DNA from: Takakia lepidozioides
Taxonomy: Eukaryota > Plantae > Bryophyta
Assembly (NCBI GenBank): GCA_030704615.1
Contig: CM060734.1
Location: 31,930,001 to 31,994,000, forward strand
Direction of reading: 5' to 3'
Length of the DNA stretch: 64,000 bases
Shown here: positions 1-64,000 of the stretch, in pieces
Layout: the number at the start of each line of letters is the position of its first letter
Position numbering within the stretch: position 1 is the stretch's first letter
Program-made: the position numbers and the translations under genes
The notes under the pieces: model-generated
Database searches by the model: none
The model's input: only the letters and a program-made list of their open reading frames with translations
Told to the model about the DNA's origin: nothing

Positions 1-3000
1 GTCAACAAATTCCTCTGCACTTAAAGTACCAGAATTGTCTTTGTCGGCCAACTTGAATAAGAAAGTCACATCTTCCACAATTCGTCGTTGCTCGATGGAG
101 GCGCAGTCTCCAATACCAAAAGTACCTTCACAATTTTTGACACGGAGCCATTCGTCCGTCGCCAACACTCTCCGGTCGGTTTGTCCGATTTGTGACATAA
201 AATCAGCCACCACTGGACGAGTGCCAATACCTATACCAATAAATGCACAAAATCAATGGTGGATATGCGTAGTGTTAACTAATCTAAAATCTGCAATAAA
301 TATGTTTATTAGAATAAATTCAATTTTTATTTGCAATTCTAGAGTAGATTGTCATCCTCTAAACAATGAAGCGAAAGTAGAGAAACTACTCATTTAGATT
401 TTAGATAATGAGATGACAACATTTATAAATTGATATATGAAGAGGTCAAATGGAGGGTATAAATAAATATCGATATAAATTATTTAATAAGATTACTTGA
501 AAGTCAACGAGCTAGCACTTGCAAGGAGTTTGTTTCATCTATTTTGCAAGGTCCCGTTAGACAATAGTCATCTAAATTATATCAAAATTAAAAGACTAAT
601 AAATATATAAATACTTTATTTTATTTAGAATAAAGTATCAAGGATCATTCCTATGTCAAGGAGGTTTTGATTACATTTGTTTCATCCATCGGAGAAGTTT
701 TTACTCAAGTATCTTCAGAGATTTTCCAAAGAAACAAAACAAAGAAGAAACTATAAAGCACATGAATACAATCTGAATAAGTATACGGTATTGTTGGTAT
801 TGTCAGGTTTGTAGATATAATATTAGAATATTCAAAACAAGAAAGTTTGTTCATCATCTCCATCTTGGGTTATACTTTACATCATAATTTGATATTCTTA
901 TTTTAATTTATAAATTAGCTGTTATAACATACTCAATACATTAAATAGATCATTTTATAGGATTATTCGTCAAATTTTGTAAAAACAAATCTTAAACATT
1001 GTGGAATAAGCTCCCAATGTTGAATTGAAGAACATATGATGGGAGACCTAATTATCTTTTATATTCAACTGATTCTAAGTTTCATACCAGTTATAATACG
1101 TGAAATGCACTGTTCACAACATCACTGGATGGACATATTACCAGTAGACCAGACAATCATGCCATATGGTACATTCATAAGTTGGCCTGTCGACTTGACC
1201 TTGAAAGAAATATCACCCTCATTCACTCCAAGCACCCGACATCCTGTCTTGACATCTATGCCCTCTCTTGTGAATTTCTGTTCTGCATATTTGCTGATTC
1301 GTTCATCATACGTATTGAGAATATGGTCGCCTGATTGCACAAGTGTGATCTTTACGTCGTTGTGTAAATGCGGATAGAGGTTTAAGAGATCTTCATGGAT
1401 TAGATCATGGAGCTCGGCTGCAAACTCGACACCCGTGGGACCTCCTCCCACCACCACAAAGCTAAGCAATTTTTGCCTGACATAAATCACGTGGATTAGG
1501 TCATCAGTCAATAAATTATAAGAAAGACATTGAAAATAAGACAAATCAAGATTCATTTGCAATGTTAATAATTCAATAAATAAAATTGATGGGATCAAAA
1601 GATTTTCAAGCATAATTAAATGTCGATATTTTATATGTCCAAACTTTTCGAATATTGATTGATTGACACTTAATTTAAAGTGATAGATTTCAGTATTGAT
1701 TCTAATAAATAATCTTGAGTCTAATCAATAATGTGAATGGGACTGAGGGTCATTGTTTCTTATGAATAGCTCATTACGCACACTTATGGGATGCAATGAA
1801 CAATGAGACCTCACATAGTATGTTTATCCAAAACTTGTGTGTTCTTTGGAAGTTGAAATATGGTAGGATGAATGCAAGAGGTGACAAATACAAATTTATT
1901 GATTGATAGATTAAAAAAACACATCAATCCAACAATCAATAAGTTTAAATGAAATGATTGAAGTAACCGAGTGATTGATTGATTGAATTGGGAGACCAAA
2001 TTATGTAAGATTAACAAAATATAAAACATAAAATAATATTATAAATATTCAAAAAATCCATTTAGATCGATCGATAAATAATAATAATAATAAATATGAT
2101 GATCAATTGGTTTTGGTTGTTGATTAAAGCAACCGATTGATTGATTGATTGATAATAATCAATCTTTGAATCGAATCAAGAAAATTGAGGATTATGGATT
2201 AGCATGATGAAAAATCAGGTTTGCTATGTTCATTGGAGGCATATTTGTGTTTATTGATTATTTTTTTTTTGTTCTTACCCCCTTCTTTCTGTCTTATTCT
2301 ATTATATGTATATATTTGAGGATTGCACTCAACAACGAACACATATTATTTTTAGGAGAACCAATTATATAGGCCCCCTTCCGAAATGAGGGTAGTAGTC
2401 AAAAGGTGAAGTGTCTCTTTAAATTATGCTAGCTTTGGCCAAAAATTTCTCTCTCTTAAAACATATGCATGATATAAAGAATACACAATTGTCAATGCAA
2501 AATACCAAGCAAAGGTCAAGTAAGAATTTAACCTATCTTCGATTGACAAATGAGGGAGACTCCCACTCTCGAAACAATTCACAATACTCTCCCTTATTTT
2601 CTCGGCATCACCCACCTCCTTGAGAAAATGACAATATTCTTTCACACCTTTGGTGCCAAAGGTATTGGACGTGGCCCCCACTGCAATGACTAAGTAGTCA
2701 TAGTCAAGAGAAAACTCCTCTTTCCCCTTACATTTCACCTCCGATACATCAGTGCAAATAACCTTTTTGTTCTTTGCATCAATTTTTGTGCATTCTGCTT
2801 CGTGGAATGTCACATTCTTCCCCTGACTTCGAATAATTCTTCGGATAGGCTCGATGATACTTCGACCCTCCACACTTCCAGATGTAACGCTAGGGAGTAA
2901 AGGTGTGAAAACAAAGTAGTTTCGAGGGGCTACCACACGTACATCATATAATGTAGAATCCAAATTCTTCAAAAAACTCATACCTCCCCATCCAGTCCCA

Positions 3001-3398
3001 AGAATGATAACTCTTTTCTTTGCAGAATTGCCTGAAGGGACACTCGCAATACCACGTTTCTTTTCCTCATGTCCTGCATCTGCAACCACGACAAAAAGGC
3101 CGGCTCCAAGGCACCCAGTTGCAGCAAACCCTATAATTAGAGGTAAGTGAGGGATATCTGTGAACTTCTCTTTTCCAAATAACCAAACCCTAGATAATAA
3201 TCGTTCATATGTCTGATATGACGTTGAGGAGGATGATTCCCGGTTGCTATGAGAGCTATGGCTACGTACAAAAACATGTTTTCTTAATGTGTGGCAATGG
3301 TGACTCTTGGGCCCCACTAGCGAGCGATATGGATATGAGATAGGTTTTTGAAAGCACGCCCTTGTCACTGCCCAACATAGTCTGTGATTAGGGGACAT
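1..3398 (-). CDS. NDB: External alternative (type II) NAD(P)H:ubiquinone oxidoreductase, NDB type with EF-hand; exons 3398-2533, 1476-1142, 230-<1 (3' end outside window)
   Basis: Two Rossmann motifs (ILGTGWGG; VVVGGGPTGVEFAAEL) and the motif FVFTPLLPSVT. GT-AG junctions are in phase. I translated exon 3 manually as GIGTRPVVADFMSQIGQTDRRVLATDEWLRV...ADKDNSGTLSAEEF (EF-hand loop). The start ATG at 3398 is tentative. Confidence 0.93.
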
Positions 3399-4879
3399 TG
3401 TGATGTTGTTGAACAATTACTCGCATGGCTATGCAATCTCTTATGTAGAGATGCTGATCATGTACAATCTATGCAATTGAAAAATGTTGAATCTTAGTTC
3501 TTTGTATGGTATTTAATTATACGTATTTGTATTACCCTAAAAGATGCACACACAAAGAGCGGAAGAAAGAATGAGCCAAAGATGAAAAAAGTGTAGGAGA
3601 GAAAAAAAGTGTGGCATCCATTAATTACAGAAACATTAAGAGTTATTTTGTGTGATACAATCAGTTTGTAACTATACAGATAAATGTGATGGAGAAGTTT
3701 GTGGAAATGTGAAAAGAAGAGAAGGGAAAATATGAGATATATAGAGTTATAAAATGAGTTGGTGTGAAACGAGAGAGACAATAGACTTTAGAAAAGAAAC
3801 CTTTGATGAATTTTGCCACTTAGTTTTGCCATGTTTGTTCTCCCCACTTTTTTGCAATAATGAATTGATAATTTAATATCATGTCTTATTTAGGATATTT
3901 TTAAGAAATGTTGGAATATGGTTGTATGATTTAAACTTACCATCCAAGCCTATGGAAGTTATGTGGGCATTTCATGTTTACTCGTAGGCGGAAAAAAATT
4001 GCAATTTCTCGCTCCAACAAAGATTAATGTTTTTAAAAATCAAACTATTAAACATTAAATATGGAGCTTTATTTATTTCAGAATTATTGACACTTCCAGT
4101 TGTACACATTCATCTACTAATAATATAACTACACATTAAGTCATCCCTCCCCGTAAGAGACCAAATTTTTGGTTTAGATATAATGGGCGTCTGAGTTACA
4201 TATAGTATCTGTTTGGTATGTTGGGCGTGTCTGCGGTCAATTTGTGTGGGTGGTGGTGGTTGCGATGATACACAGAATCGGACATAGTTGCTGCGGGCAA
4301 GCAGTAGCAGTGGGGGGTTGGAAACAACATTTCACTTTGGTGTTTGGGGGTTTGGGCTTTGGGATCATGATTGACTGTTCGGGGAATGAGTATTGGGGAT
4401 GGTTTTCTTGCTGCTTTGGGCGAGGAGTAAGGGAGGGGGAGGACAGAGGGGTAGACAACAAATTCGACCCCGATCAGTTTCAAAACAATGAGAGGTGAGA
4501 GAAAGAAACTCCTTGGCGGTAGTTCGTAATTGGAATTGATAAGGCCACATTCTGTTGCAAGTTGAAACAAGGGCCGAATGCATGCCTCCCTGTGAAGGGT
4601 GAAGATGGGTAGGAGAGGGGGAGGGGGGGAGGAGTTGGCCATTCCCATCCCGGAAATGACTACCTGCTCTAGAACATGTACGTTAATTGGCGTCAAGACA
4701 TTGATCACATATTAGGCTTCATCCCGGCGTGGTATCAAATCAATATATGAAGCGAGACGTTTGTTTTGTTTTGTTTTGTTTTGTAGCGTCGTTGAGATCT
4801 CCCAAACCGCGGGCCCCAGCGCGGGTGCTTGGTGTCGTTGGAAAGCCCTCGGTGAGGAGGGGTGCACCGGCTTGGTGTC

Positions 4880-5965
4880 ATGATTTTTGGACCAGCGGTG
4901 TGGGAGATCTGGAATTTCAAGTGCTTTGGGTCGTTGGAAATTCGAGAAAAATAGCAAAGTGGGCTTTCTTGGAACAATGATTGGCCCTTCATGTGGGAGA
5001 TTTGGAATTTTAAGTACTTTTGGTCGCTGGAAATTTGCAAAAAATACGAAAGTGGGGTTTAATGTTTAATCCTGGCACAATGATCGGAGCCTTGGCAGGA
5101 GAGATATCAAGGAAAAGGTCTCCGGTTCAAATCAGGTCGTAGATTCCGTGGAAAAAAAATGATTAGACTTGGATGACTTAGATGACATTGGACACTTGGG
5201 TGGGAGATTTAGAAATTCAAATACTTTTGGTCGCTGGAAATTCGCAAAAAATAGCAAAGTGGATATATCAATATATGAAGCCTCGACAGGGGAGATTGCA
5301 AAATGACATAGAGATCTCCCAAGCTGTAGGTCTTTGGATATCATTGGGGATTGCAATGGACACTCGAGGTCACACTTGGGCCTCTACATGGGAGATGCAC
5401 TTGGATACATGAATAGAAGATTGCACTTGGGCTTAGATTTCAATTTTTCACACATGGGCCAACGGCATAGGCTACACTAGAGGTCGCACTTGGGCCTCAA
5501 CATAAGAGACGCACTGGGATATATAAATTTGCACTTGGTCTTAAATGACAGTGGACACTTGGGCATCTACATGGGAGATGCACTTGGATATATAAAATAT
5601 TGCACACTGGGCTTAGATGGGCCTCGACATAGGAGACGCACATGGGATATGTCATTGGATACATAGGAGATTGCACTTGGGCTTAAATGACAGTGGACAC
5701 TTGGGCCTCTACACGGGAGATACACTTGGATACATAAAAAATTGCACTTGGGCTTCGATGGGCCTCGACATAAGAGACGCACTAGGATACGTAGGAAATT
5801 GCACTTGGTCTTAGATTTCAATTATTCATACATGGGCCAACGGCACAAACTACCCTAGAGGTCGACTTGGGCCTCGACATAGGAGACACACTTGGATACA
5901 TAGGAGATTGCACATGGACTTTAGATGACATTGGACACTTGGGCCAATGGCACAGGCTACCCTAA
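4880..5965. repeat. Degenerate nested tandem repeat region
   Basis: Three copies of a GGAAATT(C/T)G.(A)AAAATAGCAAAGTGG-like motif at 4880-5270. Many copies of CACTTGGGC, GGGAGATGCACTTGGATACAT and GGGCCAACGGCA modules at 5340-5960. Confidence 0.7.
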
Positions 5966-7516
5966 TATATATGAAGTGAGAGAAAGTCGCTCAGATGTAC
6001 AACGTATGGAGCAACACACCCTCATGCAGTATCAGCATCCATGTTTATCTACACAGCCAGCTTCTTCGTGCAGGGTTGTGCTCACTCTCTACTGTCCAGA
6101 TCACAGCGCTCACAAAAGGGCAACCTATCACTTGGACAACAGCTATGAAGGCTATTCACAATTTGGCAACCCCCTGGCGGCCCAGCCCGAAGCCACGGGG
6201 GGGTCACTATATGTATTTTTTCCATATCTCGTGCGTACAAAGATATATTTATATTAGGCTATATTTTTAAAAATTTGCATTTTTTTTCCTCCCTATCTTT
6301 AGGTAATATTATAAAACCCTTTGTTTTCTAACACCCTATTTTTCTTTATAATTTTCTTTTGTAATAATTAATTAGACCCTATTTTAAAATTATCATTTTA
6401 AATAATTACAAAATTTCAAAGCATGTACACAAACAGGTACATTCCATATATCACTTGGATCTAAATAATACAAGTTTTGAGATGGTTCAAATGCCATAGT
6501 CACTGTTGAGATTATGGTATCAACATCAATCCGTTGTGTATCATATTTGAACTTCAGGTGACCTCTACCTGATTTCATTCTGATGGATTAGAGCTGGATG
6601 AAATATGATAAACTTCACAATGATGGATACATTATACTATAGATAAAACCCTTTATTACATTATTTTTTAAAATAAAACTCTGGATTTTTGGTGACCATT
6701 CTTTTAAAAAAACTGGGTTGAAGGATATTGCCCTACCATATTTTTTAAGTAAAACTTCTCTAAAATTTACCTCAAAAAAATAAATCAGACCATATATTTG
6801 TTCTCACGTGGTTTTGAAAATACGGGGAGTGACTCCCCAAGCCCGAAGCTTGTGTCAAGTTCAGAGCACTTTTTGTGCGGATATGATTACAACGCCATAC
6901 AGGAGCTGACATACAGACTCTCCATTGACTCTCTCAATTCGTCAAGGGGCGATTCCTTTCCCAGATACCCCACTCTGAAGGAACTGGAGGCAAATAGGCC
7001 AGCGAAAGTGGCACGATGGGAGCTTGGAAAGCGACCTGCCCATTGTGTTATCCAATGCGAATCATTTTACTGTTAGCCAGACCAACCCACATATTGCACC
7101 ACTCTTGCGATTCACAGAAATTGTGCGTACTTATGGAGAAGATGTCGCTAGCGATATGCTCAAGGAGCTGGCAAACCGCAATGTTGTGAACACTAGTCGG
7201 CATGCTCGACTGAACATGCCCAATCCGGATACTCCTCGCTCATTGCAAGCCCAACACTACAGACCAGATAAACAACAAACCAATATTTTCCTTTTTGCTT
7301 ACCTAGGTAATGCTCAATGTGGCCCCCTGTTCTGGTGAGAGGGAGCTGGAGAGAGCAATACTTTGAATTATTATTGTACCCATTAAAAGATTGGTGATCA
7401 ATCAGTAAAGGAAAATTAAGTCGTGATACGGATTCTGGCAAGATAGTGTAAATCTTGGAGAAATGGTAGAGACCACTATAATTTTTCTTTACTGACATAC
7501 CAAGGCTTATTGAAGG

Positions 7517-9522
7517 GTGCTGAAAAGGAATTCTGTATATGATGTGGGAATGAATGAGGAAATTAAGGAAAAAGCTAAGCAAGACAGAGCTGAAAGAATA
7601 GAGAAATATGCTGCAGAAAGGGAAGCTCGGTTGATAAAAGAGTTCCCAGAATTACAAAACTTGAATATTATTCAAGGTGAGACATCAAGACAAATTGACA
7701 GTGATAAACCAGAAGATCATGAAATCGGATCTTTGGAAAGTGAGAACACTACACCAGAAGGAGTTGCAAGTAATGCACTTGGCGAATGGTTACCACAAGA
7801 AAGATCTGAAGGACCTTCTACAGTAACAAGTCCAAATCGAGGTTTTGCTGAAATATTGGAAAAAAGATTTGAGAATATTCTGAGTGAAGAAGTGGAAAAA
7901 AATGAAACTACTTCTCCAGAAAGAATAACCAGGACTGCACTCAAAAATTTTAAAGATTCATTAAGCTTAGTAGGGACAGCAACTGAAAGACGGCTATCAT
8001 TGGGACAAGGACCTCCTAGCTTTGAATCATTGTTTGGAAGACAAACACTAACAACACCACTAACCTTGACAATCCCAACACCACCACAGCCAGCAGCAGC
8101 AGGACCATTCAAGTTTGGACAACCAGTTGCACCAGCAGCACCAATGGCTTTAGCAGCAAGTAAAACCAGACCGCCGTTTCCTTTATATGATGGGAAATCT
8201 GATCCGGATATCCATCTTAATCAATTTGAGAACATGTGCACCATTTACAATGAAGCAACATACCAGGAAAAGATCTGATTATTTCCTTGTTCAATGGCCA
8301 GAAAATGCATTGAATGGTTGGCAACCTTTCCAGCCAATCACTTTGCAAATTGGGCGGATATAAGAGCCGCATTTCAAGAACGATATACATCCAACAAATC
8401 CACGTCTGGAATCTTCACAGGATTACAAAACCTGAGACAGAAAAAGAAAGAATTGGTAGTCGACTACCTGGAGAGAATGAAGACTCTGATCAGGAAGCTA
8501 CCTCAAGCACCAGGTGATGACTTGCAAAAATCATGGTTCATCAACGGACTTCGTCCTGAATATGTAACCATGGTTACAGTCATGCCTAACAACACTTTGG
8601 CTGAAGCAGTAGGAACTGCAAAGAAATTGGAATTGGGATTTCATCAGAGCAGAAGTAAAGATTCCAAGGATCCCTTGGAAGAAGAAGACTCTGATGATGA
8701 AGAAAAGCCCAAGGAAAAGAAGAAAGAAATGATTGACAAAACCACTTTGGATCAGAAGATAGCAGAGGCTATCAAGAATTTTAAAGACGAAGGGTCACGA
8801 AAGGCAACATGGTGTCACAAATGCAGGACTGCAGGACACTTGGCAACAGAATGCTACATGAAAGACAAATACTGTGATATTTGTCATATGAACAATCATA
8901 ATACCAGCCATTGTATTTACAATCAATGGGCCAAGAAGAGTGGGTACACACGAGAGGTGGGGGTACACCAAGTCCAAATCCGACGGGGAGGATCGGATGG
9001 ACCAAGACGATACAATATGGGTAATCATTATCAGAGGCCACGAGATGACTATCCACCACGGGATAGAGAACATCAACCAAGAAACAAAGAAATCACGAGA
9101 TGTCACTATTGCGAGAAAGAGGGACACTGGAAACATGAATGTCAGTTGCGAATCAAGCATGAGGCAGAAGTGGGAAATATGGAAGCCGGACCGAGTATAG
9201 CCGTGAGTGTGGTAACTCTTGTAGTGGATACCCTTGCAGTAACCCGAACTCAGGACAAGAAACAGAAACCTCCAGATAAGGAGATTGAAGAAGAACGAAA
9301 GAGCCAACTCCAGATAATCAAATCAGACCAACGATGAAGACCACGAATGCAACCACGGAAACAGAATTGGCTGAAGTAATCTACCAGACCAAGACCCAAA
9401 TTACCATTGGACAATTATTAAACTGCAAGAAAATGTTGGAACCTATTGGGCAATTAGTGGTCAAACGGTCAATTGGAAGCCGCAGCAGCAGCGACACAAT
9501 TGATAAAATCAAGCACTGCTAA
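7517..9522 (+). mobile_element. LTR-retrotransposon gag relic (retrotransposon gag domain plus three CCHC zinc knuckles), disrupted
   Basis: ORFs 7517-8278 and 8294-9337 are in the same frame, separated by one TGA. Gag-like YDGKSDPDIHLNQFE and LRQKKKELVVDYLER; knuckles CHKCRTAGHLATEC, CDICHMNNHNTSHC, CHYCEKEGHWKHEC. No pol or LTRs recognised. Confidence 0.8.
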
Positions 9523-9714
9523 TGAAGGCACCTTCTGAAACACATTTCACCCTATTTTCCCCTCTTATCAGAATCGGCCCTAAATTTTCATGTTCAATTC
9601 TGCAAGTTAGCTGGTTGATTGAATCTAGTTAGAGTGACTTTGACATGATACTGCCAATGTGACAAGAGTATGCATTGAACCCATTGGTAGCGAGATATTG
9701 GGATATCTCTTGGC

Positions 9715-10530
9715 CATGTGCCATCGTCAAAGCTGAAATTGTACTAGTTGTCATTCCGACCACTGCCCTAGTGGACATGTATGCCAAAAGTGGGTGCAGC
9801 AAGCCTGATGCAAAGGGAGAGTTCGACAACATGGCTAAATGAGATGTGGTGTTGTGGACTGCCATGATTGTAAGGTGTGTGTAGCATAGGTGTGGGAGTA
9901 AGGCTTTGGAAACCTAAGAACAAATGATGTGGGAAAGGATGAAGCCAAACCAGGTCATGTTCATTTGTGTTTGTTAATATGCATATGCGAGCCTAGCAGC
10001 CCTGGGAAGGGGCCAAGAGGTTCATGGTGACATCATCAAAGCTGGAATTGTACCTGATGTCATTCTGAACATTCCCCTGGTGTACATGTATGTCAAATGC
10101 AAGCCTGGTAGCCCTGGAAAGGATGCAAAGGTCCATTATCAAATCTGGAATTGTACCACTAGATGTCACTCCAAACCCTGCCTTGGTGGATATGTATGTC
10201 AAATGCACGCCTGGCAGCCCTGAAAAAGGGTACAGAGGTCCACGGTGATATTGTCAAAGCTGGTATTGTATCTGATGTGATTCTGAACGTTGCCGTAGTG
10301 GACATGTATGCCAAGGTTGCAGGGTGCAACTACAAGGATACATGGCTGTTTTGATAATATGGCTGAATGAGATGTGGTACCAGCCTAGCCCATAATTGCA
10401 CTTAACTAGAGTAGGCAATGAGTGAAGACAGGGTTTGTGATGACATCGTCCAAGCTGGAATTAAACAAATGTTGTTCTGAACTATGCCCTTGTGGACTTG
10501 TATGCCAAATTGGGGTGCATGGAGGATGAT
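9715..10530 (+). pseudogene. Degenerate PLS-class pentatricopeptide repeat (PPR) gene fragment
   Basis: Repeated PPR motifs: (G)QEVHGDIIKAGIVPDVILNIPLVYMYVKC, TALVDMYAKSG, DVVLWTAMI, MKPNQVMFICV, GTEVHGDIVKAGIVSDVILNVAVVDMYAK. Broken by stops and frameshifts. Confidence 0.8.
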
Positions 10531-11154
10531 GATCCCAGGATATGCACAACAGCGGCGCGGGATGGAGGCCCTTTGGAGAGGTCTATGATTGAAGCAGGTT
10601 CAACAAAAACAATATTAGGATCACCAACAAAATGAGAAGAATCAATGTAGAATCAAACGTTCAGTGTCCTTCCAATTCACGACTATAGTTCTCATTCTGC
10701 AATTGAACCGGTTGTAATGGATTGCAACACAAAGCATACGATTCTTACCACATTTCTTCTTTTGAGAACGCTCAACAATCCGAGTAACATTCACCACCGG
10801 TTCAATGGAAGCTTGCGTTCCACAATTCAAATCAAAAGATGGCACATCTGGATATGTTGAGCGCTTAGAAGCGCAAATACCAAGCCCACGACAACTCGGA
10901 TTTCTACCATGGCCTCTCACGACAGAATGCTGCCAATTCACCTGAATAAGCAGCAATTCAATCACAAACAACAAGCAGCAATTCGATAACAGCATAGACA
11001 TGCAACAATTCCATCAACACGTTCAATCACAGCAAGTGGCGGGGTGACGACACATAGAAAGGTAGACAAAGCAGGTCGCAAAAGGTCACCGGCTATACCA
11101 GGTTACAAAGAGGGGGCCGGTCATCTCAATTCCCAAAAAAGCCGGTGATGTCAT

Positions 11155-11309
11155 ATAGCCGGTGAGAAGGAGCTGGCTATGGCCAGTTCCCGGCCTCAAG
11201 GTTACTGACCATAGCCAGCTCCTTCTCATAGCCGGTGAGAAGGATCTGGCTATGGCCAGTTCCCGGCCTCAAGGTTACTGACCATAGCCAGCTCCTTCTC
11301 ACCGGCTAT
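11155..11309. repeat. Tandemly duplicated fold-back (73-bp period; 28-bp perfect outer inverted arms)
   Basis: ATAGCCGGTGAGAAGGAGCTGGCTATGG (11155-11182) is the exact reverse complement of 11282-11309. The unit restarts at 11228. Confidence 0.85.
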
Positions 11310-11744
11310 GTACTGCTTAAGTGGTACCGCCGGGGCGGGTCTTTGGCCCCTATTTTGAGACGGTTGATACTTGATACCCATGAAAACCGTGATCCCTTCC
11401 CAACACTGGTATTTCTTCTTTCCCTATAATTAAGGGGCCTGATTTGTGTGAGTGGTCGCTTGTTTTTTTTTTTTTTAAATTTTTTTAGAAGGGGAAGGAA
11501 CCCTTGAGAGTTTGATTTAAGATTAAAAATATTAAAACCCTTACATGCCTAGTGAGGCCTAGACACACATAGAACCGTGATGGAGACACCAAAGTTCAGT
11601 AACGTTGCTTTGGGTGTTTAATTAAACCATAAAGATATATTCTATTTTTTCTCTCATTTTATAAAATATAGTATTATTTTCCACTGTTATTTTGGTATAT
11701 ATATTGTCGTCTGGTATGTACACATGTAGCATTGGTGTTATGAC

Positions 11745-12679
11745 CAGTGTTGTGCGGGTTCTGCCTTTTTAAGGCAACCGCCGGGTCCGGGTGCGGGTTT
11801 TTTTTCAGAGCCAAGTCTGGGTCCGGATCCGGGTTTTTGAAATTTGGAAAATCCGGGTCTGGGTTCGGGTCCGGGTTTGTCAACGGGTTAGGGTCCGGGT
11901 AGTTGTTGGGAAATATTAGCGGGTTCACGGGTTCGGATCCGGGTCCTAATTTATTGATTAAATAAATTAGAAAATTAAAGATTAATTAGGGATAAATTTA
12001 TTTTTGGCTGGAAAAACTTTAAATCCTAATAATGAATTCTATTTTAAGAGACATTCCTTCAAAATATACCATGAATATGAATATGTATACCATGAATAAG
12101 AATTAAATTAAATTTGAGTTCCATTTTCTATTTTTCAATATCAATTCTTTAAACATGTTAAGAATAGTAATATGCCTCAAGGGTAGATCACTATAGCATG
12201 GATGTGTGGGATCTGGCATAATAATAATATATGACGTCTCCTTTGGGAGGTGTAAATTCTGGTCACATAGGGCACAATTTTGTGACACCACTCCGGGGAT
12301 TGAACCCACAACCGCTTTTGAGGTGGTATGTGGGCATTACCACTGGGCTACAACGTGGTGGGGGCTGGCTGCTGCGGCCTATTGCTGCTCGTCCCCTCCA
12401 CACATATGAGAAAACCTAGCAAATTTAAGGTGGACCCGGTATGCCCCATCTAAATTTAAGACCCGGACCCTGACCCCCTACATTGGCCCACGGGTAGCGG
12501 GTTTAACGGGTTCTGGACCCAGCAGGCGGGTCCGGGTCCGGTTCCGGGTTCATTTTAGAAATGAATCCAGGTTAGGGTCCGGGTTTTTTGGGATAGCACG
12601 GGTCCGGGTGCGGGTCTGGGCAACCCGGATCCTAGCCCGCCGGGTACCCGCCTTCAAAACCCAGACCCGCACAGCACTG
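11745..12679 (+). mobile_element. Non-autonomous hAT-superfamily DNA transposon (MITE-like), copy 1
   Basis: TIR CAGTGTTGTGCGGGT...ACCCGCACAGCACTG; 8-bp TSD GTTATGAC (11737-11744 and 12680-12687); subterminal CGGGT/ACCCG repeats; no transposase. Confidence 0.93.
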
Positions 12680-12930
12680 GTTATGACCCTCTCCGTCTAA
12701 TACCAGTTGATAGGAATACCTGGGTTATGAACAGGTTGTCCCTAATAAACCCAAAAGTAGTACCTTGGTTCTTATTAGAAGAGACTGATGTTCATTTTTT
12801 TCTTGCCTCCTATGTACATAGTACATACTAGTACTCCCCCAGTCCCTAGTGGAGTTTGATGTTACGCATCATAGGTGTGGCGCTTCTTTAATGTTGAGTA
12901 TAGTGGCGTAATTTCTTTAGGGGTAATTTC

Positions 12931-13860
12931 CAGTGTTGTGCGGGTCTTGGTTTTGAAGGCAGGTACCCGGCGGGTTAGGATCCGGGTTGCCCGGACCCGT
13001 GCTATCACAAAAAACCTGGACCCTAACCTGGATTCATTTCTAAAATGAACCCGGAACCGGACCCGGACCCGCCTGCTGGGTCCAGAACCCGTTAAACCCG
13101 CTACCCGTGGGCCAATGTAGGGGGTCAGGGTCCGGGTCTTAAATTTAGATGGGGCATACCGGGTCCACCTTAAATTTGCTAGGTTTTCTCATATGTGTGG
13201 AGGGGACGAGCAGCAATAGGCCGCAGCAGCCAGCCCCCACCACGTTGTAGCCCAGTGGTAATGCCCACATACCACCTCAAAAGCGGTTGTGGGTTCAATC
13301 CCCGGAGTGGTGTCACAAAATTGTGCCCTCCGTGACCATAATTTACACCTCCCAAAGGAGACGTCATATATTATTATTATGCCAGATCCCACACATCCAT
13401 GCTATCGTGATCTACCCTTGAGGCATATTACTATTCTTAACATGTTTAAAGAATTGATATTGAAAAATAGAAAATGGAACTCAAACTTAATTTAATTCTT
13501 ATTCATGGTATACATATTCACATTGATGGTATATTTTGAAGGAATGTCTCTTAAAATAGAATTCATTATTAGGATTTAAAGTTTTTTCCAGCCAAAAATA
13601 AATTTATCCCTAATTAATCTTAATTTTGTAATTTATTTAATCAATAAATTAGGACCCGGATCCGAACCCGTGAACCCGCTAATATTTCCCAACAACTACC
13701 TGGCCCTAACCGAGTCCGTGTTGACAAACCCGGACCCCAACCTGGACCCGGATTTTCCAAATTTCAAAACCCCGGATCCGGACCCGGACTTGGCTCCGAA
13801 AAATAAACCCGCACCCGGACCCAGCGGGTTCCTTAAAAAGGCAGAACCCGCACAACACTG
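12931..13860 (-). mobile_element. Non-autonomous hAT-superfamily DNA transposon, copy 2 (inverted relative to copy 1)
   Basis: Same TIRs; its own 8-bp TSD GTAATTTC (12923-12930 and 13861-13868). Body is the near-identical reverse complement of 11745-12679. Confidence 0.93.
13238..13380 (+). mobile_element. tRNA-derived SINE-like module inside the hAT element (mirror copy about 12218-12360 on minus strand)
   Basis: Box A-like TAGCCCAGTGG and box B-like GGTTCAATCC at tRNA spacing, CACCAC/GTGGTG closing stem, 3' (TTA)n tail. Related free copies at about 14820-14985 and 47050-47201. Confidence 0.6.
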
Positions 13861-14819
13861 GTAATTTCTTTAGGGTGGAATTGCTGCGCCTTCAATGCTA
13901 CCATTGTGGTGTGTTGATTTGATCCTTTCTTGGCACTATAAGTTAAAGTTGTTGCAAATGTAGTTTGTGTCATTTGTGCTTGACATTGAAGATTTCATAT
14001 GGTGTTATTTTTTGTGGCTTTGCTTGATTGGGCGATAATTAATTCAAAATGAAAGTGCCTAATCAATTCTGTGAATTTTTCAGATTTTGGCCTAATTGTT
14101 GGGAAATTATGGGACCAAAGTGCCTAATGCCCAAAAATTCCACCAAAAACTTGCAAGCCTCTTCTCCTGTTGTTTGTAATAAGATCAAAATTTCTTTGAA
14201 CAAAAATCAATACAAATATATGCGTCCGGAAATAACTAGCCCACCAGCCTACCACAACTCAAGAGTACCATTTCGTAAGAGGTTTCTCCATGCACCAGCA
14301 TACCAATATGAAAACCAGTGTACCCAATGTATCTAAGCCGTGAACCAGCGTGCCTACCCAATGACCAATGTACCAAAGCCCTGTACCAATGTGCTTACAC
14401 TAGTGTGGACTATCAATATTGAACTCACCTAAAGTGTGAGAGCGGAGGGAGAGATTGCCTGTACCAGCTTGAGCCTTGGAGCATTTGGAGCACTGAGTAC
14501 AACAAAGAGGGGCATTTTTAGGGTTTCAAAGGAAATGAAAGGTAGCTGGAGCCTGGAAGGGCCCCATGGGCATTGGGTGTCTATTTTGTAATTTTATTCT
14601 TAAGAAAATAAATCTTCTCATGTGCCTAATTCTGAAAAATTATAGCATGAAGATGCCAAATTTGAGAAATTGTTTTCAAAACATGCCTAATTTTCTGATT
14701 GATTGATTTTATTATTAGGCGCAAAAATGGCTAAATGGTTGTCCAAGGATGGTATTATCAGACTCAGATATATACCACTCAGATATATACCACTGGTATC
14801 ACTCAAGCATCTATACATA

Positions 14820-14985
14820 TATACACATATATATGTATGTGTGTCTCCTCCCGAAAAAGCGTAAATTATGGTGTCTCTTGACCCCCAGGACCAGTACCTC
14901 CCGATGGGAAGGTGGACACCTTTGCAACACCAATAGGTGCATTGAACCCACAACCACTTTCGAGGTGGTTTGTGCCCGTTATATA
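14820..14985 (-). mobile_element. Diverged copy of the same SINE-like family
   Basis: ATTGAACCCACAACCACTTTCGAGGTGG matches the hAT-internal module. GTGTCTCTTGACCCC matches 47140-47157 (reverse complement). Confidence 0.55.
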
Positions 14986-16859
14986 ACTTGGTTTTCACCT
15001 AGTACTCATATGTATACCTAAATATAAATGTAAGTATTTTAGTTATACAAGATCAAGAAAAGAACACGTATATATTTTTAACAAGAAGGTCCCAGAGAGG
15101 TCAAATGTATTAAAATCGAGGAAAAAAAAACCTGTCGTGGAGGCTGAGAATGGGGACACTGCTAATATCTCGTTCATACCAGTCCAATATCTGAAATCGT
15201 GAAATGCACGTAATACCAGGACCGGCCATGTCTCAAATTTAGTCCATACTTCAACACCAGCCAAAATTTAGTCAAAATACTCCATACGTTTAGTCCATAG
15301 TCCATACATCTTATTTGTGGGGCGTGTTGTGGGGTCAGAAGCCCTTCCAGAAGCTAACAGTCTGCAAAATGCGTACCACATAACTTAGCTCTGCATGTGG
15401 GTACTTACCTGGGTAGCAGCCAGGGCCCAACAACTGCGTAGAGAAACGCATCCCTCGTCCCTACCACGGCTGCCTTGACGGACGCGTTGGAGCCTAGTCA
15501 GAGTGGAGCCTGCAGACGCAGACGCTTCCAAGCGGGCCATGCACCCTCCCCTCCTTGACTCCACCACCCTTCACACTATCCAAACTTTGTGCCTGCTTTT
15601 CACTTGTATCCAAGTAAATAAATTATTGCTACTTGAGTGGCGTTTGGGTTAGTACTTAGTTACGCTGTGACGGCTCACCTCATAACTACTTGTGTCAGCG
15701 GCCCTGTACGCTATGATTGCCAGCCCCCAGCACCACCCGTACGTCCTACATGGCAACACCTTATTGGACAGATCCCATTAACGTTACGAATGCCAGCCCC
15801 CAACACCACCCACACATCCTACATGGCCAAACCTGATTGGATAAAGCCTCAAAAAAGTTGGCCTGGTTGGTTATAACATTCAGGTTGCCCACAAATATTC
15901 TCTTCTTCCACTAACTTACTATTACCTTGTGAAACCTTTTAGTTTGTTGCCAGGTGCCCTGGATAGGGCATCTACCTGGATCCAGTTAAATCCTGTTTAA
16001 TTTCCTCCATGGTTACATAAGCTATTATATTTATTAAAAAATGTTATAGGAATTGATTAATGCATCTACCGTTTCTTGGAAAACACAATTTTCTCGGGAC
16101 TTGGTCGCCAGGTGACTCGAGTTGGCTTCATTCCCAATGGAAGCTTCTCTCTTACTAGAAACGTCCATCCATTCCTTGGCTCTCTCATGGTAGAGACTTG
16201 AGACCAACTACCTCTAAGTTAACTTATTACAAGCCCCCACACTGCCCTGTTGAAGAGGGTGATGAGTCCATGAATTTTTTTGAGGCGATCCATATCATCC
16301 ATTTCCGTTTCATCCATTTCAAGTATTAATACACATCGACTACATGCACGTCTATAGGCAGGCCAACGAACTCAATTAATGGGAGCAATGATATCACATC
16401 AAGCGCTGCCGTGTGCCATGAATGCCTTGTCGTGTAGGTAATTCCCGCTTAAACGTCTCACTTACTATGCTCACCACCAACCAAAATAACATCATGCCAC
16501 CCTCATACAGGGACCCCAATTGCTTTCTATAAAGGTGGAGCTGTGTGGGTCAGCTCAGGGCACATGTACACATGTGGATTTGAACCCAGGACAGAAGATG
16601 GATGTGTAATGAGAGTCTGATTACGAGACCGAGGATATGGGGTGTGGGGTCCGAGGATGAGGCCGCCCTCATTGATGGTGGATCGTCGCCACACAGTTGC
16701 CTTCATTTTCAACCACAGGAATCCACTTTTCATGTGGAAGGTTCTATCGCTGGGACTGCGGACTAAAGCGCGGGCTGGGATGGATGTCCCACAACCCGAC
16801 TACACATCCAAAATCCGATGATTGCAGGAACGAACAATTGGTTGGCCATCCTCTGAATG

Positions 16860-17360
16860 AGGGTGGAGGGGTTACCGACATTTTTGATCACATATTGGAT
16901 CATCATTTTCTTCCGGAAGTGAGAGTGATTTGCAATCCCCTGACCGAGGGGGGTAGCCGACATTTTCGATCCAATCTCCTCCGGAAGTGAGAATGATTTG
17001 TGATCCCCTGACTTGCGATCCCCTTACTGAGGGAGGGGTCGGCCGACATTTTCAATCACATTCTGGATCACAATTCTCCTCCAGAAGTGAGAATGATTTG
17101 CGATCCGGTTACTGAGGGAGGAGTCGGCCGACATTTTTCGATCACGTTCTGGATCACAATTCTCCTCCGGAAGTGAGAATGATTTGCGATACCCTTACTG
17201 GGGGAGGGGTCGGCCGACATTTTCGATCACGTTCTGGATCACAATTCTCCTCCGGAAGTGAGAATGATTTGCGATACCCTTACTGGGGGAGGGGTCGGCC
17301 GACATTTTCGATCATGTTCTCGATCACGATTCTCCTCCTCCAGAAGTGAGAGTGATTTGT
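16860..17360. repeat. Minisatellite, about 85-bp unit, 5-6 copies
   Basis: CC(G/A)GAAGTGAGA(A/G)TGATTTG recurs at about 16913, 16981, 17081, 17167, 17252 and 17340. Confidence 0.9.
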
Positions 17361-18641
17361 GGCGGTATAATATTAACCCACATTGCGGAGCATCTTTGTT
17401 TTGAGGTTTTCTTTGTCATTCCTTGGTTGTTGACCCATCCATCCATCCATCCATCCATCCATTCACTCCAAGAAGTGGAGCGGAACCGACAGTGTCGACG
17501 TCAGCAGGGGAAATATCGAGCATGGCGAGGCCTGCATCTTACGTGGCGGGATTTGAGTGGGCTACATCCGGGGGGGAGACAAGCGTATGGATAGAAATTG
17601 GGTGCCACGTGGTAACGGGCAAGGTTTGGCGGCAGGCGCTGCCAGCGGGGACAGCTGGCGTGCGGGCGCCGACGTCCAGCTTCTTCTTCTCGCGTCTGTC
17701 GCGTCTCTCGTTGGCAAGTGAGGGTTTTTTACAAGCAGGTAGGTACCTGCCTATTTTCTGTGACCGCCTGCCTGGCTGCTTCCTCTCTGAGCGCCTTCAT
17801 TACTGTTGTCTGCGGCCCCCAAGCTCGCCGTCGCTTTATGTGCTTATTTATGTAGGTTTTGCGGTGTCCATGTCTGCGTATGTAGGGTGTCAAGTGCTGC
17901 TTCTCATGGTTCTATCCTCGTCGCCTCGTTTATCTCTGTCTCCTCCTTCGTCGCGGCTGTCTGATCGCGACTCACGGTACTCACTACTTGCACTGTAATG
18001 AAACGACTGATTTGCGAATTTATGTTTTTTTCCCATATTTGAGGTCATTGTGCTGCTTAATCAAGCAGCCACGGCTTGGAGCCAGCCTTAGCACACTGCT
18101 ATTTTGTGCCAAGTAAAATTGGCTTTGAGGTACCAGCGAACTGAAAGTCTGTAGGGCAGTTGTGATATTGCGAAGTGTGGTTTGGGGGAGTCGGGTGAGG
18201 GCTAGACATACATACACCGTCCTTCCGAATCACTGGATAAGATAGAGTCTGCGCCGGGAAGTTTTTCAAGAAGGTTAGTTTACTGTTAAGAATCCGCGTG
18301 GGGAGGTTATTCCGTTTGTATTGACGGCATGAACACGAGGATTGGAGCGTCGATGTAGTGCACATTCACGCTGTGCTCGTCTCTCTATTTTCTTCAGGCT
18401 GCATGTAGCATAAGTTGTGCGGGTTGATGGTTCCCTTTGGCAATTGGAGGAGTTTACCGCCCTCGTCGAGGACCAATTCCCACCTGCTTCACGATAAAAA
18501 CTGCTACAGTGCAGCAGCAGAGGGGAGAGATTGATACATACATATATATATATATACTTATGTGCACGCACGACCAAGGGTTAAAGCGATTGGAGGACGG
18601 GAAAGGGGTGGCTCAGAAGTTGGAAGTTGTTCACAAGGAAG

Positions 18642-20036
18642 ATGGCAGCCAGGAGTATAATGGACACTCTGGATTTGTGCGACTCGGTTGGACTTCAAGG
18701 GGAGAGTACCAGCACAATCCAGACGTTAGGATGGCTCAGTCCCCGAATCTCATTTTCAACCAACTTTATAGATCGTGCTGCTGTGGCTGACGTTAAGGTG
18801 CTGGAGGAATGCGGAAAGGATGAGCAACGGAGTAGAGATTATGTAGGGGATTTCGAATTTTGTATGGCCGCATCACCAGTTGGCCCGGTGTCGGGTAAGT
18901 TTATGTTACATGCTGACGAGCTCTTTGACAAAGGCAAGCTTCTACCTCTCTATGTTCCTCCTCGGAACAATACAGAGTATTTTGATAGGCAGGTGAAGAC
19001 TCCTGCTAGCCTCTCCACGAAATTTTGTGCGGATATTTCTTCTCCGGCTACCGGGTGCGTTTCTCAAACAGGCACACCGAAATCTCAAAAGTGGAGAGAG
19101 ATATTTGGAGTGTTGCGGAGGGCCCGGTCTGATTGTGGAAGGATTCGTCCTCCTCAGGAAGACGCTTTACTCCCTCCTGCCCCACGATCTGCTGCTCAAC
19201 AAAACAAGCAACCTTTTTCCTCGAACTCTTTGCGGTTGATATTTAGAAGAAGTTCATCAAGGGAGCGAAAGAATGACGAGACGTCTTGTCGGCCCATTGT
19301 TCGCAGAGAGGCTAAAGTTGCCGCCTCTGCTGCTAGTTCCTCTGCCGTAACGTCTACTGCTTGCATTTCTACCTCCACTGATGCTTGCAGCTACCCCTCT
19401 GCGCATAAGTCCGTGTATGGTCATCCACTTGGTTCGACAGCAATACGTACTGCTGATAATGTATCTCGTGGTGCTTCGTTCGGTGGGATTAGGGACGAAA
19501 CTATGGAAGATCTATGGGAAAGATCGAACAGTTATAATATGCAGGCTGGTGTACGATCAAAGTGTATGGAGCGAGATGCCCAGAGAAAGCCAGAACTAGA
19601 AAGGAGCATGGGTAGCAATTTGAAAACCACGGGAGATGGCAGGGCTATCAGTGGTCATGGCCAGGGCACTCAGCTGTCGAACCCCAACAGGCTGGACGAA
19701 GTAGTCGCCGGAGGTACTGCTATGAGGACAACTGGGAACAACTGGGAAAGGTGCAGTATACCGTCTGGTAAGGGCGGGAAGGCACAAGAACCGCTTAGGG
19801 CATTGAGAACTAGGGAGATTCGACGAAGCCCAGAGAGGTTGAGCTCTTACTCTTCAAATGTGAGGGTTGCCCCTGTGCTCAATGTGCCCGTGTGTATTGG
19901 CCCTGGGATGCGGAGTTCAAAATCATCAAAGGGACGCCTTGCAAATCTGCGCTCCTTCTTGCCTTTTGGAAAGGTTGCAAAGTTGCCGGTGAATGCCTCC
20001 ATGATACCAACCAATAACTTCAGAGTAGCTGTGTGA
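18642..20036 (+). CDS. Single-exon plant protein of the SPRISFS/DFEF/ADELF..GKLLP/PVLNVP motif family (membrane-associated kinase regulator-like)
   Basis: 464-aa ORF from ATG 18642 with motifs LSPRISFS, DFEF, ADELFDKGKLLPL and VAPVLNVPVC, typical of this plant family. Confidence 0.8.
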   Translation: MAARSIMDTLDLCDSVGLQGESTSTIQTLGWLSPRISFSTNFIDRAAVADVKVLEECGKDEQRSRDYVGDFEFCMAASPVGPVSGKFMLHADELFDKGKLLPLYVPPRNNTEYFDRQVKTPASLSTKFCADISSPATGCVSQTGTPKSQKWREIFGVLRRARSDCGRIRPPQEDALLPPAPRSAAQQNKQPFSSNSLRLIFRRSSSRERKNDETSCRPIVRREAKVAASAASSSAVTSTACISTSTDACSYPSAHKSVYGHPLGSTAIRTADNVSRGASFGGIRDETMEDLWERSNSYNMQAGVRSKCMERDAQRKPELERSMGSNLKTTGDGRAISGHGQGTQLSNPNRLDEVVAGGTAMRTTGNNWERCSIPSGKGGKAQEPLRALRTREIRRSPERLSSYSSNVRVAPVLNVPVCIGPGMRSSKSSKGRLANLRSFLPFGKVAKLPVNASMIPTNNFRVAV

Positions 20037-21450
20037 CTCCTGGATTTGCGACATGTTCTTCTAATACTAACTCATTAGCATCACTTGGGAGCAAATACAA
20101 AGTCAGGAGACTAGTTTCCCCCCGAGTTGAAGATTGGATTTACATTATCCTGATCAGAAATCATGAATGTCTTATGCTTGTCGGGCAAGCAAACACCTTT
20201 GTACAGTAGTGTGCACTATCACTCGTTATAATCTTTAGCTAGTTTACATCGGAGCACAGTTGATGAAGCTCAGCGTATGACCCATTTTCGGGCTGCTGAG
20301 GTTTCTCGAGTTGAGAAGAAAATGCTTTCTCACACCCAGAAAGATACTTCGTGAGTTGGTTCATTTCACAGTATCTTGTGATGGAGATATTCACATCCAG
20401 GTGAAGTTTTGTAGGAAGTAATGACCTTTATATTTGTTTTGAAGTGTAGAGCTTGAGAGACTGCAGAAGCTATTAGATTTATTCTGTCTGCTCTGTTCTC
20501 CAGAACAAATTCTTCTGCTCCTAAGATGGTTTATTTCAGATGTACATTGTCACTTGCAGCTTCAATGATTTGGATCTGCTGTCTCTGTAAATGATGCTTG
20601 ATATCCCTTTCAATATAATGATTCCATACCTGCAACTCCACTCCACCATTTATTTTGACAGTGGCTGGAGGGAGGGAACTAATCACTGAACTTCCCAGTA
20701 TTGTGTTATGACACTTTCTGGCACACATCTGCTAGGCAGATTGCATGGTGAGCAGCAGTTCTAAATTCTGTGCCTTGGTTGGAAGGTGTAGACCATCCCT
20801 TACAAGGTTGTGAGTCATCATTCTCATTCACTACTTTGTGTCGGCCGGTTTTGTAAGTCATGTTTGGGCTTAGGATATATGTGTTGCCAGTATGAATGCG
20901 CTGCCACCTATGCCACCTATGATTGTGACCTATAAATCCTAAGGAAAGATGACACAGCTCCTGGCTCCCATGGTAATTTGGCGGTGCACAGCTAGTATCC
21001 TCCCAGAAAACTCCCCTAACATATCTCAAATTCTTATTGCAGCTGTCTGGAAAAAGTTGAACTCTGTATCCGCAAATTATCAATGGGTAATCCGCTTCCT
21101 GATGATATAACTGTTTTAATAGGTCCTCTCACCGATACTTGGTTATGGACAAAACATGGTACTCAAGTTGACAGTTATTGCAAGAATACAACCCCAAGGC
21201 AGGGAATACTACCAGTCAGCCTTCTTCAAGCCCGCAGCATTCCTACTCCCTGACCACAAGGTAGCTAAATCATCGCATCTGTTTCTTATATCTTTTTGAA
21301 AGAGATTTACAGTTGATACTACAGATGAGTCACCAAGTGGACCGGGATGACCATGACCCATATAGGCCTGCTGACATTCAAAATTATAGTATCAGGTGTA
21401 AAAATGAAACCAAACTCGATTGAGCTTCCAGCCAAAATGTACCGCGAAAC

Positions 21451-23719
21451 TTAGACATTCTGTGATGTGGGGAATGCCATGGCCACCCCCTGGAGATCCT
21501 TGTCCTTCCACTGTGAGGTGACCGTCTTGATCTGTGTGAAGAAATGCACCCCAGCCTTACCGTAGAAGTTCAAATCCCCGGCAAATGAAGCCCGGGATCC
21601 TGTGAAGGAAAAGAAGGGCAGGGGTACTGGAATTGGTGTATTTATACCCACTTGGCCCACGTCAATCTCATGCTGAAAGGTGCGCGCTGCTGCACCTGAT
21701 CTGGTGAAAATTGCTGTCCCATTTCCATACTTGTTGTTGTTCACTAGATCAATAGCTTCCTGTAGGCTGCTGGCTTGCATACAAAGAAGCACTGGCCCGA
21801 ATATCTCCTGCTTGTAGCACTCCATATCAGGCTTTACATCGGCCAAGATGGTGGGACCCACAAAATTCCCCTCCTCATATCCCGGCACCTGTGAATCAAG
21901 CACATTTGATGTGATGACAAGGCTGTGACAGACAACATGAGCAGGTAGGCAGCAACTTTGCTTGCATCTTGAGCTTTGCTCTTGTGACGTGAACTAACCT
22001 CTTGTCTAGAGAGACTCCCATTCTTATTCTATTAGTTCTCTGATAATGGTGCTCTTTGCAATAAAAGATCCTGCTGAGTACCTTCAACCTTAGCAAATAA
22101 AGGATCCACTCACGTCACGAAGCATAGAAAAGGATGGGGGTTTTGTAAGATTAGTAAAATAAACCCTGAAAATCAGCACCTGAAAGAAGTGAAAGACTGG
22201 AGGAGGAGAAACAGACAGAGATCCTGTGGATCACTTAGCAAACCTAATGCAAGTCTCATTACGGTAGGCTTCACTGAGACAGTTTCACTGACCTTAACAC
22301 CACGTCCATCAAGCACCAGCCTTGCACCATCCCTTGCACCACTCTCCACAAGATTACAAATGCGATCCTTTGCCTGCTTACTGATCACGGGCCCCAGATC
22401 TGCGCTGGGTTCTGTCCCCGCACTAACTCTTAGTTTGGCTGCCCTCTCCTTCAAACCTTCTTCCCAAGGCTTAGAATCCCCAACAAATACAGCAGTGGTG
22501 AGTGCCATGCACCGTTGTCCAGCTGCTCCAAATGCTGCTCCCACAAGTGCATTCATTGTTGCTTCAGGGTCTGCATCTGGCATTACAACAGCATGATTCT
22601 TTGCCCCCATGTTGCACTGAACACGTTTGCCTGTAGCTGAGGCCCTGGAGTAGATGTGCATGCCTGCTACATCTGAGCCCACAAAAGAGATGGCCCTTAT
22701 GTTAGGGTGGTCACAAATGTGGTTGACGATTTCATGCGTGCCGTGCACAATGTTGAGAACCCCTGGTGGCAAGCCTGCCTCAGTTGCCAACTCAGCCAGC
22801 AGCATTGCAGCGCCAGGATCTTTTTCAGAGGGCTTGAGGATAAAGGTGTTTCCGCATGTAATAGCCATGGGAAACATCCAAAGAGGAATCATGGCTGGGA
22901 AGTTGAAGGGGCAGATGCCTGCACACACCCCCAGAGGTTGCCGAATACTGAATGTGTCAATGCCTGCTGAGACATTTTCCACAAATTCTCCCATTTGCTG
23001 GTTCGCCATCCCACAAGCTTGCTCCACAACCTACACCCATTTCAAGTACTGAGTTTGCGCAGTCTACCGAGATCCAAGACTGCGCTTTCAATTTATGATC
23101 TGAAATTCCATTAATGAGCTACAATTACAGCTGCTATTCTATTTCACTGGAAGATTCTTACCTCTAGACCACGGAAAACATCACCTCGAGCATCCACAAG
23201 AGTCTTCCCCTGTTCCGTGGTCACATTCAAGGCCAATTTGTCCATGTCTCTCCGAATAAGCTCCTGCAGCTTGAGCATAATTCGCTGCCGGATTGTCACA
23301 GGGGTGTTTCTCCATTTCGGGAAAGCCTCCTTTGCAGCCTTCACCGCTGCCTCGAACTCCTCGGTCGTCGTTAGCGGAACCTTACACACAACCTCTTGCG
23401 TTGCTGGGTTGACAACATCAACGAATTCTGCTGCCTTAGAATAAAAAAACTCGCCACCCACGAACAGCTTCACCTTCGGGGCTGTGGGTGATGAGGTCAC
23501 AGCGGGATCGCTGTTGGCCGTGGCTACTCCGGCTGCGAAGTATCGGCAGAATGCGACTTCCGGAAGTTCTGGTTGCTTCTCAAGGTAAGTTCCATGGATA
23601 GGAGACCACGTACACGATTTGGGTGTCAAAGTTCCGGAGGAATTAAGAAAAGAAAGACCCGCTCGGGCGTAGATGCACGACCTGCTGGAGCGAAGCCTGC
23701 GGGACAATATCCCTAGCAT
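21451..23719 (-). CDS. ALDH6B2: Methylmalonate-semialdehyde dehydrogenase (acylating), mitochondrial; exons 23719-23162, 23030-22293, 21888-21451
   Basis: [33 protein letters not shown] (catalytic Cys), [23 protein letters not shown]. In-phase GT-AG junctions; N-terminal presequence-like region. Confidence 0.97.
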
Positions 23720-25041
23720 GCTTGCAGCTTTGGAAATACCTCTGACTCTGGTGAAAATTGGATTCGCGCGATGTCCCAGTGCTGACGAAGGGCAATTCCC
23801 AGTGCGTATGTCAAAGAGAGAGAGAGAGAGCGAGCGAGCTTACCTGTCTACTAGATTCCGATCAAAGCATCACAACACAAGGTAGAACTGTAGAACACCC
23901 GTGCATTAGTCCCTCCCGCTAGAGCTGTAGTAGGTGCAAAAGAATACTGTCAATTCCAACCAGCTCTCAGCGCCTACAGTGATCTCATAAAAAGCAAAGT
24001 CTTGCAGTTCTAGTGACAGAAACCCTGGTCCATTAGCCTCTCTAGGTACTTTTCCGGTGCTCTGTGAAATGTCCAAAGATCTTGTCAGAGTACCTGACAG
24101 CCTTACAGCCCGCAGCGAGGTGGGTGCCCTACAAACACAATGTGATGCACATTATGTAGTGCTTTCACGATCTGGGTATCTCTCTGCCTTGTTTGCTGGC
24201 AACGCTAATCTGCCCACTATTTCTGCTCGCTTGCGTGGCATCTGTCTCCATCCTTACCTCGCTACTTGAGCCCAACAAGGCCAGAACAGGGCTTAAGATT
24301 CATTCGGATTTCATAGCCTGGGCTAGAGATCCCAACATGCCCGTGTCCCTCTTCCTGTGAATAGTAATCTGAACCGGAATATTGTCCCATGCCAGACACT
24401 CTTTATCCCGGTCCGCATAATTCATCTCATATCAAAGACTTCATTCGTCTGCCCACCTCCGCAACGGGTTTAGGGTTTAGCGAAGAAAGCACACCTTTTT
24501 GGTGTCCTGCGATGCATGCGTCTACTCGCACAGCTTCTTGAAGTAACCATCGCTCCGTCACAGAAGCGATCGTCGTTCTGATTAGAGGTATGCGCGCCTG
24601 AAATACACAATTTCTCCTGTTTTTCTGTGAGCTTGTGTGTAATTATGCCTGGCTCTCCCTCTTACCATTTTCTGCCTGCACGAAGCGAGGAAGATTCAAA
24701 GCCCACATTAAGCTGGTGCATATGGATGATTGGTTCACTTTCACATGTAGTCAATCAGGAGAAGAACCAACCCAAGTAGAGAGATTGCTTGAAAAGGAAC
24801 GAGATGGGAGGGAAGGTGTGTTTGTTCACAAGCATGTGAAATGCTATCCACGCCTTGTGCAATTTTTTCGTTGCCAGTGGGTGCCGGATGGGTCTAAGCA
24901 TACATCTTTTGTAGTATTGGTATGAAGGGTTTCATCCTACCAACCGGCTTACCAGTGGAGAGTAACTTCTGAAATTGTTCCATTGTTCACATGTCAGCTG
25001 TTCAGATTCGGAGGGCGTAGATTGTGCTAGCACGGAAGAGG

Positions 25042-26460
25042 ATGGATCCCTTTGGGTCACCTTCACCCTCGGGGTCAGGGCAAGGGCCCTCCAATGAGGT
25101 GGTAATGAACCAAGTGAAACAACAGCTTGCACAAGCATATGCCGAGGAGTTCTTTTCGGTAGGCCTTCCATGCTTCACTCCTCTCTGGTTGTCTGTTGGT
25201 GAACGACATTAAATTGCTATCAATGTCAATCTCTCTGGCGCTTTTTGGATCCTTCATTCCATGTGTGGTGGGTTTTCTTCACCTCCCTCTACCCAATATA
25301 CAGGCCAAAAGTTAGGTCTTTGTAAACAAATCAGCTACTTGGGGGCCTTCAGTCTCCCGGGGAAGAATAGGACAGCATGCAGTATTGGTTGAGAAAGGTC
25401 CCACCTTGTTCTTCCATCCCTGTTTAAAGGCTTTTGTCATAGTAGTAAGGACCGTTTGGTTCAACTGCACTTCCGTAAACTTGATGTAGTTAAACTTCTT
25501 GAATTCCTCTCAAGAAGATTACCTGAGACATGAAAATTTCACCGTGGGTTTAACAAAGGGGATGGGAGGAGCAAGTGGATGCCTGTGTGAAGGTATGCTG
25601 TGCATTCCGTAATGCACTGTGGTGGAAAGAGTAGGACAGCAAATGTGTTGTGGTTAGATCATCCAAACGTTCTGGAACTTTTTCCAACCTATTTTTAACT
25701 GTCAACTCAAAATGGTGGTGACTGCCAGGTTGGACAATTCCTTCAGATAACTTAAGTAAGCTGAATAATCTGGAAAGATTTGCAACAACACCTTCCTTGG
25801 TAGGACATTGTGGCATTTGTGGTGCCCAAATTGACACGTTCATTTAAACAGTTGTGTACGCTGGATACAGATGTAGTTGCTCAAATCAGATATTCTTTAC
25901 CCACATGCACTGAGTCCAACCGGCCTTAAGCCCGGGATGTTACCTTTAGCACAATGCTTTTTGGGATTCTCCAATAGTAGCTGCGAGGAATTTCGATTCT
26001 TGACCTCTATTTCAATGGGCTAAAAGATCATAGTCTATCAATACTGTTTTTGACAATGCCTTTGCCAAATCAGTATATTAGGTGACCAGTCCAAGTGTAC
26101 TGTCATCACCGAGCTGCCAAAATGTGGTTCATTCGTGGTTATTAGATGAGGGTTGGTTACAGTTCCAGATTTGATCACTTTCTAGTGAGAAGTAGAGATT
26201 CAATGTGAAAAGATACAAAATGGGTGTTACCTCAAAGATATAGTAGCCTTGCTCCATAATCACATTGGATTATTGATCTCGAGGTTACAATTTTTTGTGA
26301 ATGGCAGATCGTCAGGGACAAATGTTTTACCAAATGTGTTACAAAACCCAGTAGCTCCATGAGCGGGGGGGAGAGTAGCTGCATCTCAAGGTGTGTGGAG
26401 CGTTACATTGAGGCCACTGGGGTTATTAGTCGTGCTGTGGTTTCAGCCCTTCCCCGATAG
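25042..26460 (+). CDS. TIM13: Mitochondrial small Tim chaperone Tim13; exons 25042-25158, 26308-26460
   Basis: MDPFGSPSPSG...VKQQLAQAYAEEFFS spliced to IVRDKCFTKCVTKPSSSMSGGESSCISRCVERYIEATGVISRAVVSALPR* (twin CX3C). Exon 2 is absent from the ORF track and was translated manually. Confidence 0.95.
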
Positions 26461-27595
26461 AGGTTAGACTTGGTGTTTTTCGTGTTTCTCCCACGGTGCA
26501 GTTTCGAGGGGATATATTTTAGTTACCCGATTTGAGGCGGTTTGAACAAGTGGTCTGACATGCAATTCTCGTCTACGTGCGAGAACATCTTCACACAGTT
26601 GTGGTTAACTCCATCATGGAAGTCCGTTGGTTTTCACTCTCTTGCAGTCGCTGACGTATGTTTCAATGAAAGAGAGCATATTTTGATATTGTGAAGGGTG
26701 GTACATTCATATCATTTTTGCCCCCCTTAATAAAGTGAAAGAGTCTTTTCAATTTTCATGTAGGATTTGTTTCTTAGTGTCTGTTTGGTGGGAAGTATGT
26801 GTTCTGATCATACATTGCTGACCCCCATAATGTCCTTGACTCCTATATCTGCTGTTGCTTGTCTCTGTACTTTCAAAGGTGTAGTGGAGCTTGCCTTATG
26901 ACCACATCAGTTATGCCTCCTTCCTGCCTCTCCTGGTGTCAAGGTGGTTTTGATCAAATACTTTGCAAGGACGTTTCTTGAGGAACAACTCAAGTGAGTT
27001 TGCCATCGACAACATAATCATACTCTTGAATGCCTAAAGCATTCACTTATCGAACAAATAGATCATTCCAAGCTCTACTCCACTTCAACAAAGAAAGGAG
27101 TTGTGAGGTAAGCGATGGCTGGAAGAGGAGGGAGATTCAACTTTTGGTTCTGTCATTAGGCAAGCTTTTCGGGACGTTTCAATTGGCAAAACCTGGTGAA
27201 AAGTACTGATGGAAAGATGGCGCAGGCCCTGTGTGTGATCCATATATATGATTCAAGAATACACTCAGCACAACATTATGAAACCTAGTTTGATAAACAA
27301 CAGCTTCGATTTTCCATCACAATTCCCGGAGCAGACCATTGTGCATATCAGCAGCCCACCGACAACGTTCTCACTCACCTCACGACCAGAATGGCAGGAC
27401 AGCTTCTATCTTGCAAGTTTTAGAAGGAAAGGAAAGGAAGTTTAACATGAAAAGAAATAAGCTGACGTTCGACGACGTTCTAGGATATTTCGTTCGTCAA
27501 CCGGTCGAGGCGTCTTGTCCACGGCACGACGAGCGAGAAAGAAGAGAGTCGGAGAGGATCGGAAGTACACACGCCTAGACACAGAGGGAGCAGCG

Positions 27596-30177
27596 ATGGA
27601 GACCGTGTTTGGGCTTGTGGGAGATGGGTTTGCTTTGGTAGTGTCGGACACATCCGCGGTGCAGAGTATAGTCGTGCAGAAAACTAATGAAGACAAAATA
27701 ATGTTGTTGGACTCCCACAAACTCCTGGGGTGTACAGGCGAGAGTGGAGACAGGTATTCTCCTTGTCCCTTTCAAAGAATGTCGCGAATTCATGGACTCT
27801 TATCTCCATCATATATGCTCTAATCCAATTCATTGCATTGTATCGAGGTATTGAACGTAGGAGATATATATATTTTTCCGTAAATTAGCTAATCCTCGCC
27901 TGTTGGGTTCAATGTTGACTTCGGCACAGCTCATGTGATACGGATGCACCATCCCAACTTGCTGATTAGGTTTCATGGGTGGTCTTAGATTGCAGGTAAG
28001 TCAAGAAAGATGTCTCTCTGTGCTCAAAGAGTGCCTCCAATTTAGTGTACGCCAGTAGAGTTTCTCAAGAAAAATTTCTTGAAAGTAGCAAGATCAGAGC
28101 TGGCTGCATCCGCTCCCTGTGACGACTGTCATGTTATGCTCAGTCCTCGGCCTTGATTTACGCACGCTTGCAGGGTGCAGTTTTCAGAATTTATTCAAAA
28201 GAACATTCAGTTGTACCAGTTCCGCAACGGCACCCAACTCTCAACTGCCGCAGCTGCGAATTTCACTCGGGGCGAGCTTGCAACAGCGCTGCGCAAGGTG
28301 CATCCCTTTTAATTGATCCCTCCCGTAAAGATCTGTTTGCGTGTTGTTAACAATGCACCCTAACCCTACGTTCTTTCCTTGTTTGTCACGGGAAAGTTAT
28401 CTCTTACCCCAGGATTGTCACCTCGCCATCTTCCTGGTGTATTGAAGAACCAGGGCTTGGCTCAGCGGAGCCATGTTTGAGACATTCGAGCCATGGGTTT
28501 CCTTCACCAGACTGGAGTGGGATCCAGTCGATCTGCCACAATTGCACTGTGGAATTTGTTCCAGAATCTCACGGAAAAGTTACTTTCCATGAAGTTGTAT
28601 GGCTTTGAGACTACCCTATGCTTAGAGTTTCCCTCCCCTACAGATGACTCGAAGACTAATCCACTGTAGAAAGAGGTGTTTGCATAACATATTTTTGCAG
28701 TTTCAGTACATGCAGGGAGAGACTGAGGTCCTTTAAGGGTGGCAATGTCCTCAGGTCCTTGCCCCATTCAGGGTTTTTTGCTTAAGTTGATGAATGTCTG
28801 AAGGGCTGGTATGCCATGCGTTATTTTGCATGATCTATATCTGACACAATGCATGAGTGCTGTTAAGATTAACGTATTTTTAGAAACATGCCGAATTTTC
28901 TTTAATCAAGGGTTTTACAACTACACTTGAGGTGGTCATTTGGTTGAGGCCATGTTGGTGGGCTCAAGTTGCTCTTATGGTGGGGGAAGACTTAATGGTT
29001 TGGTTGTGTACCATACATTGCATGGATTATGTGCCTCCTGGACATGACAAGTGAGTACATCATACTACTGGTTAGTATTGGCTAAATGGAGGAAGCAGGC
29101 TTGCTTGCCTTTGTTAATATGTAGTGATTGTGGAGAAGAAGCTTGGATGTAGGGTTTGGCGTAGCGAGTATTCACAAGTGCGTTGGGAAATCAGATAAAT
29201 GGTGTTTGAAAATGAATGTGATTGGTAAGGGAAGCTGAGATTGGAACCGAATATTACTATGTGTGCTTATGGGATGGGTTTTGACATTTTTGGAGATGGA
29301 CACCTACAGAGCCCATATCAAGTGAATATGATGTTGGCGGGCTTTGATAAGGATGAGGGGGCGTCCCTCTATTACTTGGACTACATTGCAACTCTTCATA
29401 AGCTGGAGAAGGGTGCCTTGGGTTATGGTGAGTGAATGTTTGCTAGTGTTTCTGATGTTCTGTAAAGTCAAATTTCAGCACTTTTGGTTGCTTTTTATCT
29501 TTCTCCTTCCCTTCCTGCCCTGCTTTCTTGAAGGGCGTTGTATCCATTTGGACTAGCAGCTTCCATTGGATCACTGAGGCTTTGTGTGTGATCCTGAGGT
29601 TAATTTCCATAGGCCCTTGTTGGAGGTCACACTATGTGTTTCAGCTAGCTGCTGTGGGTTTCATTCCTTCCCCACATGCTGTTTTCATAATCACCTTCCA
29701 CCAACATCCAGAGAAATTTGGGTTTGTGGTTCCTAGTATTTTACTTCTGTGGATGATGTTTCTTCTGATAGGGTAGTTTGGCTGTGGTATATGCACAATT
29801 GTTTGCCTAAATCATTGAAATTTTAGTTTGAACTGATTTCTCGTTTGCTTTAGTGGACTTTCCCCAAATCTACCACTCCGAGATGCTGCCATCATGTTGC
29901 TTTAATGATCTGTTGTTGCATCACAGGTGGATACTTCATTCTTTCACTGATGGACAAATACTATCACAAGAACATATCGGTCGAGCAAGCGTTGGAGTTG
30001 GTGGATAAGTGCGTTGGGGAGGTTAGAGCAAGATTGGTTGTTTCACCTCCCAATTTTGTTATTAAGATAGTTGACAAGGATGGTGCACGAGAGCTTGTTT
30101 GGCGGAAAACTGTTGAAGAAAACACAGGCCCAAGTGGAATACCACCTACAGGAGGCACTACTATTGTGGAAGGTTAG
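27596..30177 (+). CDS. PBD: 20S proteasome beta subunit D (beta type-2); exons 27596-27753, 28174-28297, 29310-29427, 29927-30177
   Basis: METVFGLVG..., GESGDR|[19 protein letters not shown]...[16 protein letters not shown]|[13 protein letters not shown]...[11 protein letters not shown]...|[11 protein letters not shown]...[18 protein letters not shown]. All junctions GT-AG and in phase. Confidence 0.96.
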
Positions 30178-30435
30178 AGTTGCTTCCAGGTCACATGCAG
30201 TGACCAGCGTGGCTTCATGTTTTGCTTGATAAATAATCTGTGCAAAGTATTCATGTCCCTGGTTGTCAGAACTCAGAACCTGACAACCATTCTGAGGTTG
30301 AGCATAAAATTGGCCTGATTAGGATAGCGAATTGGAAGTAGAGAGTATCTCTAATTGCAGCATCGAATATCCTGATCAGTCCATTCAACACCTATCTTTG
30401 ATAGGGATCAATCTTAATACACAGTTGTGACTGAA

Positions 30436-33400
30436 TCAACCAGCAAAGGGTGACACAAGCCCCAGGGCCTGTGCCCCTTGACGGAGCCCCCTCACAGCTG
30501 CCTTACCTGCTGCAATGTGAGGTTCGTCATCTTCTACCTCAATCACCTGAACATGAGATTTGACTCCCTGGTGATCAGCAGCAGCATTTGCAGCCAGTAA
30601 CCCAGTGACATAGGCCTTTTCTTGTGAAAGCCCACAGGCTCCATGGGTGCCAGGTCCCTGTTGTACCCAGTCGCCTGCCATGAACACATTTGTGAAGCTA
30701 GTTACTGTGGAAGGCATGTGCTGGTGAGAGCCAGGCCCAAATAGAGAAACTGCACCCTTGAATCGCAAAACACTAGAGTCAACTACTTGGGCTTCTCCAA
30801 ATTGTGAATCGCATCTTGTCAAGTACTTTTGCATGACCTGCGGGGGTAGAGTGCACATGCATTAACAAATTTACGAGTCAAACGTTTGTATTGTTAATAT
30901 ATTTACAGTGCTGAATCGAACATGACAAGCGATGCAATGCAAGTCCTCAGAAGAATGCAAACAATCCTATGACAGAACTTCACCAGCTCTGCAGAACTGC
31001 AGTTGCAATATCAGGCTCAATTTCTTGCTCAAGTTTCGGTAGGGATTATTGCAGTGGACAAAGCCTCCAGGATATGGTGGTGGCAGGATGGTCAGTAGCT
31101 CTATCCCTATCCTCACAGTCTCTTGTTAACCCAACAGCATGTCCCAACCAGACTCACTAAAAAACCAGCCTAAAAAGCCCCAGGGTATACTTCATATACA
31201 AATACCTGGACAATAGATTCTCTTTCTACCTCATCAATAATAGCCTCATCTGTGAGCGGGAGAAGCTGATTGGCGTGGAAAAAGTCGACCTCCATCACAC
31301 TTCCAGGCTCATCTGCAAACTCAGTCTACACCAGAAACTTCTTAACTCAACTTGGGAGAAGAATACAAACCATGACAGCCAGACCTAGTGTTAATCACAG
31401 TTCTTCCATGACCATTTGAGGGTGGGCCCTTCGGGATTGCAACAGGGGCAATTTTCCCCACTAGCCACACTAATTTCCCAAGTACAGAATTACAAGTACA
31501 GCTACCCAATTTGTCACAAAAAGATCCCGAGTCTCAATGACGTGTCCATTTCTATGACAGGCTAATGTGGTCCTTGGTTTAAGGCTTTCAAATGACTGAA
31601 GAGTTGCCAGTTCGTCACTCTTTTCAACTCATTCAGGTTCCTTGAGAGTAGTTTCATCTCGCATTTAATTATTTCAGGGTCTAGAAATCAGATTGCTGCA
31701 TTTCTTGTGGTCAGGGCAATACCTGCAAGGAATTGAGGTCAAAGAGGGTTGCACCAGTGCTTGGCTCAAATCCTGCAAGCACATTCGACGGATTTCGGAG
31801 GACAATATGGCGGTCTAGCCATAGACGTGTTGCCAGCACATCAATTGTCCCCAGGTTTGAAATGGCTGCAAACTCGGGCCTCTCTGCCAAAGCAGGTGAA
31901 GAAGCCACAATTTTCTGTAACAATACAAAGTTTGTGTCATTGTACCTGTGTTGTTTAAATAGAGAGAAAAGTACAGGTGGTAAAAATGGGACACATCCCT
32001 GACCCCACCAAGTATCTTACTCAATCTTGAAGCCTGAGAACTTCCTTGCAAGTTAGCTGAATCGCTTGTGAGGGTTGTGCACTTAGTGGAGAGCTAGGAA
32101 AGCATATAGATACTGACTCGGCTTTCCATAGCCATGAGGCTGGACACACAGACATGTGAGGGTTTGCGATTGAGCCTTTGCAGCCACAGGCTGGGAGATG
32201 TTGAACCACTGGTAGGTTGACAATCAGAAGATGGAAGTGCCAAAGATCTCTCAAGAAGGAGAATCCAAATTGTAACATTAAGCTTGACTAGAGCTGCTCA
32301 GAGACAATACTATTTGGAACAGAATACAGATGAGAACAAAGAAAATGGACAGAAATTTTAACAGGTTGATGGGCCCAGAGGGCACATGAGACAAAGTCAA
32401 ACCACAATGTTACATATCAGAAGACTGCAAATGTCGCTCGGAGAGGAGTGTTGTATGTGTTGGAAAACCACTGGCGTGTGGTCGGGCTAGGGATTGAACC
32501 TAGGACCTCCCCCATTCTGGTGGGGTGCTCTACCATTGAGCTACCCGTCCCTTTCTGTTCTCAGAGTGCCGTGCAAGGGCTATAGCCTTGACACCTCCAA
32601 CACTCCCCCTCAAGGCATAGCCCTTATAGCTGAGGCCTACCCATTCTGACCACCGCCCCAACCTTGGCTCCGATACCATGTTGAAAAACCACTGGCGTGT
32701 GGTCGGGCTAGGGATTGAACCTAGGACCTCCCCCATTCCGGTGGGGTGCTCTACCACTGAGCTACCCGTCCCGATCTGTTCTCAAAGTGCCGTGCAAGGG
32801 CTATAACCTTGACACTTCAACACTCCCCCTCAAGGCATAGCCCTTATAGCTAATGCCCACCCATTCTGACCACCGCCCCAACCTTGGCTCTGATACCATG
32901 TTGGAAAACCGTTGGCATGTACAGGACGATCAACGCCCAGACAAGAACAATCCGGTCGGGCTAGGGATTGAACCTAGGACCTCCCCCATTCTGGTGGGGT
33001 GCTCTACCACTGAGCTACCCGTCCCATTCTGTTCTCAGAGTGCTGTGCAAGGGCTATAGCCTTGACACCTCCAACACTCCCCCTTCCGGTGGGGTGCTCT
33101 ACCATTGAGCTACCCGTCCCTTTCTGTTCTCAGAGTGCCGTGCAAGGGCTATAGCCTTGACACCTCCAACACTCCCCCTCAAGGCATAGCCCTTATAGCT
33201 GATGCCTACCCATTCTGACCACCGCCCCAACCTTGGCTCTGATACCATGTTGGAAAACCACTGGCGTGTGGTCGGGCTAGGGATTGAACCTAGGACCTCC
33301 CCCATTCCGGTGGGGTGCTCTACCATTGAGCTACCCGTCCCTTTCTGTTCTCAGAGTGCCGTGCAAGGGCTCTAGCCTTGACACCTCCAGCAGTATGCAG

Positions 33401-36400
33401 GTACAATGCCAAGCATTTTTGCACCTCATGGCACCCCAGAGTTTAAGTTATGAGGACAGCCAGGGAATCAATAGCACTTTTGGCAGGCAATCATTAAACT
33501 GTGGCATCCAGCTTTCCAAAAAGGCTTACCTGCATGGCCTGGACTCCAACTGCAAACACCACAGCATCTTCCTCATTGCCTTTCTCCACTAGTGTTTACT
33601 GCACATTTTTCCAAGGTGCAGTACCTTTAATCTGGGTACTTGTTTTTGCAATGATACATTGGTGGCAATGAAGGATGCGGCAGTGAAGTTTACCTGCAAT
33701 AATTCCAGTGACTTTGTTCAGTTCACTCTCAATGACAATGTTGGTCACACGCATCCCACCTATCATATGGCCCCCTCGATTGTCAATGTCACGGAGCCAG
33801 GGCTTAAAGATGACCTCTGCAATAGAGCCCTTACACCAACAAACATCAAAGTCGGCCTGGTGGGCCAGCACATAATAGTATAGTGCACCAAGGGCAGCTG
33901 CAGCTGCTTTCACACAATTTCAACACAAAGAATTTAGTCAGTGTTGTTATGCAAGAACAACCTGGAACATAATCTCCAAGAATCACGACATCATGACACA
34001 GAAGAACATGATTATATGTCTGGGTCCATTGAGCCTTGGGGGACGTGTTCCCTTTGACCAGATTGCCATTGCCATGAACAAGTCCTTTGGCAAGTTTTGG
34101 CATACCCAGGACTGGCTTCCAGGGTGGGGAGACCAGGACTTCAAGGGTGTGTCTTGGCCGGTTTGTGTTTAGTCCAGCTAGAGAACAGCTTGTCAGAGAG
34201 CAGGTGGGTCACCCAATCTGAATGGGTTTATCACGGTCGGTCTTGCTGCCAGGCAAAGCATCAGACTTAATTTAACAATTCTGTGTGCACTTGCCAACTT
34301 TGGTGAGGATTTATACCTGAGAGCTGCTCCCCTGGAGCAAAGAGGGTGACCAGAAGTATGGGTTCTAGAAACTTGTGGTACAGCTGCGCCGAAACACCTG
34401 CTGCTCGGAAAAGCTCCTGAGCAGTCATTGCATCGTACTTGGAATAAGCCTTGTCATCCTGGAAACCATCTCACTTTATGAGGGTAGACCATTTAGCCCC
34501 TCTCCTCTGCATTGGGAAGAGTTTGTGTATCCTGGCAAGACACTGGTTCCATGATCAAAGTTAGGACTACTTAATTCCTGTTATAAGCACTGCCTTTTGG
34601 TTGTGTTAGAGGGCCTTCCAATGCTAGGGGATCATATGGAAATAGGCTGCACCAATTCAATCGCATAAGGGTGAATATGGGAGAGGCGTCCAGGAAATAT
34701 GTGAGCCCCAGTAAGGAGTTTGATGCACAATGTTACATTAGAGCAAGCTCAAAGAGTGTCCAGGGATCCATACTGTGTCGAACTCGAGAAGGGCTTGAAG
34801 CAGGGGGAGTGCTGTGAGCCGGTCCACCACCGATAGATTCCTGAGGACATGTACACCACAACTTTTTCTTAGTAGAGAACCATCTCACCATGTAAACACA
34901 TCACTAAATAAGCAACCTGCCAAACAACCTGCCAACCAACTACCATGTATAAGTAAATGATATGACCACAGCTAGCCGGGAACAACCATGTCAAAGTCAA
35001 CAGAGGACAAAGCTCTGTAAGTGGGAGAAAAGGAGATATGATACAGATTCCCAAATCAACACCTGCCAGGAGACACATGATGCATTCTTACTGTTGACAC
35101 GGAAACCAGCAAACAAGGAAAATCGACTTGTAGTGCATCCTTCACCTGTTAGGACTCCGCCTCATTACCTCGGGACTTTAAGGTGCCACTTACAGGAAAC
35201 CAGGGAACAGTTCTGCACGCTGTAGACTTCAAAGCACCCTATTCATTGACATCAGTGAGACACACCAGGTTCATGGCTCGCCAGTTAACCATAGGCCTAT
35301 GTAGATTGCCCCAGGACCAGACTAGTGGCGCCGCACACACTGGCACACCACAAACATACGGCAGAAAGAAACCTGAAGTATGGAGCTGTGTAGAGGAAGG
35401 AGCCCAAAGGAGTTGCGAGACGGGGAAGAGTATTGAATACAGGAGCTTCCACTTGGATGCCATGTGGGGAATAAAATGAACTCCTTGTCCAATCTGTAAA
35501 CGGCCATGCCTGTCAAAGAGTACATGTCTCGTCATGCTAGAAACATAAGTGATGTTTGTACCACCCCTAAATTGTTGACACTGTATGCAAATCAACCTCT
35601 TGCTTGGGTTTCCTCTCTTCCAGCTCAACGCCTCTTTGCAGCATCTGTTTCTTCTCATACAACAGGCATTCATTTCCTGTGCTCTACCTCCCAGCTTGGC
35701 CTGGTCGTTAGGGCAATGTGGCTATATCTTAGATCTTGGATTCCCATCCACAGGCCTAAATTGAAGGTGCCATTACATGTTCCAAAAAGCCAAGGGAACA
35801 GGCAGTGTGTTGCAGGATTAGGGGGCATTAGACATATGAAATGAGATACAGGGGGTGATCCAGGGGTTTGGAACACTGGAAAAGGAGGAATGATGGTGGA
35901 CCTTCAATTGTCCAGCTTATGTTTGTCGATTGCAATTGGTACAAAAAGGAAGGGGAGGTTTGTAAGGGTTCATTCTGCATTCTGCATTTGTGTGATCAAG
36001 CATGTTCAAGTCTAGGAAGAATTGGGCTGTTAGTGACTGTGGAGAGCTGTCCAATTCCTAGGCAGAGAAAGTGGCCTTAGCAGGTTAGGGGGTCATGAGA
36101 GTATGGAAACTACCTAAGCTGGCTATAGCCAACTTCATTCGTCTTGATTTCTTTCTCTATCTCCTTCATTAGAGGGGTACGTTGAAGGTTGCAATGCCCA
36201 AAAGTGCTTCTAATAGAGCCCCACATCAATTCAATCTCAAAGAAGTTCGTCTCTTGACTGGCTGGAGAGCCGTCTTAGACATTGGTGATTCAATGGGGCG
36301 CTCTAGGAAACCAAGGGCAGGGACTTCAACTTGAGAGTTTCTAATCTGTTTGATGCTCTGGATGAGGTTGAATCCAAACAGCCAGACGGACAAGCTGCTG

Positions 36401-39400
36401 TGCTGGTCAGGAGACATGGGAAACACCGGATAAATTGGTTGGAGATGTCAATGGGTATAAGTGGACGGGTAAGATGTGTACTCTCAAGGCAGCCTCTGCC
36501 AAACGCGGCCCAAAAGGGGTTGGATTCTTTGTCCGCGATTTCTTGTTTGATAATTGTGAAATTATCAACAAGGGTTTGAGGTATGAGCATAGTATCTGGC
36601 TAAAACTGAATCTGAAGGGCATGAATACGAAGGACCTCTTTGTGGGTTGTGTATACATGCCCACAGAGGGGACCCTTAGTGTTGACGCAGACAAAGCCTT
36701 CGAAGATGTAAAGCAGGACTGTGCTTCGTTCCTTGCCAAAGGTCAGGTGGTTCTATTGGGTGACTTCAATGCCCGGGTGGGCAAAGGTCTCCATCAGGAC
36801 GCTATCATTGGGCCTTTTGGTGAGGACGAGCTGAATTCTAATGGCAGACGGTTAATTAACTGTCTGGAAGAGCTTCAGCTTTTGACCTTGACTAACAGGA
36901 CAAGAGATGACCAAGTGCAGTGGACTCGTGAGAAATCCCAAACTGGGGAACGTTCCATTGTGGACTATATCATAATGGACAAAAATTTGTTTCCCCAGTG
37001 TGCCAATGTGTTGATCGATAGAAGTGATACTGGTACCTCTGACCACTTCCTGGTTTGGACTGAGATCAAAAGGTGTTTTCCCAACACCAAGAGATCTGTG
37101 AAACGTTCGATTCGGAAGTGGCGCATAGAAAAATTCCATAATGAGGAGGTCAAGGCTGAGTATGTCCAGGCCTTGCAAGAGGCTCTCCCTCATTTTGTCC
37201 AATCGCTCCAAGAACTTCAGTCTCGCTCTGACAACGCAAGAAATGAAGTCGAAAGAGCAGTGGACTCTTGGGAGAGTTTCGTTTCCTCTGTGGCTGACAA
37301 GATCATTGGGAGGAAACTAATTGTCTGCGGTAGAGCTGTTAATTGGTGGACCAATGAGATTAAACTCAAGATAGCTGAGAGACGAGCCCTCTATAAAGAG
37401 TGCTGCAATTTGAAAACCAACAGAGAATTGTGGGCGAGGTACTACCAGCTCCATAAAGATATCAATCAGCTTGTTAGGTCTCAGAAGAAATTATACTGGG
37501 ACAAGTTTACATTGAAATAAACTCAAACCACCATGGTGGTAATGACAAGAAATTCTGGTTGGCCCTTCAACGTTTGTACAAGCCGAAAAACGGTCAGCAA
37601 GTACAAGCGCTGAAGACTACTAAAGGTGCAGTGGTGACTTCATCAGTTGACATTGTCAAAACCTTTGAAACTCACTACAGTATCCTTGGCAGAACTTCTA
37701 GGTCTAACAGTGAGGGGTCTTCTGCTGAATGGAGGGACACAGTTGGAAAAACTGTTCCTATGATTCAAAACAGCCCTGATGAACTGGAGTATATTTCAAT
37801 GGCTTATAATGCTCCCATTAGTTCTTCTGAGATTGTGGAAGCAATTGAACATTTAAACGGATATAAAGCTGGTGGACCTGATGGTATAGTCAACGAGCTT
37901 ATCAAGCACGGTGGCGATCCCATGATAGAGGCCCTAGTTCTCCTACCTTATCTGGAAGACTGAAATGATCCCCTTTCGCTGGCGACAGGGGGTCATTGTC
38001 AATCTATACAAGAAGGGTGACAGAGAAGAACCGGGGAACTACCGTGGCATCACGCTCCTCGATGCTGTTGGCAAGACATTCTGCAGAGTTATAAGTACTC
38101 GTCTCGAGGTTGATCTGGAGTCTAGAGGTTAAGGACGGAATGCCAAACTCACCCCGAACAGCCACATTGGCTGTTTTGGAGCATGCTGACATACACTCCT
38201 TAAGCACCCCCACTTGAATGGATTCTAGAGATTTAGTTATCAACCCATATTGCAGATCCGTACTCCAAGGCAGGTCTAATAACGCGACAAAGCATAGTTC
38301 TCTTAACCTCAGAGTTGACCCCTCTGCAGTGGAAAAATTTAGTGAGCCCCAGAGCTTTGCCCTTGCCAGTTTGAACAACTTTCTGGATATGTGCATCCCA
38401 ATTACAATTGGAGGAAAACTCAACGCCCAGGTAAGTGTAGGAAGGGAGGACCGGGATCTCTTGGCTACCCCACTGCCACTTAAGATCACTTCCTCCCTCT
38501 CCTCTGTCGTTGAATGCTACCACTGCACATTTGCTGACATTACCTCTAGCCCCCAAAGATCAAAGTATCTCTTCGCACAATTAATCAACTCCTGGAGATT
38601 GGTTGGGGTCTCCCCTATGCCTGCGAAGTCATCCGCAAACATAAGGGCTGGTATGGTGATATCACCCACCCTTAACCCAAATCCCTCAAGTCTCACTACC
38701 AACGTCAGCCCCTGACAGAGGTAGGTTCTGTCCCTTTTGTTTCCGCTCAAACTGGGCGCGGGGTCAATGGCCATAAGGCTACGGCAAACAACGTCTTATG
38801 AGTACAATCTATCTCCTTCATTCTTCCCCGAACCCAGAAATTGAGAGGGGTCTTTACATTGATGCTTGCCAAGACAGTTTTTGGCAGAGCAGCCATTCCA
38901 CATTACTGACTTTCATGTGCACACAAAATTCACGGCCTCCTACACACTCAGTAAGTCAGGCAGCAACTTGTCTGTTAGAGTAAGAGGAGACTTACAATGC
39001 CAAGCTCCTGCAAAAGCTGGTAGATGTTGTGATACTGCCACCTGCATCAAGCCCCTCTCCCTCTCAAGAATCCTCACCATCTCACATTGATATCATACTC
39101 CAGAGTGACCACCTTTGCCGGCACCATACATGCACTCTTTAGACTCTTTACCATGGCAGATCCATTCACAGGTCACAGTCTGTCGAACTATCCAGTGGAG
39201 CCTGGAGGGTTGTCCTGGTCATCCCTGACATCCTTCTAGATACATCCATTTATGGTGTACCCCCTCAACTCAACCTAGCCCCTAGCTTGGAAGTACGTTG
39301 TTCCTCAGTTACTGACATTGACATCATGTTTCAGAGTGACTGCCATTACAGGTACCACACACTCACTCTTTCGACCTGGCTGTGGCAACAGACCTGCTGA

Positions 39401-40285
39401 AGAGTGCGTGAGAGGGCTTGATTATTGTCATCCCTCTTCTGTCTTTTTGTCAATTCATCAGTGCCCACTGTTTCCCCTAAATTTATCAAGACAAAGCAGG
39501 AGAGCTAGATAATGGGAGCCCACCAGAATCCCTTTATACCAGCCTCCACAGGCCTGCCCTGTGCTGTCCGGAACCCAGTACTTAGTCCTCCAGGTGACAG
39601 TGATGCATCCAAAACTGTGACAGAGAATCCAGCTTTTGCGAGAGTATGTGCTGCTCCAAATCCTGCCCAACCACCCCCCACCACCACAGCCTTCTTTGTG
39701 TATGTCTCTTCTTCTCCAGATCCCCTGTTCAGTAGACAGCACTTTAATAGTGTTGAAAGTGACATAGGATTTCATTTGACTCCAGCAACTTTCAAATAGA
39801 AAATACTTCACTGTCATAATCAATTGTAAAGAAGCGGTCCTCATAATGGGAAGATATATCAAGTTGCTGGCATAAAAGAGCTCTCGAAAGTGATGTGTTC
39901 TAACTGGAAAAGTCTGGCAAAACACAATTCACATGAAGCCCATTCTCACTCTCACATGGGGCAGCTTCATCTACAAGTTCAACTTTCTCTTCCCATAACC
40001 TTTCTTGCAAGATTTGAGAAATGATACCCTCTCGGAGACACCATCATTTGCCACTTATTCACAGGCTTTTCATCGTTCCCCTCCACAGGCATTTCGGTTT
40101 GGGCCCACTGCTGCCCAATTCTTCCAAACCCCTTGAATTCCCTCCCTTTAAACCTGCCCCCTTGAAACTGAAAATGACCTGTCCTCTCTTCATACTTCAT
40201 CTCCATTGCCTTGATAAAGTTTCGATGTTGCATTTTAATAGCTCTTGATGACGGTGCACCCCATCTCACCTCACACCTACTTACT
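30436..40285 (-). CDS. FAD-dependent oxidoreductase, amine-oxidase/carotene-desaturase-like family; exons about 40285-40028 (tentative), 39724-39524, 39041-38996, 35509-35373, 34840-34774, 34458-34317, 33906-33694, 33588-33530, 31914-31723, 31325-31230, 30837-30436; true start unresolved
   Basis: AVVVGGGWAGFGAA Rossmann motif, GRPVEAGIKGFW|WQYHNIY, PFTDWTRS, LPRLATPLG, DRLTALPLL, LFAPGEQLSA, DAVVFAVG, FMAGDWV, SQEKAYVTGL. Exons joined manually with in-phase GT-AG sites. Confidence 0.85.
32458..33392 (-). mobile_element. Tandem-array TRIM (miniature LTR retrotransposon) with a tRNA-like sequence in each LTR (Helenus-like), intronic
   Basis: LTRs of about 145 bp (TG...CA) at 32458-32602, 32679-32822, 32899-33076 (longer variant), about 33084-33171 (partial) and 33248-33392. 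The 76-bp internal spacers carry a tRNA-Met PBS (TGGTATC(A/G)GAGC) and PPT AGGGGGAG on the minus strand. 5-bp TSD GTATG at 32453-32457 and 33393-33397. Confidence 0.92.
36171..38807 (+). mobile_element. Non-LTR retrotransposon (LINE; APE endonuclease plus RT) with internal inversion and deletions, intronic
   Basis: APE motifs (GQETW, GCVYMP, LLGDFNARVG, SIVDYI, SDHF) and early RT (KAGGPDG, NYRGITLL) on +. RT FADD and YTYLGV segment on - (about 38125-38700). 3' end on + (about 38697-38807). 15-bp TSD TCTATCTCCTTCATT at 36156-36170 and 38808-38822. Confidence 0.9.
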
Positions 40286-40891
40286 GCCAATCAAACAACC
40301 AAACAGATCATGCTAAAATTGAATCTGGCCAGCTGGGGTACTGAACGGTTGATCCAATTACCACTTTTAGCTTGTATACTGTTTTTCTCAAGATCTTGAC
40401 TACAAAAGAACTGCCATCTTTCCCCGAGCCTATATTCATCAATTCTATTAGTCGTCAACGGCTTAGCTCCAGTTCACATTGCTGCTTTTAAATTACTTGA
40501 AAAATTACATAAATTTGATATAGTCACAGTCCTGACGAGAATTACGATCAAAACGGAAGCTTCAGTTTAGAGCCCATCATCAGAAGTTTGGTGGATCCAG
40601 CAGAAGATAAAGACACTGCAACATACTGAATTTGATGTCGAGGTGATTTTAAACACTGGAATCTTAAGGATTCTGAGAAGTACTGTAGCAGTATACCATT
40701 GCAAATGTAATTTAATAGTAGTGTGCTGTCAATTTACAAAACCAGCCAACCAACCCCGCTATTCCTCACAAAACTGCAAAGGAGCAGTAAGCTCTGTAAA
40801 TCTGCCATACAATGAACGCTACAAGCTACAGTATGGTGCTACAAGCCAACATATACCACATTACCAATCTTTCAATTACTTTCCCCCACAT

Positions 40892-41857
40892 ATTGTACTC
40901 ATAAGACGTTGTTTGCCGTAGCCTTGTGGCCATTGACCCCACGCCCAGTTTGAGCGGGAACAAAAGGGACAGAACCTACCTCTGTCAGGGGCTGACGTTG
41001 GTAGTAAGACTTACCTTCATATATAGAATTAATCCGGGTATTCCAGATATCCTCTACCTTCACACAAGCATCAATCTGCTGTGTGTGATTTGCCCAAAAA
41101 CTAGGCCTCAGGAGGGCCTGGGCTTTTGGCTCAGCCTCGAGACTTTCAAAGTTGGTAAACAGGGGTACAGGCACAATTCCCTTGATAGATTTGAAGAGAG
41201 CGTCTCTTTGGTGAGAGAACCCCGGACAGTGTATCAGAAAATGAATACTGTCTTCAGATTGCCCACACAACAGGCAATTGCACTCTCCCTTTCCTCTCTG
41301 CTTCTGTTTGCTGTTCAAAGGTAGGCTTCCTGCCCTGAGTTTAGTCTAGTGCCGAGAGTGGGTAGACCCTTGAGGTCATCCAAGATGTCCTCCCCCATGT
41401 CACTGACTGGAAACAATTTCAGGGAAGTTTTCTGCCTAACTTCATTTTCATCAGACAATCTCATGGCAACAGACATGGCTTTGGAACTACAGCCTCTAAG
41501 TCAGATTTATCCAGCAGGGTCAAGACTTGCGGTTCCAGGTCCAGGTCCTTGAGAATCTCTTCTACTCAGGACTTAGCCTGTTTGACAGTCCTGTTTCCAA
41601 GATATAGAGTCGATTAACTAGGATATCTGGTTTTGGACATATGTTGCAGCTGACCCCACCATCTGACCTTGAATTCATCTCGTCGGGAGCTTAAGGACGG
41701 AATGCCAAACTCACCCCGAACAGCCACATTGGCTGTTTTGGAGCATGCTGACATACACTCCTTAAGCACCCCCACTTGAATGGATTCTAGAGACTTAGCC
41801 TGGTTGGAGTTATCAACCCATATTGCAGATCCGTACTCCAAGGCAGGTCTAATAACG
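40892..41857 (-). mobile_element. 5'-truncated copy of the same LINE family (C-terminal region with zinc knuckle and 3' end)
   Basis: Shares LEYGSAIWVDN...ANVAVRGEFGIPSL and the 3' end ...GCAAACAACGTCTTATGAGTACAAT with the 36171-38807 element. CLLCGQSEDSIHFLIHC knuckle. No TSD found. Confidence 0.88.
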
Positions 41858-44800
41858 GTTCATTTCTAAGGAAAATTCCTTGCTCTATAACGAACCAGAG
41901 AATAACTCAGAAGTCTTCTTTCTACACACATGAATCCCCATTGACAGAGTAAGAGGTGGAAGGCTCAAGGGTCAGGCCCTTCCACAGTTAACACCTGGGT
42001 GGGCTACAAGGAGGGCTGCTGAAAGTTAGTCCAACGTGTCCCCACCACCTTGGTTACAATTTGGGTCCCTTGCTAGGTAAGTTTACAATTGAAACATGTA
42101 GATTTCAAGAGGAATATCACTTGATGCAAGTCCCAGACCTTCACTTTTAAGAATTTGTAGAAGGCATCTCTATGCAGACAATTCCAGACATGCAGACAAT
42201 TCTACACCAGCAGCAGTTTTTATGAAGTCAAGCCACTGTACAAAGCCAACAAAACTTCAACAAGATTGATGAGATCCTGCATCATACTTATAAAACCTTG
42301 CTGATAAAATTGTCATGAGGTAGTCATCCAGTCCAAAGTTTCTAAGCAATCACCGGTGCTATTCTTGACCAGAAAACAATCCTACTCAATTCCTTAATTT
42401 TGCAACAGTATACACCCAGTGCACCAAAGGAGACACTGGAGCAAGGGACCTCTCTCTCAGTGCCTATCCTGGTGCTTTCCCACAAGAGTTTCTTGCTACA
42501 ATAAGTAATGCAATGCACTTTGTAGAAACACTTCAGATAGGAAACCTGAGTGGAAGGCTGTTGGTACACCATAGATGCTAGCACTCAAAAGTTAGCAGTA
42601 ATGCAACAGTTTATAGCTGCTCTAATAAACAGCAAGGCTCCCCCAACATCTAAGGCCAGTGCTTTGTGAAGCATTTGGGTGTACTATTGACCAATCCACA
42701 TGATCAAAGCCGAGACTGCCTTCTTTGTGACAAGGCAGCCTTGCCGAAGGACAGCTATGTTTTTTGTCCCAGGTTTCTAGAACCGGGTGTTGTTGGACAG
42801 AAACTCCATCAGGTTTGTGTGGCGGACACTGCGGAGCCCATGGGCGAGCTACCGAAACTGGGGATTCATTTCAGGGCCCACTCCCTACAGGCATTCTGGC
42901 GGCTGCTGTTCAGCAGCTGGGATTGGGTTTGGTTGGACTAGACCAGACTGCGAGGGTGTGGCATGAGCTGCCACCCAGTTGGAAGCCAGCACTTCAGCCT
43001 TCGAAGAGTTTGCCTCCACTATCCCTCCCTTCCTGTGAGGTTGGAGGATCAAGTCGAGTATTGAAGAGGGGACATGGGTTGTCATAGCTGTCAATAGAGA
43101 CTCATCGGGAGGGCTAGCCAAGCCAGGTGTTTGCATCTGAGGGAAAGGGTGAGGTGCATATGATGGCGTGGAGTCCATAGCTCCTGAACCAATCTGTGAA
43201 GGGGTGTTGTGTAGTCAGGCGTCCAGAACCACCACAACAGGGGAAAACTTAGACATCGGGGCAATTCAACAACGCCTGGCTCTCGCAAGCTTCAGCCAGA
43301 AAGAGAAACATTCTTACCGAAAAGAGCATTGTTGGGTCGGTTTTGAAATTCCACGCTGCAATTTGCTTTTCCTGTCACCATCTGCCAATCCATTCTGAGC
43401 TTGAGGTGGGCGTTGGTGCAAGAGAGAGAGTGTGTGTGCGACCACTTCATATTGGAGATGATGCCACCCTTTCTATCACTTAAACGGTGGCAGATTGCTG
43501 AGTTCAGCTTTTGCCCATCACCGTTTGAAGTGTCTGGAATCAGGCGTCATTGTCTCTCCCTGCCACGGAAGGACCTGGTGGACCCTCAGAAGGGGCGCCA
43601 TAGATGGATTACAAGCACGTCTGCATAGGTCTTTCTTGAGATCTTGATCTGTATGATGGCTTTCTCTCCCTCACATCTCTGATGCTCTAATTTGTCACAT
43701 GCCACTTTGAGGTCCCTGCAAATTTTCAAGTATAATTGTGGAGGTCTAAATGCTTGAATGGCTTTTCTCGGCCAGTGAACTGAGGGTACTGGAATGGATT
43801 CTCTATCTTGTGGTGACGAGGGAAGAGAGTTAATTGGTATGAGATAGCTGGTGGGGACATAACTGATGGAGAAATCAACGTCGAAACTACCACCAGTGAG
43901 ATGGCCGATGCGTGGGAGGAAAACAATTCGATTACCATGACATCAGTGCTTTGGGAAATTGGTCAGGCGGTAGATGCTCACAACTCGTTATACTTTGTGG
44001 AAGAATGAGAGCTGCCAATGCCAACATGGACGTTCAGGGGAGGCAAAGGGAGGAATGTCTGGGGCCAATATTTCCTACAAAATTCTTTATGAAGGCACTG
44101 ATGTCGGGGCGCTCGCGGCTTTCGAGGAACAGAGAGGAATTTTTTCTAGTGGGGCATTATCGGCAATAAGATTCTTTATCAACCTCACCAGGAAGATGGG
44201 GAGTCTCTACCCACAGAAGAAAATGTTAGAGGGAGATATGCTCCGAATCTTGGACACGAATTAGAAAATACACAGAGTGGTCCAGTGAAACGGCTTGATA
44301 AAGAACAAAGAAGACGATGCGCAGTTGACCGTGATCAGGGTGGGTTGATGCTTTCACAGAAGGACGGGACAATCGCGCAAGCAGCCACTCTTGCAAACAA
44401 GGTTGGCAAGCCATGAAAAAAGGGAGACGAAGATATATACAGAAACAAACCTCACCTCCGCCTCTCCATCAGAAAGAAATGGAAACATCTCACAGATTAA
44501 TGCGGTGATCTTGAGGACGAAGCAGAGTCTAGAGTGATGACTTGCAGGGGGCATCTATCATATTGGCCATGCTCTGTAGCTGTCGAGACCAATTCGCAAA
44601 GAAGATTCAGAGGGATGATACTACCCAGATTATGCTGTCCACAGAGATTGTTCAGATTTGCCGGCGAGTCCTGATGGGCGGCTCAGATGAGACTGGTGAC
44701 GACCCTTTTTTTGTTTTGAGAAAGGGCAGCCAGGGCCGTCCGTCTCTATGGTGTAACTTGCAAGTCTCTTTCCTCAAAAGAAAGTCTGCTCCGCAGTACG

Positions 44801-47049
44801 ACCGCGCAGTTGGGCAGTGCGCAGAGTGCAGCAGTTGTACACACGGCAGACGGTGCAGCAGCAGTGTGGGCAGGCTGATGAGAACAGTTAGTAGGTATGG
44901 AGTATCATGCCCTTTGTTGACACCAGCTTTATTTTTTTTAATGTCTGTTCAAAGTTCAAATCAACACTTATGAGCCCATGCTTGGCGTCAGACACCCACC
45001 TACTGAAAAGACGCCGACAGTTGAAGGAGGTGGGTGCTTGTCACTCGTTAACACCTAGGTAACTTAGAAAATTTGGCATCTATCTGTCTGTGGCCTCCTC
45101 ATGCATCTTGGACACAATACCAACCCAAATGGAGTCTCTCTCACATATCCCGGTGGGTGGGACAGCTCTTGTCCCTGGCTTGATGAGGGACGGTGTTTCA
45201 ATCACTCTCATCACAGCAACCATACCCACCTGCTTCTCAGTGACAAGAATAGGTAGCCACAACAGAGAGACATGGTCATGATAAGTATGATAGGCAGTGA
45301 TGATATGCACACACTTCGTGACTAGCAGTCTTTTAGTTTACTTTTTGTTGCAGAGCACTGTGCTGCCAAGGTGTGCTTGGATGCTCAGTTATCGGTCTGA
45401 GTGGAAGTCAGAGAAGGCTGCTGGGAATCATAACTTACATTTGGACACGCATATTCCCAGATCTTTGTCCAATACGTATACTACAGCATTACAAGTATAG
45501 TAGGATACATGGAGGATATGGTTGGATTATCCTTCAGTCACTATTTAGAGGTAGCTTCTAACTTCAGTGAGTTCCAGGAATATGGCCGTAATTTTCAGTG
45601 GCATTTTTTTTTTCCAGAATTTTTAATAAATTTGAAATGTTAAAAGAAAAAAAAATCTTGCTGGAAAACTCTAAAACCATCATAGTCTGAAGTTGGAATT
45701 AGTCGGTGCGCAAACAAAAGAAAAAAAATGAAAAAAACAATCGGTGGATGTTTTCACACCACACAGTACGGATGGTGGACAGACAAAACTTAAACAATGC
45801 CGTTTCGCAAACTCTCATTGGAAATTGTTTTCAAACAGATGAGTTCACAGAAATTATAGTTGGGGTTCGTGGGCTCTTCAATCTCCACTTTGATCTGTCT
45901 ATACTTACCACCACTACACTATATTTTGACAACCAAGTTGTATCCTAGCCCATAACCGATTTTTAGAGCAGACTTGATGACGTGGCGTGTTTCTACTGGA
46001 TTTGAGGAGGGGTGCTGTATGTGGTATTCTACGACCTGCTAGATTTTAACTACCTACCTTCTTGCTGAGGGGATGGAAACTTCATAGCATAGCTCCAAAT
46101 GGATAGAAAACGTGGTGGTAGGTACGTACAAGGGTAAACTGTCTGGCTTGCTGCCCTAAAATGATTGGCTCGCTGCCCTAAAAACCGGTTATGTCCACTC
46201 CAGAGGAGCCCCTGCTACTGGATATAGCAGGTCACCCTGACATCTTGCCGCTTAGCACGGCTCGGTAGGTCATGGCTCCTTGCTAACTTATATCCGGTGG
46301 CGGGGGCTCCTCTCCAATGCTACCTAGTCCCTAAACGACGAGCCGACCCCAATGGGGTCGACCCAATTTTTCATCCATCCGTGGCATGCAGGGATGAAGT
46401 CCGATGAACGAGTGGTTTGAACAAAGGATGTAGTGCCGTCGCCGGATTCAGGCGAAATTCCAGCCACCGATTGCCTGACTTGGAGGAGGCCGGAAATTTC
46501 ACAAAACCAAATGAAATTTAGGGAATGTTTGGGAAATTCTTGGGCAGGCTTGTGTAGTTCTTGGCCTATGAGGAACTGACCGTTGGAATTCCCAATTGAA
46601 GGAGAATTTCGGGTCCCAATGGGGCCTATACCATTTCCTTTGGAAATTCTCTTTTTGGACCCCCATTCCAATCACATACAAAGCACCCCCCCTCCTTCAT
46701 TTTGGCATTGGGGTGAAATTTGGTGTGAGGGTTTGAGATTGTGCACTTCATAGGAATATAGTACTTTTTCTCCCAGGAAAATTTGGGATCATGGATAATT
46801 TGCTTGGTCAAACATGAACTTTTGCTTTGTTTTTTCCATTTTCCAAAAAATGCACCATCTTCAAATGTTATAATCTCCCAAACTACATGGTGGAATCTCC
46901 CCAAATTTGGGGGGCTTGTGCATCTGGTAGGTAGGAAGCAGTTTGTACGGTTCATCCACGTGGACGAACGTTAGTGGGTAGGTAGCCGCTGACATGTGAG
47001 GGTGGGTCCCGGAATTTTCCAAAAACCCAAAAACACCTCTTATCCTTTA

Positions 47050-47201
47050 GGTAATGGGCACATACCACCTCGGAAGTGGTTGTGGGTCCAATGTGTCACA
47101 AAGGTGTCCACCTTCCCACCGGAAGGCTATAGTAGTCCTTTGGGGTCAAGAGACACTCTAATTTACCTTTCCTTATGGAGGTGTCATATATTATATTATT
47201 A
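47050..47201 (+). mobile_element. Copy of the SINE-like family
   Basis: GGTAATGGGCACATACCACCTCGGAAGTGGTTGTGGGT matches 13257-13295. Ends in GGAGGTGTCATATATTATATTATT, like the hAT-internal copy. Confidence 0.55.
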
Positions 47202-48422
47202 CCCCGGAGCAACATTTCTGATGTTGGTCCATTCATCCATTTTGTCGATCTCTTCTTCACATCGCCTCACATACTAGCCATTCCAACATAGCCTCCCTCC
47301 CCATAATCGCCCTTCCATTGCTTTCCCTTTTTCTGACCTTCATAAATAAATCCTGCCAGAATTAGGGCCCTTGTTTATTGCAATATTGTTAGTAACTTGC
47401 CTAGGTTCAAAAATGATCTCCTTAAGTATGGTATACACTCGATACTTTCCAGTCATTTCACTTGTGGAGACAGCAAGACATCACTCTAAGACAACTTCCA
47501 CATATTCTCAAATCCAACAACTATTACGATTCGAATATCATTGCACAATATAGCCACAATATATGGGTAACCAAAATTTAAAAAGAAACATATTTTGGCC
47601 GCCACTTGTATACCTCATCCTACTATACTCTAACCTCTAGCCTCCGCCCACACCCTCCCCCCAAAAATAACAAATCCAGACTTTTCCCTTGCAGTTTTAT
47701 TTGCACTCCATGGGAGTCCATCAAAGCTAGGCCTAGACATGTTATTTGGTTTCAAGCCTACAAAAATTAACTCAGCCCAATTGATCTTTTATAATCCAAA
47801 ATTTACCATTTGTTTTGTTGAATTTAGAGAGAAAGTAGATGTCGACTATGATAGTCGGCGTCATTAAGAGCCACTTCATCTAACGACTACCGCCCTTTGC
47901 GTGAGCTACATTTGTTGAATTTATATTTTGTCACAACTCTAGCTTGTTAAAACAAACCAACTTCTAAGTGAAAAAAGATCTTCCATTTTTTCATTCTCGT
48001 TGGTGGTGGGCTCAAGAATTTCATTATGTTCAAGTTCAAACATGTTATCATCAATTCTTTAGCTATATACCCAAATCATGTATATGATACCGGAGGATTC
48101 GGATGCAAATCGTATGGTGAATGACTTCAACTAAAATGACGACGTACATGGCAATCACTTTAGTAATTAGTGCCAGGTTCAATGGGCAGTCCCAAACACA
48201 CCCCCAAGCAACCACCAAGAAGGAATCGCCACTTAAAAACGTTAGGGGCTGGTTCCATGGAGACCATCCCATCCTATCTCCCCCCTTTAATTCATGGTGT
48301 CATGTGCGCCCGTGACATACTAAATGACAATTAATTCAGCTTTTGGGGTGAAATTATCAAACTTTCTAAAATTTCTCCTACTCTTGGATGAAATGCAATG
48401 GCGTTCTGCAAGGCTACGGCCC

Positions 48423-48620
48423 CACTACAAAGAAAAGACAAATTACCTGTAAAGGGGCGCCGTGAAACTTGATCGCCTTTGTGAAGGGACGACGTTTTTG
48501 CGCCCCTTCGGAAGGAGCGATTTGGTGGAGGCGTCCCTTAGGGAATTTTTTTTTTTAGACCAATAGCGCCTCGTTAAATATGGGGGCAATTCACTTAAGG
48601 GCAAATGGAGTGGCCATGGA
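48423..48620 (+). mobile_element. CACTA (EnSpm) terminal inverted repeat with subterminal repeats; partner end not in window
   Basis: CACTACAAAGAAAA at 48423, followed by direct and inverted AAGGG(G/A)CG / CG(C/T)CCCTT motifs. Confidence 0.6.
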
Positions 48621-50214
48621 ACCTGGCACTTAGACACCAATGCAAATGAGAGAGAGAAAAGAACTCTTGGTTGTTTGTTGTCATGCTTACTAGTAGACTT
48701 CAACATACTTGCAACAAATATTTTATTTTATTCATAAGATAAAAGGGGGACAATATTCTACAGTTTTGAACTAGGTCTCTCTTATGTTGTTCATAGTGCA
48801 ACTAATGCAATCAATGTCTCTTTCCAAGAGATACGTCCACTAAATCCAAGAAATTGTGGAGATGCCGTTTTTTTTATAGTATACTAAATGGAAGACTTGT
48901 TTAGTGTTCATGGTTTATGTAAGTTTAATTGGATTGATGACCATGGATGGGACCCTCTCATAAAGACTCTTCTTTTCTTGAAGCAATTAAAAATAATTTA
49001 GGGTGTCATTTAGCCGTGCATTACGTTGGAAGATGGATACATCCAGTGAATTTACAAAGCCTACTACTCAATACCCATGGTAACACCAGTCAACCCCGGT
49101 TGCAGGCCGACGTGATGTCACGTCGGCGTCAGCGACACTGACGGGATTTGGGTCACACGTCACGTCAGTAGGTAAAGACATGGGTAAAACATTGCAACGT
49201 CCTTAGACAGCATGGCACAATTGCCGGCGAGCCCAAGGAGGTGGCAAGTGTGACGCCAAAGTGGCGGTCACCTCGGAGCCAGTGAGCTGGCGTCAGTCGC
49301 CCTGGAGCCGGATGAGGTGGCGAGGCAAGCGCCCGCCTTAGTGGCGGTCGCCACTCTGCCGGACATGGTGGCGATCTCGGCGACCACCACCATGCAATCG
49401 CCTTCGAGACGCCTGAGGTGGCCATGCAAAACACCACCATAGTGGCGGCAGGGCATCCTCAAGCGCCGGTCGCCTCCGGTGAGGTGGTGGTCAGGTGGCA
49501 GAAGGGTGCCCGGAGGGGCCGGCGGGACAACCGCCACGTGCAGGTCGTAGGCGGGAGAAGAGGGCGACCGCCACGTGCCGTCGCCGGGAGGGAGAACAGG
49601 GTGACCGCCACGTGCGGTCGCTTGACGGGCCGCGGCTGCAATACGAGCACGGGCAAGGTGGGTGGCTGGGCAACCGCCACGCGCAGTCGCCGGCGGGACA
49701 CCACGTGGCGCCGCGTGCGGGATGGGCGACCGCTGTGTGGCGGGATGCGGGTGGGGGGTTGGGTTTGGGGGTATGGGCGGGGCGGAGGGTGGAGGGGATA
49801 TAAAAGGGCAGGCCTCCCCCCATTTTTTCACCTTTGCCTCCCCATTCTGGAGCTTGAGGGGTACTTTGGATGCTTCGCGTTCTGAGTCCGAGAGCTCGAA
49901 TTGGAAGAGCCAATGGTGCTTGGCATTTGAGGGCGGGGTTTTCAAATTTTTTTCCCTTGAACTAACGAGAGAATTGGTTTAGGCAAGGGTGCTTGGCATT
50001 TGAGGGGGGAGATTTTTGAGTTTTTTATCCTTGAACTGACGAGAGAATTGGTTTGGAGTCACGTCCGGCATGTGACCAAAAGGGTGCACAAACCGATTTG
50101 CTATGTCAGGAGGGGGAAGGGTTTAGGCCGGTTGAGGGGGGGTGTCGGGAGTGACAATCTATTTTTGTGCAGTTTGTTCCAAGATCTAATTTCATTTTCT
50201 TGCCATAACATACC

Positions 50215-50749
50215 TGTCGTGCGCATACGTATCGCTACACAACTACATCGCTGTCCAAACCACACCACACATATATGCACAATAAAGTAGTCTGCCACAA
50301 TAAGAAAAGCTAAAAGGCTACAAAGGACACACACTCCAACACAAGAAATATGAAATCCATCGCTATCACTCTTTAAAACAGAAGTCGAGCCAGGGGCACC
50401 CCAAGCTGTGGGGACTCCACCCCACAACAACCTACACTCCCATCATGAGCACACTCAGTCCTAAACGCATGAAGGAGCTCGGTCGCGCAGGCTCAACTCG
50501 AGAGAGATGAGCTGCGCGACTGCCGCTCTCATGAAGATAAGACGGTTCAGGTGTCAAACTAAACTTGACACCTGACTTAACACTTGACCTAAATCCAAGT
50601 GTTAAATACAAATAACTAGCTTTATTCTAGTTGTTTTCACACTGTGCTTATTTAACTTGACAGCTGTCGTGCGCATACGTATCGCTACACAACTACATCG
50701 CTGTCCAATCCACACCACACATATATGCACAATAAAGTAGTCTGCCACA
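50215..50749 (-). repeat. 3' terminal repeat block B1-GC-A2-B2 of the Gypsy element
   Basis: 85-bp B copies at 50665-50749 and 50215-50299 (one mismatch seen) flank the A copy at 50300-50662. Confidence 0.93.
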
Positions 50750-51016
50750 ATCGCCCCCCTAGCTGGTGGATAGGTCCCTCTACCTCCAGATAGCTACAAG
50801 ATGTAATAGCCACAGCCATACTAAGTCCTTTATCACTGTCCCTATTGCACTCAAACTCTATAGACCAAGAGGCCGGGTACAAGAGTAGCCCCATCGTTAG
50901 TCGCGTCTTGCAATTTGTGAACTTGAGCCAGGACCTCGTGTGTTCAAGGTCTCCTAGTAGCTGGGCCTTGCGTTTCTTGTTAGCCTTCCATGGTTGTATC
51001 CACTCCCACTATCCAA

Positions 51017-51155
51017 TGCAATGTGGACATAACCAATCCCCATCCGAACCATCTCAAGAGGTGGAGTCAAGCATCCCATATGCCAACCTCTAGAGCATCG
51101 ATCACACACCAGCATGGTGGCTGCCCCTCTAGCAGACCCACACAACATGCCCTCA
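51017..51155 (-). pseudogene. PHD finger at the integrase C-terminus (frameshifted)
   Basis: (C)MLCGSARGAATMLVCDRCSRGWHMGCLTPPLEMV/DGDWLCPHC gives C4HC3 spacing; the first Cys is inferred across a frameshift. Confidence 0.85.
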
Positions 51156-51299
51156 AACCTGCAGATACCACTGCCAAGTTTGGGTCTAATCTTGCCATCG
51201 ACATTCGGAGGTGACATGGCGCACAATTACGCACATGGTCCTTCCAAGTTATGCCATCCCGACCCTCCAAGACCAAGACGCCTGAGGGCAAGACCTCTC

Positions 51300-52290
51300 G
51301 AACCCTCAAAATAACACGTCATGCAGTCACATCCAAGGTCGTAGGAGCAGTCTGCTGCAGGTAAACATAGTCACCAGGGTTGAATCTCCGAACCCCAGGA
51401 CGATAGCCCCCACCACGTATGGTAGCATACCTCAACGTATCACGGTGTTGTGCGATGGCAAGGTTTTCGAAGCCATGGGCATGACTTTCTTGAACAACTC
51501 TGCACGCTACTCACATGCACGTGCCCACACGTCCGGATCGTCAAGGTTAAGAACTGCAGCAGCTTCTCTGCGAATGGATGCAGGCAAATCCGGCTCTCGA
51601 CCAAAGAGAAGAAAGTATGGTGAGAAGGAGGCAAGTGATGCTTGCTTGCTGAACGTGTAGCCCATGGCTAACCAGGGTAACAGAAGGTCTCAATCTCCTA
51701 GGTGTCCCTTCTGCAAGCCATACTTGCGCAAACCTCTCTTTACTGTCTGAATAACTCTCTCTGTCAAGCCATCGGCCTCATGATGATCCCGAGAAGTGGT
51801 GCGGTGGTCTATCAAGGCCTTGTCACACAAAGCCTGAAACTCCCCCAAGAACTCTCTCCCTTGGTCCGTGAGTACCTCAGCTGGAGCACCGAATCGGCTA
51901 AGCACACAATCCAAGAATGCATACGTAGCTCCCTCACTAGCCTTATCAGGCAATGGAACCAACTCAATCCACTTGGAAAAGTGCTCCACCACCACCAACA
52001 CGTACTTGTTGTGACGCATGGTCAGTGGCAATGGCCCTGCGAAGTCAAGACTCCACCTGTAGCCCAATCCCATGATCGGAAGAGGGTGCAATTGTGGAGT
52101 AGGGGCGTTGAATGAAGCACGCACCATGTCACACACCATGCACCTAGCCACAAATTGTTGCACCTCTGTGTGCATACCACGCCACCAATACTGTCCCTAC
52201 AGTAAACTATGAGTGCGTCGCACCCCAAAATGCCCCAACTCCTCATGGGCATGCCGCACTAACCGTGCCCGCTGTGTTGGGTGAGGCACA
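51300..52290 (-). pseudogene. Retroelement integrase (zinc-binding plus DDE core), frameshifted
   Basis: HEELGHFG, FVARCMVC, WSLDFAGPLP, VEHFSKWIE, VLTDQGREF, DGLTERV. Confidence 0.9.
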
Positions 52291-52639
52291 ATCCTCACTC
52301 GACCATCCTCCCACACTCGAAGCAGGTGTGTCCCCTCCCACTTGAACCTCTGGCTCGTTGTAGGATCCGATCCCTCTCCTTGGCAGTCACAGTGGCTGCA
52401 GTGTCTCCAGTGCGGAGGTAGTCCAACACAACTGAATCCTCATGTATATCTTTGGCGCCACCTTGCTCATTGCTGGCCTCAGGGTCCTCAGACACTTGAT
52501 CTACAGTCATCCCTGTTGCAGGTCCAACCTGGCCTTCCGCTGCCAAGATACACAGAAATGCAGATGCATGCCATCCGGGCACCATCTCCTCGTCCGTCTC
52601 ACCATGCCACCGAACTCCAGTGTCATCCTGCTGGCTCGT

Positions 52640-54060
52640 GCATGGATTGCGACTCAACCCATCTGCATTGCGATTGACCAAACCCGGTCGATGCACCACC
52701 TGAAGTCATACTCTTGAAGGATGAGTGCCCCACCGTGCAAGCTTCCCCGTAAGCTTGTCTGACTCCATCAACCACTTAAGTGGTTGGTGATCCGTGACAA
52801 GGGTGAAGAGATTGCCGTATAGATAACACCTGAAGTGTGCCACGGCCCACACTGCAGCTAAGCATTCTCCCTCAAGAGCTATACTTAGACTCAGCAGCAT
52901 TGTTTGAGCGGCTAGCATAAGCCACTACGAACTCTCTTCCCTCATCATCCACTTGTGTGAGCACCGCTCCAAGCCCCAGCATGCTCCAATCGTATGCAGC
53001 TGAAAAGGACGCCCCTAATAGGTCGTCTCAAGATGGGCGCCGAGGTCAACCTCGCCTTGAGCTCTTGAAAAGCTTGTTCTTGCTCATCTTCCCACTGCCA
53101 CTCCTGGTCCACCTTGGTCAGTTTGGTTAGAGCCTTTGCAATGGCACTAAATCCCTTAACAAACCGTTTGTAATAGTTTGCTAACCCATGAAAGCTCGAA
53201 CTCGGCTCACATCCGTGGGGGCGTGGAACCTGTGCATGGACTCTACCTTAGTCTGTTGTATCCCCAATCCTCCAGGATATATCATGTGACCCAGATACTC
53301 AATCTGGTTGTGGAAAAACTTGCACTTTCCCGGATGTAATTTCAATCCGTGCATCCTCAAGCGCTCAAATACCCCCTGAAGGTGTCTCTCATGCTCCTCC
53401 ACCGTAGCACTAAAGATGATGATGTCATCTATGTAGCACCGAGCAAACTCCACCCGTGCTAGAATCCTATCCATGACCCTTTGAAACTCAGCAGGAGCGT
53501 TTTGAAGCCCAAATGGTAAGAACCGCCACTGGTATAGGCAATCCTTCCCGTGCTCATTGATCCCCCAGAATGCCGTCTTTGCTTATCCGCCTCCTTGATC
53601 GGCAATTGGTGATATCCGGATCGTAAATCCAACGTGCAAAGACCTTGGAATGCCCAATGGCATCAAAGATCTCTCTGGTGTCGGCATGGCATACCTATCG
53701 GACTTGGTCTGATGATTTACAGGCCGGTAATCACCGCACATACGTCTCTCCGTCCAATTGCCATAGACATCCTTTCTTGGCTGGCATCACTGTGGCTGAA
53801 GCATACTCTCCACCAGAGAGCTCCACCAAACCTGCTCCCAGAGATCCTGAGTTCTCATCTGAATCAAGGACCTTTCCATGTCACTGTATCTATAGGGTCT
53901 CCGAAAGATTGGCGTGTCAGTGGCCAATTCAATGCAAATCTCTTGACCCTTCAGTGCTCCCAAGTCCTTCAAACTGAAGGCAAAGCAATTCCTGTAAGCC
54001 CTCAGGAACCGCCGCATACGTCGTCTCTCTCCTCCGGTGACAATGGGTCCAATGTTAGGC
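52640..54060 (-). pseudogene. Reverse transcriptase plus RNase H, frameshifted
   Basis: PIFRRPYRYS, LDLRSGYHQ, YIDDIIIFS, KCKF, YLGH; RH motifs DWSMLGLGAVL, EGECLAAVWAV, TDHQPL. Confidence 0.92.
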
Positions 54061-54439
54061 TCCCAATTGTCCTCCGTAACTGCAACCTTAAGTCCAGTGG
54101 GCTTAGAGGTAGAGGACGCGTCCCGTGGTTGCTATGCTGCAACCTCTTGAGCAGTACTCCCTTCCTGCTCAGTCAATAACAAGGCCTCATCCTGCCCCCA
54201 TCATCTCATCATTGAGAACCTCCTCAACCCGAGAAGAATCCCCAACCTCATCCAATCCGCTGCCTTGGCTGCCAACTCCTCTGGACCTCGAGCACCTCCC
54301 ACGTGTGCCATGGATGTCTACATCCCGTGGTCCTCACCGGCTTGCCCCTACTCGCTGCCTGTACCGTCTCGGTAGGCAGAGAGACCGTCAAGGGAAGTGC
54401 ACTCCGCACTCTACGTTGGCTCAGCCATAGCCAAGCTGA

Positions 54440-55385
54440 TAATCCAGGTCAGCAATTGAGATCCATTGCTTGCCCCAACACCTGACGACGTGATGCTCAG
54501 AAAAGAGAAGGCACCGCCGTGGTCCCAGTGGAAAAACCCCATAGCCCGCTCTCGCTCGTCGGCATTAGGCTCCACTAACTGCGCAACTGAGCATCCCACA
54601 GGAGGCCAGGGCCACCATCTGAAAAGCATGGGAAGCTGAGCTATGTAGGTAATGCTGCTCGTGGTTGACCCATCCTGTTGACCACTGCCAAAGGCGAACG
54701 GTCATCGTGTCTCACACGTTGAGACTGCCTCCCTGTGTCCAAAATGCCATCCATGGTGAGGTGTGCTGGCCGTTGCACCCATCAAATGCACGCTTGAGTA
54801 GTGCGGGTGACATCAAGTTAGTCCACCAAAGCCGTGGACGATGAGCCCGTGACCCCACTGGCAGCTGCATCCAGCAAAACACTGCTGTCCCAAGCCACGA
54901 CCGGACTTGAGGCACAGTGGCCATCACCTGGCCCGAGAATCACCCATCAGTGACACATTCTCCAAGATGTATGCTGGGAGAGACAGCTTGATGAAGCTGC
55001 AAATGGCGCAAAATCCGCACCATCTCCCAAAACAGACTCGACCTCGAGTCTCGCAATCCATTGCCATGCTTGGCTGATGAATGCTCTTGGCAGGGCCAAC
55101 CTGCCACGACCAGATCAATGGAGCCAACCTGCTCAAATCCTGCGCCCAGCAGCAAGGAAATGTCTGTTGGCAAGGCTTGTTGGTATCCACGAACTGCAGA
55201 CACCGGCAACAACAACTCAGGTACTGCTGTACCAACTGAGCAACATGGCGCAGTGAGATGCGTCGTGCAGTCTCATCCCTCTCCACATACAGGTAACGCC
55301 TTACCCGCACACCTGCCTGTAGCACAGTAGCCAATCCGGTGCTGATCCCGCCAAACAAGTCCAGAAGGCAAATGCCTTCATCCGG
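54440..55385 (-). pseudogene. Cytosine-C5 DNA methyltransferase domain inside pol, frameshifted
   Basis: Motif I LDLFGGISTG, II YVE, IV AGWPCQ, VI YILENV, VIII HRPRLWWTN, IX ERERAMGF, X LGQAMD, all in canonical order. Confidence 0.9.
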
Positions 55386-55779
55386 ATACTGCCACACAAT
55401 AGGTGTGGTATCCAATGGTGACAACTGAGGTGGTCCTGGTGCAATACCCGCACTCTCCTCCTCTCCTGACGGTACAAAAGCCTCTACCCAGGCTTGTTGC
55501 ACCCGTCGATCAGCAAACCCTGCAAATCCTTGCTCGTACCCCACAATGGAGTGTGAACAACCATGGCAGGCAACTCCGCCATACCATGCATGTCATCCTG
55601 CTCTGCTGGAGGTGGCACATCCTCTGCATGGGCATTGCCTTCCAGCAACTCTCAGGCCAACTAATTGCAGCTGTAAAGGCGGCTAGTGTTGGCATCTTGC
55701 CCCGTTGGCAGCTGCAATACCCCCAATGAATGTCACAGGGAGCTGTGCACGACGACCATCCCCTAACTGCCATCCAGGC

Positions 55780-58340
55780 CTGTAGAATGCTGACTCCTCA
55801 AAGTCAAAAGCCCAGGGGGGTGAAGCCCCAATGGGGTCCAATAACCTGCCCCACCAACGAGGACATCGTAAAGAGACCGTTCTGTCACAATGGCCTTGGC
55901 TCGCATTACTGAGCCATCGATAGGATGATCCGGCTGCAGTCTAATGGCCAACTGATGCCGTGTCATGCCCGAGCCTACTCTGATCCTCCCAGAGATGTCT
56001 GTATCTGGAAAGGACAAGGCTCCATATCCGCCTCCATGAGGCCCAAACCTGCAATAGCAGCTCTGCCCAACATCAGTGGCTGAGCTCCCGAGTCCAACAA
56101 GACCCGCAGTGGTCGGTACTTCTTGTCTGCCGGTCCACTCAAAGAGAAAATGCCATCCTGGTTGTCTAACAAGACAACTCAAGTGTCACCATGGCGCGCT
56201 CAAAGGCTGGCCTAGCTGGCAGCTCCGTCAAACTGGCAGCTGCAGCTTGCCATGGCGTAGCCGTGGCAGTCTTGACCCTCAAATCCGAGGATCCCTCTGC
56301 CACTACACCTTCCTAACTCCGCAGAAGATGAAGTGATATCCCCACTCTCACAGAGTGTTGCTGCTAGTCTGAATACTGCAGCTGGTCTTACCCCCGGCGT
56401 CGCAATCATGGTTGTCGAGAACAGAGGTGGCTGCCCCCAACAACACACCGGCTGCACTAGCCTTGGCAGCAGGTGTCAGTGCTGCACGTGTAGCTCTCCC
56501 AATGGCATAGAAACCTCCGCCTCGGTAACAGTCGGGCGAGAACTAGGTGCCATGGAAGGCGTTGACACTGTCTCTGCCAAGGTGAATGACTGAGGCAACC
56601 TTGCCTGACGGCTTGCCCCCCACGTTGTGGATCCAACTCCACCTCTGCACCTCGTGGCTCAGGAACTCGTGCTGCTCCTTGAGTCACGGCTGCAGCAGAC
56701 TCCACCTGCTCTAGTGGTAGTGCTGCTCCGCACATGAATCCCATGCCTCCCATATCTCCTCCCTCAGGAGCAGGAGGTGGACCATCCCGCCTGGGAGCCG
56801 GTACCGCCTGAGCTGTAGCCATGGCAGCGAGCCTCTGCTCTAGCTGCTGAAGCCGGTGGCCATGCCTTGGTCAACACCCTGACCTCCGCGTCTTGGCCAT
56901 GTTGACTTGCCCTTGGCCTGCACCTCGTGCCCGACCACCTCGTCCTCTCTGGGCTGTCCACCTCGCCTTTGGGCGCAACTCAGGATGCAAGTCATAACAC
57001 TGGGCATCATCTCCATGCCCATACTTGCCACAATGCCCACACTGCAATTGTGCAGGCTGTGTTTGTGCCGGCCTTTTGCCTCTCTCTGGGCAATCTCTCT
57101 TGACATGGGGTCCTCCACATGTACCAATATATCAACCCCTGGTTGCCTTGGCCTGCAAAAGATGCCACGGGCCTCTGCACCTGAGGTCCCCTGTAAGCTC
57201 CATGGAACTTGGGTTTGGAACCCTTGCTCCCCTGACCATGCTGTTTGGCAGTCCGTGTGGCCTGTGGGCTGGGCACTGCACCTCGTGCAGGCATGTCCTT
57301 GCCAAACCCAATGGTAACAACTCGCTCCCTCCACCATGTTGAGCTCAATCCCCGCTCAGCCAGCACAAACACATCTGCTAAGTTGGGTTGGGCTGCTTGT
57401 AACAGGGTTGCATCCCTCACCCTATCTGAGCTCCTTGTCCAAAATTCCATACCAGACTGGATTGCCTGAGCTTCAGTAACCATTGGGTCACACGTATCAA
57501 GCGCCTCATACGAGTGTCGGCCTCTCGCAAGTCTCTCACTTGGTTTGCGCTGGAAGTTTGCAACCGCAGCTTCTCGCGGACAACCCTCTGTCGTACCCCT
57601 TGGTAACTCCTCCGCAACTCCTGGAAGATTCCACCACCCCCGGGTTGAATCTAGGCACATGTGTTGTAGTCGTGGCAGGAGGAGTTAGTAGCACCTTTTG
57701 AACTGGTACCACCTGCAGAAGTAACCGTGCACCGGCACTACTTGTTCACTACTAGTGCTGGCAGTGGGAGATATTGGTACTGCTGCAGAGCCTACTGGTT
57801 GCGTCGTGCCTCGAGTAATGGAGACGTAGTCAGGTGACCAATCACATCCTCCACTCCTCAATCTCTGCTTCATGTCCTCCGCCTGAACTCGTGTAATCAT
57901 CCATAGGCGGGCCTTCAAATGTCTGTTAAAAGTCCCGTCCACGCCATGAATGGGGTGAATAGCTGTGTATTGCGCATCTGCTGCAAATCACCCAGCTGTC
58001 GAACTCCTGGATAAAGTCACCAACTCGATTGTGCCACAGCTCCAGAGTACCTACGAGGCCCCTTGGTAGCTCCATACATCTCCTCCATGTCGTCCACAAC
58101 AATGGCGAATGAAACTGCACATCTGTTGATGACGCCTCTGAGTCTGTTGTCTGACCTGCACTACTTGAGGGTGGAGGTGAAGGTGGTCTGAAACGACCAC
58201 CTCGTCTGGTGAACCCACTCTCACTACTACTGCCTGTAGCCGTACTCCCCCCCTCAAAACCCTTGGGTAACTCCGTGATGACACTAACAACGTGCACCTC
58301 CCCCACGTACACTATATAAGGCTCTAGTACTAATTCTAAT
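55780..58340 (-). pseudogene. gag-like region and aspartic protease of the Gypsy element, frameshifted
   Basis: Protease VLLDSGAQPLMLG (about 56060-56110). Gag-like DFIQEFDSW near 58000. Confidence 0.7.
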
Positions 58341-60329
58341 AGTGACACGGGGTGGGCACCTGTTGCAGTTTAAGGGTCATATCCCAGTGGCTCAGGGCAC
58401 CTGCACCTGCATAACCAACCCGCAAGAACTCCTATGGTTGGCTGGTCATCAACCCATTCTCACCACAGAAGAAACACTGGTGGTCTTGCTGGTCATCACT
58501 CCAGCCTCACCACCGACAACATACTCTAGGATTGACCGGTGATCAAATCCGGCCTAACCCCTATGAAAGCAAGCGCCCACACAAAACCAACATGGCGCAC
58601 AGTCAAGCATGGCAGGTGTTGGGGGGGATCCAAACACAAGAATCAAACATCAACACCCCCCACACCAAATCAAACTGCAATGCTGATCCTGCAATAATAG
58701 CCCAGTCCCAAAACCACCCCGACTGACTGGCCTCCACCAAGAGAGGCTTTGGCACTACAAGTACAAGGTAATGAAAATAAGTACAGAGATGGAGGGTAAG
58801 AATAGAAGCCCCAGAAGCCCGCCAAAGCAAGATCTAATCCTCTAATCCGATCTATGCTATCAAACTGCCAGCCTTCTCTCAAAGTGCCTCGCTCTGCATG
58901 ATGGTAAGGTGTAGGAGGTATATCTATGTCCAGAAAACCTGCCCACTAACCTTGTCCCAAGCGACAGTAGCTCGCTCTAACCAACCTTCCTCCTCTTTCT
59001 GCCAGGTAGAGACAAAGCAACACTCTGCTAGCCTCCTCCCCGCTCACTGAACACTAAAGAAAACAAAGGTAGGGTCTGATAGTCTCTCAACTTCGAAAGC
59101 TTTGAGACTGTTTCGGGTGTCCTCATTGCGAATGACCTGCATCTCCTTCAAACAGAACAAACTTGTCCTCGCTAATGAACCCCCGCTCGTGGTTGCCTTG
59201 TGCAGAGCGTTTCTGGCTGCAACGCTGTATGATTGCCAAACAAACTTGTGTAGCTTCCTGCTCCTCTACTTCCAATACCCCACGGCCTTGTGGCTGAACA
59301 CCTTGTCCCCGGGGCTGTTTTGGCTGTGTTCCAAGCCTAGCTTTCACACCCCTTTGGTATTTCACTTACAGCTGCAGAACTGCTGGCTCCAACAGAGTTC
59401 GGACTGTCCAAAGCAATATTGAGGCCCTCAACGCCAACTACAACATTTTGTTGTCTACTTGCTAGCCTGACTCCCAGTATGCAATCAACTCGTCCAACTG
59501 TTCTCCCTCAAATCAGTCTGAGTTTCCTTGGGAAACATAAATCTTGTCCCTTGGGTGCATAGGCTAAAAGAGACCTGCCCTTCATTACGTCCTCATTTCC
59601 CCCCAAGCCATACAAGGAGTACATCCCCAGATTTATCTCTCATGTAGAACCAAACGGTTTCTAGAAACAGGATTGGGATCTTTCATGGCACATTCACACT
59701 CTAAAAATTCCATAGATTTTTAGCAGAGTCCCAAAAACAAAAACCAGGTCTAGGTAGGTAGATATCCCTTTTTTGCAGCTATCTCCCCAAAAACTGGGTC
59801 AAACAGAGTCCATTTGACAAAGATATGACCATTTGATCAAAGGGTTTTTTTTTTTTTTTTTTTAAAGGTTTTCAAGTTTAAAAATTTAGAGTTACACCCA
59901 AAATATCTGGTAACTGGTTCCTGGTTCCCTAAGTTCTATATGGTTTCCTAGGTTCCCTGGCCACGTGTCTGCTGTTCCCCTCCATTTCATTTGAGTTCAA
60001 CAGCTCACCATGCTTTGGAATCCCAACCGTCTTCCACCACAGACCGTGGTGACGATGGAGGTCGTGGAGCGATTCTTCCCAGTGAACCCTCGAGAGACGA
60101 GTCCTCGAGAGACAAGTCCCCTGCGCACTTGATATACACTCTCTTAATAGAGATCAAAATCAGCAAGGAACAACCATTGACGACACCCAGAGATCAGAGA
60201 CAAGTACTTGCGCAGTTCGGAGGCCACAGCATCCCCTCTGGACACTGGGCGGGGAATAGCTGCTACACAGCAGCTCAGTCTATCCTCAGTTCCTATACCT
60301 ACTAGTTTCCTGCCCCTGCTCCTCCTTCT

Positions 60330-60869
60330 TCACAGCAAATGGCCTAAGATCTGGTGGGAGTTACGTGTATCAGCAGGTGCTGGAGATGCTCGAGATCTAG
60401 AATTGCTGTGAAATGGGCTTCCAGTGCTCGCCCTACGAGGGCTTGGATTGCCTCGTGTGGCTTTCGGAGAAGGGTCTGATAGACCACTCGATATTCTTGA
60501 TGTCTTGATGGCAGAGAGTGAGGAATTCTTCATAACAGCTTGATGCAAGGCACTGTAAGCTGCTGATTCGCTATCCAGTGATGGAAAGAGTGGTGTGGCT
60601 GGGGGTGTCAATAGCCAGTCATAGTCATTCTTGTCTATATCAGAATTGAGCAAGTCGCTCCCCACTCCTTTTCGCTTGATGGGGGGGGCTGCACCTTGGT
60701 ATCAGAGAGAGGCTTCGAGGTCCTGAGTGTTTGGATGCAAGAACTGAGTGTGCTCCCGAGTGCGCATATCCTTGAACAAGGCCAGGTCTTCGTCCTTCTC
60801 CTTCACCATGCTGCCGGTACTGCGCCCGCGGCGGTGCTGTCCAGCAACCGCCCACGTCCCTCTATCCAT
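60330..60869 (-). pseudogene. Captured intronless 5' fragment of a host basic proline-rich (BPP-like, microtubule-associated) gene
   Basis: MDRGTWAVAGQHRRGRSTGSMVKEKDEDLALFKDMRTRE...ASL*YQG...DLLNSDIDKNDYDWLLTPPATPLFPSLD. The hallmark family motifs are in one frame, with one internal stop. Confidence 0.8.
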
Positions 60870-62212
60870 TCTGATGTCCCTGTGTCAGGCGCTCTCCAGC
60901 ATCCTCCGGAAGCCCGTTACTTCGATGACGCCAATCCGCGCATATTGCTGCCTATCTGACTCCATAGAGCACCTGGAGGGAACATGTATCGACACCCATC
61001 CGAAGAAAACCAATGTAGCACCATCAGGACAGGAACCTGAACGCATCTTCACTTTCGAACTGCTTCCAGCGGTCTGCTGCGCCACAAACAAAAAGTGCTG
61101 CTGCAGTTGATGAAAAAAATTGAGCTGGTGGAAGAGGATGTTTGGGTGCAAGAGGTATTGCAACACTGTATAAGCTCAGCTGAGTAAAACCTATCCCTTG
61201 ACCTCCACACTTGGGCAGGCAGTAACCTTCTTCCTTGCCACTCTCACAAGCAGATTGTCAATGTCTGGCACAAGCATAGTACTCCTCCTGTCCGTCTCCA
61301 CCTATGCTATTCAAACCCTTACCTTCTACCGCCTGAAGCCGAACATTTCGTGCATAGCAACAGCACGCTTGCCATCCTTGCAAGCCCAGCTGCTACTTCT
61401 TACACTACTATTAATGCCCACACAAACTGCCATCGGAATATTGGCAGCATTGTGAGACAAGCAGGCCCGCTGCCACATTGCAGTTCCCAAGCTCCACCGC
61501 CACAGCAAGCCAAGGCGACAGACGAGGAATTGGGAAAGGAAATCCGGCACGTGTGAACAATGGCAGAGAGCTGCAGCCTGCTGCTGCTGCAGCTCGCGCA
61601 GACACGAGAGAGAGACTTTGGCTTCTTTGGATCAATTTGGCTTCTTTGGACTTTGGCTCCGAGTGTGTATTGATAGAGGGGGTCACTTGCCACCTACCAC
61701 AATCCCTCCAGAGGGCATGGTGTGTGTGCAGATCTGTATGCTGCCACTCGGCATATCCTCCGCAGGCGGACGACGCCCTTACAGTGGAAGCACACCTCAC
61801 CAATGCCATGCACCGCTTAGCTCCACACTCCTGCGCATTTTCTCCTTTTCTCCGGCAGGTGCAGCAGCAGCACCTCCACCAGAGGAAGCCACCACAACCA
61901 GGGATGACGCCACCCCAAACTGTTTGCACTTCGTGATCCAGCCACTCCCGACTGTTTTGGGTCCGAATCCAAAAGTTTACACGAGTCTCGTCTCCCTCCG
62001 TTCAAGTGAAAGAGAGTAGGGAAGCCAACTATCAAAGTCTTCAACCTCCACACCTCTTGGTTTTCAAACTCACGAGCAGAGACGACAACTAAATCTGCGC
62101 GCACAGCCCATGGAAACAGCAGGGCCAGATGGACTCCCGCCCCAAGATATATATTATAATAATGCTAAAACAAACATTGTATCTAGCTTAGCACCAGCAC
62201 ACTAGATAACGG

Positions 62213-62226
62213 TCATCTCTCTCGAG
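62213..62226 (-). promoter_or_regulatory. Putative self-priming primer-binding site
   Basis: CTCGAGAGAGATGA, directly after the 5' repeat's terminal CA, is complementary to 62431-62418 within the repeat. Confidence 0.7.
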
Positions 62227-62583
62227 TGATAAGAAAAGCTAAAAGGACACACACTCCCAACACAAGAAATATGAAATCCATCGCTATCACTCTTTAAAAC
62301 AGAAGTCGAGCCAGGGGCACCCCAAGCTGTGGGGACTCCACCCCACAACAACCTACACTCCCATCATGAGCACACTCAGTCCTAAACGCATGAAGGAGCT
62401 CGGTCGCGCAGGCTCAACTCGAGAGAGATGAGCTGCGCGACTGCCGCTCTCATGAAGATAAGACGGTTCAGGTGTCAAACTAAACTTGACACCTGACTTA
62501 ACACTTGACCTAAATCCAAGTGTTAAATACAAATAACTAGCTTTATTCTAGTTGTTTTCACACTGTGCTTATTTAACTTGACA
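62227..62583 (-). repeat. 5' terminal repeat A1 (357 bp, TG...CA)
   Basis: Near-identical to 50300-50662 (a 9-bp and small homopolymer indels). Confidence 0.93.
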
Positions 62584-62592
62584 TACCAAGCA

Positions 62593-64000
62593 ATGTCTGG
62601 AACAAGGTCTAGCACTGGGACAGGAAGTTCATCAGGGAAAAAGAAGAAACATGGATCGGAGCGTGATAGCGCTATCAACAGAGACTATTACCCCAGCAAA
62701 GCCGCCGGGGATGTTGTCAAGGAGTTGGTGCTAGCATATTTTATGGAGAAGAGCATGATGTACTTCCAAAGTGCGTATGTCCGGCATGGACACGATGGAT
62801 TTTGCAAGTTTGAACTGCGGATGGAGCAAAAAATCCGGGAAGCTTTGGCCGGGGAGAAGTGGACAGAGGAGAGGGAGAAGCGCAAGTTCGACCAGTGGGT
62901 GGAACATCGAGTGGGCGACATCACATGGAATCTCAAACAGCTTATTGGTTTGATGGTGAAACAAACGACAGCGGTCTGCTGCCGGCTTGGGAGAAGGACT
63001 CGTTTGTGTGAGTTGGCTGGTGGGCGGATTCAGCGAAGGCCCACGGAAAACGCCGCACCAAGTCACTGACACGGAGGCAGCCCGACAGCATTCCTGGAGA
63101 GGGAGCGGCATTGTTGTACCTCAGTTCAAATGCAGTGGTGGAGCAGTTGGATGCACCACGGGAGGGGGGCTTCGGACGAGATCGTAAGGCACGAATTGCG
63201 GGTGATATCCGAATTAATATTAATTGGCAATTGGTGGGGAAAACACCTAAGGAGAAAGATCATCATCTTGCTAGGAGGCAACATTTTGAAGAGGCCATGG
63301 CTATGCGATTCGCACATCATGGGATTATAAAATATATATGTGTTCATCCACGAGACTTGGAGTGTTACACATTGTGGTGGAATGGGGGTTCCCTACTTGA
63401 TGTTTGGAAGAGTGACGAACGATTTGGGAGCCGGGTGGATAACAGGAGCTCACTATTGGCAAAGCATTGGATCGAGCAAGAACAGGAGCAGGTGAACCGT
63501 TTGGTTCGTTACCGCCGCCACCAGAGTAAATTAGCTTGGGCACTATTGAGCATTATGGATAGTGTTCATAAGAACCACGTCATGCACAATGACCTTTCAC
63601 CGAGTAATATTTTGTTGCATTTCCCGGATAGTACCGACCAGGTGTACATCGGGGCGTGTGATTGGGAAATGGCAACCTCCATCGAGGCAGGACACATTTT
63701 CACGAATTTTTTACACATCCCCATAGTTCACAATTTGTCCTCCGGAATAGCATCACATCCATCGGCCGCTTGAATTTTTGGCCTATCGTAAACGTCCCAA
63801 TTGAGGTCCTGTTTCTTCCATTTGGCACCTCTCTATCCTGCGGGGCCTGGTTCGACCGCCTCCCCGAAGATATTTCCATATCTTTTTGAAACTACCAACA
63901 AAATGAAGGAGGAATTGCATCGGTGTTGGTGGGTGGCGCCAGAGATTGCTATGGTCCACGCGGCAACAAACAATTTGGTGGATGACACACCGCGAAGGCC
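62593..64000 (+). pseudogene. Degenerate atypical protein-kinase-like gene (probably transposon-borne), runs off window
   Basis: EGGFG loop, HNDLSPSNILL catalytic loop, CDWEMA (DFG-equivalent), WWVAPE near 63935. Several frameshifts. Confidence 0.7.

Follow-up and report, generated by a model that had tools for sequence, protein, structure and literature searches.

DNA methylation is the main tool of plants against transposons, and a retrotransposon lineage that has kept a de novo methyltransferase of its own across algae, liverworts and mosses thus points to an unrecognised benefit. The closest described system is KnitGypsy-Dnmt3 of Klebsormidium nitens, a Gypsy element of one alga that carries a DNMT3-like domain (de Mendoza et al. 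2018, PMC5890265). No methylation appeared when the Klebsormidium domain was assayed in yeast, a result that the authors call inconclusive, and human DNMT3B likewise failed in that assay; SymbioDIRS-Dnmt3 of the dinoflagellate Symbiodinium produced de novo CG methylation in yeast (PMC5890265). In the available text of the same study, methylation of the cDNA is proposed as a role of such enzymes (PMC5890265). Two later papers, in their available parts, place elements of this kind in 'streptophytes' and name no land plant, and the supplementary table of one of them, as far as it is available, has no Marchantia or Sphagnum row.

In the window, that is, the whole 64-kb stretch of DNA analysed here, a 12.4-kb Gypsy element with TG..CA ends occupies positions 50215-62583 on the minus strand and displays the Gypsy order protease-reverse transcriptase (RT)-RNase H-integrase, its coding parts and repeats all lying on that strand. 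The gag region (56600-58088), with two zinc-knuckle-like motifs (57015-57119), was found by tblastn with the Marchantia protein P0008. It is followed by an aspartic-protease-like domain (55811-56169), assigned from its LLDSGAQ motif at 56080-56100 and its position, with no Pfam match. Further along lie the RT (53250-53870, YIDD at 53418-53435; PF00078, 86.3 bits), the RNase H (52730-53015) and a DDE integrase with a zinc finger (51500-52280; PF00665, 54.1 bits, and PF17921), all three broken. No chromodomain was found after the integrase, whose C-terminus instead carries a PHD finger, also broken (51020-51145; PF00628, 29.8 bits). The PHD finger is in frame with the integrase in the metagenome loci L029 and L055, and the frame ends right after it in relatives. 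None of the 18 pieces scanned with Pfam matched a tyrosine recombinase, and an rve integrase is present.

Between the LLDSGAQ and YIDD motifs, on the same strand, lies a cytosine methyltransferase (DNMT) domain (54420-55380, minus strand) with motifs I to X. The full ordered set of C5-methyltransferase motifs that the original prediction had described is there: motif I (LDLFGG, 55341-55364), motif II (YVERD, 55275-55289), motif IV (GWPCQ, 55087-55101), motif VI (ILENV, 54954-54968), motif VIII (AHRPRLWW, 54823-54846), the motif IX region (EPNADERERAMGF, 54534-54572) and motif X (RRQVLGQAMDL, 54458-54490) follow each other in canonical order, and the catalytic PC and ENV are present. The domain also passes the C5-methyltransferase profile PF00145, since one 110-residue piece, out of the 18 scanned, scores 39.2 bits, above the cut-off of 22. 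The motifs are scattered over all three frames, and alignment to the homologue P0001 reveals 9 frame changes and 2 stops from 55370 to 54430. In a frameshift-aware alignment, 403 of 686 residues of protease plus DNMT are identical to P0001, and the DNMT alone reaches 72% identity. By sequence, the best solved relatives of P0001 are DNMT3A, 3C and 3B (E 3.6e-11), DRM and HaeIII scoring lower. The predicted structure of P0001, with pLDDT mostly above 90 across the domain, matches DNMT3A, 3B and 3C, with a TM score of 0.82 to DNMT3A, normalised on the target. Judged by its similarity to P0001 and the predicted fold of that homologue, the window domain is a DNMT3-like C5-methyltransferase. A DRM identity is ruled out, as the motif order is canonical rather than permuted and the DRM score falls far under that of DNMT3A.

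The idea that a host or foreign methyltransferase happened to insert into this single copy, or that the assembly is chimeric here, is exceedingly improbable, and we regard it as already refuted. The copy is heavily broken and carries other captured DNA in its 5' region, as such an accident might leave it, but the domain occupies the same position in proteins from Marchantia, Sphagnum, Calypogeia, Closterium and Klebsormidium. The first protein search returned 22 matches (14 from Marchantia, 2 from Sphagnum, 2 from Calypogeia and 4 without a name), 19 of which show protease and then DNMT and 3 DNMT only. A DNMT profile found 80 metagenome loci, and RT follows DNMT in 34 of the 40 loci with room for it, the window included. 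Depth points the same way: summed contig depth in run X1 is even across the junctions (6.2-7.4e5 in the DNMT bins, 7.3-9.1e5 in the RT/RNase H bins), and in the public runs the DNMT exceeds the low-copy 5' cargo by a factor of about a thousand, these being depths rather than copy numbers and coming from four runs, three of them from one sample. The DNMT and RT trees are congruent as well, the domain is present in sibling copies and in liverwort and moss elements, and it is bounded by no target-site duplication of its own, so that it is no secondary insertion. Thus, the DNMT is a family-wide part of a high-copy element. A further RT-RNase H fragment (L029:4006-6172), old and from the bryophyte RT clade, has no DNMT match upstream; it is either a truncated copy or a DNMT-less sibling.

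Codon comparisons among the loci gave dN/dS values of 0.54 for DNMT, against 0.33 (RT), 0.32 (integrase) and 0.47 (protease), at dS 0.15-0.4, and of 0.73 for DNMT among close pairs. The set consists mostly of dead copies and includes some duplicate loci; codons with poor alignment were excluded, which biases the ratio downward. Between the window and its relatives, pN for the DNMT is 0.21 at a saturated pS of 0.74, as for RT. At the level of such codon comparisons, these values show purifying selection on the DNMT, though its dN/dS exceeds those of RT and integrase. Motifs I to IX lie in one stop-free frame in only one of the 80 loci.

The original prediction had placed the enzyme inside the pol polyprotein, which is not strictly right, as an in-frame stop kept in bryophyte relatives closes the Gag-PR-DNMT frame ahead of RT. 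In the window this is an amber codon at 54132-54134 (minus strand) in the context TAG CAA CCA, a putative readthrough site. A stop followed by CAA is found in all 49 loci, of the 80, that aligned to the anchor (TAG in 34, TAA in 15). All 23 colinear linkers stop at codon 76, while any other codon is a stop in at most 3 of the 23. The reading frame is kept across the stop, gag, protease, DNMT, RT and integrase sharing one frame in L002, so DNMT and RT of the relatives would form one polyprotein only with readthrough. Proteins P0008, P0010, P0012, P0013, P0014 and P0018 from Marchantia and Calypogeia end 65-75 residues past the DNMT, and the gene models that continue into RT (P0009, P0011, P0020, P0021) lack part of the linker. 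Many bryophyte gene models called 'DNA methyltransferase' are Gag-PR-DNMT frames of such elements. Several algal relatives have no stop, for example P0044, P0188 and P0174 of Closterium.

The stop context of the window equals the plant-virus readthrough consensus UAG-CAR-YYA given in the available text of PMC3542737, and most relatives read TAG CAA CCC (33 of 49), one base off that consensus. Because the conserved in-frame stop precedes RT, we infer that in bryophyte-type elements the DNMT forms the tail of a Gag-PR-DNMT protein rather than a part of Pol. This protein is likely to be abundant: with the DNMT just ahead of the stop, the enzyme would be about as plentiful as the capsid protein, made at capsid levels and packed into the particle, and RT-RNase H-integrase-PHD would be made by readthrough. 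An alternative concerning replication only, which we hold to be possible but doubtful, is that RT is produced by re-initiation or from a separate RNA and that the split repeats described below are regenerated without a two-LTR circle, as has been proposed for DIRS-type split-repeat elements. Re-initiation is conceivable because most relatives have an in-frame ATG two codons past the stop, as seen in Sphagnum-like loci. However, the window copy has no such ATG, yet it keeps TAG CAA CC, and conservation of the frame across the stop argues for readthrough.

At the ends of the element, the terminal repeats are split into two parts, A and B. In the sense direction the order is A1, 5' region, coding region, polypurine tract, B1, GC, A2 and B2, that is, A-internal-B-A-B. 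A1 (353 nt, 62231-62583) starts with TGTCA and forms the 5' end of the element, and A2 (361 nt, 50302-50662), which has the same start, differs from it by two indels and no substitution. B1 (50665-50751) directly follows the polypurine tract (50752-50763), of which near-identical sequence occurs in metagenome relatives, and B2 (87 nt, 50215-50301), with one mismatch to B1, ends in GACA at the 3' end of the element. A 4-bp target-site duplication, TACC, flanks the whole (50211-50214 on the left, 62584-62587 on the right), and both flanks are linked directly by contigs of X1 and X3 (joint 50207->62581), so that the empty site is seen. Duplications of 4 bp are present in all seven relatives with both ends visible, six of them exact; one of these loci, L040, is internally rearranged. 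B-A-B is found in L029, L055, L057 and L060, and B-A at a contig end in L002. A further nine loci or more end in a single B.

The 5' edge of B coincides with the edge of the polypurine tract, and the 3' edge of A with that of the primer-binding site (62213-62227). This site has no TGG; its 15 nt are perfectly complementary to a stretch inside A, the putative self-primer at 62417-62431 in A1. A duplex of 16 nt, different in sequence, lies at the same place in L055, and such pairing arose in none of 2000 shuffles, while only 6 of 20 relatives have perfect pairing over at least 10 nt. Since the repeat edges are those of the polypurine tract and the primer site, and the primer site pairs with A, B+A should serve as a normal LTR in reverse transcription. 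The process would be self-primed and yield B-A-internal-B-A. The B1|A2 junction is a palindrome, GACAGCTGTC (50659-50668; CA, a 2-nt spacer, TG), with related junctions in L002, L029, L055 and L057 and a mutated one in L060. We consider it the candidate cut site of the integrase, as a cut after CA on both strands of the palindrome would leave the usual processed ends. In this scheme, the ends of the cDNA would be joined into a circle, and integrase would open the circle at GACA-GC-TGTC to give A-internal-B-A-B. A one-LTR circle opened likewise would give A-internal-B. The single-B form could come from such a circle or, equally, from B-B recombination.

The split repeats, the TG..CA ends, the 4-bp duplication, the empty site, the self-priming duplex and the palindromic junction together suggest integration from a cDNA circle. 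The mirror product A-B-A-internal-B, which a simple circle model predicts, was absent from all 19 5' ends (16 of them distinct), which counts against that model and lends weight to regeneration of the repeats without a circle. Against this alternative stands the coincidence of the repeat edges with the polypurine tract and the primer site. Perhaps methylation of one of the two palindromes, which have a CAG/CTG site inside, decides which one is cut; this would explain why A-internal-B-A-B is the sole form seen. Tools that seek ordinary LTR pairs would likely miss elements with such split repeats. Internally deleted forms in which A, the start of the primer site and B are nearly adjacent (L020:5538-5820, L040:14234-14516 and the joint 50758->62241 in X1) are possible miniature non-autonomous derivatives.

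The window copy cannot encode the enzyme. It is dead whatever the cause of its frame changes, because the integrase has nonsense codons (52199 and 51509) where the surrounding alignment is good. The frame changes themselves may be real or in part assembly errors. Contigs at 100% likeness have little or no cover over 54870-54939 and none over 55115-55149, which is evidence neither way, since contigs drop rare variants. Against pure assembly error speak the 327 nt of exact A repeat, the integrase nonsense codons and the long open frames of host genes in the window. Over about 440 nt, the terminal repeats show a single substitution and two indels, and this copy is likely a recent insertion. Relative to other copies (contigs of public runs, 30% threshold), the window differs at 567 positions and by 196 indels. 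It has T or A where the others have C or G at 188 positions and the reverse at 98, an about twofold excess. CpG depletion is 0.51-0.54 in the element and 0.52 in the whole window, so no special methylation history is visible in the sequence. The best explanation for near-identical repeats around a divergent interior is that a decayed, non-coding lineage moved lately in trans, and this copy would have been mobilised by intact relatives. Gene conversion between the repeats and assembly error are the alternatives.

The 5' region is about 3 kb longer than in relatives, the distance from A1 to gag being 4143 nt against about 1150 in three of them, and it holds low-copy cargo (59982-62151, minus strand), whose depth in X1 is 143-2481 while the coding part exceeds 2e5. 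Within the cargo, a broken fragment that looks like a host gene (60333-60809, minus strand; motifs MVKEKDEDLAL... and DYDWLLTPP) has neither a Pfam nor an Atlas match, and presumably it resembles a plant proline-rich microtubule protein family. The target of the insertion, a broken ORF (62588-64000, plus strand) with the depth of several copies, has a weak protein-kinase-like match and is possibly another mobile element. Elsewhere in the window, a second gag (PF03732, zinc knuckle; 7514-9337, plus strand) is interrupted by a single in-frame stop, with 254 codons on one side and 352 on the other. Three degenerate repeats with VDMY.K motifs (9768-10295, plus strand), which we take to be PPR-like, precede a long inverted repeat (11740-13865) of 717-nt arms, 96% complementary, from a foldback or MITE-like element. 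A LINE-type endonuclease ORF (PF14529) lies at 36372-37963 (plus strand), and past it direct repeats (38120-38284 and 41682-41857) enclose an inverted repeat. The host genes with long open frames are a pyridine-nucleotide oxidoreductase (1122-3416), an intronless 483-codon ORF near DUF1645 clusters (18585-20036) and a methylmalonate-semialdehyde dehydrogenase with few introns (21460-23533). An ALDH search found only 9 long gene models, from angiosperms, at 67-78%, and for one ORF the Atlas gave Streptophyta clusters, at low recognition. The PPR-like remnants, that ORF (weakly) and the grouping of both DNMT and RT with bryophytes suggest a non-flowering land plant as host.

Why should a retrotransposon keep such an enzyme? 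Methylation of the cDNA inside the particle appears to us the most likely role, at somewhat better than even probability, because the catalytic residues are conserved, the enzyme is fused to Gag and its abundance is presumably high. The DNMT would methylate the cDNA de novo before integration, probably at CG, and a new copy would arrive pre-marked. It is rather unlikely that the domain is kept instead for a non-catalytic or non-DNA job, either as an abundant particle protein with affinity for cDNA or RNA (it might keep the cDNA ends together for the circle) or in methylation of RNA. Such a job would accord with abundance at presumed capsid levels, beyond the need for an enzyme, with the change of motif IV from PC to EC in several relatives and with the negative yeast result for the Klebsormidium domain (PMC5890265). 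However, DNMT3B was negative in that assay too (PMC5890265), P0001 has a complete DNMT3 fold in its predicted structure, and all 45 aligned, divergent homologues keep the catalytic Cys and the motif VI Glu, while the motif VIII arginines hardly vary. A second alternative, which we think improbable, is that the enzyme does its main work once the element has integrated, or in trans on host chromatin, silencing its own copies or their neighbours and limiting damage to the host. De Mendoza et al. raise this option (PMC5890265, available text), the PHD finger on the integrase points to contact with chromatin, and the family is very abundant; but an enzyme fused to Gag and protease would be expected in the particle, no targeting domain accompanies the DNMT, and CpG depletion of the element does not rise above background. 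On the account as a whole, this decayed copy belongs to a high-copy Gypsy family with split repeats, in which the DNMT closes the Gag-protease-DNMT frame at the stop; enzyme at capsid levels, readthrough, self-priming, integration from a circle, methylation of the element's own cDNA and a recent move of this copy in trans would complete the picture. We lean towards this account with moderate confidence. Since homologues occur in Marchantia polymorpha, a genetic model, the question is testable.

How old is the association? Searched with a profile, 1.84 billion representatives yielded 432 matches under 1e-30, and the 294 stored proteins, a set with duplicates and one query that favoured the second layout, include 54 of protease-DNMT-RT layout (type A), 163 of RNase H-DNMT-integrase layout, mostly with PHD (type B), and 52 that were unassignable. 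Named type A proteins come from bryophytes (Marchantia, Sphagnum, Calypogeia), Closterium and Klebsormidium nitens, and named type B proteins from Scenedesmus and a Chrzof1 model, presumably of Chromochloris zofingiensis. Type B proteins such as P0054, P0072, P0126 and P0162 read RT-RNase H-DNMT-integrase-PHD, with their catalytic residues intact. In a DNMT tree of 117 rows (domains covered over 270 positions or more, with 8 near-duplicates left out), all type B lie on one side (SH-aLRT 97). A hand-picked tree of 50 rows, with 11 phage enzymes as sole outgroup and no host DNMT3 in the set, supports the type B clade at 98/99 and places the window in a bryophyte clade at 100/99, about equidistant from Marchantia, Calypogeia and Sphagnum; type A is unresolved in it, and K. 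nitens does not join the bryophyte clade as a supported sister. The RT tree, built from 10 proteins of type A, 29 of the 108 of type B and 5 DNA-derived rows, with no K. nitens RT, splits A from B at 99/92, so that the two layouts are separated in both trees. In IMG/VR the DNMT profile found only methyltransferases at 27-35% identity (L081-L160), contigs used only as outgroup, and the RT found nothing. These trees fit either an old association in which the DNMT changed place a single time or its capture, twice, from the same source. As to the original proposal that the lineage persisted in or entered a land plant, the DNMT and RT trees fit long persistence better than recent entry. It is a tentative suggestion only, and we would not yet bet on it, that all this reflects an ancient clade of green-plant Gypsy elements, overlooked in land plants for its split repeats, in which a DNMT3 stands before a leaky stop, methylates the cDNA in the particle and rides on a circle opened at an internal palindrome.

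Among known systems, KnitGypsy-Dnmt3 is similar in its Gypsy domain set, its non-rearranged, divergent DNMT3, its DIRS-like repeats in the order A-coding-B-A-B and its purifying selection (PMC5890265, available text). In the K. nitens protein P0118 (GAQ93235.1) the DNMT comes right after the protease, as in the window element, which fits the expected relation to the Klebsormidium domain. However, the host of KnitGypsy-Dnmt3 is an alga and that of the window element apparently a land plant, and its DNMT and RT share an ORF according to the authors, whereas in the window family a conserved stop lies between them (PMC5890265, available text). The target duplication, self-priming and junction palindrome of the window element are not described for KnitGypsy-Dnmt3 in the available text of PMC5890265. 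SymbioDIRS-Dnmt3 also has a DNMT3-like domain in a retrotransposon and A-B-A-B repeats, but it uses a tyrosine recombinase (PMC5890265, available text), unlike the DDE integrase and 4-bp target duplication seen here. The rve integrase and the 4-bp duplication likewise set the element apart from DIRS/Ngaro. As described in the available text of PMC12440569, Troyka has CG..CG ends, a 3-bp duplication and animal hosts, in contrast to TG..CA and 4 bp in the window element, which does not belong there; Troyka is also no split-repeat Gypsy.

In its lack of a tRNA primer site the element resembles the self-priming chromoviruses Tf1/Sushi and Tcn1 (Neumann et al. 2019, PMC6317226, available text), and its self-primer in the 5' repeat has the duplex of 10 bp or more, starting 0-5 bp past the repeat, that is described there. 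It differs from them in its PHD finger with no chromodomain found, its split repeats and its DNMT. Thus, self-priming is shared with the Tcn1 clade, but a PHD finger takes the place of the chromodomain past the integrase. EpiLTRs and DAM-LTRs are algal LTR retrotransposons with DNA methyltransferases, their DNMT being sister to DNMT4 and, in the available text, stated to be distinct from streptophyte Gypsy-DNMT3 (bioRxiv 10.64898/2026.05.21.726589). Foamy-virus integrase cleaves palindromic 2-LTR circle junctions and gives integration-ready ends, the cut falling at the LTR-LTR junction (PMC1180852, available text), whereas the window element would be cut at a palindrome inside the LTR, which would permute its genome. 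If the circle route is true, the family would be a natural case of a DDE integrase that routinely uses circles. Our search of the open literature found no land-plant or chlorophyte report of such elements, nor any of the stop or the circle route. Relative to the kind already published, the conserved stop between DNMT and RT, the repeat and circle features and the second layout in chlorophyte elements are new.

Follow-up and report, generated by a model that had tools for sequence, protein, structure and literature searches.

The 64,000-nucleotide stretch of Takakia lepidozioides DNA analysed here (the window) carries a defective Ty3/Gypsy retrotransposon of a PHD/methyltransferase group, with split repeats in the arrangement A-internal-B-A-B. 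This element likely primes reverse transcription with the 5' end of its own RNA and likely integrates by way of an integrase cut at an internal palindrome, made after the ends of the cDNA have been joined. A self-priming signature in a Gypsy lineage outside Tf1/sushi is well supported, and the split ends of the element point to an unusual route of integration.

A Gypsy element with split repeats

The element lies on the minus strand, as do all of its features described below, and extends from 62583 to 50215. It is flanked by a 4-bp target-site duplication, GGTA, present on the left (62584..62587) and again after the right end (50211..50214). The left end is a 357-nt repeat, A1 (62227..62583), which starts with TGTC, ends with TTATCA and probably corresponds to the 3' part of U3 plus R-U5. 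On the right, a polypurine tract (PPT; AGGGGGGCGA, 50751..50760) directly precedes an 86-nt repeat, B1 (50665..50750), which is followed by the dinucleotide GC, a 362-nt second copy of A (A2, 50301..50662) and a second copy of B (B2, 50215..50300) that forms the right terminus. Both copies of B end in GACA, and at the B1/A2 junction this generates a 10-bp palindrome, GACA-GC-TGTC (50659..50668). The termini of the element are this same palindrome cut open: TGTC at the left and GACA at the right, with GC absent, between the two copies of GGTA. The alternative of B as a giant target duplication was rejected, since B lies directly behind the PPT and is also found in relatives.

Two complete LTRs in direct repeat are absent from the element. 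The 5' repeat of a preliminary description of this DNA is present, but it is only part A of a split repeat, part B having been overlooked. For 327 nt there is no difference between A1 and A2; a 1-nt and a 9-nt indel then follow within the last 30 nt. At the join to B2, A2 falls short of A1's last 2–3 nt. Tandem hairpins occupy the 5' part of repeat A (62468..62540), as seen when the 3' copy was folded as DNA (50430–50770, z = –6.0).

Coding content and classification

The Gypsy order of reverse transcriptase (RT), RNase H and integrase is present, in pieces. A broken Gag zinc knuckle and protease region (55978..57131) was located by tblastn with the intact ORF of a relative, L006. Next come a C5 cytosine methyltransferase domain, frameshifted but with its GWPCQ motif kept (54455..55445; PF00145, E = 7e-10), a broken RT and RNase H (52706..54092; PF00078, E = 3e-24; PF17917, E = 7e-16), a broken DDE integrase comprising the H2C2, core and C-terminal modules (51214..52355; PF00665, E = 2e-14) and a C-terminal PHD finger (51005..51143; PF00628, E = 6e-7). 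No tyrosine recombinase family was found in the 17 window ORFs or 18 related proteins scanned. The longest ORF in the coding part is at most 225 aa, compared to 1369 and 1047 aa in L006, and the window copy is therefore defective, whether through decay, non-autonomous spread or assembly error.

Between the methyltransferase and RT, an in-frame TAG is followed by CAA (54132..54134). An in-frame stop followed by CAA or CAG is found at the same place, between Gag-protease-methyltransferase and RT-RNase H-integrase-PHD, in L002 (2686), L005 (9464) and L006 (5083), and L006 is open throughout except for this stop. In this context the stop is a candidate for read-through. The 3.7-kb leader holds a captured piece of a conserved host plant gene (60390..60839), in one frame with in-frame stops and no intron gap, whose best matches are Sphagnum proteins (57–62% identity). 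Further stretches of the leader resemble captured mRNA.

The element had been described as Tf1-like. This stands as a working likeness, but we reject membership of Tf1/sushi: the element has no chromodomain, carries a C-terminal PHD finger together with the C5 methyltransferase, and appears to belong to another RT group. Among 18 related proteins, 16 have a PHD finger and none a chromodomain, while a chromodomain was found in 5 of the 26 C-terminal tails of other loci. In a quick RT tree (97 rows, 192 columns; 3 of 81 loci, whose RT matches were short, were left out), the family forms one 34-row branch (SH-aLRT 95). All five chromodomain loci lie in a separate 19-row branch (SH-aLRT 95), in a tree that includes no named Tf1 or Tcn1.

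The DNMT-Gypsy protein P0070 of Klebsormidium nitens (PF00145) groups with the window RT (SH-aLRT 95), although on a long branch (0.98). It is 58% identical to the window element in integrase and 36–44% in the methyltransferase domain, which occupies the same slot in both, before RT. P0070 is probably KnitGypsy-Dnmt3 (de Mendoza et al. 2018), an element of K. nitens to which the Fig. 4c legend of PMC5890265 assigns DIRS-like repeats and a C5 methyltransferase in Pol. The window element fits the KnitGypsy-Dnmt3 type in its RT-RNase H-integrase order, C5 methyltransferase in Pol, split (DIRS-like) repeats and RT grouping; KnitGypsy-Dnmt3 is algal, whereas the window element resides in a land plant. 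Among the 120 integrase relatives listed of 193 are sequences from Calypogeia, Riccia, Sphagnum, Marchantia, Klebsormidium and volvocine algae, the nearest named integrases among these listed matches being from Calypogeia (85–87%) and Riccia (83%). With the Sphagnum-like piece in the leader, these matches fit a bryophyte host. In the algal-type P0072 and L031 (11303–12073), a methyltransferase-like domain sits between RNase H and integrase rather than before RT. No methyltransferase domain is detectable in three family members, L010, L011 and L007 (3272–3875), the last of which is an internally shortened copy.

A primer site complementary to the repeat

It had been claimed that nucleotides 62227–62213 (ACTCGAGAGAGATGA) are exactly complementary to 62431–62417 within the repeat (TCATCTCTCTCGAGT), and this is correct at all 15 positions on the minus strand. 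Because the first of these bases, the A at 62227, closes the repeat, the primer-binding site proper is 14 nt long (62213..62226) and directly follows the repeat; the self-primer segment spans 62417..62431. A reading of the sequence after the repeat also bears out the reported lack of a TGG-type tRNA site. At up to two mismatches, the 64 kb contain three occurrences of the 14-mer: one in each repeat copy (that in A2 at 50510–50497) and one at the primer site, against a chance expectation of 0.26. A 15-bp duplex anchored within 6 nt of the repeat end was seen in 0 of 300 dinucleotide shuffles of the repeat, for which the mean was 5.3 bp with Watson–Crick pairs and 8.2 bp when G-U was allowed. 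No Rfam match was obtained over 49500–64000 at E 0.5, and the primer is absent from the four ARAGORN hits in the window (32478–33340).

Conservation and covariation of the duplex

Scanning JGI metagenomes by RT yielded 502 relatives; of the 80 loci that were kept, 16 belong to the family of the window element, by similarity of RT, integrase, PHD finger or methyltransferase. Ten of the 16, being short or decayed, lack a usable repeat A and primer site (L002, L003, L008, L009, L010, L011, L013, L014, L021 and L033). We compared six relatives with a 5' region (L004, L005, L006, L007, L012 and L031), reading L006 as a collapsed assembly. Because repeat ends in these relatives were set by eye, the shuffle tests on them are not blind. 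Searches elsewhere returned one unrelated locus (IMG/VR, by RT), and the family's Pol occurs in none of 87 motif loci (78 IMG/VR motif hits and 9 GTDB PPT-motif hits).

The duplex exceeds chance in some relatives and not in others. Starting from the last base of repeat A, L006 has a duplex of 16 bp (0 of 300 shuffles) and L005 one of 10 bp Watson–Crick or 17 bp with G-U (1 of 300), both above chance. L007 is marginal, its A1 copy forming 8 bp (4 of 300 shuffles; 79 of 300 with G-U). Two relatives are at chance: L004, with 7 bp (77 of 300), and L012, in which the primer has been lost by deletion (170 of 300). For the algal L031, a strict search gave no primer duplex, and a lenient search gave three matches, including a 10-bp candidate duplex in the expected register.

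Covariation was counted from fixed anchors over 12 homologous positions in these divergent 5' regions. Each primer pairs with its own site at 11–12 of the 12 positions (Watson–Crick), compared to 4–9 of 12 for swapped pairs. Between lineages (window, L005, L006 and L007) there are 5–8 two-sided changes per 12 positions, the compensatory changes among related families that the preliminary description had proposed to look for; the close relatives L005 and L007, about 85% alike, differ by two. From one lineage to another the primer sites have only 4–7 of 12 letters in common, but every site fits the repeat of its own element, and the register of the duplex stays the same. The sample is small, at three independent lineages. 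Two-sided changes can also arise by copying, should the primer serve as template for a new copy of the site, a process which itself presumes self-priming.

Predicted RNA start and fold

Transcription had been proposed to start near 62431. The CA at 62430–62429 is the more likely start, judging from the position of the TATA box in relatives: in L004, L005 and L006, TATAA lies 29 nt before the opening CA of the primer (distances counted by eye from printed sequence). A canonical TATA is absent from the window element, which has a weak TATA-like hexamer, TATCTT (62455..62460), 31 nt before the A at 62429.

The loop of about 190 nt suggested earlier is right in length, the 3' end of the primer being 190 nt from the end of the repeat, but it is predicted to contain two stems rather than to be open. 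These stems take 3–5 bp from the 15-bp duplex, and the working primer duplex is likely to be 9–13 bp. A helix beside the primer (5' arm AGTTGAGCC, 62411..62419; 3' arm GGCTCGACT, 62304..62312) is kept in all five copies examined (window, L004, L005, L006 and L007). In addition, the 5' arm of a predicted U5 stem (62284..62292) pairs with 62232–62224, beside and into the primer site. Folding of the RNA from 62431 predicts a three-way junction in which the primer duplex has 11 bp (z = –4.9, 0 of 200 shuffles). Folds from the predicted starts gave z = –4.3 for the window (62429) and –3.1 for L006, with the first 9 nt paired to the site region at a probability of 0.79–1.0. The L005 fold is not unusual (z = –0.8), and the decayed copies L004 and L007 do not fold into the primer duplex. 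The predicted folds contain the central duplex and the U5 stem; the leader/LTR duplex of Tf1 is not predicted.

Covariation across related families, TATA box spacing in relatives and the predicted fold thus all favour the tRNA-independent self-priming proposed earlier. On the evidence of sequence comparison, self-priming in this group appears well supported, because relatives keep the duplex in register with different letters and have a TATA box 29 nt before the primer.

A hairpin is possible between the primer and the sequence just upstream, as read from L004 (~199–221), L005 (~4282–4303) and L006 (~8828–8855). Such a hairpin, present only in the 3' copy in the RNA, could mask that copy.

Split junctions in relatives and in Chlamydomonas

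The order PPT-B-palindrome-A is found in the window, in L005, L006 and L007, and in the algal-type L031, the palindrome being degenerate in L006 and L007. An A-internal-B-A-B structure occurs in two copies, that of the window and L007; in the latter the A/B seam is exact but B2 is truncated. L012 has the form A-internal-B and a 4-bp duplication, and it is, with the window element, one of two copies with 4-bp target duplications. Of the defined left ends, all five begin with TGTC, and none is preceded by B. In L031, a second junction palindrome (14958–14970) lies 64 nt after the first, at the contig end.

Similar ends occur in Chlamydomonas reinhardtii. According to Craig et al. 2023 (PMC9940879), the internal part of Gypsy-7a, -3, -6, -8, -9 and other families ends in PPT-B-CA-GC before a TGT LTR, the left LTR of Gypsy-7a is short of the right LTR's last 8 bp, and the Pol of these families includes a PHD finger. 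B is shorter there than the 86 nt of the window element, at 6–8 nt in Gypsy-7/8/9/10 and about 50 nt in Gypsy-3/6. We read part of the repeat library in the supplement of that paper by eye. In this portion, 10 of 11 hits of the junction palindrome fall in Gypsy-section entries, most of them right behind a G-rich tract, and CAGC before a TGT LTR ends 17 of the 25 Gypsy internal parts displayed, with B ranging from 6 to about 50 nt. Gypsy-7, -8 and -9 have the same split ends and TGG-type sites at the start of the internal part, unlike the window element, whereas Gypsy-3 seems self-complementary, its LTR containing a 13-nt complement of the sequence that opens the internal part. Since split ends go with TGG in the former and with a self-complement in the latter, the two traits, split repeats and self-priming, are distinct. 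For the Gypsy-6 site, no 12-nt complement was found in the library portion, where line breaks or an ambiguity letter could hide a match.

Proposed replication and integration route

The positions of the primer site, PPT, palindrome, termini and duplications are observed, as is the covariation, and on this basis we propose the following cycle. Transcription would start at about 62429–62430, as the TATA spacing in relatives suggests. The first 9–13 nt would pair with the site behind repeat A, forming a three-way junction, and an RNase H cut would free an RNA 3' end; by analogy with Tf1, this step is very probable. In Tf1 (PMC7175516), the site pairs with the first 11 nt of the RNA, and RNase H cleaves the RNA between nucleotides 11 and 12. 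Plus-strand synthesis from the PPT would then produce a full repeat, B-GC-A, at both cDNA ends, given the observed positions of the PPT and primer site. The end of A would be joined to the start of B, either by an end-to-end jump of RT or by ligation. Finally, a 2-nt staggered cut by integrase would open the left GACA-GC-TGTC, and insertion of both CA ends, with duplication of 4 bp of the target, would leave A-internal-B-A-B. We rate these last two steps together, end joining and opening of the left palindrome by integrase, as slightly more probable than their opposite. Foamy virus integrase offers a precedent, as it is reported to cleave a palindromic LTR–LTR junction (PMC1180852).

A symmetric 2-LTR circle would contain two equal palindromes and would yield A-B-A-internal-B half the time. 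None of the 5 left ends has that arrangement, and this favours an intermediate that is nicked and end-jumped and is cut close to where the ends are joined. In L007 the A/B seam is exact; in the window element it is 2–3 nt short, with the termini unharmed, as expected if the seam is remade in each cycle. Two observations count on the other side. The 9-nt and 1-nt indels near the end of A2 are not predicted by copying of A1 and A2 from one template, and under this model they can be explained only by slippage or assembly error. In addition, A2-B2 is found in only two copies, one of which has a truncated B2.

Four other explanations were weighed. Self-priming may be real, with the primer supplied by the 3' copy (A2, towards the 3' end of the RNA) or by internal cleavage rather than by the capped 5' end. 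The primer sequence does occur in A2 (50510–50497), the A2 copy in L007 pairs better than the A1 copy (11 versus 8 bp), and the window element has no canonical TATA; but three relatives have TATAA 29 nt before the primer, the hairpin upstream of the primer in L004, L005 and L006 would block a primer that kept its upstream part, and complementarity stops at the predicted start in L006 and the window. We consider this unlikely, and to the same degree the idea that the layout is inherited as in PAT/Ngaro-type DIRS elements, with an RNA spanning A2 and B2, B2 copied from RNA, and a duplex that serves folding, dimerisation or packaging instead of priming. The repeat layout is indeed that of DIRS elements (PMC5890265), and differences between A2 and A1 near the 3' end would be expected were A2 inherited separately. 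Against this, the primer site and PPT are at the canonical places for an LTR cycle with a B-GC-A repeat, and the element has a DDE integrase, not a tyrosine recombinase, along with TG…CA ends and 4-bp duplications. Moreover, in Chlamydomonas relatives of the same layout (Gypsy-7, -8 and -9), TGG-type sites occupy the position of the self-complementary site, which argues that this position is the priming site.

That the site binds a tRNA fragment or other host RNA, its match to the repeat being incidental, is very improbable. Half-tRNA priming exists in plant Copia elements (PMC6317226). However, the low similarity of sites between lineages, each of which matches its own repeat (4–7 of 12 letters shared), speaks against a host RNA, as do the lack of TGG, the 0 of 300 shuffles and the lack of an Rfam match at E 0.5 in 49500–64000. 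Least probable of all, and close to negligible, is an A-B-A-B end produced by an assembly error or a one-off aberrant insertion. The many frame changes in the coding part, set against nearly identical repeats, could reflect an error-prone assembly, but PPT-B-palindrome-A is present in independent assemblies (L005, L006, L007 and L031), the same order is seen in many Chlamydomonas families and KnitGypsy-Dnmt3 has DIRS-like repeats (PMC5890265 and the library portion). We prefer priming by the RNA 5' end and integration through the joined ends.

Relation to known systems

The window element shares its A-coding-B-A-B layout with PAT/Ngaro/TOC1-type DIRS elements (layout as outlined in PMC5890265). 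Under the replication model for DIRS elements, such split repeats imply a joined-end intermediate. DIRS elements of this type use a tyrosine recombinase, unlike the window element with its DDE integrase, TG…CA ends, PPT and 4-bp duplications. The split layout as such is thus already in print, in KnitGypsy-Dnmt3, although the sections of PMC5890265 available to us give no primer site, junction palindrome, target duplication or mechanism for that element. A full-text search of the literature found no description of a self-priming or junction-cutting mechanism for this group.

In Tf1/Tf2 and in Tf1/sushi elements including plant Tcn1, a site directly after the CA end of the repeat is complementary to the predicted RNA 5' end, as in the window element (PMC7175516, bioRxiv 2022.12.06.519325 and PMC6317226). 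The duplex of about 11 bp and the predicted U5 stem beside the site are further likenesses. The window element differs from these elements in having a PHD finger and not a chromodomain, in its apparently separate RT group and in its split repeats. Where the three-duplex 'pretzel' of Tf1 has a duplex between leader and LTR, the predicted fold of the window element has a helix beside the primer instead. Among plant Gypsy elements, only the Tcn1 clade has been credited with self-priming, and a horizontal origin of that clade from fungi has been argued on this ground (PMC6317226). A second, PHD-bearing lineage that self-primes makes the trait weaker as a marker of Tf1/sushi ancestry.

Foamy virus integrase, like that proposed here, cuts a palindrome that holds both CA ends (PMC1180852). 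There the palindrome arises by joining of the linear DNA ends, whereas that of the window element is encoded ready-made inside the repeat. The joined A/B seam of the window element is at a different place from the palindrome and tolerates base loss.

The split layout may explain why such elements are missed by LTR-pair finders that need TG…CA on both repeats. If the end-joining and palindrome-cutting steps are true, a DDE integrase would routinely use the junction of a joined-end circle. Use of circle junctions by integrase has long been argued over for retroviruses. In this case the route would be directly testable, as Gypsy-7a is active: this family, with its 8-bp B, transposes in laboratory Chlamydomonas strains and accounts for 86 insertions in CC-4532 (PMC9940879). 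The evidence is evenly balanced on a broader proposal, namely that a green-lineage Gypsy clade, from volvocine algae to bryophytes, holds both integrase attachment sites in one ready-made LTR palindrome, with the joined-end circle as an obligatory precursor of integration. Part of this clade would have dropped tRNA priming independently of Tf1/sushi, and its cycle would then need neither a host primer nor precise cDNA ends.

Other features of the window

Several repeats lie outside the element. A large inverted repeat at 11740–13865, with 717-bp arms that are 96% complementary and further arms outside, has the form of a foldback-type element, and short pieces related to it are found at 14897–14986 and 47047–47194. 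The four ARAGORN tRNA-like calls at 32478–33340 were rejected, as they have no valid anticodon and fall within an array of five 131-nt repeats (32478–33400). Degenerate tandem arrays are present at 4887–5921 (57–76 nt units) and 16875–17393 (units of about 85 nt).
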